From Selenomonadaceae bacterium (lineage in GTDB: Bacteria; Bacillota; Negativicutes; Selenomonadales; Selenomonadaceae), in contig CAXXXP010000001.1 in the NCBI GenBank assembly GCA_963678095.2, positions 301,525 through 365,524 of the forward strand: DNA of 64,000 bases. Direction: 5' to 3'. The notes beneath the pieces are model-generated. The model had not been told where the DNA came from. It saw nothing but the letters and a program-made list of their open reading frames with translations, and made no database searches. A program made the translations under genes and the position numbers. Below, one piece after another: positions 1 through 64,000 of the stretch (the stretch's first letter is position 1; each line of letters opens with the position of its first letter).

Positions 1-891
1 GATTTTGACCGGTTGAAGGGCTGCTATGAGCGGGCAGATATTATGCCGCTCGGAGCGGGCGCGCTGGCAGGGACGACCTTCCCGATTGATCGGGAGTATG
101 TGGCGGCTCAGCTGAATTTTGAAGCGGTTTATACGAACAGTCTCGATGCGGTTAGTGACCGTGATTATATTCTTGAGTTTTTGGCGGCAGCTTCTATCTT
201 GATGATGCATCTGAGCCGCCTCAGCGAGGAAATTATTCTCTGGTGCTCCCGGGAGTTTTCCTTTATCGAGCTGGATGATGCGCACTGTACCGGTTCGAGC
301 ATGATGCCGCAGAAGAAGAACCCGGATGTATCGGAGCTTGTTCGCGGAAAAACCGGTCGTGTTATCGGTCATCTGATGGCCATGCTGACAACGGCGAAAG
401 GACTGCCGCTGGCATACAACAAGGATTTGCAGGAAGATAAGGAAGGCCTGTTTGATACCATTGATACCGTAAAATTCAGTCTGGCTGTTTATGCCCAGAT
501 GATGCGGGGGATGAAAGTCAACAAGGACAATATGCGCAAGGCTGTCAGTGAGGATTTTTCAAATGCGACAGATTTGGCCGATTATCTTGTCAAAAAGGGA
601 CTGCCATTCCGGCAGGCACACGAAGTAGCAGGCAAAGCCGTTCATTTTTGCATTGAGCAGAAAAAGTGGCTGCAGGATCTGACGACAGCTGAATTCAAGG
701 CGCTTTCCCCGCTCTTTGAAGAAGACATCCGGGAGGCGATTCAGCCGGAAACCTGCGTGAAAAACCGCAATTCTCTGGGCGGAACTTCCTATCATCAGGT
801 CGATACCCAGCTCGCCTTGGCTAAAGACCTCTTGTCAGTACAGCAAAAGCTGACCGAGCAGGCCAGGCAGAAACAAATATATATTGATTGA
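1..891 (+). CDS. argH: argininosuccinate lyase, C-terminal part (5' end lies outside the window)
   Basis: The reading frame is open to the window edge. It carries the fumarate-lyase family signature [12 protein letters not shown] and an ASL-like C-terminal domain. Confidence 0.9.
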
Positions 892-897
892 TTGCGG

Positions 898-953
898 CCC
901 TGCTGTATGTACTGGATTTTACCGGCTACATGCAGCAGGGTTGTTTGTGTTTT
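898..953 (+). terminator. intrinsic terminator after argH
   Basis: A 14-bp stem (ccctgctgtatgta / tacatgcagcaggg, one G-U pair) is followed by a T-rich run. Confidence 0.7.
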
Positions 954-1045
954 AATTAAAGTGACAGGCTGAAAATAAATGACCTCTGCCAGAATATGAT
1001 ATTGTAAAGGAAGAAAATAAAATTCAGAAAATGTACAGTTATTCC

Positions 1046-1074
1046 TTGACGGTTACATAAACAGGGCATATAAT
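1046..1074 (+). promoter_or_regulatory. sigma-A type promoter for ilvE
   Basis: TTGACG, a 17-nt spacer, then TATAAT. Confidence 0.5.
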
Positions 1075-1138
1075 GTATACATTATATTTCGGTAGGAGAA
1101 GTATAGAAACTTTTTAATAGTATAAGGGGATGTATTTG

Positions 1139-2209
1139 ATGGCTGAAATCAGATTTGTAAAGGCAGATATGCTGAAGGAAAAACCCGATGTAGCAAAAAT
1201 TGCTTTTGGTACGCATTTTACAGATTATATGTTTGAAATGGATTACAATCCAACAGCAGGCTGGCACGATCCGCGTATTGTACCGTATCGCGACATCACC
1301 GTGAGTCCGGCGAATACGACGCTGCATTATGGCCAGGCAATTTTTGAAGGCATGAAGGCTTTCCGTCAAGGGGGAAAGGTCGTTATTTTCCGGACGCTGG
1401 ATCATTTAAATCGTTTAAACAATTCGGCCCGACTGCTCGACATCCCGGAAGTTGATGTGGACACAGTCCACCAGGGCTTGCGGCAGCTAATTGCTACGGA
1501 GAAAGCTTGGGTGCCGACGGCAAAAGGGCAGAGCCTGTACATTCGCCCGTTTATTTTTGCTACGGATCCATATCTTGGGGTCAATGTCAGCTCCACCTAT
1601 AAGCTGCTGATCATCCTCTCGCCAGTTGCTGCCTATTATGCCAATGGATTTGCCCCGGTCAAAATCATGGTCGAGGACAAATATGTCCGTGCCGTCCGTG
1701 GGGGCCTTGGGGAAGCGAAGACACCAGCAAATTATGCGGCCAGTCTTCATGCTGGACTGGTAGCGCATCAAAAGGGCTATGACCAGACGCTTTGGCTTGA
1801 CGGGGTAGAACGCAAATATATTGAAGAAGTGGGTTCGATGAACATTTTGTTTAAGATCAAAGGCGAGATCGTAACCCCGGAACTCGATGGCAGCATTCTC
1901 AGCGGGATCACCCGCCGGACAGTGCTGGCTGTGGCTCGCCAGTGGGGTCTGCAGGCCGTCGAACGCCGGATCTCAATCGATGAGATAAAAACGGCACATG
2001 AAAATGGGGATCTGGAGGAAGTGTTTGGCTCAGGAACGGCAGCGGTTATTTCACCGGTAGGCGTTCTTGGCTATAAAGGGGAAGACATGGTGATTGGTAA
2101 TGGAAAGATAGGAGAATTTTCCCAAAAAATGTTTGACCACATCACGGGCCTGCAATGCGGAGAAGTAGAGGATACGCAGGGATTTATTGAGGTTGTGGCG
2201 CAAATCTAA
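1139..2209 (+). CDS. ilvE: branched-chain amino acid aminotransferase (class IV)
   Basis: The ~356-aa ORF has typical IlvE motifs (IFEGMKAF, EEVGSMNI, GTAAVISPV). The ATG at 1139 has better spacing from the AAGGGGA RBS than the ATG at 1130. Confidence 0.9.
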   Translation: MAEIRFVKADMLKEKPDVAKIAFGTHFTDYMFEMDYNPTAGWHDPRIVPYRDITVSPANTTLHYGQAIFEGMKAFRQGGKVVIFRTLDHLNRLNNSARLLDIPEVDVDTVHQGLRQLIATEKAWVPTAKGQSLYIRPFIFATDPYLGVNVSSTYKLLIILSPVAAYYANGFAPVKIMVEDKYVRAVRGGLGEAKTPANYAASLHAGLVAHQKGYDQTLWLDGVERKYIEEVGSMNILFKIKGEIVTPELDGSILSGITRRTVLAVARQWGLQAVERRISIDEIKTAHENGDLEEVFGSGTAAVISPVGVLGYKGEDMVIGNGKIGEFSQKMFDHITGLQCGEVEDTQGFIEVVAQI

Positions 2210-2228
2210 CCAAATAGGGGTTTGGAAT

Positions 2229-2275
2229 AATGGCCTGAGGGACGGAGTGAGATCTGTTTCTTTAGGCCATTTTTG
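2229..2275 (+). terminator. intrinsic terminator after ilvE
   Basis: The stem aatggcct / aggccatt is followed by tttt. Confidence 0.55.
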
Positions 2276-2367
2276 TATGATTTTTTTTTCGGGGACAGGA
2301 TTTTGCCGGTAAAAAAGAGAATATGGATAAAAGAGGATTTTTTAATAATAAATTGAGGGGTTTTATT

Positions 2368-3189
2368 ATGCCAATACAGGTTAAAGGATTATTATCAACC
2401 ATAAGCTTCCTTGATTTAGTCGATATTCTGATCGTGGCAATTATTTTATATAAATTATATGAAATGCTCCAAGATACGCGGGCTATTACGCTTGTCAAAG
2501 GATTAATTGTTCTGTTAGGGCTTACGATGGTCAGCAATTGGCTAGGTCTGCATGTGATTTTCTGGCTGCTGCAAAAAACCGTGACGCTGCTCTTTGTTGC
2601 TTTGCCAATTGTGTTTCAGCCAGAGCTGAGGCGGACGCTGGAGCACCTTGGGCAGGGGCGTTTTTTTGCCCGATCGATCTTCCTGAATGACGAGGAAGCG
2701 CGATCACTTGTCAATGAACTTGACAAGGCCGTAAAAATACTGTCACGCAACAAGATCGGAGCCCTGCTCGTCTTAGAACGCGAAATAGGACTCAATGATA
2801 TATGTGCTACCGGTATCCAGATCGACGGGTTGGTAACTTCGGAATTTTTAATGAACGTATTTATTCCCAATACGCCGCTGCATGACGGGGCGGCTGTTAT
2901 AAGGGGCAAACGCATGGTAGCCGCCGGCTGTCTGTTGCCGCTCACCGATGACCGATCCCTGAGTACGGAGCTTGGGACACGCCATCGGGCGGCGATCGGC
3001 TTATCGGAGCAAAGCGATGCGATTATCGTTGTTGTCAGTGAAGAAACAGGCACGATTTCAATTGCGCAGGATGGCAAGATATACCGCCATCTTGATTCGG
3101 AAAAGCTAAAACAGAAACTACAGCCTTTATTCGCACCGGAGAAAATGAACATTAAGGATGTTGTGGCGAATTGGAGGCAGGGCAAATGA
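2368..3189 (+). CDS. cdaA: diadenylate cyclase CdaA (c-di-AMP synthase)
   Basis: Three N-terminal TM helices plus a DisA_N/DAC domain with LHDGAAVI and LGTRHRAAIGLSEQSDA motifs. The RBS GAGGGG lies upstream of the ATG at 2368. Confidence 0.9.
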   Translation: MPIQVKGLLSTISFLDLVDILIVAIILYKLYEMLQDTRAITLVKGLIVLLGLTMVSNWLGLHVIFWLLQKTVTLLFVALPIVFQPELRRTLEHLGQGRFFARSIFLNDEEARSLVNELDKAVKILSRNKIGALLVLEREIGLNDICATGIQIDGLVTSEFLMNVFIPNTPLHDGAAVIRGKRMVAAGCLLPLTDDRSLSTELGTRHRAAIGLSEQSDAIIVVVSEETGTISIAQDGKIYRHLDSEKLKQKLQPLFAPEKMNIKDVVANWRQGK

Positions 3190-4106
3190 TGAATATTATC
3201 CAGAGAAATCTGCCAGCTAAGATCATCGCGTTGGTGGCAGCCGTTGCCTTATGGTTTTTTGTCATGACGGAGCAAAATCCGATGATTGAAAGTAGTTATA
3301 CGGTGCCGCTTACGGTTGTTAATGCGCCAGCCGGGTATAAAATCACAAAAGATGTCGATGAAATCAAAATCAAGGTCCGCGGGCAGAGATCCTTGTTTGC
3401 AACGGCTTTGGCGACCGATTTTAAGGTGTACGTTGATTTGCAGGGAATTGAAGAGGGAAAACAGCAGGTCAAGGTACAGTCGGTGCTGCCACAGGGGTTT
3501 GAATTTATTGAAACCTCTCCGGAGACCGTGACGTTTGTTGTCGATAAGATTATCCAGAAGCAGATGAAGACGGAAATTCTTGTTGCTGGAAGCCCGGCTG
3601 CCGGGATGACAGTTGATAAAATCACGCCGTCATTACAAACGGTGATGATTGAAGGCCCACGGGAGGCGGTCAATGCAGTCGCCCGGGTAGTGGGAACCGT
3701 TGCTTTTTCTGCCAATGATGCGGATTTTAAAGTATCTGTCCCTCTCCAGGCGGTCAATGAAGAGGGCAAGGAAGTGTCCGACGTCCATGTATTGCCACAG
3801 GTTGTAGATACAAATGTCAGCCTGGTTCATGGGCAGGTCAAAAAGATGGTCGCGGTCAAAGCGGCTGTCGGGTCGGATTTACCCGCGGGCTATATCCTCA
3901 ATGGGGTAAAAACGGACCCGGCGAAGATCGAAATATCCGGCGAAGAAAAGCTGCTTGAATCGGTGAACTCGGTAGAAACAGAGCTGATTTCATTGGCGGA
4001 TGTAAATGGACCGGTAAAGCGCGAGGTGAAAATCAAGCTGCAGCCGGGAATTGCCGTGACAAATAAGAGCATAAATGTTACTATTGATGTTGCAGAAAAA
4101 AAGTAA
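3186..4106 (+). CDS. cdaR: CdaA regulatory protein CdaR (YbbR-domain protein)
   Basis: N-terminal TM anchor followed by repeated YbbR-like beta domains. The start codon overlaps the cdaA stop (ATGA). This is the conserved position after cdaA. Confidence 0.8.
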   Translation: MMNIIQRNLPAKIIALVAAVALWFFVMTEQNPMIESSYTVPLTVVNAPAGYKITKDVDEIKIKVRGQRSLFATALATDFKVYVDLQGIEEGKQQVKVQSVLPQGFEFIETSPETVTFVVDKIIQKQMKTEILVAGSPAAGMTVDKITPSLQTVMIEGPREAVNAVARVVGTVAFSANDADFKVSVPLQAVNEEGKEVSDVHVLPQVVDTNVSLVHGQVKKMVAVKAAVGSDLPAGYILNGVKTDPAKIEISGEEKLLESVNSVETELISLADVNGPVKREVKIKLQPGIAVTNKSINVTIDVAEKK

Positions 4107-4126
4107 GGATATAAGGAGGGTACAGT

Positions 4127-5731
4127 TTGCTACGCATTACGAATTTTAATGTACCTTTTGATGATACAGTGGCATTGACGGAACTTGCGGCCAAACGATT
4201 GAAGTTACCACCTCAAGCGGTGCTTGAGGTGGTAATTGTTCGTAAGGCGGTTGATGCAAGGCGCTATAAAAATGCCCCGATTCAGTTTGTCTATGTGCTT
4301 GATGTCAAAGTTACCGGCAGTGAAGACAAGATCCTGGCAAAATTGCATCGGGATAAACAGGTGGCACGGGTTGAAAGCGCTGCGGCGCAGCCGGTGAATT
4401 CAGGAAAAAAAGTGCTGCCGGAACGGCCGGTAGTCGTCGGCTTTGGTCCGGCGGGAATGTTTGCGGCCCTGACTCTGGCGCAAAACGGCTATAAACCGTT
4501 GGTGCTCGAGCGTGGGCGCGATGTTGACCGCCGGCAGGCGGACATTGCAAACTTTTGGGCGGGCGGGCAGCTGGACCCCGAGTCAAATGTCCAGTTTGGC
4601 GAAGGCGGAGCGGGGACGTTTTCTGACGGCAAGCTGACGACCCGCATCAGTGATAGCAACATGCAGCAGGTGCTGGAATCCTTTATCGCGGCCGGGGCGC
4701 CGCCAGAAATCAAATACCTGCACAAACCGCATATCGGCACGGATATTTTGCGGACGGTGGTCAAAAATATCCGCCGGGAAATTATTCGTCTTGGCGGTGA
4801 GGTGCGGTTTGAAGCCAAAGTAGAGGATATCGTCATTGATAACGGCCGCCTGACGGCGGTAACCATTGCCGGTGGGGAAAAAATATCTTGCTGTGCCTTG
4901 CTGCTGGGAATCGGGCACAGTGCGCGGGATACGTATGCCATGCTTCGGCAACGGCAGGTGGCAATGGAGGCAAAACCCTTTGCAATCGGGGTGCGGATTG
5001 AACATCCGCAGGAAATTATAGACCGGGCACAGTATGGCGCGGATGCCGGAGATCCCCGGTTGCCGGTAGCGGATTACGCCCTGACCTTTCAGGATCGTGA
5101 AAGCGGCCGTGGTGCTTATTCTTTTTGCATGTGCCCGGGAGGACTGGTGGTTGCGGCCGCATCGGAAACTGGCGGGGTGGTCACAAATGGCATGAGCAAT
5201 TATCAGCGCAATTCCGGCATTGCCAACAGTGCCTTGCTGGTCACGGTTGGCCCGGAGGACTTTGGTAAAGATGTTCTTGCCGGCATAGAATTTCAGCGTG
5301 AATGGGAGCAAAAGGCGTTTCGCTGTGCTGGCAGCGACTATCGCGCGCCGGTTCAGAGTGTGGGTGATTTTCTTGCCGGATCGACAGGCTCGACCGATTT
5401 TTTGACCAGGCCGACGTATGCGCCAGGCGTTAAAGCGGTTGACCTCAGACAATGCCTGCCGGACTTTGTGACGGGTACGCTGTTTCGGGCATTGCCGCAT
5501 TTTGACAGGAAAATCAAGGGTTTTGCCGATCACGGCGCCCTGATGACGGGCGTGGAGATGCGTTCCTCGGCGCCCTGCCGGATCCGCCGCGGGCGGGAAA
5601 GCTATGTGTCAGAAAATACCGAGGGACTTTATCCGATCGGTGAGGGCGCGGGGTATGCCGGCGGCATCATGAGCGCGGCCGTCGACGGTATGAATGCGGC
5701 GTTGGCTGTTATCAGACAATATAAACTGTAA
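4127..5731 (+). CDS. FAD-dependent oxidoreductase (uncharacterised COG2509-like family)
   Basis: Dinucleotide-binding motif VVGFGPAGMFAA and a 534-aa architecture typical of the clostridial 'NAD(FAD)-utilizing dehydrogenase' family. TTG start, 6 nt after AAGGAGGG. Confidence 0.7.
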   Translation: MLRITNFNVPFDDTVALTELAAKRLKLPPQAVLEVVIVRKAVDARRYKNAPIQFVYVLDVKVTGSEDKILAKLHRDKQVARVESAAAQPVNSGKKVLPERPVVVGFGPAGMFAALTLAQNGYKPLVLERGRDVDRRQADIANFWAGGQLDPESNVQFGEGGAGTFSDGKLTTRISDSNMQQVLESFIAAGAPPEIKYLHKPHIGTDILRTVVKNIRREIIRLGGEVRFEAKVEDIVIDNGRLTAVTIAGGEKISCCALLLGIGHSARDTYAMLRQRQVAMEAKPFAIGVRIEHPQEIIDRAQYGADAGDPRLPVADYALTFQDRESGRGAYSFCMCPGGLVVAAASETGGVVTNGMSNYQRNSGIANSALLVTVGPEDFGKDVLAGIEFQREWEQKAFRCAGSDYRAPVQSVGDFLAGSTGSTDFLTRPTYAPGVKAVDLRQCLPDFVTGTLFRALPHFDRKIKGFADHGALMTGVEMRSSAPCRIRRGRESYVSENTEGLYPIGEGAGYAGGIMSAAVDGMNAALAVIRQYKL

Positions 5732-5776
5732 GTTCAATATAATAGATACTACATGTAAGTAAGGAGAGAATAATCT

Positions 5777-7123
5777 ATGGCTAGACTTTTTGGAACAGAT
5801 GGGGTGCGCGGTGAAGCCAACCTCGAATTGACACCGGAGCTGGCGTACCGCCTTGGACGGGCCGCTACTTTGTTTTTTGGTGAGGATACGCAGCAACCAG
5901 TAATTTTGATCGGGCGCGATACGCGCATCTCGGGGCAGATGTTTGAATCGGCTTTGGCTGCAGGTATTTGCTCAGCTGGCGGTAAGGCTGTCGCTACTGG
6001 TGTGATCCCGACCCCGGCGATTGCCTATCTTGCCAAGAAAATGCAGGCACAGGCAGGGATTGTAATTTCAGCCTCCCACAATCCGTTTTATGACAATGGC
6101 ATCAAATTTTTTGGCGGTGATGGCTACAAGCTGCCGGATGAAGTTGAGGATCAGCTGGAGGCGCTTGTTCATTCGATCGCCAAGGATGATCAGCTTTACC
6201 GGGCAAGCGGTGCCGAGGTTGGCACGGTGGAATATCGTCATGATCTTGTCAAGGAATACATAGATTTTGTCACGGCGACGACTAAGGAACGTTTCGAAGG
6301 GATGAAAGTTGTTCTTGACTGTGCCAATGGAGCCGCTTATGAAGCGATGCCGACGATACTGCGCCGTTTAGGAGCGGAAGTCGTTGTGCTGCATAATAAA
6401 CCAAATGGCAAAAATATCAATGATCACTGCGGTTCGACGCATCTAGATGTAATTCAGCAAGCTGTAGTGGAACATCAGGCGGATCTTGGGATTGCCCACG
6501 ATGGCGATGCCGATCGCTGTCTATGCGTTGACGAAAAGGGTGATATCATTGATGGCGACCGCATCCTCGTCATGTGCGCGGTTGAAATGATGAAAAGCGG
6601 TACGCTTAAGGGCAATACCGTCGTATCGACGGTTATGGCCAATATAGGCTTTCATCAGGCAATCAAAGAAGCCGGTGGCCGGGTTGAAGTTACTGCCGTC
6701 GGGGACCGATATGTACTTGAGAATATGCTGGCCAATGGCTATAACCTTGGCGGTGAGCAGTCCGGACATGTGATCTTCAGTGAGTTCAGCACAACCGGAG
6801 ACGGGCTTATCACTGGACTGCAGGTATTAAGCTCGGTAAAGCGCAGCGGGAAGAAGGCCTCGGCCTTGTCTGGTCTGATGAAAAGCTATCCGCAGCTGCT
6901 CGTGAACATGCGTGTAGCTACGAAGGATGGCTGGGAAGAAAATGAAGCCATTGCCCAATCGATTGCCGAAGGCAATCAGGAGCTTGGTGACAGCGGACGT
7001 ATTCTGGTAAGGGCTTCCGGTACAGAACCACTGATCCGGGTGATGGCGGAAGGACCCGATCAGCAGCAGCTCGACGTGATCTGCCACCGGATTGCGGCAG
7101 TAGTAAAAAAAGAACAGGGCTGA
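5777..7123 (+). CDS. glmM: phosphoglucosamine mutase
   Basis: Active-site SASHNPFYDNGIKFF and the metal-binding motif DGDADR. Confidence 0.93.
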   Translation: MARLFGTDGVRGEANLELTPELAYRLGRAATLFFGEDTQQPVILIGRDTRISGQMFESALAAGICSAGGKAVATGVIPTPAIAYLAKKMQAQAGIVISASHNPFYDNGIKFFGGDGYKLPDEVEDQLEALVHSIAKDDQLYRASGAEVGTVEYRHDLVKEYIDFVTATTKERFEGMKVVLDCANGAAYEAMPTILRRLGAEVVVLHNKPNGKNINDHCGSTHLDVIQQAVVEHQADLGIAHDGDADRCLCVDEKGDIIDGDRILVMCAVEMMKSGTLKGNTVVSTVMANIGFHQAIKEAGGRVEVTAVGDRYVLENMLANGYNLGGEQSGHVIFSEFSTTGDGLITGLQVLSSVKRSGKKASALSGLMKSYPQLLVNMRVATKDGWEENEAIAQSIAEGNQELGDSGRILVRASGTEPLIRVMAEGPDQQQLDVICHRIAAVVKKEQG

Positions 7124-7166
7124 TGCTTGACTATTGCCCTCGGATATATTAGAATATGCAACAGGC

Positions 7167-7195
7167 AAAGGAGCACATTTGTGCTCCTTTGTATT
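7167..7195 (+). terminator. hairpin/terminator after glmM
   Basis: aaaggagcac-attt-gtgctccttt with a weak T tract. Confidence 0.45.
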
Positions 7196-7281
7196 AGTGA
7201 ATAAGCAAGATAAATTCATCCTGTGTTTGTTTTGTTTTTGCAGGAGGTGGAATCGTTTTTTACTGAAAGGGTAGCAATACT

Positions 7282-7465
7282 TTAGCGCTAGCTCTTGCCA
7301 TGGGCAAGAGGACGAGGAAGAGGTTGTCGAATCATCAGCGGATGCCTCTCGGCCGGATCGGGTCGATACATACTGCCAAAACTGTCGAGTGATCGGCAGG
7401 ACAATACAGTTATGGAGATACACAACAGGATAAGGACGGCAGGTCGCTCGGCGCCTGTACCGTAA
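7282..7465 (+). ncRNA. glmS leader: glmS ribozyme (GlcN6P-activated self-cleaving leader)
   Basis: Lies directly upstream of glmS. AGCGC sits at the expected cleavage site. The core GACGAGGAAGAGGTTGTCGAATCATCAGCGGATGCCTCTCGGCCGG closely matches the conserved glmS ribozyme core (GACGAGGA..GG.UAUCGAAU..UCGGCGGAUGCC.CCCGGC). Confidence 0.85.
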
Positions 7466-7502
7466 AAATAGGCAATATGCAAAAAATGGAGGCACTATAT
7501 TT

Positions 7503-9332
7503 ATGTGTGGTATCGTTGGCTATGTAGGTGCAAAACAAGCAGCACCGTTTCTTATCGAAGGCTTGACAAGACTTGAATATCGCGGGTATGATTCCGCTGG
7601 TATCGCGGTATTTGATGGTGAAAAAATCAATGTGGAAAAAACGGTGGGGCGCCTGGCCTCGCTTAAGGAAAAAATCGAAGGCTGTGTGCCGCAGGGGCTA
7701 GTGGGAATCGGGCATACGCGTTGGGCGACACATGGTCGTCCGTCGGATCGCAACTCGCATCCGCATACCGATTGCAGCGGCGATTTTGTCGTAGTTCATA
7801 ACGGCATTATCGAAAATTATCTCTCCCTGAAGGAAGCTCTGATCAAAAAGGGCCATGAATTCAAATCGGAAACGGATACGGAAGTATTGGCTCATTTGTT
7901 AGAAGAACTTTATAAGGGCGATTTCGAAGCGGCTGTGCGCGAAGTGCTCAAGCGCATTGAGGGTTCCTATGCGCTCGTGTTTATGTCGAAGCATGATCCG
8001 GATCGTTTGATCTGCACGAAGAAAGACAACCCGCTTGTCATCGGTCTCGGCGACGGTGAAAATTTCATCGCCTCGGATATTCCGGCGATTATTGCCCGCA
8101 CGCGCCGTACCTATATTATCAATGACGGTGAGATGGCAGTTGTCAAAAAAGATTCGGTATGGATCACCAACCGTGAAGGCCAGCCGGTTACGAAAAAAGT
8201 ATTTGAAGTGAACTGGAATGCTGAAGCGGCTGAAAAAGGCGGCTATGAGCATTTCATGCTCAAGGAAATCCATGAACAGCCAAGAGCTGTCCGTGAAACG
8301 ATGTCGGCTCGTCTGGCGAAGGACAACAGTGCCATCGTTATGGACGAACTCAAATGGAACAAGGAATACCTGGAATCCTTCCATAAGATCTTCATTGTAG
8401 CCTGCGGCACAGCCTATCATGCTGGACTTGTCGGCAAATATTATATTGAAAAACTTGTGCGTATTCCGGTTGAAGTCGATATTGCCTCGGAATTCCGTTA
8501 CCGTTCGCCGATTATCGATGAGCGCACTCTGACGATTGTTGTCAGCCAGTCTGGAGAAACCAGCGATACGCTGGCAGCCCTTAAAGAATCAAAACGCCTT
8601 GGCGCTAAGACTCTGGCCATAACGAACGTTGTTGGATCTTCCATTGCCCGTGAAGCGGATCAGGTTGTTTACACCTGGGCTGGCCCGGAGATTGCGGTAG
8701 CCTCGACCAAAGCTTACACAACGCAGCTGATCATGATGTTCATGCTGGCCATGTACATGGGCGGTATCAAGGGTACGGTTGCCCCGGAACGGACACAGGA
8801 GCTCTTGGCCCAGCTGCGCCATATTCCGGCACAGATCAGTGAAACGCTCGAAGATGTAGAGCCGATCAAGACCTTTGCCAAGGAATACGGCTTCTGTGAG
8901 GATGTATTCTTCATTGGCCGTTCCCTGGACTATGATGTAGCTCTTGAAGGGGCGCTCAAGCTTAAGGAGATTTCCTACATTCACGCGGAAGCCTATGCTG
9001 CCGGTGAGCTTAAGCACGGCACGCTGGCCCTGATCATCGAAGGCGTTCCGGTTATTGCTTTGGCGACGCAGCGCGATGTCTATGAAAAGACGCTGAGCAA
9101 TATCAAAGAAGTAAAAGCCCGCGATGCTGTCGTTATCGGAATTGCAGCGCAGGATGACATGGAACTGGAAAAATATGTAGATCATGTAATCAAGGTTCCG
9201 CAGACGGATGAATTGCTGATTCCGCTCTTGACGGTAGTACCGCTCCAGCTGCTGGCTTATTATGCTTCGCTGACCAGAGGTTGCGATGTCGATAAACCGC
9301 GTAATCTGGCAAAATCAGTAACTGTAGAATAA
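7503..9332 (+). CDS. glmS: glutamine--fructose-6-phosphate aminotransferase
   Basis: N-terminal MCGIVGY nucleophile, two SIS domains, and the C-terminal KSVTVE. Confidence 0.95.
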   Translation: MCGIVGYVGAKQAAPFLIEGLTRLEYRGYDSAGIAVFDGEKINVEKTVGRLASLKEKIEGCVPQGLVGIGHTRWATHGRPSDRNSHPHTDCSGDFVVVHNGIIENYLSLKEALIKKGHEFKSETDTEVLAHLLEELYKGDFEAAVREVLKRIEGSYALVFMSKHDPDRLICTKKDNPLVIGLGDGENFIASDIPAIIARTRRTYIINDGEMAVVKKDSVWITNREGQPVTKKVFEVNWNAEAAEKGGYEHFMLKEIHEQPRAVRETMSARLAKDNSAIVMDELKWNKEYLESFHKIFIVACGTAYHAGLVGKYYIEKLVRIPVEVDIASEFRYRSPIIDERTLTIVVSQSGETSDTLAALKESKRLGAKTLAITNVVGSSIAREADQVVYTWAGPEIAVASTKAYTTQLIMMFMLAMYMGGIKGTVAPERTQELLAQLRHIPAQISETLEDVEPIKTFAKEYGFCEDVFFIGRSLDYDVALEGALKLKEISYIHAEAYAAGELKHGTLALIIEGVPVIALATQRDVYEKTLSNIKEVKARDAVVIGIAAQDDMELEKYVDHVIKVPQTDELLIPLLTVVPLQLLAYYASLTRGCDVDKPRNLAKSVTVE

Positions 9333-9337
9333 CCATA

Positions 9338-9372
9338 AAGAGCTGCCGTAGCTTACGGTGGCTCTTTTTTTA
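9338..9372 (+). terminator. intrinsic terminator after glmS
   Basis: aagagctgccgta-gc-ttacggtggctctt followed by a T7 run. Confidence 0.7.
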
Positions 9373-9506
9373 AAAAAAAGGACCAGGTCATTGACAAAAG
9401 CATAAAAAACGTACTATCATATATAACAATAACTTTTGAAATCTGTTTTTGAACGTGAAAAGGATTTTGACAAAGGTTTTCGAATTTTTTTAGAAAAGAA
9501 GGGGTT

Positions 9507-11015
9507 ATGTTGGCATTTTATTTCGATGGAGCATCACACACATTTGGCGAGTATTTACTGGTTCCGGGCTATTCCTCCGATAAATGCATTCCGACAAATG
9601 TTTCGTTGGAAACACCATTGGTGAAATTCAAAAAAGGTGAACAGCCAAAAATTAAGATGAATATACCGATGACATCGGCGATCATGCAGGCTGTTTCTGA
9701 TGATAATATGGCAATTGCCTTGGCCAAAGAAGGCGGCGTCTCCTTTGTGTACGGTTCCCAGTCGGTAGAGGACGAAGCGGCTATGGTGGCCAGAGTAAAA
9801 AACTATAAATCCGGGTTTGTTAACAGCGATTCAAATATCAAGCCGACTACCACCTTGGCTGAGATTCTGCGTCTTAAGGACAGGACGGGACATTCGACGA
9901 TGGCGATTACGGAAGACGGGATGCCGACGGGGAAGCTGCTCGGAATAGTTACCAGTCGTGATTATCGTGTAACCCGCATGAGTCTTGATGAGCGGGTTGA
10001 AAACTTTATGACACCGTTCAGCAAGCTGATCTATGCCGATGCTGATACGACGCTGCCGGAAGCCAATGATCTGATCTGGCAGCACAAGCTCAACATGCTG
10101 CCGCTGGTTGATAAAAATCAGCGTTTACGGTACATGGTATTCCGCAAAGATTACACAGATAACAAGGAAAATGCACATGAACTGATCGATCCTAAGAAGC
10201 GTTATATCGTTGGGGCTGGTATCAATACCCGTGACTATGCCGAACGCGTTCCGGCATTGCTTGAGGCTGGGGCCGATGTTCTCTGTATCGATTCTTCCGA
10301 AGGCTTTTCGGAATGGCAGCGCATAACATTGAAGTACATTCATGAAAATTTCGGGGATGATGTCAAAGTCGGAGCCGGCAATGTTGTTGACCGTGAGGGT
10401 TTCCGCTTCCTGGCTGAGGCCGGAGCAGACTTTATCAAGGTTGGCATTGGCGGCGGGTCGATCTGTATCACTCGTGAAACCAAGGGGATTGGCCGTGGCC
10501 AGGCTACGTCTATTATTGATGTTGCCAAAGCTCGTGACGAATACTATGAAGAAACTGGTATCTATATCCCAATCTGCTCGGATGGTGGAATTGTACATGA
10601 TTACCATATGACGCTCGCCTTGGCAATGGGTGCTGATTTTATGATGCTTGGCCGTTATTTCTCCCGCTTTGATGAAAGCCCGACGGACAAAGTCAAAATT
10701 AATGGCACTTTCCTCAAGGAATATTGGGGGGAAGGCTCCAATCGGGCGAGGAACTGGCAGCGCTATGATCTCGGTGGGGATGGCAAGCTTTCCTTTGAAG
10801 AAGGTGTGGATTCCTATGTTCCCTATGCCGGTCCATTAAAGGACAATGTACAGCTGACGCTGAGCAAAGTTCGTTCGACGATGTGCAACTGTGGCTCGCT
10901 CACCATTAAGGACTTCCAGAAAAATGCGAAGCTCACACTTGTTTCCTCAACGAGTATTGTCGAGGGCGGATCACATGATGTCATCTTGAAGGACAAACTC
11001 TTCTCTCGTGAGTAA
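9507..11015 (+). CDS. guaB: IMP dehydrogenase family protein (502-aa clostridial-type, with CBS pair)
   Basis: TIM-barrel IMPDH motifs, catalytic loop [12 protein letters not shown], and a CBS insertion. Confidence 0.75.
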
Positions 11016-11038
11016 AGAAAATAGTAGATAAAAAATAA

Positions 11039-11066
11039 AGAGGCGCCTGGAGGCGTCTCTTTTTGG
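11039..11066 (+). terminator. intrinsic terminator after the IMPDH-family gene
   Basis: The agaggcg / cgtctct hairpin is followed by tttt. Confidence 0.55.
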
Positions 11067-11069
11067 TGC

Positions 11070-11098
11070 TTGAAAAAAAATGACGGATAAATTATAAT
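11070..11098 (+). promoter_or_regulatory. near-consensus sigma-A promoter with no adjacent ORF
   Basis: TTGAAA, a 17-nt spacer, then TATAAT. Confidence 0.5.
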
Positions 11099-11104
11099 GA
11101 AGCT

Positions 11105-11268
11105 AGGACAATTTGTTATATAAGGGATACGTGTTGTAGTTTTCAGGCTGCTGCCGGCAGATATCACACTAGTAATAGAAGCCAGTCCGATTTTGGACAG
11201 TCACAGCAAACACAAATGATATGTATTTTAATGCCGGCTGCGGTAAACTGCAGTTGGCATTTTTATTT
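11105..11268 (+). ncRNA. candidate ~160-nt small RNA (promoter-to-terminator unit without an ORF)
   Basis: Bounded by the promoter at 11070-11098 and an 11-bp terminator hairpin (atgccggctgc / gcagttggcat, two G-U pairs) plus a T tract at 11231-11268. I could not recognise a family. Confidence 0.3.
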
Positions 11269-11274
11269 ATCTGT

Positions 11275-11288
11275 GTTGCATATGCAAC
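11275..11288. promoter_or_regulatory. perfect 14-bp palindrome GTTGCATATGCAAC, candidate CRP/FNR-family (HcpR-like) site for hcp
   Basis: The 5-N4-5 dyad is centred about 41.5 bp upstream of the TSS inferred from the -10 TAGAAT (11311-11316). Confidence 0.4.
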
Positions 11289-11369
11289 GGATTTTTGGCA
11301 TATTTTCCATTAGAATAAAGAGCAGTTAGTGATTAAAAAATATATTGTCTAAAAAATGGAGGGCTAAAA

Positions 11370-13010
11370 ATGGAAAACAAAATGTTTTGCTATCAGTGTC
11401 AGGAAGCTGCCCAGTGTACCGGCTGCACACAGGTTGGTGTCTGTGGTAAAAAACCGGAAGTTGCGAATCTGCAGGATCTGCTGCGCTATCAGACGATCGG
11501 TTTGTCAGAGATCACGACCCGTCTTCGCGCGGAAGGCACCAGTATTGACCGGGAAATAAATCATATTGTGACTGTCAATCTGTTTACGACGATTACCAAT
11601 GCAAATTTTGATGAAGAATTTATTGCTGACCGAATTTTGCTGACGCAGAAGGCAAAAAAGGAATTGGCTGCTAAATTAAAGGATGCTTCTGGTCTTAGCG
11701 AAGCGGCTGTTTGGGAAGGCCATGACCGTGCCGCGATGGACGAAAAAGCAAAAGGCGTTGGCGTGCTGGCAACGGAAAATGAAGATATCAGAAGCCTGCG
11801 GGAATTGATCATCTATGGGGTAAAGGGCCTGGCCGCCTATGTAAAACATGCCAATGTGCTCGGCTATGAAAAAGAAGAAATTGATGCCTTTATTCAGGAA
11901 GCTTTGGCCAAAACGCGCGATGATAGTCTGGGCGCAGATGAGCTCGTGGCTTTGACCTTAAAGACCGGGGAATTTGGAGTCGCCGGAATGGCGTTGCTCA
12001 ACGATGCAAATACGAAGACGTATGGCAATCCAGAGATGACGACGGTTGATATCGGCGTGCGCACAAATCCGGGGATCTTGATTTCCGGGCATGATCTGCG
12101 CGATCTCGAAATGTTGCTGCAGCAGACCGACGGCAGTGGGGTTGATGTCTATACCCATTCGGAAATGTTGCCGGCGCATTATTATCCGGCCTTTAAGAAG
12201 TATTCGCATTTTGCTGGTAACTACGGTAACGCGTGGTGGAAACAAAAAGAAGAATTTGAAAGCTTCAACGGGCCGGTCCTGCTGACGACAAATTGTCTCG
12301 TGCCACCGAAGGACTCCTATAAGGAGCGCGTTTACACTACCGGTGTAGTGAGCTTCCCGGGCTGTAAACATATTGCTGGTGAAATCGGCGAAGTTAAGGA
12401 TTTTTCGGCAATTATTGAACATGCTAAACGTTGTCCGGCTCCGACGCAGATTGAAAGCGGTTCCATTGTCGGCGGGTTTGCCTACAATCAGGTTATGGCT
12501 TTGGCGGATAAAGTTGTCGGCGCCGTGAAATCCGGGGCGATCAAAAAATTTGTTGTAATGGCTGGTTGTGACGCCCGCATGAAGTCGCGTGAATACTATA
12601 CGGACTTTGCTCGCGCGCTGCCACAGGATACGGTCATTCTTACAGCTGGTTGCGCCAAATATCGCTATAATAAACTTGCCCTTGGCGATATTGGTGGCAT
12701 TCCGCGCGTGCTTGATGCCGGACAGTGCAATGACAGCTATTCGCTGGCGCTGATCGCCTTGAAGCTCAAAGAAGTATTTGGCCTTGATGATATCAACGAT
12801 CTGCCGATTGTGTTCAATATTGCCTGGTATGAACAAAAAGCAGTTATCGTTTTGCTGGCCTTGCTCTACCTTGGCGTGAAGAATATTCATCTTGGACCGA
12901 CGCTGCCGGCCTTCCTGTCGCCGACAGTTGCGGATGTCTTAGTTAAGAACTTTGGCATTGCTGGAATCGGTACGGTTGAAAATGATATAGAATTGTTCTT
13001 CGGCAAATAA
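11370..13010 (+). CDS. hcp: hydroxylamine reductase / hybrid-cluster protein
   Basis: N-terminal MFCYQCQE...CTGC...GVCGK cysteine cluster and typical Hcp length and motifs. Confidence 0.93.
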
Positions 13011-13016
13011 GAAACA

Positions 13017-13056
13017 GAAAAGCGGCTGTCCCGGTATGGGGCAGCCGCTTTTTTAT
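13017..13056. terminator. bidirectional terminator between hcp and the convergent glycosylase gene
   Basis: The GC-rich hairpin gcggctgtccc / ggggcagccgc is flanked by an A run and a T run. Confidence 0.7.
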
Positions 13057-13547
13057 TCCAGCAAGGCTTTGCGCCAGATGGCTTCGAGTTCTTCTTTGTG
13101 CCAGCGGGCATTGGCCGGGCTGGTCGACGGCAAATCAATGAATATTTTTTGTGGATCAAGCTGTAGGCTGCGGTAGTGTTTGGCAAAGGCCTGCGCTGAT
13201 TTTGTTCCGTTGAAGCAAATCTTTTTCAGGTTAGGATAGGTGGCGAACAGGGCCGGGAAATCATTGGCTTGTTCGCTGTGGATTGCCGAATCGAGACTGC
13301 CGGTTCGCACGCAGCTGCCGAGCGAATCCCAAAGGGCAATATGGTGGGTGAGCAGCATTTCGATTCGGTTGCCATAGAGTTTTGGCAGTGGATCGGTGTC
13401 AAGAATTTTCGCGAGCAGGGGCCAGAATCGATTTGCCGGATGGGCGTAATACTCCTGCTGCTGCAGCGACCGTACCCCGGGCATAGAGCCGAGAATTAGG
13501 GTGTGGCATTGTGGATCGATTACTGGGGGAAAGCTTTGACATAACAT
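13053..13547 (-). CDS. uracil-DNA glycosylase superfamily protein (hypoxanthine/deoxyinosine glycosylase-like)
   Basis: 164 aa with the LILGSMPG motif and NRFW, typical of the small UDG family annotated as DNA-deoxyinosine glycosylase. Confidence 0.6.
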   Translation of the reverse strand: MLCQSFPPVIDPQCHTLILGSMPGVRSLQQQEYYAHPANRFWPLLAKILDTDPLPKLYGNRIEMLLTHHIALWDSLGSCVRTGSLDSAIHSEQANDFPALFATYPNLKKICFNGTKSAQAFAKHYRSLQLDPQKIFIDLPSTSPANARWHKEELEAIWRKALLE

Positions 13548-13760
13548 AAGAAAACCTCATTTTTATATATTCTTAGCTGCTGGCTCTGCCAGTATATACT
13601 GCTACTATAGCAAATTGTGCTGTGTTTGTACATTTGCTGGTGGAGCGTCTTCAGCCTGTTTTCAACAAAGGATAGTATACTGCAGCAGAGAAAAAATACT
13701 GTATGCTGCTCGTTAAATACAGTATAATTTAGGGGAAGATAAGAAAAGAGGTTGATGTGC

Positions 13761-14438
13761 ATGCGGGTTTTGCTGGCAGAGGATGATAAAAAACTGGGCA
13801 ATCTGCTGAAATACATGCTGGAAAAAAATGAAATTGCAGCCGAGTGGGTTACGGCTGGAGATATGGCCTATGAATATGCGATCTATGATGAGTATGATAT
13901 CCTCGTTCTTGACTGGATGATGCCGGTGGAAAGCGGGATATCGGTCTGTCGTCGCCTTCGGGAAAATGGTTACCAAAAGGCGATATTGCTCCTGACCGCC
14001 CGTGATGCGGTAGAGGACAGGGTGTCCGGGCTCGATGCCGGGGCAGACGATTATCTTGTCAAACCGTTTGAATTTGCTGAGCTACTCGCGCGCTTGCGCG
14101 CTCTTGGCCGTCGGACCAATCAAAAAATTCAGCAGGAGGTCATTCGCATCGGAGAATTTATTTTAAACCGGACCGCCAAGGAAGTGCATAAAGGCGGGCA
14201 GGTCATACAGCTTTCACCGCGCGAATTTCAGATTTTTGATTTGCTCGTGCAAAATGCCGGGATTGTCGTGCCGCGTGATGTGATTCTTGACCGAATTTGG
14301 GGTCTTGAATCCGAGGTAAGTTCCAATAATATTGATTCTTACGTAAAGCTGCTACGTAAGAAAATTGATCCGGGAGCCGGCGAGCCCATTATCCATACGA
14401 TTCGCGGGGTTGGCTATAAGCTGGAGGCTAAAGTATGA
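13761..14438 (+). CDS. OmpR-family response regulator
   Basis: Receiver domain (MRVLLAEDD...DWMMP) plus a winged-helix trans_reg_C domain (IRGVGYKL). Confidence 0.9.
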   Translation: MRVLLAEDDKKLGNLLKYMLEKNEIAAEWVTAGDMAYEYAIYDEYDILVLDWMMPVESGISVCRRLRENGYQKAILLLTARDAVEDRVSGLDAGADDYLVKPFEFAELLARLRALGRRTNQKIQQEVIRIGEFILNRTAKEVHKGGQVIQLSPREFQIFDLLVQNAGIVVPRDVILDRIWGLESEVSSNNIDSYVKLLRKKIDPGAGEPIIHTIRGVGYKLEAKV

Positions 14439-15727
14439 GCCAGAATATGTTCAACCGTATGCGGCAGCGGCTGACGCTCTTTTATTCGCTGGTGATGGCA
14501 ATTTTTTTGACTGTCATGATTTTTGGCGTCTATAAGAGTATGGAATGGTCGATTGGCTCAGAGCAGGCGCGGGAAATTCTCGATGCAGCGAATGATTCGG
14601 CGGCGGTGCATGCTGTTTATCCGCATGCGCAGGAAAATTTGCCGGATAACGCTGATCCGTATAAGGGGAGTCATGACCGCACTTTTTTTTATGTGCTGGA
14701 CAACGAGGGTCACATGCTGAATTTTTCCCGAGCATCCTTTATGGTGGAACCGTTTGTCCTCGATGTGATTAATGCATGGTCAATGGAAAGCGGCGAGGTA
14801 GCGGTATTCAGCAAGGAGGATCATTTAAAATTTAAGCACAAGCTGATGATGACAGCCCGCCCGATCATTGTCGAGGGCAAGACGGCTGGCATGATCTATG
14901 TCGGCAAGGATGTAACTGCCCTCTATAACGGCCTGCAAAAATCCATGCTGGTTCTCGGAGCATTTTCCTTACTGGCTTTGTTTATGGCAGCGCTGGCCGG
15001 GCATGTGATGTCAGGCAAAGCCCTGGTGCCGCTTAAGGAAGCGTATGAAAAGCAGCGCCAGTTCGCGATTGATGCCTCCCATGAGCTGCGGACGCCGCTG
15101 AGCGTTGTAATGGCGTCAGCGGATGTGCTCGACAACGATCCGGCCATTACATCGCCGTTTTTGAAGCAGGTAATCGGCGATGTGCGCGATGAAGTCAAGA
15201 AAATGACAAAGCTGGTCAGTGATCTGCTGCTGGTTGCCCGCAGCGACAACCAAAAGGTAAACCTGCAGCAAGAACGGCTTGACTTGGCTGAAATAATTGA
15301 ACAGACGGTGCGGCGGATGCAGCCGCTGGCTGCCGAAAAGAATATAGAGCTGACCTGCAGTCAGTTGGTGCCGGCAGAAATCAAGGCCGATGGCCAAAAA
15401 ATCAAGCAGCTGTTATTGATTCTTGTCGATAATGCCGTGAAATATACACCCTCTGGCGGCAAGGTGAAGTTGGAACTTGACAGTAAAAGTGAAAAGAGTA
15501 AGGTGAAGCTCAAGGTTAGTGATACGGGGATTGGTATTGCCCCTGGGGAGCAGGATCTGATCTTTGATCGTTTTTATCGGGCTGATAAGGCCCGTTCGCG
15601 CGAATCGGGCGGCAATGGGCTGGGGCTGGCGATAGCCCGCGAAATCGTTCGCTTGCATAAGGGGAAAATTCAGGTTGACAGCAGGCCAGGAGAAGGCACG
15701 ACCTTTACGGTTGAACTGAAGCGCTGA
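14435..15727 (+). CDS. sensor histidine kinase (partner of the preceding regulator)
   Basis: Two TM segments, H-box SHELRTPL, and N/G boxes (DNAVKYT, DTGIGI, GGNGLGLAI). The start overlaps the regulator stop. Confidence 0.9.
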   Translation: MSQNMFNRMRQRLTLFYSLVMAIFLTVMIFGVYKSMEWSIGSEQAREILDAANDSAAVHAVYPHAQENLPDNADPYKGSHDRTFFYVLDNEGHMLNFSRASFMVEPFVLDVINAWSMESGEVAVFSKEDHLKFKHKLMMTARPIIVEGKTAGMIYVGKDVTALYNGLQKSMLVLGAFSLLALFMAALAGHVMSGKALVPLKEAYEKQRQFAIDASHELRTPLSVVMASADVLDNDPAITSPFLKQVIGDVRDEVKKMTKLVSDLLLVARSDNQKVNLQQERLDLAEIIEQTVRRMQPLAAEKNIELTCSQLVPAEIKADGQKIKQLLLILVDNAVKYTPSGGKVKLELDSKSEKSKVKLKVSDTGIGIAPGEQDLIFDRFYRADKARSRESGGNGLGLAIAREIVRLHKGKIQVDSRPGEGTTFTVELKR

Positions 15728-15775
15728 CATAAAAAAGTGAGAGTTTGTGAAGTATTTTTTGTTGTAAATATAATT

Positions 15776-15811
15776 AGTCAAAAGGTCAAAAAATAGTTTG
15801 ACTTTTTGACC
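15776..15811. promoter_or_regulatory. CtsR-box-like composite operator (four GTCAAA heptads) overlapping the clpB promoter
   Basis: AGTCAAA-A-GGTCAAA (15776-15790) and its near-inverted copy TTTGACT-T-TTTGACC (15797-15811). The TTGACT -35 (15798-15803) lies inside the repeat, and the -10 TATAAT is at 15820-15825. Confidence 0.45.
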
Positions 15812-15889
15812 TTTTGGGATATAATAAAAATTATAGAGGATATCTCATTAGCAAAGCGATCTTATAAAAGAAAGCTGGGAGGAAATTAT

Positions 15890-18466
15890 ATGGGACAGGA
15901 AAAATATACGCAAAAGGTCATGGAGGCTCTGCAATCAGCGCAGCAGACGGCAGCGCTGCACTATCATCAGGAGATAACAGGGGCCCATATGCTATTGGCA
16001 CTGGTCAAGGACCCGGAAGGCTTGCTTGCCACCATTTTTCAGGAGTGTAAGACGGATCTGCCACTGCTGAAAACGCGGCTGGAACAGCTTTTGAAAAAGC
16101 AGCCGGGGGTAAAGGGACAGGATCGTCTGTCCATGAGCACCGGGATGGTAAGGGTGCTGGGCAAGGCAGAAGCGCTTGCGCAAAAGATGAAGGATGAGTA
16201 TATCAGCACAGAGCATATACTGTTGGCCTTGATCGAGGATGGAGACAGTGATACGCTAGCGGTTTGCCGGGAATTTGGCTTGAATAAATCAAAGATCGAA
16301 GCGGTAATCAAGACAAATCGTAAACAGAATGTGACCAGCGATAATCCGGAAAGCGGCTATAAATCATTAGAAAAATATGGGCGCGACTTGACCGATGCGG
16401 CCCGCCGTGGCAAAATTGATCCGGTTATCGGCCGGGATGAGGAGATTCGCCGGACAGTTGAAATTCTGTCAAGGCGGACCAAAAACAATCCGGTGCTGAT
16501 CGGCGAGCCTGGTGTCGGTAAGACGGCCATTGTCGAAGGCCTTGCCCGGAGAATTGTTGCCGGTGATGTGCCGGAATCACTGAAAAACAAGATGCTGTAT
16601 TCCCTTGATATGGGATCACTGGTGGCTGGAGCCAAGTTTCGCGGGGAGTTTGAAGAGCGGCTCAAAGCGGTGCTCAATGAAATTGCCAAATCAGAAGGAC
16701 AGATTCTGCTCTTTATCGATGAAGTGCATACCGTTGTCGGCGCCGGTGCCGCTGAGGGCGCCATGGATGCGGGCAATATCTTAAAGCCGATGCTTGCCCG
16801 TGGTGAGCTGCGCTGCATCGGGGCCACTACGCTCAATGAATACCGCAAGTACATTGAAAAGGATGCGGCGCTGGAACGAAGGTTCCAGCCGGTGCTGGTT
16901 GATCAGCCGACTGTTGAAGATACGATTTCGATTCTTCGCGGACTAAAGGAGCGCTATGAAGTGCATCACGGGGTTCGCATCCGCGATAATGCGCTTGTCT
17001 CGGCGGCGGTGCTGTCAGATCGCTATATAGCGGATCGGTTTCTGCCGGATAAGGCCATCGATCTCGTCGATGAAGCCGCAGCCAAGCTGCGTACGGAAAT
17101 AGAATCGATGCCAGCGCCGCTGGATGAGGTGCGGCGCAAGATCATGCAGCTGGAAATTGAAGAACAGGCACTGAAAAAAGAAACGGATGAAGCCTCTTCC
17201 CAAAAGCTCACACAGATTGTGAGGGATAAGGAGACCTTGCAACAGCGGGAAAGTGAACTTAAAGCAAAGTGGGAAAGTGAAAAACAATCCATTTTGCGCA
17301 TCCGGGCCATTAAAAAAGAGATTGACGATACAAAGAATGAGATGGAAGCGGCCGAACGGGCGTATGACTTAAACCGTCTGTCTGAAATCAAGTATGGCCG
17401 GCTGCCGGAACTTGAAAAACAACTGGTCGAATCAGAGGCGGCGGTGGCGGCGCAGGCTAAAGAATCGCAGATGCTTAAAGAGGAAGTCGGAGAAGAAGAT
17501 ATCGCACGGGTTGTCAGCCGCTGGACGGGGATTCCGGTCGCAAAGATGATGACCGGGGAGCGGGAAAAACTCGTACACCTTGAGGATGTACTGCATCAGC
17601 GGGTGGTCGGGCAGGATGAAGCCGTTCGTGTTGTCAGCGAAGCGATTATCCGGGCAAGGGCTGGCATAAAGGACCCCAACCGCCCGATCGGCTCGTTTGT
17701 ATTTCTCGGACCGACGGGTGTCGGTAAGACGGAGCTCGCCAAGACATTGGCCGAGGTTTTGTTTGATGACGAGCGCAACATCATTCGCCTGGACATGAGC
17801 GAATATATGGAAAAGCATGCAGTTTCACGTCTGATCGGAGCGCCTCCGGGCTATGTTGGCTACGATGAAGGCGGTCAGTTGACGGAAGCCGTGCGCCGCC
17901 GGCCTTATAGTGTTATCTTGCTCGACGAAGTCGAAAAAGCACATCAAGATGTATTTAACGTGTTGCTGCAGATTCTCGATGATGGGCGGCTGACGGACGG
18001 TAAAGGGCGCGTGGTCAGCTTCAAGAATACGGTCATCATTATGACCTCGAATCTTGGTTCCCATGAGATTTTGAATGCGGCGGATTTTTCGCAGGCGGAA
18101 ACCGCCGTGCGGGAAATTTTAAAAAATTACTTCCGTCCTGAATTTTTAAACCGCCTCGATGATATCATCGTCTTTAAGGGACTTGACCGCCAGCAGGTTA
18201 AGCAGATTGCCGGCATCCTGCTGACAGCGTTGGATGAACGTTTGCGCCGGCAGGTGAAAATCAGTCTTACCTGGACCGACGAGGTGCTCGAATTGCTTTC
18301 CTCCCAAGGGTTTGATCCTAATTACGGAGCGCGTCCATTGCGCCGGCTGCTGGCCCATACGGTTGAAACGGCACTGAGCAAGGAAATTATCAAAGGGGAG
18401 ATCAAGGAAGGCGATACGGTACAGATCGGTATCGTCGGCGATGAGCTTACCTTTACTGCACAGTAA
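15890..18466 (+). CDS. clpB: ATP-dependent chaperone ClpB
   Basis: Two AAA+ modules ([16 protein letters not shown]), a long coiled-coil middle domain and a Clp_N domain. The ATG at 15890 follows the GGGAGG RBS. Confidence 0.95.
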
Positions 18467-18493
18467 AAAAAGCCCCTGCGGGGGCTTTTTTTC
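18465..18493 (+). terminator. intrinsic terminator after clpB
   Basis: agcccc-tgcg-ggggct followed by T7. Confidence 0.8.
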
Positions 18494-18609
18494 TGCATAA
18501 CGGACATTGAAGGCGGGCTATTGTTTCGTATTGATAAACCATGGTACAATATAGCCAAAATAGATAAAGTTAAAGATAGGCCGGATACGGCCTTTTTAGG
18601 AGGGTAAAT

Positions 18610-19137
18610 ATGAGTTGCAGAGCAGGAGAAAATCGAATTATAATCAGTGAGGTCATGATGCCGAGTCAGGCCAATGTGGCTGGAAATGTCCATGGCGGAG
18701 AAATCATGAAGATGATGGATTCAGCTGCTTATGCTGCCGCTCGGCGCTATGCCAGGTCGAATGTCGTTACAGCCCGGGTGGATGAACTGGAATTTCATCT
18801 GCCGATTTTGATTGGGGATCTTGTGGTCTGCACGGCGGATATCGTCTTCGTGGGTCACAGCTCGATGGAAATTGCGGTCAATGTCGAAGTGGAGGATCTC
18901 GAGCACGAGGGCAAACCCCAGCGGGCGCTTTCCGCTTACTTTACGATGGTTGCACTCGATCGCAATGCCAAACCAAAGACGGTGCCGGCACTGGTGCTGG
19001 ACACGGAAGAAGTGAAAGCAGCTTTTGGCGAGGGGAAACGTCGCTATGAGGAACATAAGGCGAAGAAAAAACAGCAGCTGCTGGCGGAAAAAGCCGCCCG
19101 AGAAGCTGCCAAAGCGGCCAAAGGCGTTGAGAAGTAG
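18610..19137 (+). CDS. acyl-CoA thioesterase (hotdog fold, YciA/BFIT-like) with a Lys/Ala-rich tail
   Basis: The motif PSQANVAGNVHGGEIMKMMD is typical of acyl-CoA hydrolases. Confidence 0.75.
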   Translation: MSCRAGENRIIISEVMMPSQANVAGNVHGGEIMKMMDSAAYAAARRYARSNVVTARVDELEFHLPILIGDLVVCTADIVFVGHSSMEIAVNVEVEDLEHEGKPQRALSAYFTMVALDRNAKPKTVPALVLDTEEVKAAFGEGKRRYEEHKAKKKQQLLAEKAAREAAKAAKGVEK

Positions 19138-19146
19138 TGCCACCAT

Positions 19147-19176
19147 AAAAAGCAGAGTGAGAACTCTGCTTTTTTA
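19147..19176 (+). terminator. intrinsic terminator after the thioesterase
   Basis: aaaagcagagt-gaga-actctgctttt followed by a T run. Confidence 0.75.
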
Positions 19177-19299
19177 TTGCTGATAATTATAATGAGTTGT
19201 CCATTGAAGAAGAATAAAAAAAATACTTGTTTACAATTAACTCGACATAAAATAAAAAGCTTGCAAAAAGTGTTTACGTATGTTAATCTGTAAAAGATA

Positions 19300-19576
19300 T
19301 ATGAGAAATGCGTTGCAGAGGAATAGTAAAATGCAGGATGCTGGCAGAGACCCGCTGGTTGGTGAAAAGCGGGAGCAAAGTGGATTTGAACTCACCTTGA
19401 AGCAGCACGCTGAAATGCAAAGAGTAGGTGGCGCCGGGGCCTGGCCGTTAAAACAGGAGGATATAAGGCTGTATAAGTCCGTATCTGGTAAAGTGCACAG
19501 CATAGCTGTGAAGTAGAGTGGTAACACGTGAGCAAAGGCTTTCGTCTCTTTGGAGATGAGGGCTTTTTATTTTTAC
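19300..19576 (+). promoter_or_regulatory. T-box leader, Leu specifier (CUC at 19391-19393)
   Basis: Stem I elements (AGAGG..AGTA, AG bay GCAGAGA, distal GGTGAAA), specifier loop GAA-CUC-A, T-box AGAGTGGTAACACGTG (UGGU matches an A73 discriminator), and a terminator hairpin with a T run ending near 19576. Confidence 0.8.
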
Positions 19577-19611
19577 CTTTTTTAAGACAAAACATAAGGG
19601 AGCGATAGCAG

Positions 19612-21282
19612 ATGATGAATTATAAAAAATACAAAAAAGGCTATTTTATGCCGCCGGTCGTGGACATGAGCTGGACGAGGAAAGAGTATCCCGAACAAGC
19701 TCCGGTTTGGTGTAGCGTTGACCTGCGTGATGGCAACCAGTCCCTCATCATTCCGATGAGTCTTGAGGAAAAAATAGAATTCTTTAAAATGCTCGTGAAC
19801 ATCGGCTTTAAGGAAATAGAGGTCGGCTTTCCGGCGGCTTCGGAAACGGAATATGAATTTTTGCGCCGTCTCGTGGAAGAGGATCTGATACCGGAAGATG
19901 TCACGGTGCAGGTGCTGACGCAGGCCAGGGAACATATCATAAAAAAGACATTTGCGGCTCTTGAGGGGGTAAAGAAGGCGATTGTTCATGTCTATAACTC
20001 GACCTCGATCGCGCAACGAGAGCAGGTGTTCAGAAAATCAAAAGCGGAAATTAAGCAGATTGCCGTCGACGGGGCCAAACTCTTAAAAGAACTTACGGAA
20101 AAAGCCGGAGCGTCCTACCGCTTTGAGTATTCCCCCGAGAGTTTCACCGGCACCGAGGTGGAGTATGCGCTTGAAGTCTGCAATGCCGTCCTTGATGTCT
20201 GGCAGCCGACTGCGGGGCGCAAGGCAATTATCAACCTGCCGGTCACGGTGGAAATGTCGATGCCGCATGTCTATGCTGCCCAAATTGCTTATATGTCGCA
20301 GAATATGAAATACCGCGAAAATGTCGAGATTTCGCTCCATCCACATAATGACCGTGGCTGTGGGGTGGCTGATTCTGAAATGGGGCTGCTGGCCGGCGCT
20401 GACCGGATCGAGGGCACCTTATTTGGCAACGGTGAGCGCACCGGAAATGCTGATATTGTGACGATTGCCATGAATATGTTCTCTCTTGGCATCGATCCGA
20501 AACTCAATTTTGCCAATATGCCGGAAATTATTGAAATGTATGAACGCGTTACGCGGATGGCGGTTTATGACCGTCAGCCATATGCCGGGCAGCTTGTATT
20601 TGCCGCCTTCTCCGGGTCACATCAGGACGCAATTGCCAAGGGCATGAAATGGCGCGAGGAAAATGGAGAAGAACGTTGGACGGTGCCATATCTGCCGATA
20701 GATCCGCAGGATGTCGGCCGCGAATATGACGGTGATGTCATCCGCATCAACAGTCAGTCCGGCAAGGGCGGCGTTGCTTATATCATGGAACAAAAATACG
20801 GTCTTGATATGCCGAAAAAGATGCGCGAGGATTTTGGCTACTGCGTTAAAGGCGTGTCTGATCACAAGCACAAAGAAATTATGCCGGAAGAAATCTATCA
20901 AATTTTTCAAAGTGAATACGTCAACGTTGAAATGCCTATCCGGCTGATTGATTTCCTGCTGAAGAAGGAACCGGATGGCACCCGCACAGGAGATGTTCAT
21001 CTTGAAATCAATGGCCGGGAATGTGTTTTCAGTGGACGCGGTAATGGACGCCTCGATGCTGTCAGCAATGCAATCCAGACGAATCTGCAGATTGAATACA
21101 GCAATCTGACCTACAGTGAGCATGCGCTTGAAATCGGCTCTACGTCCCGGGCAATTGCGTATATTGGAATTACCGGCAAAGACGGCAGCATAAGCTGGGG
21201 GGCAGGGCTTGATACGGATATTATAACGGCTTCCGTCAAGGCATTGATCAGTGCGATTAACCGCATGAATGCTGGTCAATAA
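19612..21282 (+). CDS. leuA: 2-isopropylmalate synthase (long, LeuA type 2)
   Basis: WCSVDLRDGNQ, HPHNDRG and the C-terminal LeuA dimerisation/regulatory domain. Controlled by the Leu T-box. Confidence 0.9.
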   Translation: MMNYKKYKKGYFMPPVVDMSWTRKEYPEQAPVWCSVDLRDGNQSLIIPMSLEEKIEFFKMLVNIGFKEIEVGFPAASETEYEFLRRLVEEDLIPEDVTVQVLTQAREHIIKKTFAALEGVKKAIVHVYNSTSIAQREQVFRKSKAEIKQIAVDGAKLLKELTEKAGASYRFEYSPESFTGTEVEYALEVCNAVLDVWQPTAGRKAIINLPVTVEMSMPHVYAAQIAYMSQNMKYRENVEISLHPHNDRGCGVADSEMGLLAGADRIEGTLFGNGERTGNADIVTIAMNMFSLGIDPKLNFANMPEIIEMYERVTRMAVYDRQPYAGQLVFAAFSGSHQDAIAKGMKWREENGEERWTVPYLPIDPQDVGREYDGDVIRINSQSGKGGVAYIMEQKYGLDMPKKMREDFGYCVKGVSDHKHKEIMPEEIYQIFQSEYVNVEMPIRLIDFLLKKEPDGTRTGDVHLEINGRECVFSGRGNGRLDAVSNAIQTNLQIEYSNLTYSEHALEIGSTSRAIAYIGITGKDGSISWGAGLDTDIITASVKALISAINRMNAGQ

Positions 21283-21305
21283 AGGGTTTATGGCAGCCCC
21301 CTTCA

Positions 21306-21334
21306 TTGACAAAAACCGGGATTTGTGCTAAAAT
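21306..21334 (+). promoter_or_regulatory. near-consensus sigma-A promoter
   Basis: TTGACA, a 17-nt spacer, then TAAAAT. Confidence 0.5.
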
Positions 21335-21340
21335 AATAGA

Positions 21341-21495
21341 AAATTACGGTATGTCGTCAAGGGCAACAGTAGGATACGCGGTTTTATCTGAACTTAAAAA
21401 AGCAGCCTGCTTAGAGTCTTCTTATACGCATGATTGGCGATACAAAGAATGAATTTTAAAAAGCAGGTGGCGCGAAAGCGCTGTCTGCTTTTTTG
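21341..21495 (+). promoter_or_regulatory. candidate structured leader/attenuator (or sRNA) ending in an intrinsic terminator, upstream of cheY-cheX
   Basis: No ORF is present. The terminator aagcag..ggcgc-gaaa-gcgc..ctgctt plus T6 lies at 21458-21495. The upstream cctgctt (21404-21410) can alternatively pair with aagcagg (21461-21467). No other promoter is visible before the ATG at 21571. Confidence 0.3.
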
Positions 21496-21570
21496 TTTGG
21501 CCGGCCTACAGCTGATCTGATGAAATGCTGGAATCCGTCTGAGTTCAAAACAATTGGAGGAGTGGATTTT

Positions 21571-22431
21571 ATGGCTGTAAAGGTAATGATCGTTGATGAT
21601 TCACCGTTTTCCCGGACACTGATTGCAGAGACACTGGCTGAGGGTGGCTTTGAAATTGCTGGCGAGGCTGATTCTTTGGAAAGTGCATTAAAGACCTATG
21701 AAGAGGTTCAGCCGGACATTGTGACTATGGATATTGCAATGCCGGAGCACGACGGATTTGAGGTCAGCCGGGCCCTATTGCGCCATGATCCCAAGGCGAA
21801 GATCATCCTGTCGAGCTCGATGAAGGATGAAGAAACCGAGATGGAGGCCAAGCGTATTGGTGTTTCCGGCTATGTGCAAAAACCGCTCGAGGCAGAAACG
21901 TTGTTTGCCATTATCGAAAAGGTCCTGTCGCCGGACACCTTGTTTCAGGAACTGATGGACCGGGGGCTGGAGACCTTTAAGGAAGCACTGGCGCAGAATC
22001 TGACCCGGATGGCCAAGACACCCGTTGAGTTTATCGAAGATGCGGCTATTGAAGAGCCGTATCGTTCGAAAGGGGTGACGACGGTTATCGGCATCATCGG
22101 CCAGTATACCGGTACAATGATTATGGACTTGGCCTTTGAAGATGCGGAAAAAATTGCCGAGACGCTTTTGCGCCGGCCGGCAAAAGACAGGGAAGAAGTT
22201 CTGGCTATGGTGGCTGAGCTGGCAAATATCGTCGGCGGCATTGCCTGCTCAATGCTCAATAAACGGGAAAAATCGCTTGGCCTGCGCGTTTCGCCGCCAA
22301 GCATGTTTCATGGTAACTCAGCGGAGCTCGTGAGCCCGCGGGTTAAGATTCAAAAATCCCTGGCCCGGACACAATATGGTGAAATATTCCTGGGCATCGG
22401 ATTCAAAAAGGGGTCGACATTATGGATGTAA
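21571..22431 (+). CDS. CheY-like receiver fused to a CheX/CheC-family phosphatase domain
   Basis: N-terminal receiver (MIVDDS...TMDIAMP...K) and a C-terminal ELANIVGG...x22...SPP matching the CheC/CheX E-x2-N...P signature. Confidence 0.75.
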   Translation: MAVKVMIVDDSPFSRTLIAETLAEGGFEIAGEADSLESALKTYEEVQPDIVTMDIAMPEHDGFEVSRALLRHDPKAKIILSSSMKDEETEMEAKRIGVSGYVQKPLEAETLFAIIEKVLSPDTLFQELMDRGLETFKEALAQNLTRMAKTPVEFIEDAAIEEPYRSKGVTTVIGIIGQYTGTMIMDLAFEDAEKIAETLLRRPAKDREEVLAMVAELANIVGGIACSMLNKREKSLGLRVSPPSMFHGNSAELVSPRVKIQKSLARTQYGEIFLGIGFKKGSTLWM

Positions 22432-22883
22432 ATGCGATTAATCCCATTTTGGCTTCCTTTACGGAAGTCTTGCCACTGCTCGGTTTTTCCCAGGTGACGA
22501 AGAAAAAAGTGTCTTTGGCCGGATCGACCCTTGCCTATGACGGGATCTTGCTCAACGTGGCGGTGGTTGGTTCGATAAAAGGGGTGCTGCTGCTCGGCAT
22601 GAGTTTTGAGGATGCCAAGAAATTTGCCTCCAAGATGATGATGGGAATGGAAGTCCACGAACTTGATTCTTTGGCGCAAAGTGCTATTTCAGAGATGGCG
22701 AATATGGTGTGCGCTAATGCCTGTACGCAGTTCAGTAAGGCGGCTATCGGCGGGCTCGATATTTCGCCGCCGACTTTGATGATGGGGACGGGCGGGATGG
22801 CGACACTGCCGGTACCACAGGCAATTGTCATCGATTTTGACTGTGATGGCATCGCGGTCAAGCTGTACGTTGGCTTGGCCTGA
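22422..22883 (+). CDS. stand-alone CheX-like chemotaxis phosphatase
   Basis: 153 aa with SEMANMVCANA...ISPP (E-x2-N...P). Overlaps the preceding gene by 10 nt. Confidence 0.7.
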   Translation: MDVNAINPILASFTEVLPLLGFSQVTKKKVSLAGSTLAYDGILLNVAVVGSIKGVLLLGMSFEDAKKFASKMMMGMEVHELDSLAQSAISEMANMVCANACTQFSKAAIGGLDISPPTLMMGTGGMATLPVPQAIVIDFDCDGIAVKLYVGLA

Positions 22884-22894
22884 GACTGAAGCGA

Positions 22895-22932
22895 AAACAG
22901 CCCGGCCCTTTACTAAAGGGCCGGGCTGTTTT
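22895..22932 (+). terminator. intrinsic terminator
   Basis: The 17-bp stem aaacagcccggcccttt / aaagggccgggctgttt is followed by a T run. Confidence 0.8.
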
Positions 22933-23075
22933 GCGAAAAATAGGATAGTAGGTTACTCGCTGGCATCGTTTGGTGCGTGGTACGGGATGGATTTCACGAA
23001 GAACGGTACACTTTGTTTTGTTACAAAAATGATGAAAATTATTAAAAAAATATAAAAATATTACACTTTTAGCTA

Positions 23076-23104
23076 TTGACAAGAGACGAGCGGTATTATA
23101 TTAT
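23076..23104 (+). promoter_or_regulatory. sigma-A promoter of the trp leader
   Basis: TTGACA, a 17-nt spacer, then TATTAT. Confidence 0.55.
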
Positions 23105-23129
23105 AAGCGTATTGAAAGTTGAATTACAG

Positions 23130-23507
23130 AAATAAATCAACGACCGGGAAATAGTACATATGCAGCCTTTTGTTCAGCGAGCTGATGACCGAGAAATCGG
23201 AGGTGTGATGATCAGCCAAAAGAGCGTATCGAATGGTCCCGCGAGAGTCCACCGAAAGATTTCAAGTAGGCTGGAACGGTTGCCTCCGTTAGCGGGCTAG
23301 GATATCGGATGATTGTATTATCCCGTATCTGAAACGAGAAGTTGCTTATTTAGGGTGGCAGAGCGAAACCATTTCGTCCCTTGTGTGGATGAAGTGGATT
23401 TTTTTATGTTTAAATAAGCAGCTTGAATTAGGGTGGTACAGCGGAAAACCATTTCGCCCCTTAAATGCCTGACGTGCATTTAAGGGGCGAAATGGTTTAT
23501 TTTTTTA
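23130..23507 (+). promoter_or_regulatory. T-box leader, Trp specifier (UGG at 23234-23236), with two consecutive T-box/terminator modules
   Basis: Stem I elements (GGGAAATAGTA, AGCGAG, GGTGTGA) and an F-box CCGTTA. T-box 1 is TAGGGTGGCAGAGCG with terminator 23369-23406. T-box 2 is TTAGGGTGGTACAGCGG with a 24-bp terminator at 23446-23507. Confidence 0.8.
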
Positions 23508-23542
23508 CCGGAAATAAGATAAGAGGAAATGGAGTGAATCTC

Positions 23543-24568
23543 ATGTTAAAGGCATATTTGGACCAGGTGGTGGCAGGCAGTAATTTGTCGCAGACAGATG
23601 CGGCAGCAGCGATGCAGGTGATTCTTGACGGGCAGGCTACTGAGGCGCAAATTGGGGCTTTCCTGACAGCACTGAAGATAAAAGGGGAAAAAGTCGAGGA
23701 GATTGCCGGTTTTGCCCGGACTTTGATTGGCCAGGCAGATCGGGTCCGGCACAGCCGTCCGGTCATCTGCAACTGCGGCACCGGTGGTGATACCAAAAAT
23801 ACCTTTAATATTTCAACTGCAGTGGCTTTTGTACTTGCCGGAGCCGGCCTGCAGGTAGCCAAGCATGGCAATCGCAGTGTATCGAGTTCCTGTGGCAGTG
23901 CCGATGTTCTGGCGGCGCTTGGGGTCAATGTGGATCTGCCGGCAGAGCGGGTCAGTGAAGAAATTGAAACGGTCGGCATAGGATTTTTGTTTGCTCCGGC
24001 ACTGAATAAGGCAATGCGTTTTGTGGCCAAGCCACGAAAAGAGCTGGGATATCGCACGGTATTCAACCTGCTGGGACCGATTATAAATCCGGCCCGGCTT
24101 GACTATCAGCTTGTCGGTGTGTATGACGGGGCTTTGACAGAAAAGGTGGCAGCGGTGCTAAGTGAAGTCGGGGTCAGGCAGGCGATGGTTGTGCATAGCA
24201 ACGACGGCATGGATGAGATTTCAACGCAGGCGAAGACCAAGGTCAGCGAGCTTCGTGACGGTAACGTCAAATCCTATGAAATAGATCCGCAAGCCTACGG
24301 CTTTGCCGGCGGCACACTGGCTGATTATGCCGGTGGCACACCGGCAGAAAATGCGGGGATTTTGCGGGCGGTGCTCGCGGGCAAACAAGGGCCAAAACGC
24401 GATGTGGTGTTACTCAATGCGGCTGCCGGGCTCTATATCGCGGGGCGCGTTTCTTCTCTGGAAGCGGGACTCTTACTGGCGGCAGAGGTCATTGACAGTG
24501 GGCGGGCACAGCAAAAGCTTGACGAACTCATTGTTTTTAGCAACAGCAATTTGGCGGCTGCTTTATGA
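23543..24568 (+). CDS. trpD: anthranilate phosphoribosyltransferase
   Basis: GTGGD..NIST, KHGNRS motifs. The ATG at 23543 lies downstream of the leader terminator. Confidence 0.93.
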   Translation: MLKAYLDQVVAGSNLSQTDAAAAMQVILDGQATEAQIGAFLTALKIKGEKVEEIAGFARTLIGQADRVRHSRPVICNCGTGGDTKNTFNISTAVAFVLAGAGLQVAKHGNRSVSSSCGSADVLAALGVNVDLPAERVSEEIETVGIGFLFAPALNKAMRFVAKPRKELGYRTVFNLLGPIINPARLDYQLVGVYDGALTEKVAAVLSEVGVRQAMVVHSNDGMDEISTQAKTKVSELRDGNVKSYEIDPQAYGFAGGTLADYAGGTPAENAGILRAVLAGKQGPKRDVVLLNAAAGLYIAGRVSSLEAGLLLAAEVIDSGRAQQKLDELIVFSNSNLAAAL

Positions 24569-25200
24569 TTGTCAAGATTTGCGGCATAAAGACAGCGGCT
24601 GCAGCAAAAATGGCCAGCGAAGCCGGCGCGGATTTTATCGGGTTTGTTTTTGCACCATCGCGTCGGCGTATAGAGCCCGCGGCGGCGGCAAAAATCTGCC
24701 AGGGGGTGAACCGGGTAAAAAAAATAGGTGTTTTTGTTGATGAGGAGCCAGCCAAAGTCAATGCGATTGCTGCGGCCTGCGGACTTGACTTTGTGCAGCT
24801 GCATGGACATGAAACGGCCTGCTACCGCCAGCAGATTTCCTATCCTGTGATCAAGGCCTTCCGTGTGGGCGAGGATTTTCAGCCGCTAGCAGCCGAAAGC
24901 TATCCGGCCGAGATGATTCTACTTGATAGTTTCCTTCCCGGACAGGCCGGTGGTACGGGCAAGACCTTTTCCTGGGAGCAGGCGGCAGTGATGGTCCGTG
25001 CGCTGAAACGCCCGGTTATTCTTGCTGGGGGGCTGAACGCGGAAAACGTTTCGGCGGGGATGGAACTCTTTCACCCGTTTGGGGTTGATGTTTCCGGTGG
25101 GGTGGAAGAAAGCGGAGAAAAATCATGGATTAAAATAAAGCGGTTTATGGAAGCGGCCCGCAGGGCCGAGCGGAGGCTGGATGATGAAAAACATACTTAA
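24565..25200 (+). CDS. trpF: phosphoribosylanthranilate isomerase
   Basis: MIVKICGI start and a PRAI fold. The start overlaps the trpD stop. Confidence 0.9.
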   Translation: MIVKICGIKTAAAAKMASEAGADFIGFVFAPSRRRIEPAAAAKICQGVNRVKKIGVFVDEEPAKVNAIAAACGLDFVQLHGHETACYRQQISYPVIKAFRVGEDFQPLAAESYPAEMILLDSFLPGQAGGTGKTFSWEQAAVMVRALKRPVILAGGLNAENVSAGMELFHPFGVDVSGGVEESGEKSWIKIKRFMEAARRAERRLDDEKHT

Positions 25201-25960
25201 AGAAATTGTGCAGCGGAAAAAAGAGATCGTTGCCGAAGAAAAACGCCGGCAGCCCCTGTTGCAGATTAAGGCAGATATTCGACCCGGAGGATTTCGCATG
25301 GCGCGGCGGCTGCGGCCGCAGCCCTGGAGCCTGATTGCCGAATGCAAATTGCAGTCACCGGCCAAGGGACGCCTGTGCACAAGGCATACGGTGACAGAGC
25401 TGGCAAAGATTTATGCAGCCAATGGTGCAAGCGTACTTTCGGTGCATACCGATCCGCATTTTCTGGGGAAAAATGAGGATATTGCAGCGGTACGCGCGGC
25501 GGTTGATCTGCCGGTTTTACGCAAGGACTTTATCATAGATCCGTATCAGATCTATCAAGCCCGGGCACTTGGTGCCGATGCAGTGCTGCTCATAGCCCGG
25601 ATACTGGAACCATCGCAGCTGAAGGAATATTTGTATACAGCCTGGGAACTTGGGCTTGATGCGTTGATTGAGGTCCATGATGAACGTGATATCCTTGCTG
25701 CCGAGGCGACTCCGGCAGAATTTATCGGTATTAACAACCGTAATTTGCAGAATTTCAGCACGGATATACAGCATACCCTCGATCTTTTGCCTGGATGCAC
25801 GGGTGACAGGATTTTGATCAGCGAAAGCGGCATCCACTGCGCGGCAGATGTTGCACGCTTGCGGGCCGCCGGGGTGCGGGGAGCCCTGGTCGGGGAGGGA
25901 CTTGTCCGGGCGGCTTCTCCCGGGGAAAAGACAAAAGAATTAGCGCAGGCTCTTGCCTGA
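25181..25960 (+). CDS. trpC: indole-3-glycerol-phosphate synthase
   Basis: [15 protein letters not shown] and GINNRNL motifs. Confidence 0.9.
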
Positions 25961-25992
25961 TACGGAGAAAATATGAGTTGGAGGAATTGGAA

Positions 25993-27183
25993 ATGACAGA
26001 AAACAAAGTGGGACGTTTTGGCGATTATGGCGGGCAGTATGTGCCGGAAACCGTTATGCCGGTATTACTGGAGCTTTGCGAAGCCTATGATAAATATAAG
26101 GAAGATCCGGGATTTCAGGCAGAGGTCAGCCGCTTTTTTACGCAATATGCCGGACGCCCGACGATGCTTTATTATGCGGAAAAACTGACCAAACACTATG
26201 GCAAGGCAAAGATTTATTTAAAGCGGGAAGATCTTTTGCACACCGGTGCGCATAAGATAAACAACGCCCTGGGACAAGCGATTTTGGCAAAATATATGGG
26301 GAAAAAGCGCATTGTGGCGGAAACTGGCGCCGGCCAGCATGGTGTGGCCTGCGCGACAGTCGCGGCGCTATTTGATATGGAGTGTCATATCTTTATGGGC
26401 GCTATGGACATGGAACGCCAAAAACTCAATGTATTTCGCATGAAAATGCTGGGAGCCAAGGTGATGCCGGTAACCAGTGGCACCGCAGCGCTGAAGGATG
26501 CGACCAGTGAGGCCATCCGCTATTGGGCGACAAATATTACGGATACCCATTATATTATCGGCACGGTAGCAGGCCCGCATCCTTATCCGACAATGGTTCG
26601 TGATTTTCAGGCGGTAATCGGCCGTGAGATCAGGGAGCAGAGTAAAAAAGTGACGGGTGGGCGCATCGATTATCTGGTGGCCTGTGTCGGCGGGGGCAGT
26701 AATGCGATGGGAACTTTTTACGATTTCCGGGGAGACAAGCAGATTCAAAAGATCGGTGTCGAGGCAGCCGGACGCGGAGAGGCAAATGGCGATCATGCAA
26801 AAACACTGACCCAGGGGAGCCCGGGCGTTTTGCATGGCGCCCGCAGTTATCTGCTGCAGGATGACGATGGGCAGGTAGTCGAAGCGTATTCGATTTCGGC
26901 CGGACTGGATTATCCGGGGGTCGGACCGGAGCATGCCTATTTCAAGGACAAGGGCATTGCCTGTTATGTGGCAGTGAATGATGAGGAGGCTCTGGCGGCC
27001 TTCCAGCGGCTCACGCGCATCGAGGGGATTATTCCGGCAATGGAAAGCTCGCATGCCATTGCCTACCTTGAAAAATTAATGCCGGAGACAAAGGCGGAGG
27101 AAGTTGTTATTGTCTGCCTTTCCGGACGTGGCGATAAGGATGTTCAGATGGTGGCAAAAAGACTGGGGGAGGAAATAGAATGA
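25993..27183 (+). CDS. trpB: tryptophan synthase beta chain
   Basis: [10 protein letters not shown] (PLP lysine) and GGGSNAMG. The ATG at 25993 follows the GAGGAA RBS. Confidence 0.95.
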
Positions 27184-27971
27184 CACGTTTAAGCGAAACA
27201 CTGGCAAAACTGAAAAAAGCCGGTAAAAAGGGATTGTTTATCTATATCATGGCCGGAGCACCGGATCTTGAGGCGACGATAGAGGCTGTACGGGCCGCTG
27301 AAAAAGCTGGCGCGAATGTCATTGAACTTGGCCTGCCGTTTTCCGATCCATTGGCGGATGGCCCGGTGATTCAGGCCGCCGGCGTAACGGCACTGAAAAA
27401 TGGCATGACAACTCACAAGGTCTTGCAGATTGTCAAGGAAATACGGCGTTTTTCCCAGATTCCGCTGCTTGGCATGGGTTATATCAACAACATGCTTCAT
27501 TACGGATTAGAGAAATTTGTTATTGATTTTAAGGCAGCCGGACTTGACGGCCTGATTATTCCTGATCTGCCACATGAGGAAGCTGCTGCAATGACGGCAA
27601 TATGCCGGGCGAATGATCTGCATTTGATCGAGTTTGTTACGCCAAACACGGTTCCGGCGCGAATTACACAGACGTGTTCAAGTGCTACGGGCTTTATTTA
27701 CTGCGTCTCGGTCAACGGCGTAACCGGTGTGCGGAAAATTGATTATTCGCCGATCAACGAAGTGGTGGCCCTGGTCCGCCAGCAGACGGATATTCCCCTG
27801 GCGGTGGGCTTTGGCATTGGCTCTCCGGCAGCGGCCTTGGAGGCTTCGCGTGAGGCTGATGCGGTTATCGTCGGCAGTGCAGTCGTGCGGCGGTTGATGG
27901 AAAATGATCTGCCGGGGGCGGCGCAGCTGATTGGCGATATTCGCCAGGCACTTGATGAAAGGGTGATTTAA
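27180..27971 (+). CDS. trpA: tryptophan synthase alpha chain
   Basis: [17 protein letters not shown] motif. The start overlaps the trpB stop. Confidence 0.93.
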
Positions 27972-29465
27972 ATGCAGCTAAACCTGTCAAGTGAGGAATT
28001 TTGCAAGCTGGCACAGCGGCAAAATATCATTGCCCTCACGGCTGAAATCTCTACTGATATGGAAACTCCAGTGTCGGTGTATTACAAGCTTGTCGGCGAA
28101 GAGCAGGGCTTTATTCTGGAAAGTGCGGATGTCAACGAACGCTTTGGGCGCTTTTCCTTTATTGGCGCCGAGCCATTGGCGCAGCTTGCTGTTTTTAAGG
28201 ATCATACCAGGATTGTTTCAGCCGGCAGTACGGAGATTCTTGAAGGTGAACCCGTTGCAGTCTTAAAAGAATATCTGGGCCGCTTTGAAAGTGCTGCCCG
28301 AGAGGGAGCACTGCCGTTGTTAAACGGCGGGGCCGTGGGGTACTTTAACTATGAAGTGGTAACGACTTTTGATCGCATTCGCGGGCTGGCTGTCGCTGCC
28401 GATCAGCTGTTAGGACAGTTTATGATCTGCCGCGAGATGCTGGTGATGGATCATTTTAAGAACACCTCGAAGCTGGTTTATCTGGCTGAGGTGAAGCCAG
28501 GGCAGGAGGCGGCTGCTGTCTATATGACGGCGACTGCTAAACTGCAGGCAGCCCGGCAGCGGCTGAACCAACAGGTACAAAAAGCGCAGGTATTGCCTGG
28601 AGGCGGGCAGGAAAAACTAGATTTTTCTGCCCGGTATGGGAAGATGCGTCCGGAATTTTTGACGATGATCACAAAAGCCAAGGAACATATTGCGGCCGGA
28701 GATGCCTTTCAGATCGTATTATCCGAGCAGTTTGAAGCTCCGGTGACGCAGCCGCCGTTTCGTTTTTATCGCCGGCTGCGCCAGGTGAATCCGTCGGCGT
28801 ATATGTTCTATCTGAATTTTGGTGCGAAAAAGCTGATTGGGGCCTCCCCGGAAATGCTGGTAAAACTCGACGCAGACAAGGTGTATACGTATCCGATTGC
28901 CGGATCACGTCCGCGCGGGAAAACAGCAGCCGAGGATCAACAGCTGGCCGAAGATCTTTGCCAAGATGGCAAGGAATGCGCCGAACATGCGATGCTGGTG
29001 GATCTGAGCCGCAATGACCTGGGGCGGATCAGCTGCCCAGGATCGGTTATGGTCCATAAGCTGATGCAGGTGGAAAAATTTTCTCATATCATGCATATGG
29101 TATCGGAGGTCGGCGGGCGGGTTCGTCCGGATTACAGTGCCCTCGATGTGCTGAAAGCCTGTTTTCCTGCAGGGACTTTAAGCGGGGCTCCGAAAATCCG
29201 GGCCATGGAAATTATTGAAGCGCTTGAAGAAAAGAAACGGGAGGCTTACGGCGGGACTGTCGGCTATCTGGACTTTAACGGGAATATGGACATGTGCATT
29301 ACGATCCGGACGATCCGGATGGAAGATGGTCAGGCTGTTATTCGTGCCGGGGCCGGTATTGTAGCCGATTCAGTCGCTGACCGCGAATATCGGGAGATTT
29401 TGCAAAAGGCAGGAGCCCTGTTCCAGGTTGTCGAGGAGGTCGAAAACAATGATTTTATTGATTGA
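27972..29465 (+). CDS. trpE: anthranilate synthase component I
   Basis: Chorismate-binding domain, GTLSGAPK and GGTVGY motifs. Confidence 0.93.
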
Positions 29466-30015
29466 TAATTATGATTCGTTTACCTATAATGTCTATCAGC
29501 TGCTGACCGAACTGGGCGCTGAAGTTGAGGTGGTTCGTAACGACAAGCTGACACTGGAACAAATCGAGGCGAAAAACTATGAGGCCATAGTGATTTCACC
29601 GGGCCCGGGGCGACCAGATGAGGCCGGTATTACCAAGGAATTGATCCGGTCTTTTGCCGGACAGCTGCCGATTCTGGGCATCTGTCTCGGGCATCAGGCC
29701 ATTGGCGAGGTCTTTGGTGGGAGGGTTGTCCGGGCCCCGGAGCCTATTCATGGCAAAACATCGAGGCTCGAGCATGACGGCACGGGCCTTTATCAGGGAA
29801 TTGAAAATCCAATGCAGGTTGGGCGGTATCACTCGTTGATCGTGGAGCGTGAATCGCTTCCCGAATGCTTTGAAATAACCTCACAACTGGAAGATGGCAT
29901 GATCATGGGCCTGCGTCATCGGCAGTATAAACTCGAGGGTGTGCAGTTTCATCCCGAATCGATTTTGACTCCGGCCGGTCGCCAGCTGCTGAAAAATTTT
30001 TTGGCAATGCTTTAA
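29449..30015 (+). CDS. trpG: anthranilate synthase component II (glutamine amidotransferase)
   Basis: [14 protein letters not shown] and GICLGHQ (catalytic Cys), plus an HPES motif. Overlaps the trpE end. Confidence 0.9.
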
Positions 30016-30079
30016 CCAATAGGGATATTGGTACGGTTGTGGCAGCCGTACCGTCGTTAAGAAAATATAATAGCAGTGC

Positions 30080-30108
30080 TTGACAATATATATTATTTAT
30101 TTTATGAT
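30080..30108 (+). promoter_or_regulatory. sigma-A promoter in front of the tandem cobalamin riboswitches
   Basis: TTGACA, a 17-nt spacer, then TATGAT. Confidence 0.5.
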
Positions 30109-30160
30109 GAATGAGTGAGCTCTTGTGAAAGTGATCACAAGATAAAAAATTATAGCGATT

Positions 30161-30360
30161 AGATCAGGTGTCTTAGGACTTAATAGGAAAGCTTGGTGAA
30201 AAACCAACGCGGTCCCGCCACTGTAACAGGGAGTAAATCTGCAAGAATGTCACTGGAGTGAAAGCTCTGGGAAGGCGCAGATAAGCGATGATCTGGAGCC
30301 AGGAGAACTGCCTGATGGATGATCACCGTTTGACCTGCGAGCGATGGGGAGGGGATTGGT
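30161..30360 (+). promoter_or_regulatory. cobalamin riboswitch (copy a)
   Basis: Conserved cores GGTCCCGCCACTGTAA and a B12-box-like GGAGCCAGGAGAACTGCC. The ~200-nt size is typical of AdoCbl class riboswitches. Confidence 0.85.
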
Positions 30361-30377
30361 TCATGCTGTTTTATTGG

Positions 30378-30413
30378 ATGGGCTTTTCTCTGCGTAGAAA
30401 AGCCCATTTTTTA
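30378..30413 (+). terminator. terminator of riboswitch a expression platform
   Basis: atgggcttttct-ctgcgt-agaaaagcccat followed by T6. Confidence 0.75.
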
Positions 30414-30465
30414 TTTGTGCAAGGGAGCATGAAAAGAACACCATTAGAAAAGAAAATATAGAAAG

Positions 30466-30665
30466 AGATCAGGTGTCTTAGGACTTAATAGGAAAGCTTG
30501 GTGAAAAACCAACGCGGTCCCGCCACTGTAACAGGGAGTAAATCTGCAAGAATGTCACTGGAGTGAAAGCTCTGGGAAGGCGCAGATAAGCGATGATCTG
30601 GAGCCAGGAGAACTGCCTGATTGATAATCACCGTTTGACCTGCGAGCGATAGGAAGGGGGATTTT
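30466..30665 (+). promoter_or_regulatory. cobalamin riboswitch (copy b)
   Basis: The first 156 nt are identical to copy a, and it has the same conserved cores. Confidence 0.85.
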
Positions 30666-30693
30666 CTGTGCAATTAATTTGTAAAACAGGCGT

Positions 30694-30729
30694 CCCCGGC
30701 ATTTTTGTATGCCGGGGTAGTATTTTTTA
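30694..30729 (+). terminator. first terminator after riboswitch b
   Basis: ccccggcat-ttttgt-atgccgggg followed by a T-rich run. Confidence 0.7.
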
Positions 30730-30744
30730 TGAGTAAGGATCGTA

Positions 30745-30787
30745 CAAAAAAGCTTCTATTCCGTGAGGAACAGAAGCTTTTTTTTCT
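30745..30787 (+). terminator. second terminator after riboswitch b
   Basis: The hairpin agcttct...agaagct is flanked by A6 and T9. Confidence 0.7.
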
Positions 30788-30829
30788 TTGATTTTTAGAT
30801 GAGGATGTTATAAGGGGATGCTTTTATTT

Positions 30830-32752
30830 ATGAACAGGAAAAAAATTTTGACACTTATGGCCGTCTGTTCTTTGACGCTGCAAACCTCTGCCTGGGCGGC
30901 AGAAAAAAATGGACCGGCTGCGCTGGATGAATTTGAGATGGAAGATATGCTGGTGACGGCGCAGCGCATGGAGAAGAGTGAACTCGATACGCCGGCTGCA
31001 ACCACGGTTATTACGGCCAAAGAACTTGAGCAGGCCGGGTATCGCAATGTATTTGAGGCTATTGACCAGCAGCTTGGTTCGACCAGTACTTCGTATGGTG
31101 AGGCCGGACAGGATTTTGGCTTTAGCAGCGGACGGCTGGCGCTGCGCGGCTATGACCGGGGAACCTTGGTACTCGTCAACGGGGTGCCGATGAATTTAAA
31201 AAATTATGCAAGCACGGAAAATATCCCGATTGCAATGGTTGAGCGGATTGAGATCGTAAAAGGAGCGGCTTCGACACTTTATGGAAGTCAGGCCATGGGA
31301 GGCGTGATCAACGTGATTTTGAAGAAACCGGCAGCCGGCAACAAGCAAGGTACGGTTTCTACAACCTATGGGAATTATTTCAAAAAGACGGAAACGACCT
31401 ATCAGGGGGACAATTTTATGGTGGATATCAGCCGGGAACGATCCAGTGATATCCCACATTCCAATGCCTTTGGAATTGATAAGGTATCCTATACGAACTG
31501 GTGGGTAGGGGAAGGGCAAAAGGATCGCGTGGGGCTGGCCCTCAAGCTTACCGATGAATTATCTTTTAACTATGATTACACACAGGCTGATATCACCCGC
31601 GGCGGAACAAAATACAAGGTAAGCGGCAATGCTTTGGTTCCGGCAGGGACCCAATACAATTATTCCTTTGAGGATTATCGCCAATCGGGAAGCTTCACTT
31701 ATCAGGGAAAAGACAATGGCATAAAGGCGGTGCTTGGCTATAATTCCCGCAAGGTGGATGGGTACGATTATATCAAAAAAGCGAAGCTGTCGAGCAATCG
31801 AACGATGGACAGCGAAACGCTTGATCTGCAAAAAGAGTGGAAGCTCGATAAAGATACGTTTTTGGCCGGGTACTCTTTCCGCCAGGAAAATGCGGAAAAT
31901 ACATACAGTGCGCAAAGTGCAACGCGCTCAAGCAATGCGATCTACAGTTCCTATACGAAAAGCTTTAATGATCGACTGGAAGCAACGCTTGGTTTGCGAG
32001 GAGAGTTTATCAACGATCCGGAAAAAGACCAAAATGTCATTATGCCGCAGATTCAAAGCGTATACAAAGTCAGTCCGGACACCTCCTGGTATATCAATGT
32101 CGGCAAGGCATTTCAGATGCCCGATGTCGATGACGTGCTGACCTACAATAAAATCAATGCCAGCAATCTTAAGCCGGAAGAGGGCTGGACCTATGAAACT
32201 GGCTGGAAACATACGAAAGGTGCTGATAGCTGGAAGCTGGCACTATATCATATGGAGATGTCTAATAAAGTCGGCTGGGCTAAGGATACAAATGGCGAAT
32301 ACTATCCGATTAATACCGGGGATTTCCGCAATACCGGTGTGGAGGCCGAATATAAAAAGAAATTTGATGCGGTGTGGAGCATGAAGGTCGGCGCCGGCAT
32401 ATCCAATCCGGAGATCAATAATCCGTCTTCCACTACATCGGCCTGGGTTCAGGACGCTGCCCGGGTGGAAGGTCTCATAGGGGTCGACTATCAGAAAGAA
32501 AAATGGACGGCGAATATGAATATCAAATACCTCGGGGACCGCGAATACTATGCGGCTTCAGCCAGCAGTGGGCTGGCCCAGGATATACCGGATAAGCTGC
32601 AACTCAATATGAACTTCAATTATCAGTGTGATCGCGACAATTCCTTGAGTCTTGGCCTGTATAATTTGTTGAACCGGGATAACTATTCCAATCGGTATGG
32701 TAATCTTGATTTGCCGCGCAATTATCGGTTGACGTTTACACATAATTTCTGA
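30830..32752 (+). CDS. TonB-dependent outer-membrane receptor (BtuB-like, corrinoid uptake inferred from the riboswitches)
   Basis: Signal peptide, TonB box EDMLVTA, plug domain, beta-barrel, and a C-terminal aromatic residue (..THNF). Confidence 0.88.
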   Translation: MNRKKILTLMAVCSLTLQTSAWAAEKNGPAALDEFEMEDMLVTAQRMEKSELDTPAATTVITAKELEQAGYRNVFEAIDQQLGSTSTSYGEAGQDFGFSSGRLALRGYDRGTLVLVNGVPMNLKNYASTENIPIAMVERIEIVKGAASTLYGSQAMGGVINVILKKPAAGNKQGTVSTTYGNYFKKTETTYQGDNFMVDISRERSSDIPHSNAFGIDKVSYTNWWVGEGQKDRVGLALKLTDELSFNYDYTQADITRGGTKYKVSGNALVPAGTQYNYSFEDYRQSGSFTYQGKDNGIKAVLGYNSRKVDGYDYIKKAKLSSNRTMDSETLDLQKEWKLDKDTFLAGYSFRQENAENTYSAQSATRSSNAIYSSYTKSFNDRLEATLGLRGEFINDPEKDQNVIMPQIQSVYKVSPDTSWYINVGKAFQMPDVDDVLTYNKINASNLKPEEGWTYETGWKHTKGADSWKLALYHMEMSNKVGWAKDTNGEYYPINTGDFRNTGVEAEYKKKFDAVWSMKVGAGISNPEINNPSSTTSAWVQDAARVEGLIGVDYQKEKWTANMNIKYLGDREYYAASASSGLAQDIPDKLQLNMNFNYQCDRDNSLSLGLYNLLNRDNYSNRYGNLDLPRNYRLTFTHNF

Positions 32753-33720
32753 TGATACAGCAAAAGTGGAAGGGCTGGAAAATCTGGATATGCAGCATCA
32801 GTTTGCTATTTGCGGCTGGCTGTGGCATGCCACAGCCGAAGTCAGAACTGCCTTTTTATATGGGGGCGGATGACAGCGGACAGCTGGTCACTCTGGCGAA
32901 GAAGCCGGAACACATCGTATCCCTGAATCTTGGCACCGATGAAATTCTGTTCGAATTAGTTGATCCGGACAGGATTGCCGCACTTTCTTATCTGGCGGAG
33001 GATGAGGGGCTGTCCTCGATAAAAACAGCGGCTGAGGCGATCCCAAAATTAAAAAGCCGCAATCCGGAGGCAATCCTGGCGTTGGCGCCGGATCTAGTCC
33101 TTGCCGCTGATGGTATTCCGGAAGAGGTCACAGCTACGCTGCGGGATTCGGGGGTACCGGTGTTTTTGTCCAAAAGTCCGCAAAGCGTAGAGGAGGTCTT
33201 TGCCCGGATTGAGAACATTGGCCGGATTACCGGCAACTCTGCGAAAGCTAGACTGCTGCAAAGCAAGCTCAGGCAGCGTTTACTGGCCGTGCAAAAAAAG
33301 ACAGCACAGATACCGGAGGCACAGAGACGGACGGTATTGGCGTTTTCCTTTAGCGGACCGTTTGGTCGCGAAGGGGGGATGTTTGATGATATGTGTCAGC
33401 AGGCTGGCATAAAAAACGGCGCGGCTGTTTTGGGACTGACAAAAAACCAGTTACTGAGTAAGGAACAGGTAGTTACGCTGGATCCGGATGTAATTTTACT
33501 TCCGGATTGGAGCCAGGATAAAAAAGATCCGGAAATTTTCCGGAAGCAATTTACGATGGACCCTGCCTATCAGGAACTTAAAGCCTTGCATAGTGGCTGC
33601 CTGCTGACGGTTCCTGATCGCTATCGGTACAGTGCTTCCCAGTATGCAGTGGAGGCAGTTGAGGTTTTGTCGCGTACCATTTATCCGCAGGTATGGGTTG
33701 AGGCTGATTTTGCTGAATAA
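32752..33720 (+). CDS. periplasmic substrate-binding lipoprotein, class 8 (BtuF/FhuD-like), paralog 1
   Basis: Lipobox LFAAGC and the IVSLNLGTDEILFEL motif typical of siderophore/cobalamin binding proteins. Confidence 0.8.
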   Translation: MIQQKWKGWKIWICSISLLFAAGCGMPQPKSELPFYMGADDSGQLVTLAKKPEHIVSLNLGTDEILFELVDPDRIAALSYLAEDEGLSSIKTAAEAIPKLKSRNPEAILALAPDLVLAADGIPEEVTATLRDSGVPVFLSKSPQSVEEVFARIENIGRITGNSAKARLLQSKLRQRLLAVQKKTAQIPEAQRRTVLAFSFSGPFGREGGMFDDMCQQAGIKNGAAVLGLTKNQLLSKEQVVTLDPDVILLPDWSQDKKDPEIFRKQFTMDPAYQELKALHSGCLLTVPDRYRYSASQYAVEAVEVLSRTIYPQVWVEADFAE

Positions 33721-33821
33721 CTAACGGCTATAGCTGTTGCCGTATAATTTGCCTGTCCAATAATGGCAGAAATGATGTGTTGGGTAGTTGTTGTCAAAGC
33801 TAAGGAAGGGGCAATGCCACA

Positions 33822-34829
33822 GTGGAAAAATTTTTATGGCATAAAAAAACTGGACTGCTTCTATGCCTGATCGGCATGTTTTTTATTGCTGGCTGCGGGG
33901 AAACAGGTCCGACGTCTTTATCACAAACAAAAACCAGCTATAATTTTACGGATTCGCAGGGAACGTTAATTCATATGGAGGCAAAGCCGCAGCGAATCGT
34001 GACCTTATCGATGAGTACGGATGAAATAATTCTGGGGCTTGTCGAGACAAAAAAAATGGCTGCCATTAATAAGCTGCTGGATGATCCGGTAAGTTCTAAT
34101 ATTGCGGTTTTGGCGGGGGAAATACCTACGAAAATAGGCAATCCATCCATTGAAGAGCTTGTGGCACTGTCACCGGATCTGATTGTTGTTCCTGATTGGG
34201 GCAATATTGAAAATGCAGCCGCTTTGAGGGAACTGGGCTTTAAAGTTGCCGTCTGCAAGGGACCCAAAAATATTGATGAGATAAAAGAAACCATCGTGCT
34301 CCTGGCAACAGCTGCTGGCGAGCCACAAAGAGGACAGATGTTGGTGGAAAAGATGGACAGGAAATTAGAGGAGATTAGAAAAAACGTTGAACAAATTATC
34401 CCGGCCGAGCGCAAAAGCATTGTGCTGCTGTCACTGATGCGCTCCTATGGCGGCCGTGGTTGTACCTTTGATGATGCCTGCTGGCTGGCCGGGGTTACGA
34501 ATGCAGTGTCGGCAGCAGGGATTCAAAATGGGCAGGCTATGACAAAAGAACAGCTGGTAAGCCTGAATCCGGATATCTTGTTTTTGCCGACGTACAGTGA
34601 CCATGGAAAATATGACATAAATTCTTTTCACCGTGAGTATCTGGAGGATCCCTCACTGCAGTCGATGAAGGCTATACAGCAAAAGCAGCTGGCGGAGCCA
34701 AGGGAAGGATACATATACAATTGTTCACAGGATATTGTCTTTGGCGTACAGGAAATGGCTTATATGGCTTATGGGGATCGGTTTTCGCAGCCGGGGGATT
34801 GCCATCTGTCGGCGCTTGCGGGCGATTAG
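33822..34829 (+). CDS. periplasmic substrate-binding lipoprotein, class 8 (BtuF/FhuD-like), paralog 2
   Basis: Lipobox FIAGC and IVTLSMSTDEIILGL. It is collinear with paralog 1 at an estimated ~30% identity. GTG start, 9 nt after AGGAAGGGG. Confidence 0.78.
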   Translation: MEKFLWHKKTGLLLCLIGMFFIAGCGETGPTSLSQTKTSYNFTDSQGTLIHMEAKPQRIVTLSMSTDEIILGLVETKKMAAINKLLDDPVSSNIAVLAGEIPTKIGNPSIEELVALSPDLIVVPDWGNIENAAALRELGFKVAVCKGPKNIDEIKETIVLLATAAGEPQRGQMLVEKMDRKLEEIRKNVEQIIPAERKSIVLLSLMRSYGGRGCTFDDACWLAGVTNAVSAAGIQNGQAMTKEQLVSLNPDILFLPTYSDHGKYDINSFHREYLEDPSLQSMKAIQQKQLAEPREGYIYNCSQDIVFGVQEMAYMAYGDRFSQPGDCHLSALAGD

Positions 34830-34967
34830 CTTCATAAAGAGGCGCAGGCCGCTACGATAAAGGGGGCGGTTGTGTTCAACCGTGAAGAAAAAAGACCAGA
34901 AGTTAAGATTGTCGCTGTCACAGCCAAAATGCTGCAGATCATCAAGTCGGTACGGGCTTGAGAAAGT

Positions 34968-35894
34968 GTGAGTGCAAAGATGAATAAGAAAATTATAACC
35001 ATAGAAAATCTGGATGCAGCCTATGCCGGGCATTATTCGGTACTGAAAAATATTACCTGTTCAGTTGGGTCTGGAGAAATGGTAGGAATTATCGGCCCCA
35101 ATGGGGCCGGAAAAAGTACCTTGCTGAAGACACTGCGGGGATTGCTGCCGATTCGAAACGGGCGGGTCCTTTTTGATGGGCTTGATATAAAAGATATAAA
35201 GGCGCATGAATTTGCCTTGCAGGTGGCATATCTGCAGCAGCAGGTGGAAATTTCTTTTGGCTATACAGCAAAAGAGATTGTAATGGCAGGCCGCTATCCG
35301 CATATAAAATGGTGGCAGAAGGAGAGCGATGAGGATAAACAACTGGTCAAAGCCTGCATGGAATATACCGGTGTATGGGAACTTGCCGATCGACCTGTTC
35401 ATGCGCTTTCCGGAGGGCAGCGCCAGCGGGTTTTGCTGGCCAAGGTTTTGGCGCAGCAAACACCGCTGCTCTTTCTCGATGAACCGGCAACAGGGCTGGA
35501 TGTTTTCTATCAAGAGGAAATTTTCCGCTTTTGCCGGGAACTTTGCCGGGCCGGGAAAACGGTGATTTTAGTTGTCCATGAATTGGGACTTGCTGCCAGA
35601 TTTTGTTCCCGGCTGCTGCTTTTGGGAAAACAGCGTCTTATTGCTGATGGGATACCGGCGACAGTTTTGACGCAGGAAAATTTAAGTGATGCCTATAATG
35701 TGGCGGTAAAGGTCGTACAAAATCCGCTGACGGGAAATTTTGATATCTTCACGCAGTCCCCGCCAACGGAGGAACGGCAAAAGGCCCTGCAGCAGATTCT
35801 TCGTTCCCCGAAAAAGCAGCAGCTTTTAGCGGACAAAGAGAAAACTGCGATGCGGCTTGCCTTGTTCGAGGAAGAAAAGAGGAAATATATATGA
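34968..35894 (+). CDS. ABC transporter ATP-binding protein (BtuD/FepC-like) with a ~50-aa charged C-terminal extension
   Basis: Walker A GPNGAGKST, signature LSGGQRQR, and Walker B LLFLDEP. The start may instead be the ATG at 34980. Confidence 0.85.
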   Translation: MSAKMNKKIITIENLDAAYAGHYSVLKNITCSVGSGEMVGIIGPNGAGKSTLLKTLRGLLPIRNGRVLFDGLDIKDIKAHEFALQVAYLQQQVEISFGYTAKEIVMAGRYPHIKWWQKESDEDKQLVKACMEYTGVWELADRPVHALSGGQRQRVLLAKVLAQQTPLLFLDEPATGLDVFYQEEIFRFCRELCRAGKTVILVVHELGLAARFCSRLLLLGKQRLIADGIPATVLTQENLSDAYNVAVKVVQNPLTGNFDIFTQSPPTEERQKALQQILRSPKKQQLLADKEKTAMRLALFEEEKRKYI

Positions 35895-36928
35895 AACAAC
35901 GATTCGGTCGGTCTTTGCCATTTTTGGCAATCATGGCTGGCATCTTTATTCTTGTCAGCCTGTTGTCGCTTTCCGTGGGGCAGGTGGATATTCCGTTTGA
36001 AAAAATCCTGGCGGCTTTTTGTCAGCAGGCGGGACTGCCTTATTTGGCGGGAGTGCCCGTTTCGCCGGAACAACAGGCCGTGCTCTGGCATATTCGTTTG
36101 CCGCGAACCTTAGTGGGACTGCTTGTGGGTGCTGGACTGGCGATTTCTGGTGCCGTTATGCAGGGGATATTTAGTAATCCCCTGGCTGATCCGGGGATTG
36201 TCGGTGTATCAAGCGGGGCCTCCGCTGGAGCTGTTATCGCTATTGGTTTGGGCTTGACGGAGATCAGCATGTTCTATATGCCGCTGTTTGCGTTCGGGGG
36301 AGCTCTGGCGGCAGTCACCCTCACGGTTTTTCTGGCAATGCGGCACCGACGGATTCCGGTAATGACCTTGCTTTTGTCCGGCGTTGTTGTAGGGATGCTG
36401 CTGGGCGCCGTTACGGCAGGCATACTTACCGTGCTCAATGAGCAAAAACTGCAGCAATATTTGTTTTGGACCATTGGCGGGCTTGATTACCGCCGCTGGG
36501 AGCATGTGGTGCTAGGGGCTCTGCCGATTTGCTGCGGAATTGGCTTGATGTTGCTGCTGGCACGCCATTTAAATGTCCTCGTTCTGGGGGAAGTTGAGGC
36601 AAAAAGTGTTGGCATGCGGGTAGGCTTTTTTCGCTTATTTTTACTGACGCTGGCCTCCATGACTACGGCGACGGGCGTATGTATCAGCGGGAATATCGGT
36701 TTTGTCGGACTCGTCGTGCCACATATGATGCGAATGCTCGTCGGGCCGGATCACCGCCGGCTTTTGCCGGCAAGCGTACTGGCGGGCGGAGCATTTTTGG
36801 TGTTATGCGATACGATGGGACGGGTGATTTTCCCGCCGACGGAAATTCGGGTGGGAATTATGACGGCGGCTTTGGGAACCCCGTATTTTTTGTATCTGCT
36901 CAGAAAGAATAAAGAGTTAAACCGATAA
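35891..36928 (+). CDS. FecCD-family ABC permease (BtuC-like)
   Basis: About 10 TM helices, LPRTL..GAGLA and GxIGFVGLVVPH motifs. Confidence 0.88.
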   Translation: MKQRFGRSLPFLAIMAGIFILVSLLSLSVGQVDIPFEKILAAFCQQAGLPYLAGVPVSPEQQAVLWHIRLPRTLVGLLVGAGLAISGAVMQGIFSNPLADPGIVGVSSGASAGAVIAIGLGLTEISMFYMPLFAFGGALAAVTLTVFLAMRHRRIPVMTLLLSGVVVGMLLGAVTAGILTVLNEQKLQQYLFWTIGGLDYRRWEHVVLGALPICCGIGLMLLLARHLNVLVLGEVEAKSVGMRVGFFRLFLLTLASMTTATGVCISGNIGFVGLVVPHMMRMLVGPDHRRLLPASVLAGGAFLVLCDTMGRVIFPPTEIRVGIMTAALGTPYFLYLLRKNKELNR

Positions 36929-36941
36929 GGAGCGTAAACAA

Positions 36942-37715
36942 ATGAACGAGTATGATCCGGCAGTTGCCGTACAGACGCAAAGCCTTGTGAAAAAATATCA
37001 TGGGCAGGCAGTGCTTCGGGGTGTATCGCTGTCGATTCCCCGTGGGGGGATTTTCGGACTTTTGGGTCCGAATGGTGCCGGAAAAACAACACTGCTTAAG
37101 ACCCTTGCCGGCCTTGTGCGTCCGACTTCGGGCACGTTGGCGATTTTTGGGCGGGAGGTTAAGGGCCCGGATCCGGCGATGCGTCGGCTTGTCGGCCTGA
37201 TCCCGCAGGATAATAATCTGGAACGTGAGCTGAGTGTCGAAGAGGCCCTGGTTGTTTATGGACGCTTGTTTGGACTCAAACGGGTAAAGGAGACTGTAGC
37301 AAAAACCATGGAGCGGTTTTCGCTTATGGATCTACGCCACAAACAAGTGCGCACGCTTTCCGGGGGAATGATGCGCCGGGTACTGATCGCCCGCACGCTG
37401 TTGGCTGATCCGGAGCTGATTTTGCTCGATGAGCCTACGGTCGGGCTTGATCCTGATGTGCGCCAGAGCATATGGGATATTATGCAGTCCCTGCAAGAAG
37501 CCGGGAAGACCCTGGTTTTTACAACGCATTATATGGAAGAAGCTGAGCGGCTGTGTGATCATATCGCTATTTTGCAGCAGGGTACACTGTTTTTTTCTGC
37601 TACCAAGGAACAGCTGCAGGCCAGGATTGGTATGGAGGTACGAGATCTGGAAAATTTATTCATAGAGCTGGCAAGAAACGGAGGGAGTAGTGATGGGGTT
37701 TTATGCCGTCTATAG
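36942..37715 (+). CDS. ABC transporter ATP-binding protein, ABC-2 (exporter-type) subfamily
   Basis: Walker A GPNGAGKTT, LSGGMMRR, LLDEPTVGLD. DrrA/CcmA-like. Confidence 0.85.
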   Translation: MNEYDPAVAVQTQSLVKKYHGQAVLRGVSLSIPRGGIFGLLGPNGAGKTTLLKTLAGLVRPTSGTLAIFGREVKGPDPAMRRLVGLIPQDNNLERELSVEEALVVYGRLFGLKRVKETVAKTMERFSLMDLRHKQVRTLSGGMMRRVLIARTLLADPELILLDEPTVGLDPDVRQSIWDIMQSLQEAGKTLVFTTHYMEEAERLCDHIAILQQGTLFFSATKEQLQARIGMEVRDLENLFIELARNGGSSDGVLCRL

Positions 37716-38427
37716 CCGGGAACTGCTGCTGCTGCGCAAAAAAATCGGCCGGATGGGCTATGTGTTTTCGAGTGTGATTTCGCCGTTTATTTATCTGTTT
37801 GCCTTTGGTTATGGGCTTGGCAACAGGATCGAAATTACAGGGGGCTATCTGCCATTTTTGGCGGGCGGAATCATTGGCGTTACAGTAATGATCAATGCCT
37901 TTCAGCAGACGGCATCTTCAATCAGTGCCGGAAAGTTTTACTATCATGTATTTCAAAGTCTTGTGCTGTCACCTGTGCGAAGCGGTTCGGTAATTGCTGG
38001 CATCATTGCAGCCGGTATGGTGCGAGCACTTTTTTTTGGCAGTCTGATTTTTATCATGGCGCAGCTGGTATTTCAGGTAAACGGAAGCATCCTGCTGTTT
38101 TTATTTGGCGCCTTGCTGGGATCATTTTGTTTTAGTGCCCTGGGGGTAATTGTTGGGCTGCTGGTGCGGCATCCGGACGATATTGCCTTTGTTAACAATT
38201 TTTTGATCATGCCGATGACGTTTTTTGGCGGTTCGTTTTTCCCGGTGCAGAGTCTGCCCGTCTGGATGCAGTATATGGTAGGACTATTTCCAATAGGGGC
38301 CTTAAACCATCTGCTGCGGGGGCAGCAATGGGATTTTGAAATGTGGCTTGCTGCCAGTCTGCTTTTGGGGCTGGGAATTGTTTTTTTTGTCGTGGGAGTA
38401 CATCTTTACCAGCAGTATAGTGAATGA
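37693..38427 (+). CDS. ABC-2 type transporter permease
   Basis: Six predicted TM helices with typical ABC-2 membrane-protein length. Overlaps the preceding ATPase gene. Confidence 0.78.
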   Translation: MGFYAVYSRELLLLRKKIGRMGYVFSSVISPFIYLFAFGYGLGNRIEITGGYLPFLAGGIIGVTVMINAFQQTASSISAGKFYYHVFQSLVLSPVRSGSVIAGIIAAGMVRALFFGSLIFIMAQLVFQVNGSILLFLFGALLGSFCFSALGVIVGLLVRHPDDIAFVNNFLIMPMTFFGGSFFPVQSLPVWMQYMVGLFPIGALNHLLRGQQWDFEMWLAASLLLGLGIVFFVVGVHLYQQYSE

Positions 38428-38480
38428 GGCTTTTGGTGACGGAAAGCTATATAAAATTTATTTATTGAGGAGGAATTTTT

Positions 38481-39134
38481 GTGGATTATATTGTAAATGC
38501 ATGGGAACTGTTTCATAAGGGCGGTTTTGTCATGTATATATTATTGCTTTGCTCTGTATTTGTTGTGGCGATAGGAATGGAACGGGGGTTATATTTTCAT
38601 GCAGCCGATGCTGGCCGGCGGTTTGCTGAAGAATTTTCGCTCTTGCTTGGCCAGTGCCGAGTCCAAGAAGCACGGCGACTGTTGGCAACAGCCAAGGGAG
38701 ATCTTCCCCGGCTGTTACAGGAAGCCATGGAGAAACGGCCAGCAGAATTGGCGCTTTATTTGGAAGTCCAGTCGGGTATTTTTTTGTCTAAGCTTCGTAA
38801 ACGTTTGTACTATCTTAGCGTTATTGTGACGATGGCACCCTTGCTTGGTCTGCTTGGCACGATCAGTGGCATGATTTCTTCTTTTAGTGTGTTTAATCTG
38901 GAAGCAGGCCAGGCGGCAGCGATTACCGGCGGTGTTGGCGAGGCTCTGATTGCCACGGCGATGGGGCTTTGCGTGGCGATTGTCTCCCTGACTGTCCATG
39001 CTTATTTTTCGCAAAGAATTGAAAATATCATAACGGATATGGAGCAGAGTTTTTCGCTGCTTGAAGCACAAGAAGAGTTGCTGAAGAATTGTGAAGCGCA
39101 GGTGGAAGGAGTGGCTTGTCATGAGATTGCGTGA
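38481..39134 (+). CDS. exbB: MotA/TolQ/ExbB proton-channel protein
   Basis: Three TM helices and the motif APLLGLLGTISGMI..F. GTG start after the GAGGAGG RBS. Confidence 0.85.
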   Translation: MDYIVNAWELFHKGGFVMYILLLCSVFVVAIGMERGLYFHAADAGRRFAEEFSLLLGQCRVQEARRLLATAKGDLPRLLQEAMEKRPAELALYLEVQSGIFLSKLRKRLYYLSVIVTMAPLLGLLGTISGMISSFSVFNLEAGQAAAITGGVGEALIATAMGLCVAIVSLTVHAYFSQRIENIITDMEQSFSLLEAQEELLKNCEAQVEGVACHEIA

Positions 39135-39531
39135 CCGGCGCAGTTTTTCAAAGCCCGAAGTCATGATCATCCCGATGATCGATATCATGTTCTTTTTGCT
39201 GGTCTTTTTTATGCTTAGTACTTTGTATATGGTGAATTTGAAGACGGTCAGTGTTAATATGCCAAAGGCCGAGCATGCGGAGACACAGATGAATGCAACC
39301 TATCTGGTTACCATGAAAAAGGATGGGTCCTTGTGGCTCGAGGATAAGCGGATGGAGGAAGAAACTTTACTTAAGCAGGCCCAGGTGGAAAATAAGAAAA
39401 ACAGCAAGTTTGCCCTAGTGCTGCGAGCCGATCAGGATCTCGACTACGGAATGATCATCAGCCTGTTGGATAAGTTTAAAAGTGCCGGAATCACGCGCTT
39501 TGCCCTGGCGACGGAAGCCGGGAGGCCGTAA
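39121..39531 (+). CDS. exbD: biopolymer transport protein ExbD/TolR
   Basis: The IPMIDIMFFLLVFFM TM segment contains the conserved Asp. It also has a periplasmic domain. Confidence 0.85.
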   Translation: MRLRDRRSFSKPEVMIIPMIDIMFFLLVFFMLSTLYMVNLKTVSVNMPKAEHAETQMNATYLVTMKKDGSLWLEDKRMEEETLLKQAQVENKKNSKFALVLRADQDLDYGMIISLLDKFKSAGITRFALATEAGRP

Positions 39532-39533
39532 GG

Positions 39534-40277
39534 ATGAACAGAGAGAGAAAGGGGAAATATCAGGCAGCCGCCTTGTCAATCTTGCTGCATCTATTGGTTT
39601 TTCTCGTCGTCGCTTCGACTGGCATCTTTTCTAACAGCCCGGTCCGGGAAAAGCTGATAGACCTTGTCGTTTACGAGGAGGCGGCAGCAAGTCCGGCGGC
39701 TTCAATTTCAGCCGACAGTGGCGGCAGCGAGATAACCTCAAGTGCTATCTCGTTGCCAAGTGAGCAAGCGCTTCCGGAAATAACCAAAGAATACACAAGG
39801 GCAAAACCTGTACTGGCGGAAACTGGTGAAAATCCTAAAAAGGTTGAGGCTGTTACCAGTGGTAATCTTGAAAATACAGGAGCAAATGCTGGATCTAGAA
39901 CAGGCAATGGGGCTGAATCGGGCAAGGGCGGATCGGGAACTGGTGATTCCGGAGCAGGTGCTGGTGGTTCTGTCGGGGCTGCAGGTTCGGCAGCCGGGCA
40001 ACTAAAGCGTTCGCCTCAGATTCTGTCGCAGCCGGCTCCCATATATCCGGAGAATTTACGCCGGCGCAATATCGAAGGGGCGGTTACTGTGAGGATTACT
40101 GTCGGTGCTGATGGTCTGGTGGAAAATGTTGAAATCCTTCAATCGTCCGGCTATGATGAAATGGATGCGGCGGCGACGGAGGCTGTATACAAATACCGTT
40201 ATCAGCCAGCTGTCAGCAGCAATGGCGATGAGGTTCGCTGCGCTATAAAAAGAACACTGCACTTTGCTATAGAATAG
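39534..40277 (+). CDS. tonB: energy transducer TonB
   Basis: N-terminal TM anchor and a C-terminal TonB_C domain (YPENLRRRNIEGAVTVRITVGADG...YQPA). The linker is Gly/Ser/Ala-rich. Confidence 0.85.
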   Translation: MNRERKGKYQAAALSILLHLLVFLVVASTGIFSNSPVREKLIDLVVYEEAAASPAASISADSGGSEITSSAISLPSEQALPEITKEYTRAKPVLAETGENPKKVEAVTSGNLENTGANAGSRTGNGAESGKGGSGTGDSGAGAGGSVGAAGSAAGQLKRSPQILSQPAPIYPENLRRRNIEGAVTVRITVGADGLVENVEILQSSGYDEMDAAATEAVYKYRYQPAVSSNGDEVRCAIKRTLHFAIE

Positions 40278-40425
40278 TCAGCTGGCCGGGAAGCCGTTGG
40301 TAAAATAATTTTTTAATTTGCTACATAAATCGTCCAAATATGATAAAATAAAAGACAGTGCAGTTTTTTATAAAATGAAATCGAGCCGCCGTCAGGCGGC
40401 CTTATGCTTTGGTTTGGAGGAAACA

Positions 40426-42045
40426 ATGTCAGCAGAAGATTTTAACAATGAGATTCAAAAACGCCGGACGTTTGCGATTATTTCCCATCCGGATGCCGGG
40501 AAGACAACTTTAACAGAAAAATTATTGCTTTATGGTGGAGCCATTCATCTGGCCGGATCGATAAAGTCCCGCAAGACACAGCGTCATGCGGTATCGGATT
40601 GGATGGAAATTGAAAAACAGCGCGGCATTTCTGTCACGTCGAGTGTGTTGCAGTTTGACTATGCCGGCTGCCGCATCAACATTCTTGATACCCCGGGACA
40701 TCAGGACTTCAGTGAGGATACGTATCGTACCTTGATGGCCGTTGACAGCGCCGTTATGATCATTGATGTTGCCAAAGGGGTTGAAGCGCAGACCAAGAAA
40801 TTGTTTAAAGTCTGCAAGCAGCGGGGCATTCCAATTTTCACTTTTATCAACAAGCTTGACCGTTATGGTAAGGCTCCGCTTGATCTGATGGAGGAGATTG
40901 AAAATGTGCTCGGCATCAGGTCGTATCCGATGAACTGGCCGATTGGAACCGACGGCAATTACCGCGGTGTTTATGACCGCCAGAAGAAGCAGATCGAATT
41001 CTTCGATGAGGATGCAAGTCATGGGCAGAAGGCTCGTACTTCGGTAACCGGTTCACTCGATGATCCGGATATAAAAGATCTTTTGGGACAAGACATTCAG
41101 CAGGCGCTGATCGATGATATTGATCTGCTTGATGCAGCCGGAGAAGCCTTCGATCTTGAAAAAATAGCCCAGGGAGAACTGACACCGATGTTTTTCGGTA
41201 GCGCTATGACCAATTTCGGGGTGCAGAACTTCTTGGAAGAATTTCTGCGACTGGCACCGCCGCCAGCGCCAAGGATTTCGTCGGATGGAATTATTGCTCC
41301 GACGGATGAGGAATTTTCGGCCTTTGTCTTTAAGATTCAGGCCAATATGAATCCGGCCCATCGGGACCGTTTGGCTTTTATCCGTATTTGCTCAGGGAAA
41401 TTTGAGCGCGGAATGTCAGTCTATCATCACAAGACAGACAAGATGATTAAGCTGGCACAGCCGCAGCAGTTTTTGGCGCAAGATCGACAGATTGTCGATG
41501 AAGCCTATCCGGGAGATATCATCGGATTGTTTGATCCGGGAATTTTTGGTATCGGTGATACACTCTGTGATGCCGGACGTAAGTTTGACTTTGCCGATTT
41601 CCCGGTATTCCCTCCGGAAAAATTTGCCCGCGTGCAGGCCAAGGACACTATGAAGCGCAAGCAGTTTGTCAAAGGAATCACGCAGCTGACGCAGGAGGGA
41701 GCCGTACAGCTCTTCCGTCAGGCCGGAGCCGGAATGGAATCCTATATTGTCGGCACGGTCGGCAATCTGCAGTTTGAAGTCCTGGAATATCGTCTGAAAA
41801 ACGAATATGGTGTTGATATCATCATGCAGATGCAGCCATATGAAGTGGCCCGCTGGCTGACCTTTGACGATGGAACAACGGTTACACCGGAATCCTTGCG
41901 CGGAGCGGATCGGGGCATGTTTGTCTATGACATGAAGGATCGTCCGGCACTGCTCGTCAATAATGAATGGGCTCTGGGCTGGATTTCCGACAATAATCCG
42001 GAACTCAATATGTTCCATGTTCCGCCGGATAAAAAAGAAGCATAA
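40426..42045 (+). CDS. prfC: peptide chain release factor 3
   Basis: RRTFAIISHPDAGKTT, DTPGHQDF, and NKLD GTPase motifs. The ATG at 40426 follows the GGAGG RBS. Confidence 0.93.
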   Translation: MSAEDFNNEIQKRRTFAIISHPDAGKTTLTEKLLLYGGAIHLAGSIKSRKTQRHAVSDWMEIEKQRGISVTSSVLQFDYAGCRINILDTPGHQDFSEDTYRTLMAVDSAVMIIDVAKGVEAQTKKLFKVCKQRGIPIFTFINKLDRYGKAPLDLMEEIENVLGIRSYPMNWPIGTDGNYRGVYDRQKKQIEFFDEDASHGQKARTSVTGSLDDPDIKDLLGQDIQQALIDDIDLLDAAGEAFDLEKIAQGELTPMFFGSAMTNFGVQNFLEEFLRLAPPPAPRISSDGIIAPTDEEFSAFVFKIQANMNPAHRDRLAFIRICSGKFERGMSVYHHKTDKMIKLAQPQQFLAQDRQIVDEAYPGDIIGLFDPGIFGIGDTLCDAGRKFDFADFPVFPPEKFARVQAKDTMKRKQFVKGITQLTQEGAVQLFRQAGAGMESYIVGTVGNLQFEVLEYRLKNEYGVDIIMQMQPYEVARWLTFDDGTTVTPESLRGADRGMFVYDMKDRPALLVNNEWALGWISDNNPELNMFHVPPDKKEA

Positions 42046-42065
42046 TTGCGAGGCTATCGCAAAAT

Positions 42066-42096
42066 AAAAAACAGGCTGCAAGTGTGCAGCCTGTTT
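42066..42096. terminator. bidirectional terminator between prfC and the convergent HIT-like gene
   Basis: aaaaacaggctgca-agtg-tgcagcctgttt. Confidence 0.75.
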
Positions 42097-42100
42097 CCTG

Positions 42101-42865
42101 TCATTTGGCAAAATAAAGCGAGTGAAATTCTTTGGCGATATATTCGAGATTGTTTGCCCGGAGCTTGATATTGTAACCGATAAACAGCGGCGAGGTGGCA
42201 AATCGCGGCATTGCCTTGACCCGGATTTTTCCGTCGACAAGGTAAAAGAAAAGGTTATAACTCTTGCAGCGCTTGTTAAGGTGCTTCATCAGGTAGTCGA
42301 CGGCTGTCTGTATGTAGTAAGCAAGCATATGGACGTTGCCGTTGTCGTCGGTTATGATATTGAACTCTGAAAAGCCGATGCGCGGGTTGGTTGATATGTT
42401 GAGCTGAGCCCCGTTTTGCTCATCAATCACGAGTCCGTCGAAGTCCTCGGGATCAAATAGCAGCCGCTCATCAATCGTATTGAGCCCGATTATCTGCATG
42501 TGCGGATGGCGAATGGTGCCGCCGGACATCGGCCCGTGGTTTTTGAAAAAGAGCACGGTTTTATAAGTGCCGGATTCAAGCATTGTCAGCCAGTGCCGGA
42601 TGCCAAACCGAAGAATATCCTGCAGTTCATGCAGCGGATAATCTGGAATATCCATATTGCAGTTACGGCTTTCAATCAGTACGGTCTGATAAGAATCTTC
42701 GAGGACATTGTATTTGTTTTCAATTAACAGGATGTCGCCCTGACTGTCAATGATGTTTGTCAGCTGGCTGCGGTCACAAAAGGGGCAGGCGGCGTCCGTG
42801 TTGATGATGTTTTCCGGTTTTTTGCGTCCGATGTTTACGTTAAAATTCAAAAAATTCTTTTCCAT
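42101..42865 (-). CDS. GalT-like HIT-superfamily protein of unknown function (DUF4931-like)
   Basis: The CPFC zinc knuckle and HPHMQI (HxHxQ) motif are typical of the galactose-1-P uridylyltransferase branch. The start is probably the ATG at 42865; the GTG at 42874 abuts the RBS. Confidence 0.55.
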   Translation of the reverse strand: MEKNFLNFNVNIGRKKPENIINTDAACPFCDRSQLTNIIDSQGDILLIENKYNVLEDSYQTVLIESRNCNMDIPDYPLHELQDILRFGIRHWLTMLESGTYKTVLFFKNHGPMSGGTIRHPHMQIIGLNTIDERLLFDPEDFDGLVIDEQNGAQLNISTNPRIGFSEFNIITDDNGNVHMLAYYIQTAVDYLMKHLNKRCKSYNLFFYLVDGKIRVKAMPRFATSPLFIGYNIKLRANNLEYIAKEFHSLYFAK

Positions 42866-43035
42866 AGGAGTCACCTTCTTGGTAAATTAGTACTGGAATA
42901 CTTAGGACATAAATGATATAATTTTTTAGTTATCAGGCAGACATGTTTCTGTATAAGTTATTATGCTTGTATATATATTATATATTCTTTTAGTAAAAAG
43001 AAAAGTGAAAGTTTTCCTTAAGGCGGGTGTTTTAG

Positions 43036-44691
43036 ATTAGCAGTCAGGATGTTATAGAGAAAAAGGCAAGTAAGGGTGAGTCGTTCCTCAAGGGGACATT
43101 TATACTAACGATTGCCGGAATTGTCGTTAAAATCATAGGCTCTCTCAACTGGATTTTTGTGTCGCGTGTACTGGGCGGCGAAGGGATCGGTCTGTATCAG
43201 ATGGCTTTTCCCATTTACTTTTTTGCCCTCAGCATATCGACAGCCGGTGTTCCAGTGGCCATTTCCATCATTACGGCCGAGCGTGTAGCCCTGAAGGATA
43301 TTTTGGGCGCCAAGCGGGTTTTTCGGATTTCTATGCTGCTGATGGTTGTAACCGGGATTTTTTTCAGCTTGTTGACGTATTTTGGGGCGCAGTGGCTGAT
43401 TGATTTCAACTTTATTCGTGACCCGCGCGCCTACTATTCCGTGGTAGCACTTGCTCCGGCTATTTTTTTCGTCACCTTGCTGGCAAGCTCGCGCGGTTAT
43501 TTACAGGGTTGGCAACGCATGACTCCGACAGCAGTCTCTCAGATCGTCGAACAGATTTTTCGTGTAATAACAATGGTCTTGTTCGCCAATTTACTGCTGC
43601 CCTGGGGACTTGAATTTGCTGCAGCCGGTGCTAGTCTCGGTGCGTTTGCTGGGGCGATTACAGGTGTTATTGTGATGGTCTATTATTACTGGAAGCTGGA
43701 AAAGGATATTGAGCGCGACTATGGCGCTTTTTTGACGGTAGACAAAGAGCCGGTAAAGGAAAAAAAACTGTCGGCCTGGAAGGTTGTACGGCGGATATTT
43801 GCCCTGTCATTGCCGGTTTCGGCAGCCAGTCTGATGCTGCCAGTGGTCATGAATCTCGATTTGATGATTGTGCCGGCGCGGCTTGAAGTTGCCGGTTACA
43901 CGGTCAATGAAGCGACGGAGCTGTTTGGTTACCTTACGGGAATGGCGGTGCCGCTGGTGAATCTGGCGACAATATTGACCGCGTCACTGGCGGTCAGCAT
44001 TGTGCCGGCAATATCTGAGGCGAAGGCACTAAAAAATCGGGTGCGGGCTTTTAATCAGATTGCAGCGGCGCTGCGCATATCGAATTTTATTTGTTTTCCG
44101 GCCTTTGTCATCGTGCTCGTGCTGGCGGTGCCGATTTCATCCTTAATTTACAATGCTCCGGGGGCCGGGCCCGCCGTATGGGTATCCTCTTTCAGTATTG
44201 TTCTGCTGGGCTTGCATCAGGTAACAACCGGGGCACTACAGGGACTGGGTCATACCTCGATTCCTATGCTGAATATGGTTGTGGCGGCGGTTGCGAAGAT
44301 TGCGTTAAACTGGACGCTGGCAGCAAACCCTTCCTTCGGTATTATGGGGGCTGCCTGGGCTACGGTAGCGGATATTGGCTTGGCGGCCTGCATCAACCTG
44401 TATTTCCTTTACCGCTATATTGGCTATAAAATGGAAATTGGACAAGTCCTTCGTACGGTGGCAGCTGCCGCGATTATGGGGCTATCTGTATTTTTTTCCT
44501 ATGATTATATTCTTGGCCAAACGGCGAGCAATGCTTTGGCTACCTTTGGGTCAGTTCTAATTGGCTGCGGAGTGTATCTTGTCGTGCTCCTTCTGCTCGG
44601 TGGCATTAAAGAAGAGGATATTGTGCGGATACCGGTTTTGGGGAAAGCCGGGGCAAAGCTGCTTCAAAAAGCTGGCGTATTTAAATCCTGA
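43036..44691 (+). CDS. MOP-superfamily flippase (SpoVB / polysaccharide biosynthesis protein), probably with a non-canonical start
   Basis: 14-TM MurJ/SpoVB-like protein. The conserved first helix (FLKGTFILTIAGIVVKIIGSLNWIFV) is encoded in frame upstream of the first canonical start (GTG 43159). That in-frame stretch (43036-43158) contains no ATG, GTG or TTG. Confidence 0.7.
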   Translation: MSSQDVIEKKASKGESFLKGTFILTIAGIVVKIIGSLNWIFVSRVLGGEGIGLYQMAFPIYFFALSISTAGVPVAISIITAERVALKDILGAKRVFRISMLLMVVTGIFFSLLTYFGAQWLIDFNFIRDPRAYYSVVALAPAIFFVTLLASSRGYLQGWQRMTPTAVSQIVEQIFRVITMVLFANLLLPWGLEFAAAGASLGAFAGAITGVIVMVYYYWKLEKDIERDYGAFLTVDKEPVKEKKLSAWKVVRRIFALSLPVSAASLMLPVVMNLDLMIVPARLEVAGYTVNEATELFGYLTGMAVPLVNLATILTASLAVSIVPAISEAKALKNRVRAFNQIAAALRISNFICFPAFVIVLVLAVPISSLIYNAPGAGPAVWVSSFSIVLLGLHQVTTGALQGLGHTSIPMLNMVVAAVAKIALNWTLAANPSFGIMGAAWATVADIGLAACINLYFLYRYIGYKMEIGQVLRTVAAAAIMGLSVFFSYDYILGQTASNALATFGSVLIGCGVYLVVLLLLGGIKEEDIVRIPVLGKAGAKLLQKAGVFKS

Positions 44692-44711
44692 CCACGATAG
44701 GAGGCTGAAAA

Positions 44712-45608
44712 ATGAAAAAGATGATTCTTGTCTATAATCCTGTTTCCGGAGATGCAAGTTTTAAGAATAAACTCGATATGATGATTAATAAATTTCAACA
44801 GCGGGACTGTATGCTGCTTTTATACCGTACAGAACGCGATAACAGCCGCTCGTTTGGCGAGTTTTTACGGGCAGCTGATGCGGATGGCGTGATTGTTTCT
44901 GGCGGCGACGGCACGCTGCATGAAATTATCAATCTTTTACTGAAGGAAGGTGTCGATCTGCCGGTTGGCATCATGGCAAATGGAACCTCCAATGATTTTG
45001 CGTCTTTTATGGGCTTAGCAGATGATCTTGATTTTTACATCGATACAATTGTTGCTGGTCATAGTGTGCCGGTCGATCTCGGTCGTGTGGGCAGTGAATA
45101 TTTCATCAATGTGGCCAGTGCCGGAATGCTTACTTCGGTTGCGCATGAGGTGGATGTTCGGTTGAAAAATGCTTTTGGCAAAATGGCGTATTATCTGCGG
45201 GGGATCGGAGAATTGCCGCGCTTTCGGGCTTTAAAGCTGCAGATAGAGGCCGATGGCGAGGTTTTTGAGGAACGGGCGTTTCTGTTTGTTATCGTCAACA
45301 GCGGCATTGTTGGCAGTCTGAAAAATGTTGCGGTAGATGCCAAAGTCAATGATGGTAAGCTGGATATGGTTTTGCTGCAGCAATGCAGCCTGCCGGAACT
45401 GATGACGGTGATTGCGCAGATCCTTGCCGGCAAGAGCATGAACAATACAAAAAATGTCCGCTATCTCCAGGCGGAAAAATTCGTGATCTCCTGTGCGGAG
45501 GAACTCGGCAGTGATCTTGACGGAGAACGCGGACCACAGTTACCGCTTGCCATTGAAACCTTGCCGGGGCGTCTGCGTTTGTTCTATCCGGCGGATAAAA
45601 GCTTATAA
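44712..45608 (+). CDS. diacylglycerol/lipid kinase (YegS/BmrU family)
   Basis: GGDGTLHE motif and the DAGK catalytic domain. Confidence 0.85.
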   Translation: MKKMILVYNPVSGDASFKNKLDMMINKFQQRDCMLLLYRTERDNSRSFGEFLRAADADGVIVSGGDGTLHEIINLLLKEGVDLPVGIMANGTSNDFASFMGLADDLDFYIDTIVAGHSVPVDLGRVGSEYFINVASAGMLTSVAHEVDVRLKNAFGKMAYYLRGIGELPRFRALKLQIEADGEVFEERAFLFVIVNSGIVGSLKNVAVDAKVNDGKLDMVLLQQCSLPELMTVIAQILAGKSMNNTKNVRYLQAEKFVISCAEELGSDLDGERGPQLPLAIETLPGRLRLFYPADKSL

Positions 45609-45628
45609 ATACATATAAGATATAGTTG

Positions 45629-45659
45629 AAGGCATCCCTTTCCCGGGGATGCTTTTTTA
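45629..45659 (+). terminator. intrinsic terminator
   Basis: The hairpin gcatccc / ggggatgc is followed by T6. Confidence 0.7.
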
Positions 45660-45668
45660 TTTAAATAA

Positions 45669-45707
45669 TTTACATAAATTTAACAAAGCGATAATATTTG
45701 CTGTATA
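45669..45707 (+). promoter_or_regulatory. PhoP-type Pho boxes upstream of pstB-phoU
   Basis: Four hexamers with 11-bp periodicity: TTTACA-N5-TTAACA-N5-ATAATA-N5-TGTATA. The -10 TATAGT is at 45717-45722. Confidence 0.5.
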
Positions 45708-45752
45708 TTCCTGTGCTATAGTAGAGCCAGTAAGATTGCAGGAGGAAAAAGT

Positions 45753-46508
45753 ATGGACTATAAAATGCAGGTGAAGGATTTAAACTTATATTATGGCAAT
45801 GCGCAGGCTCTGTACGATGTGTCACTTGCAGTAAAGAAAAATTCCATTGTTGCCCTGATTGGTCCTTCGGGCTGCGGTAAGTCGACTTTTCTGAAGACAC
45901 TCAACCGCATGAACGATCTCGTGGACAATGTTCGAATTGAAGGAATGGTCATGCTCGACGGTGAAGACATATATGCTCCGGATACCGACATTGTTCATCT
46001 GCGAAAACGTGTGGGGATGGTATTCCAGCGGCCCAATCCTTTCCCGATGTCGATTTATGAAAACATCGCCTATGGGCCTAAAATACATGGGTTGAAAGAT
46101 AAAACGCGCCTGGATGAAATTGTCGAGAAAAGTCTCAAAGGGGCAGCTCTGTGGGATGAAGTCAAGGATCGGTTGCATTCCTCGGCGATGGGGATGTCCG
46201 GCGGTCAGCAGCAGCGATTGTGCATAGCCCGGGTATTGGCAGTCGAACCAGAAGTGGTACTGATGGACGAGCCCTGCTCGGCGTTGGATCCTATCTCGAC
46301 GATGAAAATTGAGGAACTCATCACCGAGCTAAAGGAAAAGTATACGATTGTTATGGTTACACACAATATGCAGCAGGCAGCCAGGGTATCGGATTATACC
46401 GCATTTTTCCTCAATGGCCGGTTGATGGAACATGATGAAACGAATATTATTTTTACCAAGCCGTCTAATGCAAAAACGGAAGATTATATTACCGGCCGTT
46501 TCGGCTGA
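45753..46508 (+). CDS. pstB: phosphate ABC transporter ATP-binding protein
   Basis: Typical PstB sequence ([37 protein letters not shown]). Confidence 0.93.
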
Positions 46509-46527
46509 TTGATTTGGGGGAATAGAG

Positions 46528-47190
46528 ATGACGCAGGTTACGCGGCAGATATATATTGAAGACCTGGCCAAGCTGCAGCACACGGTTGTGACCATGGGAG
46601 AAGCGGCCACTCTGGCTGTAAAGAAATCGATGGAGGCCCTGCTTACCGGCAATAAACAGTTGGCGGAAGAGGTCATGCAGGGGGATGATCTAATTGACGA
46701 TATGATGGTTGATATTGAGGACAGGGGTATGCTTTTGATTGCCAAACAGCAGCCGATTGCGCATGATCTGCGGATTATTGCGACGAGTTTCAAATTATCG
46801 ACAGATCTTGAGCGCATTGGTGACCATGCATTTGATATTGCTAAAATCGCCCGGGACTTGTCCGGAGAATTTGCCATTGATGTGTATGATACCCCTCGGC
46901 TTGGCAGCTGTGCTGTCAAGATGATTGAAATGGCAATTGAGGCGTACCGTACGGCGGATATTAAGCTGGCCGAACAGGTATGTCATGCCGATGATGAGAT
47001 GGATGAGCTTTTTGCCCGGACATTTCAGAAGCTGTCGGCATCCATGGGAGTAGAGCCGTTATCGACCAAACAGGCGACGCAGCTGATTTTTGTGGCCCGT
47101 TTTCTTGAACGAGTTGGCGATCATGCGACGAATATTGCGGAATGGGTTATTTACCTTGAAACAGCAGAGCGCATCCGTAAGACAAAATAA
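46528..47190 (+). CDS. phoU: phosphate signalling complex protein PhoU
   Basis: Two PhoU repeats (ERIGDHA / ERVGDHATNIAE). Confidence 0.9.
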   Translation: MTQVTRQIYIEDLAKLQHTVVTMGEAATLAVKKSMEALLTGNKQLAEEVMQGDDLIDDMMVDIEDRGMLLIAKQQPIAHDLRIIATSFKLSTDLERIGDHAFDIAKIARDLSGEFAIDVYDTPRLGSCAVKMIEMAIEAYRTADIKLAEQVCHADDEMDELFARTFQKLSASMGVEPLSTKQATQLIFVARFLERVGDHATNIAEWVIYLETAERIRKTK

Positions 47191-47196
47191 CATTAC

Positions 47197-47238
47197 GAAA
47201 AAGCGAATCCCCCCAGGCAGGGGGGATTCGCTTTTTTA
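47197..47238. terminator. bidirectional terminator between phoU and the convergent kinase gene
   Basis: The 17-bp stem aaaaagcgaatcccccc / ggggggattcgcttttt. Confidence 0.85.
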
Positions 47239-49035
47239 ATTATCGAGAGGAATCTGCGGCAGGTCAATAATGAATTCTGTTCCCTGCTGCAGTTGGCTGG
47301 TGACGCTGATTTTACCACCGAACATTTCAACAATGAATTTTGCCAGCGAAAGCCCGATGCCGGAGCCGCTGGTATTCGATGTTCGCGCCCGGGCCTTATC
47401 GGTCCGGTAGAATCGATCAAAGACAAACGGCAGGTCTGATGGGGCAATGCCAATGCCGTCGTCTTTCACCCGGATTTGAATATTTTGGTCATCAGCGCTG
47501 CAGCTGAGCTGTATATGCCCACCAGCAGGCGTGTATTTGATGGCATTCTCTGTAATATTTATGATAAGCTGTAGCAACAGATCGGCATTGGCGGCGGCAA
47601 TTGTCGGGTGTGGCGGCAGGATCAGTTCAACGTTCTGCGCTTTTGCCGTCGACTGTTGCTTTAGCTTGTCTTTGGCAATTGTCAGGATGTGGCGGCAATC
47701 AATGGGCTCGATCGTAAGCTGATCGCAGTATTCCTGGCTGTCAAGCTTTGCCAGCTGCAGCAAATCCTTAATCAGGCGTGCCATGCGCTGGGCTTCGTTA
47801 TAGATGATGGTGATGAATTTCTTGTTGAGGACTTCATCATCAAGCTCGCTGGCGAGCAGGGTTTCGGCGAATCCAGAGATTGAAGTCAAGGGCGTTGCCA
47901 GCTCATGGGCGGCATTGGCGACAAAGTCAGCCTGGCGGGTGGACAATTCCTGCAGCAGCGATATATCGTGGAATACGCTGAGTACCGACTGGGTGTTTCC
48001 CTCCTGTAGCGGGGCAAAAAAAACAGTAAAGGTTTTTTTCGCCCCGCTGAGGGTGATGGGAAAAACAATGGATTTGGCGTTGCCGGAAGCCAAGACGTCC
48101 TGCGCTGTTGTGCTGAGTAAAGTGCTGCCAATGGCATTGATGCTGTGTTTATGCAGCAGCTTTGGCGTCAGCTGAAAAAGGACCGTAGCCTGTTTGTTGG
48201 CAGTGATGATATTTCCCTGCGGATCAAGCAGCATGACGGCATTGTCCATGTTTTCGAGAATGAGTGACAATTTATGGTTTTCGGCATCGAGTTTAGCGAT
48301 TTTACCGGCAAGGTTTGCCGTGAGATTATTGATTGTTCCGGCGAGCACCTCGAGTTCATCCCCGGTGTGTACATGCAGGCGTTTTGTCAGATTGCCACCA
48401 GTTATTTTTTTGGCCGTGACTGTCATCTGCTGGATGGGGCGAATCTGTCGGCGGGCCAACAGCAGGCCTAGTAAAATTGCTGTCAGGCCCCCAATGAAAA
48501 GTGCGCTGAGAATTGCCTGGCGGGTATGATCGTAAGCGGTTTCAATCGGCGTCAGCGGCGAAGCCGTTCGCACGATGCCGAGGAGATTGCCATCTTGGTA
48601 AATCGGCAGGGCCACATAAAGCATGTTTTCCCGCAGGGTATCACTGTAGCGGATTGCACTGCCGCTGCCCTTGGTTAAGGCCTCTTGTACTTCGGGCCGC
48701 AACAGGTGGTTGTCAAGCTGGGCGGCAGGCTCTGAAGAATCCGCCAGTACCAGGCCCGATGGGGTAAGCAGTGTGATGCGCAGACTAGTAGCGTCACTGA
48801 TCTGCTGGATTTTTTCAGCTGGTATTTCGGTTGAGGCGGAGTTTTTCGGCGGGATTTCCATAGCCTTTTCGATGATTTTGGCGTTTATCAACAGCTCCTG
48901 CGTTTTGTTTTGCAAGGTTTCCCGGTGGAAAAACTGCAATAGGTAAATTCCCAGTACGGACAGGGAAATAAGCGTTAACAACAGCATTGTGCCAATCAGG
49001 CGCCGGCTGATTCTTGATTTAAACATGGCAACCAT
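47236..49035 (-). CDS. sensor histidine kinase (PhoR/WalK-like: 2 TM, HAMP, PAS, HisKA, HATPase), with no cognate regulator adjacent
   Basis: H-box AHELATPL, N box ENAIKYT, and G boxes DDGIGI/GSGIGLS. The start may instead be the ATG at 49026. Confidence 0.85.
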   Translation of the reverse strand: MVAMFKSRISRRLIGTMLLLTLISLSVLGIYLLQFFHRETLQNKTQELLINAKIIEKAMEIPPKNSASTEIPAEKIQQISDATSLRITLLTPSGLVLADSSEPAAQLDNHLLRPEVQEALTKGSGSAIRYSDTLRENMLYVALPIYQDGNLLGIVRTASPLTPIETAYDHTRQAILSALFIGGLTAILLGLLLARRQIRPIQQMTVTAKKITGGNLTKRLHVHTGDELEVLAGTINNLTANLAGKIAKLDAENHKLSLILENMDNAVMLLDPQGNIITANKQATVLFQLTPKLLHKHSINAIGSTLLSTTAQDVLASGNAKSIVFPITLSGAKKTFTVFFAPLQEGNTQSVLSVFHDISLLQELSTRQADFVANAAHELATPLTSISGFAETLLASELDDEVLNKKFITIIYNEAQRMARLIKDLLQLAKLDSQEYCDQLTIEPIDCRHILTIAKDKLKQQSTAKAQNVELILPPHPTIAAANADLLLQLIINITENAIKYTPAGGHIQLSCSADDQNIQIRVKDDGIGIAPSDLPFVFDRFYRTDKARARTSNTSGSGIGLSLAKFIVEMFGGKISVTSQLQQGTEFIIDLPQIPLDN

Positions 49036-49162
49036 CCTTTGAAAAAATTCTTCTTAGGAGTATTTTATCATAATATGGACCTGTGTGTTGAATTTTTGCT
49101 TTAATCCATAATGCGGCAGTTATTGCTAATTTTGCTATATTTAAAAAATTTAAAGGTTTTAT

Positions 49163-49191
49163 TTGACAATATGAAATAGTAATGTTATTAT
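49163..49191 (+). promoter_or_regulatory. sigma-A promoter in front of riboswitch c
   Basis: TTGACA, a 17-nt spacer, then TATTAT. Confidence 0.5.
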
Positions 49192-49225
49192 AAGCAAGTA
49201 AATTCGATACAATTTCATAGGGATG

Positions 49226-49425
49226 AAACAGGTGTCCGCAAGGACTTAATAGGGAAGATCGGTGTAATTGCCGACGCGGTCCCGCCACTGTATCAGCGAG
49301 CAAATTCAGATTTATGTCACTGGAGCGAAAGCTTTGGGAAGGCCTGAAGGCGCGATGACCTGGAGCCAGGAGAACTGCCTGTTTGACGATCACCGTTAGA
49401 CCCGCGAGCGATGGGAAGGGGATTT
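49226..49425 (+). promoter_or_regulatory. cobalamin riboswitch (copy c)
   Basis: GGTCCCGCCACTGTAT and GGAGCCAGGAGAACTGCC cores. It is collinear with copies a, b, d and e. Confidence 0.85.
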
Positions 49426-49444
49426 ATAGTTTAAGCGCTATAGG

Positions 49445-49469
49445 TCTCGGCATATGTCGAGATTTTTTT
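49445..49469 (+). terminator. terminator 1 after riboswitch c
   Basis: tctcggc-atat-gtcgaga followed by T7. Confidence 0.7.
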
Positions 49470-49492
49470 ATGGACGTTTGACTGTTTTGCCT

Positions 49493-49528
49493 GCTCTTTT
49501 CCGTCTAGGGAAAAGAGCTTTTTATTTT
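49493..49528 (+). terminator. terminator 2 after riboswitch c
   Basis: gctcttttcc-gtcta-gggaaaagagc followed by T5. Confidence 0.7.
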
Positions 49529-49633
49529 GTCGGAAAGTTTTCCTTGTATATCAGCTTGTACAAGGAGGAATTGCTCATACAGTTCTATACCTATTTATTT
49601 CTTTTTTGTGTGGCACTGACTGCACACAGTGCC

Positions 49634-49662
49634 GGGTTCCCTTAACCGGGAACCCTTTTTTA
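49634..49662 (+). terminator. terminator 3 in the inter-riboswitch spacer
   Basis: gggttccc-ttaacc-gggaaccc followed by T6. It is immediately preceded by the hairpin ggcactg/cagtgcc (49612-49633). Confidence 0.7.
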
Positions 49663-49707
49663 AAAAAACAGCTGTAAGTGTTGCTGTTTATATAAATTCA
49701 TATATGG

Positions 49708-49909
49708 AAACAGGTGTCCGCAAGGACTTAATAGGGAAGATTGGTGCAATGCCAACGCGGTCCCGCCACTGTATCAGGGAGTGAATTCAAGAAATGCCAC
49801 TGAGGGAGAGTATCTGCCTTGGGAAGGTTTGGAGGAACAATGATCTGGAGCCAGGAGAACTGCCTGCTTGACAATCACCGTCAGACCTGCGAGCGATAGG
49901 AAGGGGATT
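49708..49909 (+). promoter_or_regulatory. cobalamin riboswitch (copy d)
   Basis: Same conserved cores as the other copies. No convincing promoter of its own is visible upstream. Confidence 0.85.
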
Positions 49910-49997
49910 TAAGGGGATGTTTGCCCGCCGTCATGTTAGTGCGGCAAGCATTTTCGTATCAGTGTATTTTTCGGGGACAGATACCGAACTGATAATT

Positions 49998-50037
49998 AAA
50001 GCCATTTGCTTATAGGATTGAGCAAATGGCTTTTTTT
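49998..50037 (+). terminator. terminator after riboswitch d, 40 nt before mutA
   Basis: aaagccatttgct-tataggattg-agcaaatggcttt followed by T7. Confidence 0.75.
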
Positions 50038-50078
50038 ATATAACAATATTTTCAGCAAGAAGGAAAGGATTGTGGAGG

Positions 50079-52244
50079 ATGACAGAAAAGATAGACCAAG
50101 CCGAAAAAGCATTGCCTGATGTCGAGTTTGACGAATTTCCTATACCGTCCTATGAGACCTGGAAAGAAGAAGCGACAGCGCTGCTGAAAGGGGCAAGCTT
50201 TGAGAAAAAACTTCTGACCAAAACGTATGAAGGCATTACGCTGTCACCAATGTATACGCGGCAGATGGCTCCGTCACCGGAGGAACTCTCGCAGCTTCCC
50301 GGGGCAGAAAACTATATGCGTGGTACGCATGAAGGCGGGTATATGACCGATCCCTGGAAAATATCGCAGCAATGTGAAATCTGCGAACCGGAGCAACTCA
50401 ATAAACTGTTGCTACATGAGATTGAAAAAGGTTCCACAGAATTGAATATTTCCCTGGATCGTTTGACCAGAGAAGGAAAGGGACCGCAGGAGTTAACGGC
50501 AGAGGATATAATGGTTGGCGGAGCGTCTATTGCGACCTTGGCGGATATGCATACAATTTTGCAGGGGATTGCTCTTGAAAAGTACAGCTTGTATATGGAA
50601 AGCGGAGCTGCGGCGGGGGCAGTCGTGTCACTGGTCGCAGCTTCGTTACGGGCGGACGGACAGAATCCGGCGGTTGTGCGAGGCACAATCGGCGCTGATC
50701 CCTTGGGCGTGTTGGCTATGAAGGGCAGTGTGCCAGCCTTACTGCCAAAACTTTATGATGAAATGGCAGCAACATCCTGCTGGTGTGAAGTTCATATGCC
50801 AAAGCTGAGAAACATTTTAGTCAGTGGCCAGCCTTACAGCGATGGCGGCGCTTCTGCCGTTCAGGAACTGGGGTATATGCTGGCAACGGCTATTGTCTAT
50901 CTGCGCGAGATGCAGGAGCGTGGCCTGTCAATTGAACAGGCGGCCGGTCGCCTGCAATTCACTTTTTCTCTGGGGGCTAATTTCTTTATGGAAATTGCCA
51001 AGCTCAGAGCGGCACGGCTGCTCTGGTCACAGATCATTGAGAGCTTTGGCGGCAGTAAGGAAGCCAGCAAGATGGCAATTCATGCAAGAACGGCTACCTT
51101 TAATAAGACGAAATATGATCCCTATGTCAACATGCTGCGAACGACAACGGAAGCGTTTTCGGCTGTAATTGGCGGGATTGACAGCCTGCAGGTTTCTCCG
51201 TTTGATGAATGCTTGCAGATTCCGGACGAATTTTCCCGCCGCATTGCCCGCAATACGCAGATTATTTTACAAAGCGAATGCAATCTGTGCCAGCCGGTTG
51301 ATCCAGCCGGCGGGTCCTGGTATATTGAAACACTGACCCAGCAGGTTGCAGAAAAGTCCTGGCAGATTATGCAGGAGGTTGAGAAAAAAGGCGGCATGAC
51401 GGCAGCACTGGCCGCCGGAACGGTTCAGTCGGATGTGAAGGATGTATTGTTGCAGCGCTTTAAGAAGCTGGCCAGCCGTGCCGATCGTGCGGTCGGCGTA
51501 AATATGTACGCGAATATGCTGGAGCAGCCGCTAGAAATTCGTTCACTGGATACGGCGGGCATAAAAAAATCCAGGCTGCGGGCGGTTGAAGATTTTAAAG
51601 CCGATATTGATGAACAGGAGCGGGCAAAAAAATTGACGGAGCTTCAGAGATGGCAGGGAAGCTACGATTCTGAAAGAATTGCTGCGATGACGGCGGCCTT
51701 TACTGCCGGTGGTGATATTGGCGAAATTGCTGAAATCTTTTATCCGGAAGGGGCACAATATATTGCGGAGTGCGTAGTGGAAAAACATCGCTTTACCGAG
51801 CAGTTTGAAGGTTTGCGCAATAAAATGCAAGGCTATGAACAAAAACACGGCGAGAAATTAAAGATTTTTCTTTGCAATATGGGGCCGATTCCCCAGCATA
51901 AACCGCGGGCGGATTTCAGCACTGGCTTTTTAGAGGTTGGCGGCTTTGAAGTGTTGAAAAATGACGGGTTTTCTTTGCCCCAGGAGGCGGCAGCCGCAGC
52001 CGTGGAATCAAAGGCTCTGGCGGCGGTTATTTGCTCTACGGATGCGACGTATCCGGAATTGGTACCGGATATTGCCCGGCGGATTAAGGCACAAAACCCG
52101 GCAATGATTGTCATGCTGGCTGGGGCTCCGGCACCCGAATGTGAAGCTTCTTATCGCGAAGCTGGCGTAGCCGAATTTATACATGTCAGAGCAAACTGTC
52201 TGCAGATTTTAACCTGGCTGCAGACACAGGGGGAGATAGAATAA
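50079..52244 (+). CDS. mutA: methylmalonyl-CoA mutase small (beta) subunit
   Basis: Mutase barrel homology without the DxHxxG motif (degenerate [14 protein letters not shown]). The stop overlaps the mutB start (TAATG). Confidence 0.85.
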
Positions 52245-54427
52245 TGGCAAATCCTGATTTTTCACAACTGCAGTATCAGGCGGGAATAAAACACGAGAGC
52301 TTTGCTGAGTGGAAGGATCGTCTGGAGGCGCAGTCCGGGCGCAGCTTTAAAGAGTTATATCAGCGGACCATGGAGCAGATAGATCTTAAGCCTCTTTATA
52401 CGGGGGCTGACCTGTCGGGGATGAAGCATCTTGACTACGTTGCCGGTATTCCACCATTTTTGCGCGGGCCGTATCCCAGCATGTATGTGACACGTCCGTG
52501 GACGGTCCGCCAGTATGCAGGCTTCTCGACAGCGGAAGAGTCCAATGCCTTTTACCGGCGAAATCTTGCGGCGGGGCAGAAGGGCTTATCGATTGCCTTT
52601 GATTTGGCCACGCATCGTGGCTATGATTCGGATCATCCGCGCGTTGTCGGTGATGTTGGTAAGGCCGGCGTGGCGGTCGATTCCATTCTCGATATGGAAA
52701 TTCTTTTTTCGGGAATTCCCCTTGATAAAATGTCGGTATCGATGACGATGAATGGTGCGGTACTGCCGGTGCTGGCGTTTTATATCGTGGCGGCTGAAGA
52801 GCAGGGCGTTGATAAAAAAATTCTTGCCGGGACCATACAAAATGATATCTTAAAGGAATTTATGGTGCGCAACACCTATATTTATCCGCCGCTTCCTTCA
52901 ATGCGAATCATCGGCGATATCTTTGCTTATACCTCAAAGTATATGCCGAAATTCAACAGCATAAGTATTTCCGGCTATCATATGCAGGAGGCTGGTGCGA
53001 CGGCTGATATTGAACTTGGCTATACCCTGGCGGATGGTCTGGAATACATTCGTACCGGGACAAACTCCGGACTCGGTGTCGATGACTTTGCCCCGCGCTT
53101 GTCCTTCTTTTGGGCTATGGGCAAGAATTATTTTATGGAGGTTGCCAAGATGCGGGCCGGACGTCTGCTGTGGGCGAAAATAATCAAACAGTTTAACCCG
53201 CAGAAGGATAAGTCAATGGCCCTGCGGACACATTCGCAGACCTCGGGCTGGAGCCTGACGGAGCAGGATCCGTTCAACAATGTTGTGCGTACCTGCATTG
53301 AAGCGATGGCCGCAGCCCTTGGACATACACAGTCGCTGCATACCAATGCGCTTGATGAAGCCATTGCGCTGCCAACGGATTTTTCTGCCCGTATTGCGCG
53401 CAATACCCAGCTTTACCTGCAGGATGAAACAAAAATCTGCAAGGTTACCGATCCTTGGGGCGGTTCCTACTATGTAGAAGCCTTGACGCAGGAGCTCGTA
53501 AAAAGTGCCTGGGCCCATATTCAGGAAGTTGAAGGGCTGGGCGGTATGGCAAAAGCCATTGAGACGGGTTTGCCGAAAATGCGCATTGAAGAGGCCTCTG
53601 CCCGCCGGCAGGCACATATTGACTCGAAGGAAGAGGTCATTGTCGGGATCAATAAGTATCGTCTGGAACATGAAGATCCGCTCGATATTTTGGCTGTCGA
53701 TAATGTCGCCGTGCGTGAGGCACAAATCCGGCGCCTTGAAAAGCTCCGGGCAAATCGCGATGCCGAGAAAGTGGAATCTTGCCTGGCAGCGATTACAAAA
53801 TCCATGGAAACAGGGGAAGGGAATTTGCTGGAATTGGCGGTTGATGCCGCTCGCGCTCGGGCCAGTCTGGGGGAAATTTCCTATGCGATTGAAAAGGTAT
53901 CCGGCCGGCATAAGGCCGTCATCCGATCTATATCGGGGGTTTATAGCAGTGAATTTGCGGATGATGATGAAATCAGCCGTGTTCGCAAGCTGGCGGATGA
54001 TTTTGAACAGCAGGAAGGCCGCCGACCTCGCATTATGATTGCCAAGATGGGGCAGGACGGGCATGACCGCGGGGCTAAGGTTATCGCCACCGCTTTTGCG
54101 GATATGGGGTTTGATGTCGATATTGGCCCGTTGTTTCAGACACCGGAGGAAACGGCGCAGGATGCCGTCGACAATGATGTGCATGTTGTGGGGATGAGCT
54201 CGCTGGCAGCCGGGCATAAGACGTTGCTGCCACAGCTTGTCGAGGAACTGAAAAAACGCGGGCGCCAGGATATCATGGTGGTGATTGGCGGGGTTATTCC
54301 GGCGCAGGACTATGAATACCTCTATGAACACGGTGCAGCAGCGATCTTTGGCCCAGGAACCGTTATTCCTGTGGCTGCCGGCAAGGTTATGGAAAAACTT
54401 AAGGAACGAATGGATTGGAATGACTGA
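52244..54427 (+). CDS. mutB: methylmalonyl-CoA mutase large (alpha) subunit, B12-dependent
   Basis: [13 protein letters not shown], the [10 protein letters not shown] substrate barrel, and a C-terminal B12-binding domain [11 protein letters not shown]. Confidence 0.95.
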
Positions 54428-55559
54428 TACGTATCGGCCAGACTGGGCGCCCGGCAATGCAGGCTGTGAATTTGCCTGTGAAGTCATGAAAGGTGTGCCT
54501 GGTGGTCATGAGGGAATGGCTTCTTATGCCAAAACGGTTCGCAAAGCTGCACCGGCCGCAAGGCGTGACAAGCTGTTGGTGGAAGATTACGTTGCAGGGG
54601 TGCGCCGCGGCGACAGAATGATTCTGTCACGGGCGATAACGCTGATTGAGAGCAATTCCCCACAGCATGCTGCTATCGCCCAACAGGTGCTACAGCAGCT
54701 GCTGGGCGATACGGGGGAATCCATCCGCATTGGAATTACCGGAGTTCCGGGGGCTGGTAAGAGTACCTTTATTGAAGCCTTGGGCTGTAGACTATGCCAT
54801 AAAGGCCACAAAGTGGCTGTGCTGGCTGTAGACCCGAGCAGCAGTATCACCAAAGGGAGTATTCTCGGGGATAAGACGCGAATGGAGAATCTGGCCAGAG
54901 AAGAAAATGCCTTTATCCGGCCATCGCCATCGAGTGGTACTCTGGGCGGGGTGACACGCAAAAGCCGCGAAACGCTGCTTTTGTGTGAAGCCGCCGGGTA
55001 TGATGTGATTTTGGTGGAAACTGTCGGCGTCGGACAAAGTGAGATAACCGTCCGGTCCATGGTGGATTTCTTTTTACTGATCGCTTTGACCGGAGCCGGT
55101 GATGAACTACAGGGAATGAAAAAAGGCGTAATGGAAATTGCAGATGCGATTTTAATCAATAAGGCTGATGGGGACAATCGTCAGAAAGCAGAAATGGTAA
55201 GGGTCGATTATGAACGGATGATTCATTATCTGCGGCCGGCTACGGAGGGCTGGCTGACAAGGGCCTGTACTTGTTCTGCTTATAGCGGCTATGGAATTGA
55301 TGCTGTCTGGGAGATGATCGCTGAATTTTGTTCTAAAACAAAAGCCAGTGAGGTGTTTTTTCGGCGGCGGCAAAAGCAGACGCTGGACTGGGTATACGCG
55401 TTGGTCGAGGAACATCTGCGGGTCGTCTTTTATCAAAATGAGCAGGTGAAATCCTGCCGGCCGAAGCTTGAACAGGAAATTCTTGCCGGACGTATGCCGG
55501 CAACCTTGGCGGCGCAGCAGTTGATTGCTGCGTTTGAACAGCAAAAAATAGAATCGTAA
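54420..55559 (+). CDS. meaB: methylmalonyl-CoA mutase-associated GTPase MeaB (ArgK)
   Basis: P-loop [18 protein letters not shown], and NKAD. The ATG at 54420 overlaps the end of mutB. Confidence 0.9.
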
Positions 55560-55656
55560 TTTTTCTGCAGGGATATGGCCAGAAAGGGGGCTGTATCCCT
55601 GACAGACTGCTCTGACAGGGATGCGGAGCTGAGTAATCGATAGGAGCGAATACATA

Positions 55657-57597
55657 ATGAACAGCAGAGAAAAAATGAGAACGCAGCTGGTGGCCGCGGT
55701 CTGCTTGGGGCTTATTATCGGCCCTGGCAGTATGGCTGTTGCCCATGGCGAGGCGCTGCCGGAATTTACCGGGGAGGATTATGTGGTCACGGCCAGTCGG
55801 ATTCCAACCAGAATGTCAGAAACGCCGGCTAATGTTACTGTTATTACGGCGGATATGATTGCCCAGAATCATTATCAGGATTTGGCAGAAGCACTGCGGC
55901 GGGTCAATGGCATCGTGGTCACCGAAGCAGCAATGAGTCATCAGGATATTGTCCGAATAGATGGGGATGACCGGGTGGTGGTATTGCTTGATGGTCGGCG
56001 GATGAATATGGACAAAGGGGCAGCCTCAGGGCGCGCTGGTATTGATTTAAAAACGATTGCCAGCCTGCAAAACATTGAGCGCATTGAAGTTGTAAAAGGG
56101 GCAGGTTCAGCCCTCTACGGATCAGATGCTGTTGGCGGGGTAATTAATATCATTACCCGGCATGGCAAGAAAGTGAAAAATAGCTCTACCCTCGATATGA
56201 GCCTTGGCTCATGGAAGACAAAAACTGTTGATTATTCAAATCAGGGCAGCGAGGGCGACTGGAGCTGGTTTTTGACGGCAGGTTTTGAGAATCAGGGCAA
56301 TATGGATTTCAAGAACTGGAAAACAGACCGCAGTGACTCGATGCCAAACAGCGATTATAATAAAAAGAATACGACGCTGCGTCTGGATCGCAGCTTAACG
56401 GCTAATACTTCCCTGACCTTGAATTATGAGCATATGACAGATGACTCCGGACAATGGAATCAGGCGCCGGGCTATGCAAATTATCCGCATGACCGGATGG
56501 ATAAGTTGGTCAACAATATCGCATTAACCTACAATTATAAAGAGCACCAGCCGGCGCCGAGTTATCTGCGGTATTATGAAAATTATACGACGCAGGGCTT
56601 TCATGATATCGATGGCTGGTCCCCGGCCTTTTCTCGCTACAGCAATAAAGTCCGCGGGCTTGACTGGCAGGATAGCTGGCAAGTTGGTGCGCAGCACCTT
56701 GTGGGTGGTTTGGAGTGGCGGGAAACGGTAGTCGATAACGGCGCTGTCAATGGCGGTGATTACAGCGACAAGAAGGTCACCAATCAGGCAGTATTTTGGG
56801 AGGATGCAATTGAGCTGAGCGACCGCTGGACCCTTACTCCGGGTTTGCGTGCGGACCATCACAATATGTTTGGCTCGCAGCTTACACCTAAGGTGGCTGC
56901 CAGCTATAAAGCTGATGAAAATACAAATTTTTATGCGTCCTGGGGCAGGGTGTTCAACGCACCGAATACGGATGATCTCTTCTGGCACGATCCCTATGGC
57001 TATATGAATGGAAATCCTGATTTAAAACCGGAACGCGGCTACAAGATCAGCGCTGGAATGAATACAAAGCTGTCAAAAACAACAGGCTTACATATGAATG
57101 TATTTACGAGCAAAATATCTGATGCTATAAAATGGGCCGATAATGGAAGTGGAATATGGCAGGCTCTTAATTTAAATGAAGAGAAAAAACGCGGTTTTGA
57201 ATTTACCGTTGATAGTGTCCTTAACAATCGCTGGAGTGCAGATATTGGTTATTCGTATATTAAAACGGAAACCAACGACATGCAGCAAGGCTATGTATGG
57301 GATGAGAATAACAGCAGCCCTAATGGCTATCGCGCTGGTCTTCATTATAAGGATGCGCGCTGGAACAGCAATCTTTTCCTTAATGCCGGCACTGGCCGCA
57401 GCACAAGGTATTTCACCGACAGTTCTTATTGGACAATTGACTTTAATGCCAATTACAAAATGACAGAGGATCTCACGGCCTATATTAAGGTAAACAATCT
57501 GTTTGATAAAGCGTATGAAAATACCGGTAAAATAACGCCGGGAGCATATCCGATGGGCGGACGGTATCTGCAGGTTGGTGTAAGGTATTCGTTCTGA
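55657..57597 (+). CDS. TonB-dependent outer-membrane receptor (second, BtuB-like)
   Basis: Signal peptide, TonB box EDYVVTA, plug, barrel, and a C-terminal ..VRYSF. Confidence 0.88.
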   Translation: MNSREKMRTQLVAAVCLGLIIGPGSMAVAHGEALPEFTGEDYVVTASRIPTRMSETPANVTVITADMIAQNHYQDLAEALRRVNGIVVTEAAMSHQDIVRIDGDDRVVVLLDGRRMNMDKGAASGRAGIDLKTIASLQNIERIEVVKGAGSALYGSDAVGGVINIITRHGKKVKNSSTLDMSLGSWKTKTVDYSNQGSEGDWSWFLTAGFENQGNMDFKNWKTDRSDSMPNSDYNKKNTTLRLDRSLTANTSLTLNYEHMTDDSGQWNQAPGYANYPHDRMDKLVNNIALTYNYKEHQPAPSYLRYYENYTTQGFHDIDGWSPAFSRYSNKVRGLDWQDSWQVGAQHLVGGLEWRETVVDNGAVNGGDYSDKKVTNQAVFWEDAIELSDRWTLTPGLRADHHNMFGSQLTPKVAASYKADENTNFYASWGRVFNAPNTDDLFWHDPYGYMNGNPDLKPERGYKISAGMNTKLSKTTGLHMNVFTSKISDAIKWADNGSGIWQALNLNEEKKRGFEFTVDSVLNNRWSADIGYSYIKTETNDMQQGYVWDENNSSPNGYRAGLHYKDARWNSNLFLNAGTGRSTRYFTDSSYWTIDFNANYKMTEDLTAYIKVNNLFDKAYENTGKITPGAYPMGGRYLQVGVRYSF

Positions 57598-57663
57598 GCT
57601 CCTGCGAGTGAAGCCATTATTTAATCCGAGTGGGACTTCCCGCCGTCATCCCTTTGAAAATAA

Positions 57664-58695
57664 ATGGCATATTATATAGAAGGAAACGTGAAAAATGTGT
57701 TGGAATTGATAAATCTCTCAAATTATCCGACGGACAATGACGGGCTGATCCATAATTCTCCGAAGTCTTTGGCCGCCTTGTTGAAGAAGTTTGATCTCGA
57801 CGGAATTGAATTGATGCTCTGCCAGCCTTGGGACTCGCAGTTGCACCGAGGCGAATGGGTAAAGGGCATTCATCTGCGTTTTTGGCCCGATTGGCTTGAT
57901 TTTTACTGTGGCAATAAGCCTGCCGTGGAAAAGTTCATCGGGGACAAGGCGGCTGTAAAAGCGTATTATGGGGCCGTGCTGCCAGCTGACTGGATCCGGC
58001 TTTACCGGGAAAACATACGTGCAGCTGTCTCGACGCCGGCAGAGTACATGGTCTTTCATATCGCCAATGCACATGCTGAAGAGAGCTATTGCTATCGCTT
58101 TGAACATTCATCAGAGCAGGTAGTAAAATCAGCCGTGGCTTTGATCAATTCGCTGACGCAAGAAGTTCCGGCTGATACTTGTCTGCTGTTTGAAAATCTT
58201 TGGTGGCCGGGCCTGACTTTCTTGTCATCAGCGGCAGTTTCCTATATCGTGGAACATGTCGAGCATAAAAATATCGGTTTTATGCTCGATACGGGCCATT
58301 TGATGAATACAAACCGCAGCCTTGAGACACAGGTTCAGGCGGCAAGGTATGTCGAGCAGGTGATGGATAATCTAGGTTCGCTTAAACAGTATATCCGGGG
58401 TATACATTTGCATCAGTCTCTTTCTGGTACCTATGTGAAAAACATAATAGGCCGGGAGCATAGGCCATGTTTTGCTAAACCGGAGTTGATGAATCATATA
58501 TTGAATATCGATCAGCACCAGCCCTTTACAGAGAGTATTGTTCGTGATTTGGTGGCAAGTGTTGACCCGGAGTATCTGGTACATGAGTTCATCCAGTATT
58601 CAAGAGCGGACTGGGAACGGAAACTTGCCGTGCAGAAAAAGGCTTTAACAGGGCGCGTGTATGATCAGGTTGACAATGTAAATCATTGGTGCTAA
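57664..58695 (+). CDS. xylose-isomerase-like TIM-barrel protein (sugar-phosphate isomerase/epimerase superfamily), function unknown
   Basis: A spaced H/E/D/H pattern (VFHIAN, FENLWWP, LDTGHL, IHLHQ) typical of the AP_endonuc_2 fold. The assignment is by motif only. Confidence 0.5.
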   Translation: MAYYIEGNVKNVLELINLSNYPTDNDGLIHNSPKSLAALLKKFDLDGIELMLCQPWDSQLHRGEWVKGIHLRFWPDWLDFYCGNKPAVEKFIGDKAAVKAYYGAVLPADWIRLYRENIRAAVSTPAEYMVFHIANAHAEESYCYRFEHSSEQVVKSAVALINSLTQEVPADTCLLFENLWWPGLTFLSSAAVSYIVEHVEHKNIGFMLDTGHLMNTNRSLETQVQAARYVEQVMDNLGSLKQYIRGIHLHQSLSGTYVKNIIGREHRPCFAKPELMNHILNIDQHQPFTESIVRDLVASVDPEYLVHEFIQYSRADWERKLAVQKKALTGRVYDQVDNVNHWC

Positions 58696-58735
58696 GATGG
58701 ACAAGGATTTTGGTTAAGAAAAATTTCATAACAAC

Positions 58736-58934
58736 AGGATCAGGTGTCTTAGGACTTAATAGGGAAGTTTGGTGCAATGCCAACGCGGTCCCGCCACTGT
58801 AACAGCGAGCGAATTCATATTTATGTCACTGAAGCGATATGCTTTGGGAAGGCTTGAATGAGCGATGAACTGGAGCCAGGAGAACTGCCTGATCAGCAAT
58901 CACCGTCAGACCTGCGAGCGATAGGAAGGGGATT
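58736..58934 (+). promoter_or_regulatory. cobalamin riboswitch (copy e), 40 nt after the preceding gene
   Basis: Same GGTCCCGCCACTGTAA and GGAGCCAGGAGAACTGCC cores. Confidence 0.85.
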
Positions 58935-58955
58935 ATGTTCATTTTAAAAATTTTC

Positions 58956-58999
58956 AGATGAGCCTTCTCTTTATGTTGCAGAGGGCTCATCTTTTTATT
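58956..58999 (+). terminator. terminator of riboswitch e expression platform
   Basis: The hairpin agatgagcc...ggctcatct is followed by T5. Confidence 0.65.
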
Positions 59000-59025
59000 T
59001 TATATTTTACTTAGGGGGAAAAATC

Positions 59026-60060
59026 ATGAAGAAAAATTGGAAAAAAATGCTTATTACATCGATGGCCTGTGCCGCTTTTATCAGTGGAAGTTCCGTTACC
59101 AGCTACGCGGCCTATCAGCTGAATCCGGAAGTCAAAGATGCTACACCGGCTTTGCGGCAAGCGGCAGAAATTGGAGTCCGGGTCGCAGAAAATGCGGAAA
59201 TGAAGGATGCGGAAAATAAAGATGCCATTGTCGTCATGAGTTTTGGGACGACGTATGCTGAATCGCGCAAAGCCACGATTGAAAAAACGGTAGAGGAAAT
59301 TCAGGCAGCTCATCCGGGAACAAAGGTTGTCCTGGCGTTTACTTCACATATCATTGTTGACCGCATCCAGAAAAATGAAGGCATTAAAATTCCGACACCG
59401 GAAGAAGCCTTAGCCCAGCTTAAGGAAGAAGGGTATACCAGGGTAGCACTTACTTCGCTGGACCTGATTCCGGGAATGGAGTATGCATATGACAGTGCGA
59501 TCTTTGATACGTATAAAGGACAGTTTAAAAAAATGACACTGGGGACTTCTCTGATGTATTGGATGGGCCAGGAAGGCCAGCGTGATGACGTAAAAGAAGC
59601 CCTGTCCGCGATCCGGACAGAATTCCCTAAAACAGGGAAAAAAGATGCTGTATTATTGATGAATCATGGAACACCACATCCGGCCAATGCCTATTATGCT
59701 GTTATACAGGATCGTCTGCAGGAAATGGGCCTGGATAATGTCTTGATTTATACGGTCGAAGGGACGCCAAGTCTTGAAAATGTTATGACGAAGCTCAAAG
59801 AAAAAGGCATCAAAAATGTTACCTTGATTCCGATGATGATGGTTGCCGGAGATCATGCCAACAACGATATGGCGGGAGCTGAACCGGAATCTCATAAATC
59901 GATATTGGAGAAAGACGGATTTCATGTATCGACCTATATTCACGGACTGGGTGAAAATGAACAGGTTCGCAAACTGTTTGTTGACCGGGCCAATGAATCC
60001 TGGGATGCGCTGGAACGTGAAAGTGTAAAGCCGGCAGCACACCATATGATGAAAAAATAA
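59026..60060 (+). CDS. cbiK: exported CbiK-type (class II) chelatase-fold protein
   Basis: Signal peptide (MKKNWKKMLITSMACAAFISGSSVTSYA) followed by CbiK homology (MSFGTTY, AFTSHII, LIPGMEY, LMNHGTPH). Confidence 0.78.
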   Translation: MKKNWKKMLITSMACAAFISGSSVTSYAAYQLNPEVKDATPALRQAAEIGVRVAENAEMKDAENKDAIVVMSFGTTYAESRKATIEKTVEEIQAAHPGTKVVLAFTSHIIVDRIQKNEGIKIPTPEEALAQLKEEGYTRVALTSLDLIPGMEYAYDSAIFDTYKGQFKKMTLGTSLMYWMGQEGQRDDVKEALSAIRTEFPKTGKKDAVLLMNHGTPHPANAYYAVIQDRLQEMGLDNVLIYTVEGTPSLENVMTKLKEKGIKNVTLIPMMMVAGDHANNDMAGAEPESHKSILEKDGFHVSTYIHGLGENEQVRKLFVDRANESWDALERESVKPAAHHMMKK

Positions 60061-60067
60061 TTTTACA

Positions 60068-60113
60068 AGAGATCCTGGCTTGCAGCGACAGCTGCGGCGG
60101 GATCTCTTTTTTT
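60068..60113 (+). terminator. intrinsic terminator after cbiK
   Basis: The hairpin agagatcc...ggatctct is followed by T7. Confidence 0.7.
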
Positions 60114-60203
60114 ACGGCAGATTTGGCAGTATATGATATAATAAAGGCATATTTTAGCCGGGCTTTAGAGAGTTTTGCTGCGGCTACGGGGGAGGCTGTA
60201 TTT

Positions 60204-60530
60204 ATGAATCATGAAGAACATGCGCATACAGCGGCTGATGGCACGGTTTATAAGCATGTGCACCATCACTCGCATACACAGACAAAAGCGGTGCTGAACC
60301 GGATGTCGCGACTGATCGGACATATGGAATCCATTAAAAAAATGGTGGAAAGTGATCGTGACTGCAGCGAAGTGCTGGTGCAGCTGTCGGCGGTCCGGGC
60401 GGCGCTGCAGGGGGTAAGCCGGGTGATACTGAAGGATCATATTGAACACTGTATCGTGGATGCGGCTAAAAATGATGATCTGGCCTCCTTGGAAAATCTG
60501 AATCGGGCGATTGATCGGTTTATGAAATAA
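60204..60530 (+). CDS. CsoR/RcnR-family metal-sensing repressor with a His-rich N-terminus
   Basis: DUF156 helix bundle with a C...H-x3-C fingerprint (RDC, DHIEHC). The N-terminal HEEHAHT...HVHHHSH is reminiscent of Ni/Co-sensing members. Confidence 0.8.
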   Translation: MNHEEHAHTAADGTVYKHVHHHSHTQTKAVLNRMSRLIGHMESIKKMVESDRDCSEVLVQLSAVRAALQGVSRVILKDHIEHCIVDAAKNDDLASLENLNRAIDRFMK

Positions 60531-60532
60531 AG

Positions 60533-60595
60533 ACAGGATTCTTCTAGGCGCGGCAGGGGATTGTTTCGTGCGAACAGAAGAATCCTGTTTTTTAT
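60533..60595 (+). terminator. intrinsic terminator after the repressor gene
   Basis: The 13-bp stem acaggattcttct / agaagaatcctgt is followed by T6. Confidence 0.7.
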
Positions 60596-60611
60596 CGGGG
60601 GGATGGGGATA
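60593..60611. promoter_or_regulatory. candidate CsoR/RcnR-type operator TATC-GGGGGG-AT-GGGG-ATA
   Basis: G tracts flanked by an AT-rich inverted TATC/GATA, a pattern described for RcnR/CsoR family sites. It lies between the repressor gene and cbiM. Confidence 0.25.
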
Positions 60612-60754
60612 GGCATGCTTGTTTTGTCTGCCAACATATACCAGAATTAAGCTGAAAAAACAGTTTACAGAGAACCCCCGTCAGGGCTTGAGGACTTTTG
60701 CCGGTGTGATTATAATGAAAGCAGTGAATAAAAGTATAAAAGGAGATGCTGCAT

Positions 60755-61771
60755 ATGCATATGGCAGATGCCCTGATATCCCCGACGGTCGGGATTACCA
60801 TGCTTGCTGTCAGTGGCGGCCTGCTGGGGCTGTCAGTGAAGAAAATACAGCGGGAAATGGATGATAAGATGATTCCGTTGATGGGTGTGATGGGGGCCTT
60901 TGTTTTTGCTGCTCAGATGATTAATTTCACGATCCCGGGGACGGGATCAAGTGGACATATTGGCGGGGGGCTTTTGCTGGCCGCTGTACTTGGCCCATGG
61001 GGAGCTTTTATGGCGATTGCCTCCGTGCTGCTGGTACAGGCGTTGTTTTTTGCTGATGGGGGCTTGCTTGCCTGGGGCTGCAATCTGTTTAACATGGGGT
61101 TTTTTCCCTGTTTTATTGCGTATCCGTTGATTTATCGGTTTTTTGTAAAGGAAAACCCCAGCCGGCGACGGATTTTTTGGGGATCACTACTGGGCGTAGT
61201 CATTGCCCTGCAGCTGGGGGCTTTCAGTGTTGTACTTGAAACCTTGTTTTCAGGTCGAACGGAGCTTTCTTTTGGAACCTTTGTCCTGCTGATGCAGCCG
61301 ATTCATCTGGCAATTGGCATAGTGGAAGGCTTGGTTACGGGGAGCGTGTTGTCCTTTCTACTGGAGGCCGGGCCAGAACTTTTGGCGGTGTCGACAAAGG
61401 AAAGGAAGCAACCGGCCCCAAAAATCCTGCTTGTCCTGGCATTGCTTACGGCCTTTACTGGCGGTATATTGTCACTCTATGCCTCAGAGTATCCCGATGG
61501 CCTTGAATGGTCAATCCAGGGGATTACCGGATCGACAGAACTTGAAGGTGGGGCGGGGCAGCTTGAGCAGCAGCTGGGAGCAATGCAGCAAAAAACAGCA
61601 TTGCTGCCGGACTATTCTTTCCCGCAGGCAGAGGAGAAAGCTGGCGTAGGAACGAGCGTTTCTGGTATTCTTGGTGGCTCGATCACGCTGCTGCTGATTG
61701 CGGCAGCCGGAAAGCTTGCGCTCTATTGGAAAAAACAGTCGCGCAAGGCCGGTTATGGGATGGAAAAATAG
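60755..61771 (+). CDS. cbiM: CbiM/NikM-family ECF substrate-capture component fused to a PDGLE domain
   Basis: N-terminus MHMADALISP (Met-His start typical of CbiM/NikM) with TM helices carrying GSSGHIGGG. The C-terminal extension has EYPDGLEWS between two TM segments. The ATG at 60755 is 9 nt after AAAGGAG. Confidence 0.78.
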   Translation: MHMADALISPTVGITMLAVSGGLLGLSVKKIQREMDDKMIPLMGVMGAFVFAAQMINFTIPGTGSSGHIGGGLLLAAVLGPWGAFMAIASVLLVQALFFADGGLLAWGCNLFNMGFFPCFIAYPLIYRFFVKENPSRRRIFWGSLLGVVIALQLGAFSVVLETLFSGRTELSFGTFVLLMQPIHLAIGIVEGLVTGSVLSFLLEAGPELLAVSTKERKQPAPKILLVLALLTAFTGGILSLYASEYPDGLEWSIQGITGSTELEGGAGQLEQQLGAMQQKTALLPDYSFPQAEEKAGVGTSVSGILGGSITLLLIAAAGKLALYWKKQSRKAGYGMEK

Positions 61772-61818
61772 AGGTTATATAGGGGTCGTCGAAAAAATAA
61801 AATGACTGCATGAAGTTT

Positions 61819-61855
61819 AAACAGAGCAGCCGCTGATAACAGCGGCTGCTCTGTT
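61819..61855. terminator. hairpin/terminator after cbiM
   Basis: aacagagcagccgct-gataac-agcggctgctctgtt with a poor T tract. Confidence 0.5.
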
Positions 61856-61891
61856 CATCTGTATCAGGCTTTATTTAAAACAATCGATAAG

Positions 61892-61930
61892 TTAACGTAA
61901 AATTAACATAGACATAACAAGCTTTCATTG
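61892..61930 (+). promoter_or_regulatory. PhoP-type Pho boxes upstream of pstS
   Basis: TTAACG-N5-TTAACA-N5-ATAACA-N5-TCATTG with exact 11-bp periodicity. The -10 TAGAAT is at 61940-61945. Confidence 0.55.
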
Positions 61931-61985
61931 AAACTGCGTTAGAATAAAAACAGGTTAGAGAATAAAACGCAGGAGGTTTTTGAAC

Positions 61986-62849
61986 ATGATTTCTTGGAAT
62001 AAGACAAAACTTATGGCAGTGGTGGGAACAATGCTGATCGGCTCGATGGTTTTTGCCGGCTGTGGAGGATCGCAGCAGGGGGCAGGCGATGGTAAATCAG
62101 CTGCAATAGAGGGTACCGTCAGTGCATCTGGGTCAACGGCGCTGTTGCCGCTGTTAAAACCGGCACAGGAACAGTTTCAAAATAAGCATGAAAAAGTTAC
62201 GATCAACCTTGCTGGTGGTGGCTCTTTTACGGGGATGAATCAGGTAGCAGAAGGTTCTGTTCAGATCGGTAATTCAGATGTTGTGACCCCGGAGGAACTG
62301 AAGGACAAGGGCTTAGTCGATCATAAGGTTGTAGTAGAACCATTTGTGTTTGTTGTCAATAAGGATGTAAAAGTCAGTAATTTAACAATGGCGCAGATAC
62401 AGGATATTCTCAAGGGGAAAATTACAAACTGGAAGGAAGTTGGCGGAGAGGATCAGGAGATCAGCCTGATTCACCGGGCAAAATCCTCCGGCTCACGGGC
62501 AACGGTAGCGGAAACCGTCCTCAAGGGGGAAGCTTTTACAGATAAGGCTGTAATTCAGGATTCCAATGGAGCCGTGCTCAAAGCGATTGCCAGCACACCG
62601 GGGGCCATTGGTTATGTGGATGCACCGTATGCCAACGATACCATCAAGACGCTTTCACTCGATGGAGTGGCGTATTCAGCGCAGGCTGTAATTGATGGCA
62701 AATATCCGGTGTATTCTTACGGACATATGTACACTAAAGGAGAAGCAACTGGTGCGACCAAAGCCTTTATTGAATATGTGCTCAGTGATGAATTCCAAAA
62801 TTCAGAAGTTGAAAAACTGGGCTTTATCCCGGTCAATAAGATGAAATAA
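61986..62849 (+). CDS. pstS: phosphate ABC transporter substrate-binding lipoprotein
   Basis: Lipobox VFAGC and PstS-family motifs (SGSTALLPL, GGGSFTG, SSGSRAT). Confidence 0.9.
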   Translation: MISWNKTKLMAVVGTMLIGSMVFAGCGGSQQGAGDGKSAAIEGTVSASGSTALLPLLKPAQEQFQNKHEKVTINLAGGGSFTGMNQVAEGSVQIGNSDVVTPEELKDKGLVDHKVVVEPFVFVVNKDVKVSNLTMAQIQDILKGKITNWKEVGGEDQEISLIHRAKSSGSRATVAETVLKGEAFTDKAVIQDSNGAVLKAIASTPGAIGYVDAPYANDTIKTLSLDGVAYSAQAVIDGKYPVYSYGHMYTKGEATGATKAFIEYVLSDEFQNSEVEKLGFIPVNKMK

Positions 62850-62875
62850 ATATGATTTCAGAAGGGGCATCATGT

Positions 62876-63763
62876 ATGAAGACAAGAGATCAAAATCATG
62901 AACAAAAACTGCTCTGTGATCGCTATGTGAAATATTTGTTTATAGCGAGTGCAGCCTTGATGGCCTTACTGATTTTTTCCATTGTGTTTTTTGTTGGCAG
63001 ACAGGGGCTGATGACCTTTACCCAGATAAGCCCGGGCGAGTTCTTCTTTAACGCCAAATGGGATCCGATGGAGAAACAGTTTGGTGCGCTGAGCTTTATT
63101 GCTGGTTCACTTTTCGTAACGGCGACAGCTGTTGCCATCGGGGGCCCGCTGGGGATTTTGGGAGCTGTATTTATGGCGAAAATTGCTCCCCGCTGGGTAA
63201 GGGATATTATGCGACCAGCGGTTGATCTGTATGTAGCAATACCCTCGGTTGTCTACGGCTATGCCGGACTCGTCGTGTTGGTGCCGTTTTTGCGGGAATT
63301 CTTTGATGTACAAACGGGATTTGGCGTGTTGGCTGCGGGATTGGTGCTGGCCATTATGATTTTGCCAACGATCATCAGCATTAGTGATGATGCCCTACGA
63401 GCGGTTCCTAAACCATTAGAGGAGGCATCTCTGGCATTGGGGGCAACCTACTGGCAGACACTGTATCGTGTGCTTGTGCCGGCGGCACTGCCCGGTGTTT
63501 TGACCGCCATTGTCCTCGCCATGGCCAGAGCTATCGGCGAAACCATGGCAGTGCAGATGCTCATTGGTAATACGCCCATGCTGCCAACATCCTTTTTTAC
63601 CCCGACGTCAACGCTGACTAGCAACATCGTCGTGGAAATGGGCAATACACCGTTTGGCTCGGCCTGGGGGAATTCCCTGTTTCTGATGGCCTTGGTTTTG
63701 CTTATTCTGTCCCTGGGGATGATTCTTTTGATTCGGAGAATCGGTGCGCGGAGGTATGCCTGA
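62876..63763 (+). CDS. pstC: phosphate ABC transporter permease PstC
   Basis: Six TM helices and the EAA-like loop (DDALRAVPKPLEEASLALGAT). Confidence 0.9.
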   Translation: MKTRDQNHEQKLLCDRYVKYLFIASAALMALLIFSIVFFVGRQGLMTFTQISPGEFFFNAKWDPMEKQFGALSFIAGSLFVTATAVAIGGPLGILGAVFMAKIAPRWVRDIMRPAVDLYVAIPSVVYGYAGLVVLVPFLREFFDVQTGFGVLAAGLVLAIMILPTIISISDDALRAVPKPLEEASLALGATYWQTLYRVLVPAALPGVLTAIVLAMARAIGETMAVQMLIGNTPMLPTSFFTPTSTLTSNIVVEMGNTPFGSAWGNSLFLMALVLLILSLGMILLIRRIGARRYA

Positions 63764-64000
63764 TGAATACAAAAACACAAAATAAAATCGCCATGAGCAT
63801 TCTTTGGTTTACCGGAATTTTGATTCTTGGCATATTATGCCTTTTCCTTGGATATATTCTCTATAAGGGCATGCCGATATTGTCAGCACAGTTTATCTTT
63901 GGACGCTCAAGTGATATAACTGCCGGCGGCGGGGTTGGATCGCAGCTGTTTAACTCTTTTTACCTGCTGTTTTTATCACTGGTAATATCGGTGCCGATTG
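63763..64000 (+). CDS. pstA: phosphate ABC transporter permease PstA (5' part, truncated by the window end)
   Basis: The ATG overlaps the pstC stop (TGATG). The N-terminal TM segment and the position after pstC both fit PstA. Confidence 0.8.
   Translation, partial: MNTKTQNKIAMSILWFTGILILGILCLFLGYILYKGMPILSAQFIFGRSSDITAGGGVGSQLFNSFYLLFLSLVISVPI

Follow-up and report, generated by a model that had tools for sequence, protein, structure and literature searches.

A ten-gene operon of a Selenomonadaceae bacterium, preceded by two cobalamin riboswitches, encodes a receptor, binding proteins, transporters and a Ton motor, and we estimate a probability of about three in four that its function is the scavenging of corrinoids, the vitamin B12 family. 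The operon carries the only TonB/ExbB/ExbD set of the genome, and a cobalamin riboswitch stands before each of the three TonB-dependent receptors that this genome encodes.

Gene content of the operon

The window analysed here is a stretch of 64,000 nucleotides, and the nearest public relative is a Selenomonadaceae MAG. All ten open reading frames lie on the + strand (30830-40277), where a previous sequence-only reading had placed them, and Pfam assigns a family to every one (10/10; Table 1), in agreement with the gene string and identities then proposed. Together with the riboswitch matches (family RF00174) and the Selenomonadaceae relative, these assignments bear out its description of a riboswitch-controlled, envelope-spanning gene set in a diderm Firmicute. 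Genes overlap or are spaced by 2-53 nt, except for two larger gaps that bracket the gene of the second binding protein (101 nt at 33721-33821 and 138 nt at 34830-34967), which had been given as 100-140 nt. The absence of strong internal terminators was also correctly read: terminator-like matches are short, weak and all within coding sequence. A terminator search found no strong candidate between tonB and prfC either.

Table 1. Features of the operon, its leader and the second receptor gene (positions in the window)
Feature	Position	Strand	Details
Promoter-like site	30080-30108	+	TTGACA, 17-nt spacer, TATGAT; 11/12 matches, pattern match only
Cobalamin riboswitch aptamer 1	30149-30329	+	RF00174, 104.2 bits
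Intrinsic-terminator-like hairpin of riboswitch 1	30376-30409	+	14-bp stem, then U run
Cobalamin riboswitch aptamer 2	30454-30634	+	RF00174, 107 bits
Expression platform of riboswitch 2	30694-30787	+	two terminator-like hairpins
TonB-dependent receptor TBDR1	30818/30830-32752	+	Plug + TonB_dep_Rec_b-barrel
Binding protein 1 (SBP1)	32752-33720	+	Peripla_BP_2
Binding protein 2 (SBP2)	33822-34829	+	Peripla_BP_2
Importer ATPase	34968-35894	+	ABC_tran; alternative start ATG 34980
Importer permease	35891-36928	+	FecCD, 326.8 bits
ABC-2 ATPase	36942-37715	+	ABC_tran
ABC-2 permease	37690-38427	+	ABC2_membrane
ExbB	38481-39134	+	MotA_ExbB
ExbD	39091-39531	+	ExbD
TonB	39534-40277	+	TonB_C
Second TonB-dependent receptor TBDR2	55657-57597	+	end of methylmalonyl-CoA mutase (MCM) operon

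The receptor TBDR1 likelier starts at ATG 30830 than at 30818: a ribosome-binding site (AAGGGG) lies 11 nt upstream of the former, and the protein read from it begins with an N-terminal signal peptide ending AWA/AE. A TonB-box-like motif (EDMLVTA) can be read in its sequence. The start of SBP1 overlaps the TBDR1 stop, and both SBP1 and SBP2 are class III substrate-binding lipoproteins, with lipoboxes FAAGC and FIAGC, respectively. The two are old paralogues, with 30-32% identity to each other. The importer ATPase and permease belong to the type II (BtuCD/FecCDE-like) ABC importer class, and the ABC-2 ATPase is DrrA/NodI-like.

Tandem riboswitches in the leader

The leader contains two complete cobalamin riboswitches, not one, both far above the RF00174 gathering score of 31.5 bits. 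A core of 156 nt is identical between the two copies and suggests that they duplicated recently. In the platform of the second copy, a terminator-like hairpin and its U run (30694-30717) precede another hairpin with a U tract (30745-30787). Homotypic tandem (“pseudo-cooperative”) AdoCbl riboswitches were reportedly described by Sudarsan et al. in 2006. As in those, the leader has two full riboswitches that belong to one class and that each have a terminator; it differs in the identical 156-nt core and in the two terminator-like hairpins after copy 2. Tandem AdoCbl doublets are a known architecture, of which 26 have been catalogued (Sherlock et al. 2022, PMC9481103). In a reporter system, corrinoids elicited a response from related cobalamin riboswitches of the Negativicutes, those of Sporomusa ovata btuB2 and Veillonella parvula mutA (PMC9600662).

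A single Ton complex and three riboswitch-gated receptors

A profile search of the whole genome with PF01618 recovered only this ExbB gene and MotA, and tblastn revealed no ExbB paralogue in the genome; the gene is the sole ExbB/TolQ-class gene present. ExbD, whose transmembrane Asp lies within the stretch IPMIDIMFF, has no paralogue elsewhere in the genome. TonB shows a membrane anchor with the SxxxH motif (SILLH), a Gly/Ser/Ala-rich linker and the TonB_C domain. A second, weak TonB_C match in the genome belongs to a DUF348/G5-type protein and was rejected as a TonB. The operon thus encodes the only TonB/ExbB/ExbD set of a genome that is 99.2% complete.

Plug-domain genes number exactly three in this genome, and all of them sit behind cobalamin riboswitches. 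TBDR2 closes an MCM operon that has its own tandem riboswitch (at 49213 and 49695), with no terminator found between meaB and the receptor gene, and it must depend on the TonB of the operon described here. TBDR3 (C1:1509824) lies directly 3′ of a riboswitch at C1:1509577-1509759. With all three receptors gated in this way, the whole Ton system looks dedicated to corrinoids. The location of the sole Ton set inside the operon and the riboswitch gating of every receptor are the new elements of this analysis; the sequence-only reading had missed both.

The probable cargo

Gene context makes corrinoids the best-supported cargo. The closest homologues of TBDR1, SBP1 and SBP2 are found in riboswitch-controlled operons, beside MCM, CbiZ, CobN or CbiK. 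In the case of TBDR1, riboswitches precede all of its closest homologues (63, 59 and 56% identity), and among solved receptors BtuB alone aligns with it over most of its length (E = 7e-16). Homologues of SBP1 (44-51% identity) directly follow receptor genes in operons under riboswitch control in which CbiZ/CobN/ChlID or MCM are also encoded. SBP2, the binding protein conserved across operons of this family, is 53% and 59% identical to binding proteins of riboswitch-TonB operons in two other genomes (G009 and G018, respectively). Corrinoid contexts were found for both lineages.

Neither sequence models nor predicted folds tell B12 binders apart from binders of haem or siderophores. The names BtuF-, BtuD- and BtuC-like that had been given to them hold at the family level, but none of the operon proteins reaches an NCBIfam equivalog cut-off for BtuB, BtuF, BtuC or BtuD, and models for siderophore and haem systems score about the same as those for B12. 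The permease matches the BtuC model NF007081 best, with a score of 295 bits that falls short of the 461 required. The sequence-only reading had suggested that the two binding proteins might serve two ligand classes; HMMs and predicted folds (pLDDT 89.9 for SBP1 and 86.8 for SBP2) yielded a ligand call for neither: in fold searches with both models, haem, siderophore and molybdate binders rank first, and Vibrio cholerae BtuF comes only 31st for SBP1.

These similarities raise the alternative that B12 is only the regulator and that the cargo is another tetrapyrrole or an iron chelate, such as haem, a siderophore or a metal-free or incomplete corrin. The best NCBIfam matches of the importer ATPase are a corrinoid ATPase model (243 bits) and a haem one (239 bits), both below cut-off, and haem binders are among the top sequence and fold matches of the SBPs. 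Moreover, the FecCD permease (41%) and the ABC-2 permease (46%) resemble those of an anaerobic haem operon, devoid of riboswitch, from another genus (G008). However, the binding proteins are only 21-22% identical to those of that haem system, and TBDR1 matches its receptor in the plug only, which indicates that the parts that determine the substrate have no orthologues there; their true orthologues lie behind cobalamin riboswitches, beside CbiZ, CobN, CbiK or MCM. A cobalamin riboswitch is not known to us to control haem or siderophore uptake in any described case, and a literature search found none; we consider a non-corrinoid cargo very improbable.

The ABC-2 pair is a conserved accessory common to corrinoid and haem Ton clusters. 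Relatives of its permease with 68% and 65% identity sit in clusters with ChlI-ChlD chelatase, nitrogenase-like proteins and receptors, the former also with CbiZ and CobN, whereas the relative at 46% is that of the haem operon. As a guess, the pair could export a by-product or unwanted analogues.

One transcription unit or several

We infer that the ten genes are co-transcribed. An internal promoter, either in the 101-nt spacer or before exbB, could instead divide them into several units and sustain expression of the importer, the Ton complex or both at high B12, which would limit tight riboswitch gating to the receptor and SBP1. The spacer is non-coding, shows 98% identity to the sister species (about 91% in the flanking genes), contains a perfect TATAAT (33743-33748) and has no stable RNA structure (z = +1.16). 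Conservation above that of coding DNA, together with the TATAAT, makes a promoter, or else an operator, possible. Weak promoter-like matches occur at 33737-33764 and 38465-38492, and in one relative (G077) a separate riboswitch directly precedes exbB-exbD-tonB, so this block can be a unit of its own. On the other hand, the TATAAT lacks a good -35 element on its upstream side, the genes follow one another closely or overlap without any convincing internal terminator, and relatives with a separate exbBD-tonB unit still have a riboswitch there. With all three receptors riboswitch-gated, a constitutive TonB would also lack a known client. An internal promoter of this kind appears unlikely to us.

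Related operons in Negativicutes and other bacteria

The sequence-only reading had called it unusual that a B12-regulated operon has an ExbB-ExbD-TonB set of its own, which does not hold for this clade. Of 26 Selenomonadaceae genomes, 12 have a tonB downstream of a cobalamin riboswitch on the same strand (two were checked gene by gene with Pfam), and so do 11 of 20 genomes with a single TonB from other families of the Negativicutes (three checked as contiguous same-strand ORF strings). After the riboswitch, G009 carries CbiK, binding protein, receptor, ATPase, FecCD, ExbB, ExbD and TonB; G018 carries a 334-aa gene, a receptor (59% identical to TBDR1), the SBP2 homologue, a second receptor, ATPase, FecCD, ExbB, ExbD and TonB; G058 a receptor, a CbiR-like gene, ExbB, ExbD and TonB; and G077 and G119 only the last three. 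Compared with these, our operon has in addition the duplicated riboswitch, SBP1 and the ABC-2 pair, and lacks CbiK and CbiR-like genes, which are found elsewhere in the window (59026-60060 and 57664-58695, respectively). Operon-linked TonB sets have been published for Veillonella, as nine TonB operons (PMC5491611) and as haem operons that include exbB-exbD-tonB (PMC10404700). A literature search found no published description of riboswitch-controlled receptor to ExbB-ExbD-TonB operons as such, nor any experimental study of how Negativicutes take up corrinoids by TonB-dependent transport, so the earlier statement that corrinoid uptake in diderm Firmicutes is uncharacterised is roughly right. 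Given how common the layout is among relatives, the operon illustrates a known arrangement well and does not represent a new one.

The BtuB-BtuFCD system of E. coli and Salmonella has the same parts (receptor, class III binding protein, type II ABC importer and Ton motor), the same predicted mechanism and a receptor-repressing cobalamin riboswitch (the btuB AdoCbl riboswitch). In E. coli, however, the genes are scattered, the riboswitch acts on btuB only and the Ton complex is common to iron uptake and not B12-regulated, whereas here a single operon follows two transcription-terminating riboswitches and includes two binding proteins and the ABC-2 pair, its proteins falling below every Btu equivalog cut-off.

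Operons of the hmu type for anaerobic haem uptake and utilisation, with their own exbB-exbD-tonB, are known from Fusobacterium and Veillonella (McGregor et al. 2023, PMC10404700). That of G008, a member of the Selenomonadaceae, comprises ExbB-ExbD-TonB, binding protein, FecCD, ATPase, the ABC-2 pair (46% identical), flavodoxin, radical SAM, receptor and ChaN. Both types are self-contained envelope-spanning operons for tetrapyrrole uptake that include a Ton motor, but the haem operons carry an HmuW-like radical SAM, flavodoxin and ChaN, have no cobalamin riboswitch, and encode a receptor and a binding protein that are not orthologues of TBDR1 and the SBPs.

A model for corrinoid uptake

Transcription would start at about 30110 and run through two adenosylcobalamin-type OFF riboswitches that act independently and in series. 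Since each riboswitch ends in its own intrinsic terminator, we infer that the operon is read only at low cellular corrinoid, and the arrangement in series may give a sharper response and less leak. TBDR1 would bind the corrinoid in the outer membrane, its plug being opened by the ExbB-ExbD-TonB complex from the end of the operon, driven by the proton-motive force. One or both lipoproteins would take up the corrinoid in the periplasm, and the type II ABC importer would carry it across the inner membrane. Since the only Ton complex is encoded here and riboswitches also gate the remaining two receptors, the B12 regulon would take in all transport that depends on TonB in this bacterium.

The operon and its boundaries

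The ten plus-strand genes that a sequence-only reading had assigned to a single operon (30830-40277) were all recovered by ORF listing and Pfam searches, and their spacing agrees with that description: neighbouring genes overlap or are separated by 2-53 nt, except for the gaps of 101 and 138 nt flanking the gene of the second binding protein (SBP2). We infer that the ten genes are co-transcribed and repressed by B12. On the 5′ side, the trp genes end at 30015, before the operon leader. On the 3′ side, the interval between tonB and prfC (40277-40427) holds a weak GC hairpin alone (40385-40400) and no strong terminator, the first of which occurs 3′ of tonB at 42069-42096. The ORF call for prfC from TTG 40318 extends too far upstream; the gene actually starts at ATG 40427, preceded by GGAGG. 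An extended -10-like element, TGATAAAAT, is found in the same interval at 40341-40349.

The closest public relative of the locus belongs to a Selenomonadaceae MAG (a sister species), beyond which the related-locus search returned no further close relatives. The spacer between the two binding-protein genes (33721-33821, 101 nt) shows 98% identity to the contig of the sister species, against ~91% in the flanking coding DNA, and holds a perfect TATAAT at 33743-33748 without a good -35 element; it could act as an internal promoter or operator. A structured RNA in this spacer was ruled out for want of a stable fold (z = +1.16). A small ORF with a strong ribosome-binding site (34872-34961) was also rejected as a gene, because its spacer is only 69% identical to the sister species, with indels, and the ORF is not conserved there.

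Features of the operon, its leader and the receptor genes of the genome (window positions, unless contig C1 is indicated)
Feature	Position	Strand	Basis or context
Promoter-like site	30080-30108		pattern, 11/12 matches
Cobalamin aptamer 1	30149-30329		Rfam RF00174, 104.2 bits (gathering score 31.5), full model length 1-189
Terminator-like hairpin + U run	30376-30409		pattern and fold only
Cobalamin aptamer 2	30454-30634		Rfam RF00174, 107 bits (gathering score 31.5), full model length 1-189
Terminator-like hairpin + U run	30694-30717		pattern and fold only
Additional hairpin with U tract	30745-30787
TonB-dependent receptor TBDR1 (Plug + barrel)	30830-32752	+	ORF listing, Pfam PF07715, PF00593
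Peripla_BP_2 binding protein 1 (SBP1)	32752-33720	+	ORF listing, Pfam
Peripla_BP_2 binding protein 2 (SBP2)	33822-34829	+	ORF listing, Pfam
ABC ATPase of importer	34968-35894	+	ORF listing, Pfam PF00005
FecCD permease	35891-36928	+	ORF listing, Pfam PF01032 (326.8 bits)
ABC ATPase of ABC-2 pair	36942-37715	+	ORF listing, Pfam PF00005
ABC-2 permease	37690-38427	+	ORF listing, Pfam PF01061
ExbB	38481-39134	+	ORF listing, Pfam PF01618
ExbD	39091-39531	+	ORF listing, Pfam PF02472
TonB	39534-40277	+	ORF listing, Pfam PF03544
Receptor TBDR2	55657-57597		end of methylmalonyl-CoA mutase (MCM) operon, led by a separate tandem riboswitch (49213 and 49695)
Receptor TBDR3	C1:1509824-1512076		monocistronic, directly after riboswitch C1:1509577-1509759

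A tandem riboswitch in the leader

The two aptamers of the leader lie 305 nt apart, with no ORF of at least 80 aa between them in the ORF listing, and the sole strong promoter-like site of the leader stands upstream of the first copy. This arrangement, two complete copies of the same class without an intervening ORF or promoter, is that of a homotypic tandem riboswitch. Each copy is followed by its own terminator-like hairpin, and both riboswitches are predicted to be of the transcriptional OFF type. The copies share an identical core of 156 nt and can be aligned over ~218 nt at ~95%, a similarity that points to a recent duplication of the riboswitch. Sherlock et al. catalogued 26 homotypic doublets of AdoCbl riboswitches in which each copy has its own expression platform, and deemed them pseudo-cooperative (PMC9481103). 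Kennedy et al. tested riboswitches of relatives (PMC9600662).

The only Ton system of the genome

The last three genes encode MotA_ExbB, ExbD and TonB_C domains together. The TonB protein scores 66.6 with the TIGR01352 tonB_Cterm model (cut-off 27.1), and the SxxxH motif of its membrane anchor can be read as SILLH at residues 15-19, as can the transmembrane Asp of ExbD within IPMIDIMFF. A proline-rich periplasmic spacer is absent from this TonB, whose linker (~residues 110-155) is a low-complexity stretch rich in Gly, Ser and Ala. In the assembly, which comprises 2.96 Mb in two contigs (C1 and C2, with the window at C2:301525-365524) and is 99.2% complete, tblastn down to E = 50 found no paralogues of ExbB, ExbD or TonB elsewhere. 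The TonB_C model gave one weak match besides the operon TonB, at C1:2080369, which was ruled out as a second TonB since it is a DUF348/G5/3D protein; likewise, the one other match of the MotA_ExbB model is the flagellar MotA, adjoining MotB. The operon thus carries the only Ton system of the genome.

The same genome has exactly three Plug-domain genes and at least nine cobalamin riboswitches, and all three receptor genes are located behind one of them; in the case of TBDR2, no terminator was found before the receptor gene in the MCM operon. With every receptor behind a riboswitch, the regulation makes sense as a whole: in cells well supplied with corrinoid, receptors would not be made and the Ton motor would not be needed. 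Every receptor gene lies downstream of a cobalamin riboswitch in at least four of the Selenomonadaceae genomes examined (this one, G004, G009 and G058).

Two further loci of this genome deserve mention. Outside the window, at C2:101865-106641, another cobalamin riboswitch is followed by genes for a 317-aa protein and a precorrin-methylase-like protein, and then by a second binding protein-FecCD permease-ATPase set, whose binding protein is 31% identical to the haem binder of G008, a Selenomonadaceae genome discussed below, versus 24-26% to SBP1 and SBP2. After TBDR2 comes a gene for a 343-aa TIM-barrel protein of the AP_endonuc_2 family (PF01261, 57664-58695), and genes of this family also follow a receptor or TonB in riboswitch operons of two other genera (L035:2811-3821 and L033:8613-9590). 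CbiR, the cobamide-remodelling phosphodiesterase of Akkermansia, belongs to PF01261 (PMC7733943), and by this shared membership these genes would be CbiR candidates coupled to uptake.

Recurrence in the Negativicutes

An ExbB-ExbD-TonB set within a B12-regulated operon had been regarded as unusual, a view that does not hold for this clade. A TonB_C gene is present in 45 of 61 sampled Selenomonadaceae genomes, many of them with exactly one. We merged the positions of the TonB, Plug and riboswitch matches for 26 of these genomes. At least 12 of them have a tonB with a cobalamin riboswitch on the same strand no more than 15 kb upstream, and at least 55 of 127 receptor genes were within 12 kb of such a riboswitch. 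The per-genome riboswitch lists are lower bounds (66 candidates scored per genome), and regions around tonB were therefore re-scanned directly with Rfam. Contiguous operons, supported by Pfam and an ORF check, occur in other genera: riboswitch, receptor, AP_endonuc_2, ExbB, ExbD and TonB in G058; riboswitch, CbiK, binding protein, receptor, ATPase, FecCD, ExbB, ExbD, TonB and AP_endonuc_2 in G009; and an operon similar to the latter, with two receptors, in G018. A direct Rfam scan detected no riboswitch at seven further single-TonB Selenomonadaceae loci, and the linkage is therefore frequent, not universal, in the family.

For the other Negativicutes families, the ~14 kb upstream of tonB were scanned with Rfam in 20 single-TonB genomes. 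In 11 of them, tonB is preceded on the same strand by a cobalamin riboswitch at a distance of 1.8-11.7 kb. By a rough estimate, chance alone would put a gene within such a distance downstream of any of ~10 riboswitches in a genome of 3 Mb in ~2% of cases. Three ORF strings were checked: a riboswitch followed by exbB, exbD and tonB (G119); a riboswitch-led receptor/importer operon followed by another riboswitch and the same three genes (G077); and a riboswitch with mutA, mutB, meaB and further genes before exbB, exbD and tonB (G072). In G095, also from another family, six cobalamin riboswitches are clustered in 8.3 kb around the only tonB (locus L063, G095:C2:329000-344000), and two tandem pairs can be recognized among them (6636/6930 and 14395/14729).

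Operon-encoded TonB systems are known in Veillonella parvula (PMC5491611), and haem operons with their own exbB-exbD-tonB have been described (PMC10404700). We found no statement of cobalamin-riboswitch control of tonB in Negativicutes in the literature searched.

What the system carries

Family models and folds do not separate B12 binders from haem or siderophore binders for these proteins, whether through NCBIfam, sequence searches against the PDB, or AlphaFold followed by Foldseek. TBDR1, which has a TonB-box-like EDMLVTA after its signal peptide, falls below the BtuB equivalog cut-offs (TIGR01779, 132.5 vs 599.7; NF007926, 110.2 vs 836), and the siderophore model TIGR01783 gives it a similar score (133.5), also far below cut-off; BtuB is the sole solved receptor that aligns across most of it. 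The importer likewise misses the BtuC (295 vs 461) and BtuD (141.7 vs 281) equivalogs, its ATPase scoring 243 bits with a corrinoid model and 239 with a haem model, and its permease gene overlaps the cognate ATPase gene by 4 nt. Both binding proteins carry a lipobox, and both miss the BtuF equivalog (38.1 for SBP1 and 27.5 for SBP2, vs 234), with 31-34 bits on the IsdE model versus 27-38 on BtuF. Their AlphaFold models are confident (pLDDT 89.9 and 86.8), and Foldseek against the PDB places haem, siderophore and molybdate binders on top, with BtuF at rank 31 for SBP1 and not among the best 50 for SBP2. By this comparison, neither protein is a specific member of the BtuF family; each may still bind a corrinoid.

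It is the genomic context that favours corrinoids. The three closest homologues of TBDR1 with readable context (63, 59 and 56% identity) are all behind riboswitches. The binding proteins encoded in the G009 and G018 riboswitch-TonB operons are orthologues of SBP2 (53% and 59% identity, respectively), and SBP1 represents a lineage of its own, whose 44-51% identical members directly follow receptors in riboswitch-controlled operons that also carry MCM, or CbiZ, CobN and ChlI/ChlD. This neighbourhood supports a corrinoid cargo, and the envelope-spanning uptake machine with a corrinoid role proposed in the sequence-only reading is likewise supported by gene content together with the riboswitch and corrinoid-gene context.

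SBP1 and SBP2 share 30-32% identity, and may thus serve two ligand classes. Alternatively, SBP1 would partner the receptor for hand-off and SBP2 would dock on the ABC importer.

The ABC-2 pair and its relatives in corrinoid and haem clusters

The DrrA-like ATPase of the ABC-2 pair reaches 238.6 with the model TIGR01188, below the subfamily cut-off of 312.45, and adjoins its permease; from family membership, one might guess that the pair is an exporter. A relative with 68% identity (G029) belongs to a cluster in the order CbiZ, CobN, binding protein, receptor, ChlI, ChlD, ATPase, NifH/D/K-like genes, FecCD and ABC-2, and another with 65% (G011) to a related cluster with two binding proteins and a receptor 52% identical to TBDR1; the operon starts of both clusters abut contig ends. 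These corrinoid-salvage clusters combine a NifH-like and two nitrogenase-component-1-like genes (L047:7799-11211, in G029:C78, and L048:10533-14005, in G011:C17) with receptor genes, ChlI/ChlD and an ABC-2 pair, and in G029 also with CbiZ and CobN.

More distant relatives occur in G008 (46%) and G047 (44%), two genomes of one other Selenomonadaceae genus. The G008 locus (L046, G008:C1:433000-451000) is an anaerobic haem operon of the hmu type, in the order ExbB, ExbD, TonB, binding protein, FecCD, ATPase, ABC-2 pair, flavodoxin, 477-aa radical SAM protein, receptor and ChaN; in G047, coordinates alone place tonB, ABC-2 and receptor in the same order. The substrate-specific parts of the G008 operon are unrelated to those of the operon studied here (21-22% identity between the binding proteins, and a receptor match in the plug only), and Rfam detects no cobalamin riboswitch at the G008 locus. 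Since this haem operon contains the sole TonB of its genome, single-TonB Selenomonadaceae genomes appear to be dedicated to either corrinoid or haem. The presence of the ABC-2 pair in both corrinoid (G029, G011) and haem (G008) clusters marks it as an accessory that recurs in Ton uptake clusters for tetrapyrroles. The genome under study has a paralogous ABC-2 pair outside the window (C2:91124-93316; ATPase 42% and permease 28% identical to those of the operon), with a flavodoxin-like gene on its 3′ side, as a flavodoxin likewise follows the pair in the G008 haem operon.

Implications

The major propionate producers of the gut, mouth and rumen include Negativicutes such as Selenomonas, Veillonella, Dialister and Megasphaera, which need corrinoids for methylmalonyl-CoA mutase. 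To our knowledge, there is no experimental study of corrinoid uptake and competition in these bacteria. The operon is not a new kind of system; its useful points are that it holds the genome's only Ton system and that tonB is widely under the control of riboswitches across the Negativicutes. Moreover, it offers a compact and fully linked parts list (receptor, two binders, importer, motor and regulator) for studying corrinoid uptake in this group. The genome-wide picture leads to a simple, testable prediction, namely that all TonB-dependent transport of this bacterium should cease once B12 is added.

Our joint reading, to which we give a tentative probability of about 0.3, combines a Ton system placed in the B12 regulon, an accessory ABC-2 pair and a division of labour between SBP1 and SBP2. 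In its first part, the whole Ton system would belong to the B12 regulon here and in about half of the sampled single-TonB Negativicutes. In its second part, the ABC-2 pair would be an accessory, conserved but not recognised until now, of Ton uptake clusters for tetrapyrroles (corrinoid and haem). The widespread B12 control of tonB in Negativicutes bears on the retention of outer-membrane energy coupling in diderm Firmicutes, for which corrinoid scavenging, and not iron uptake, would then be the main reason to keep TonB-dependent transport.
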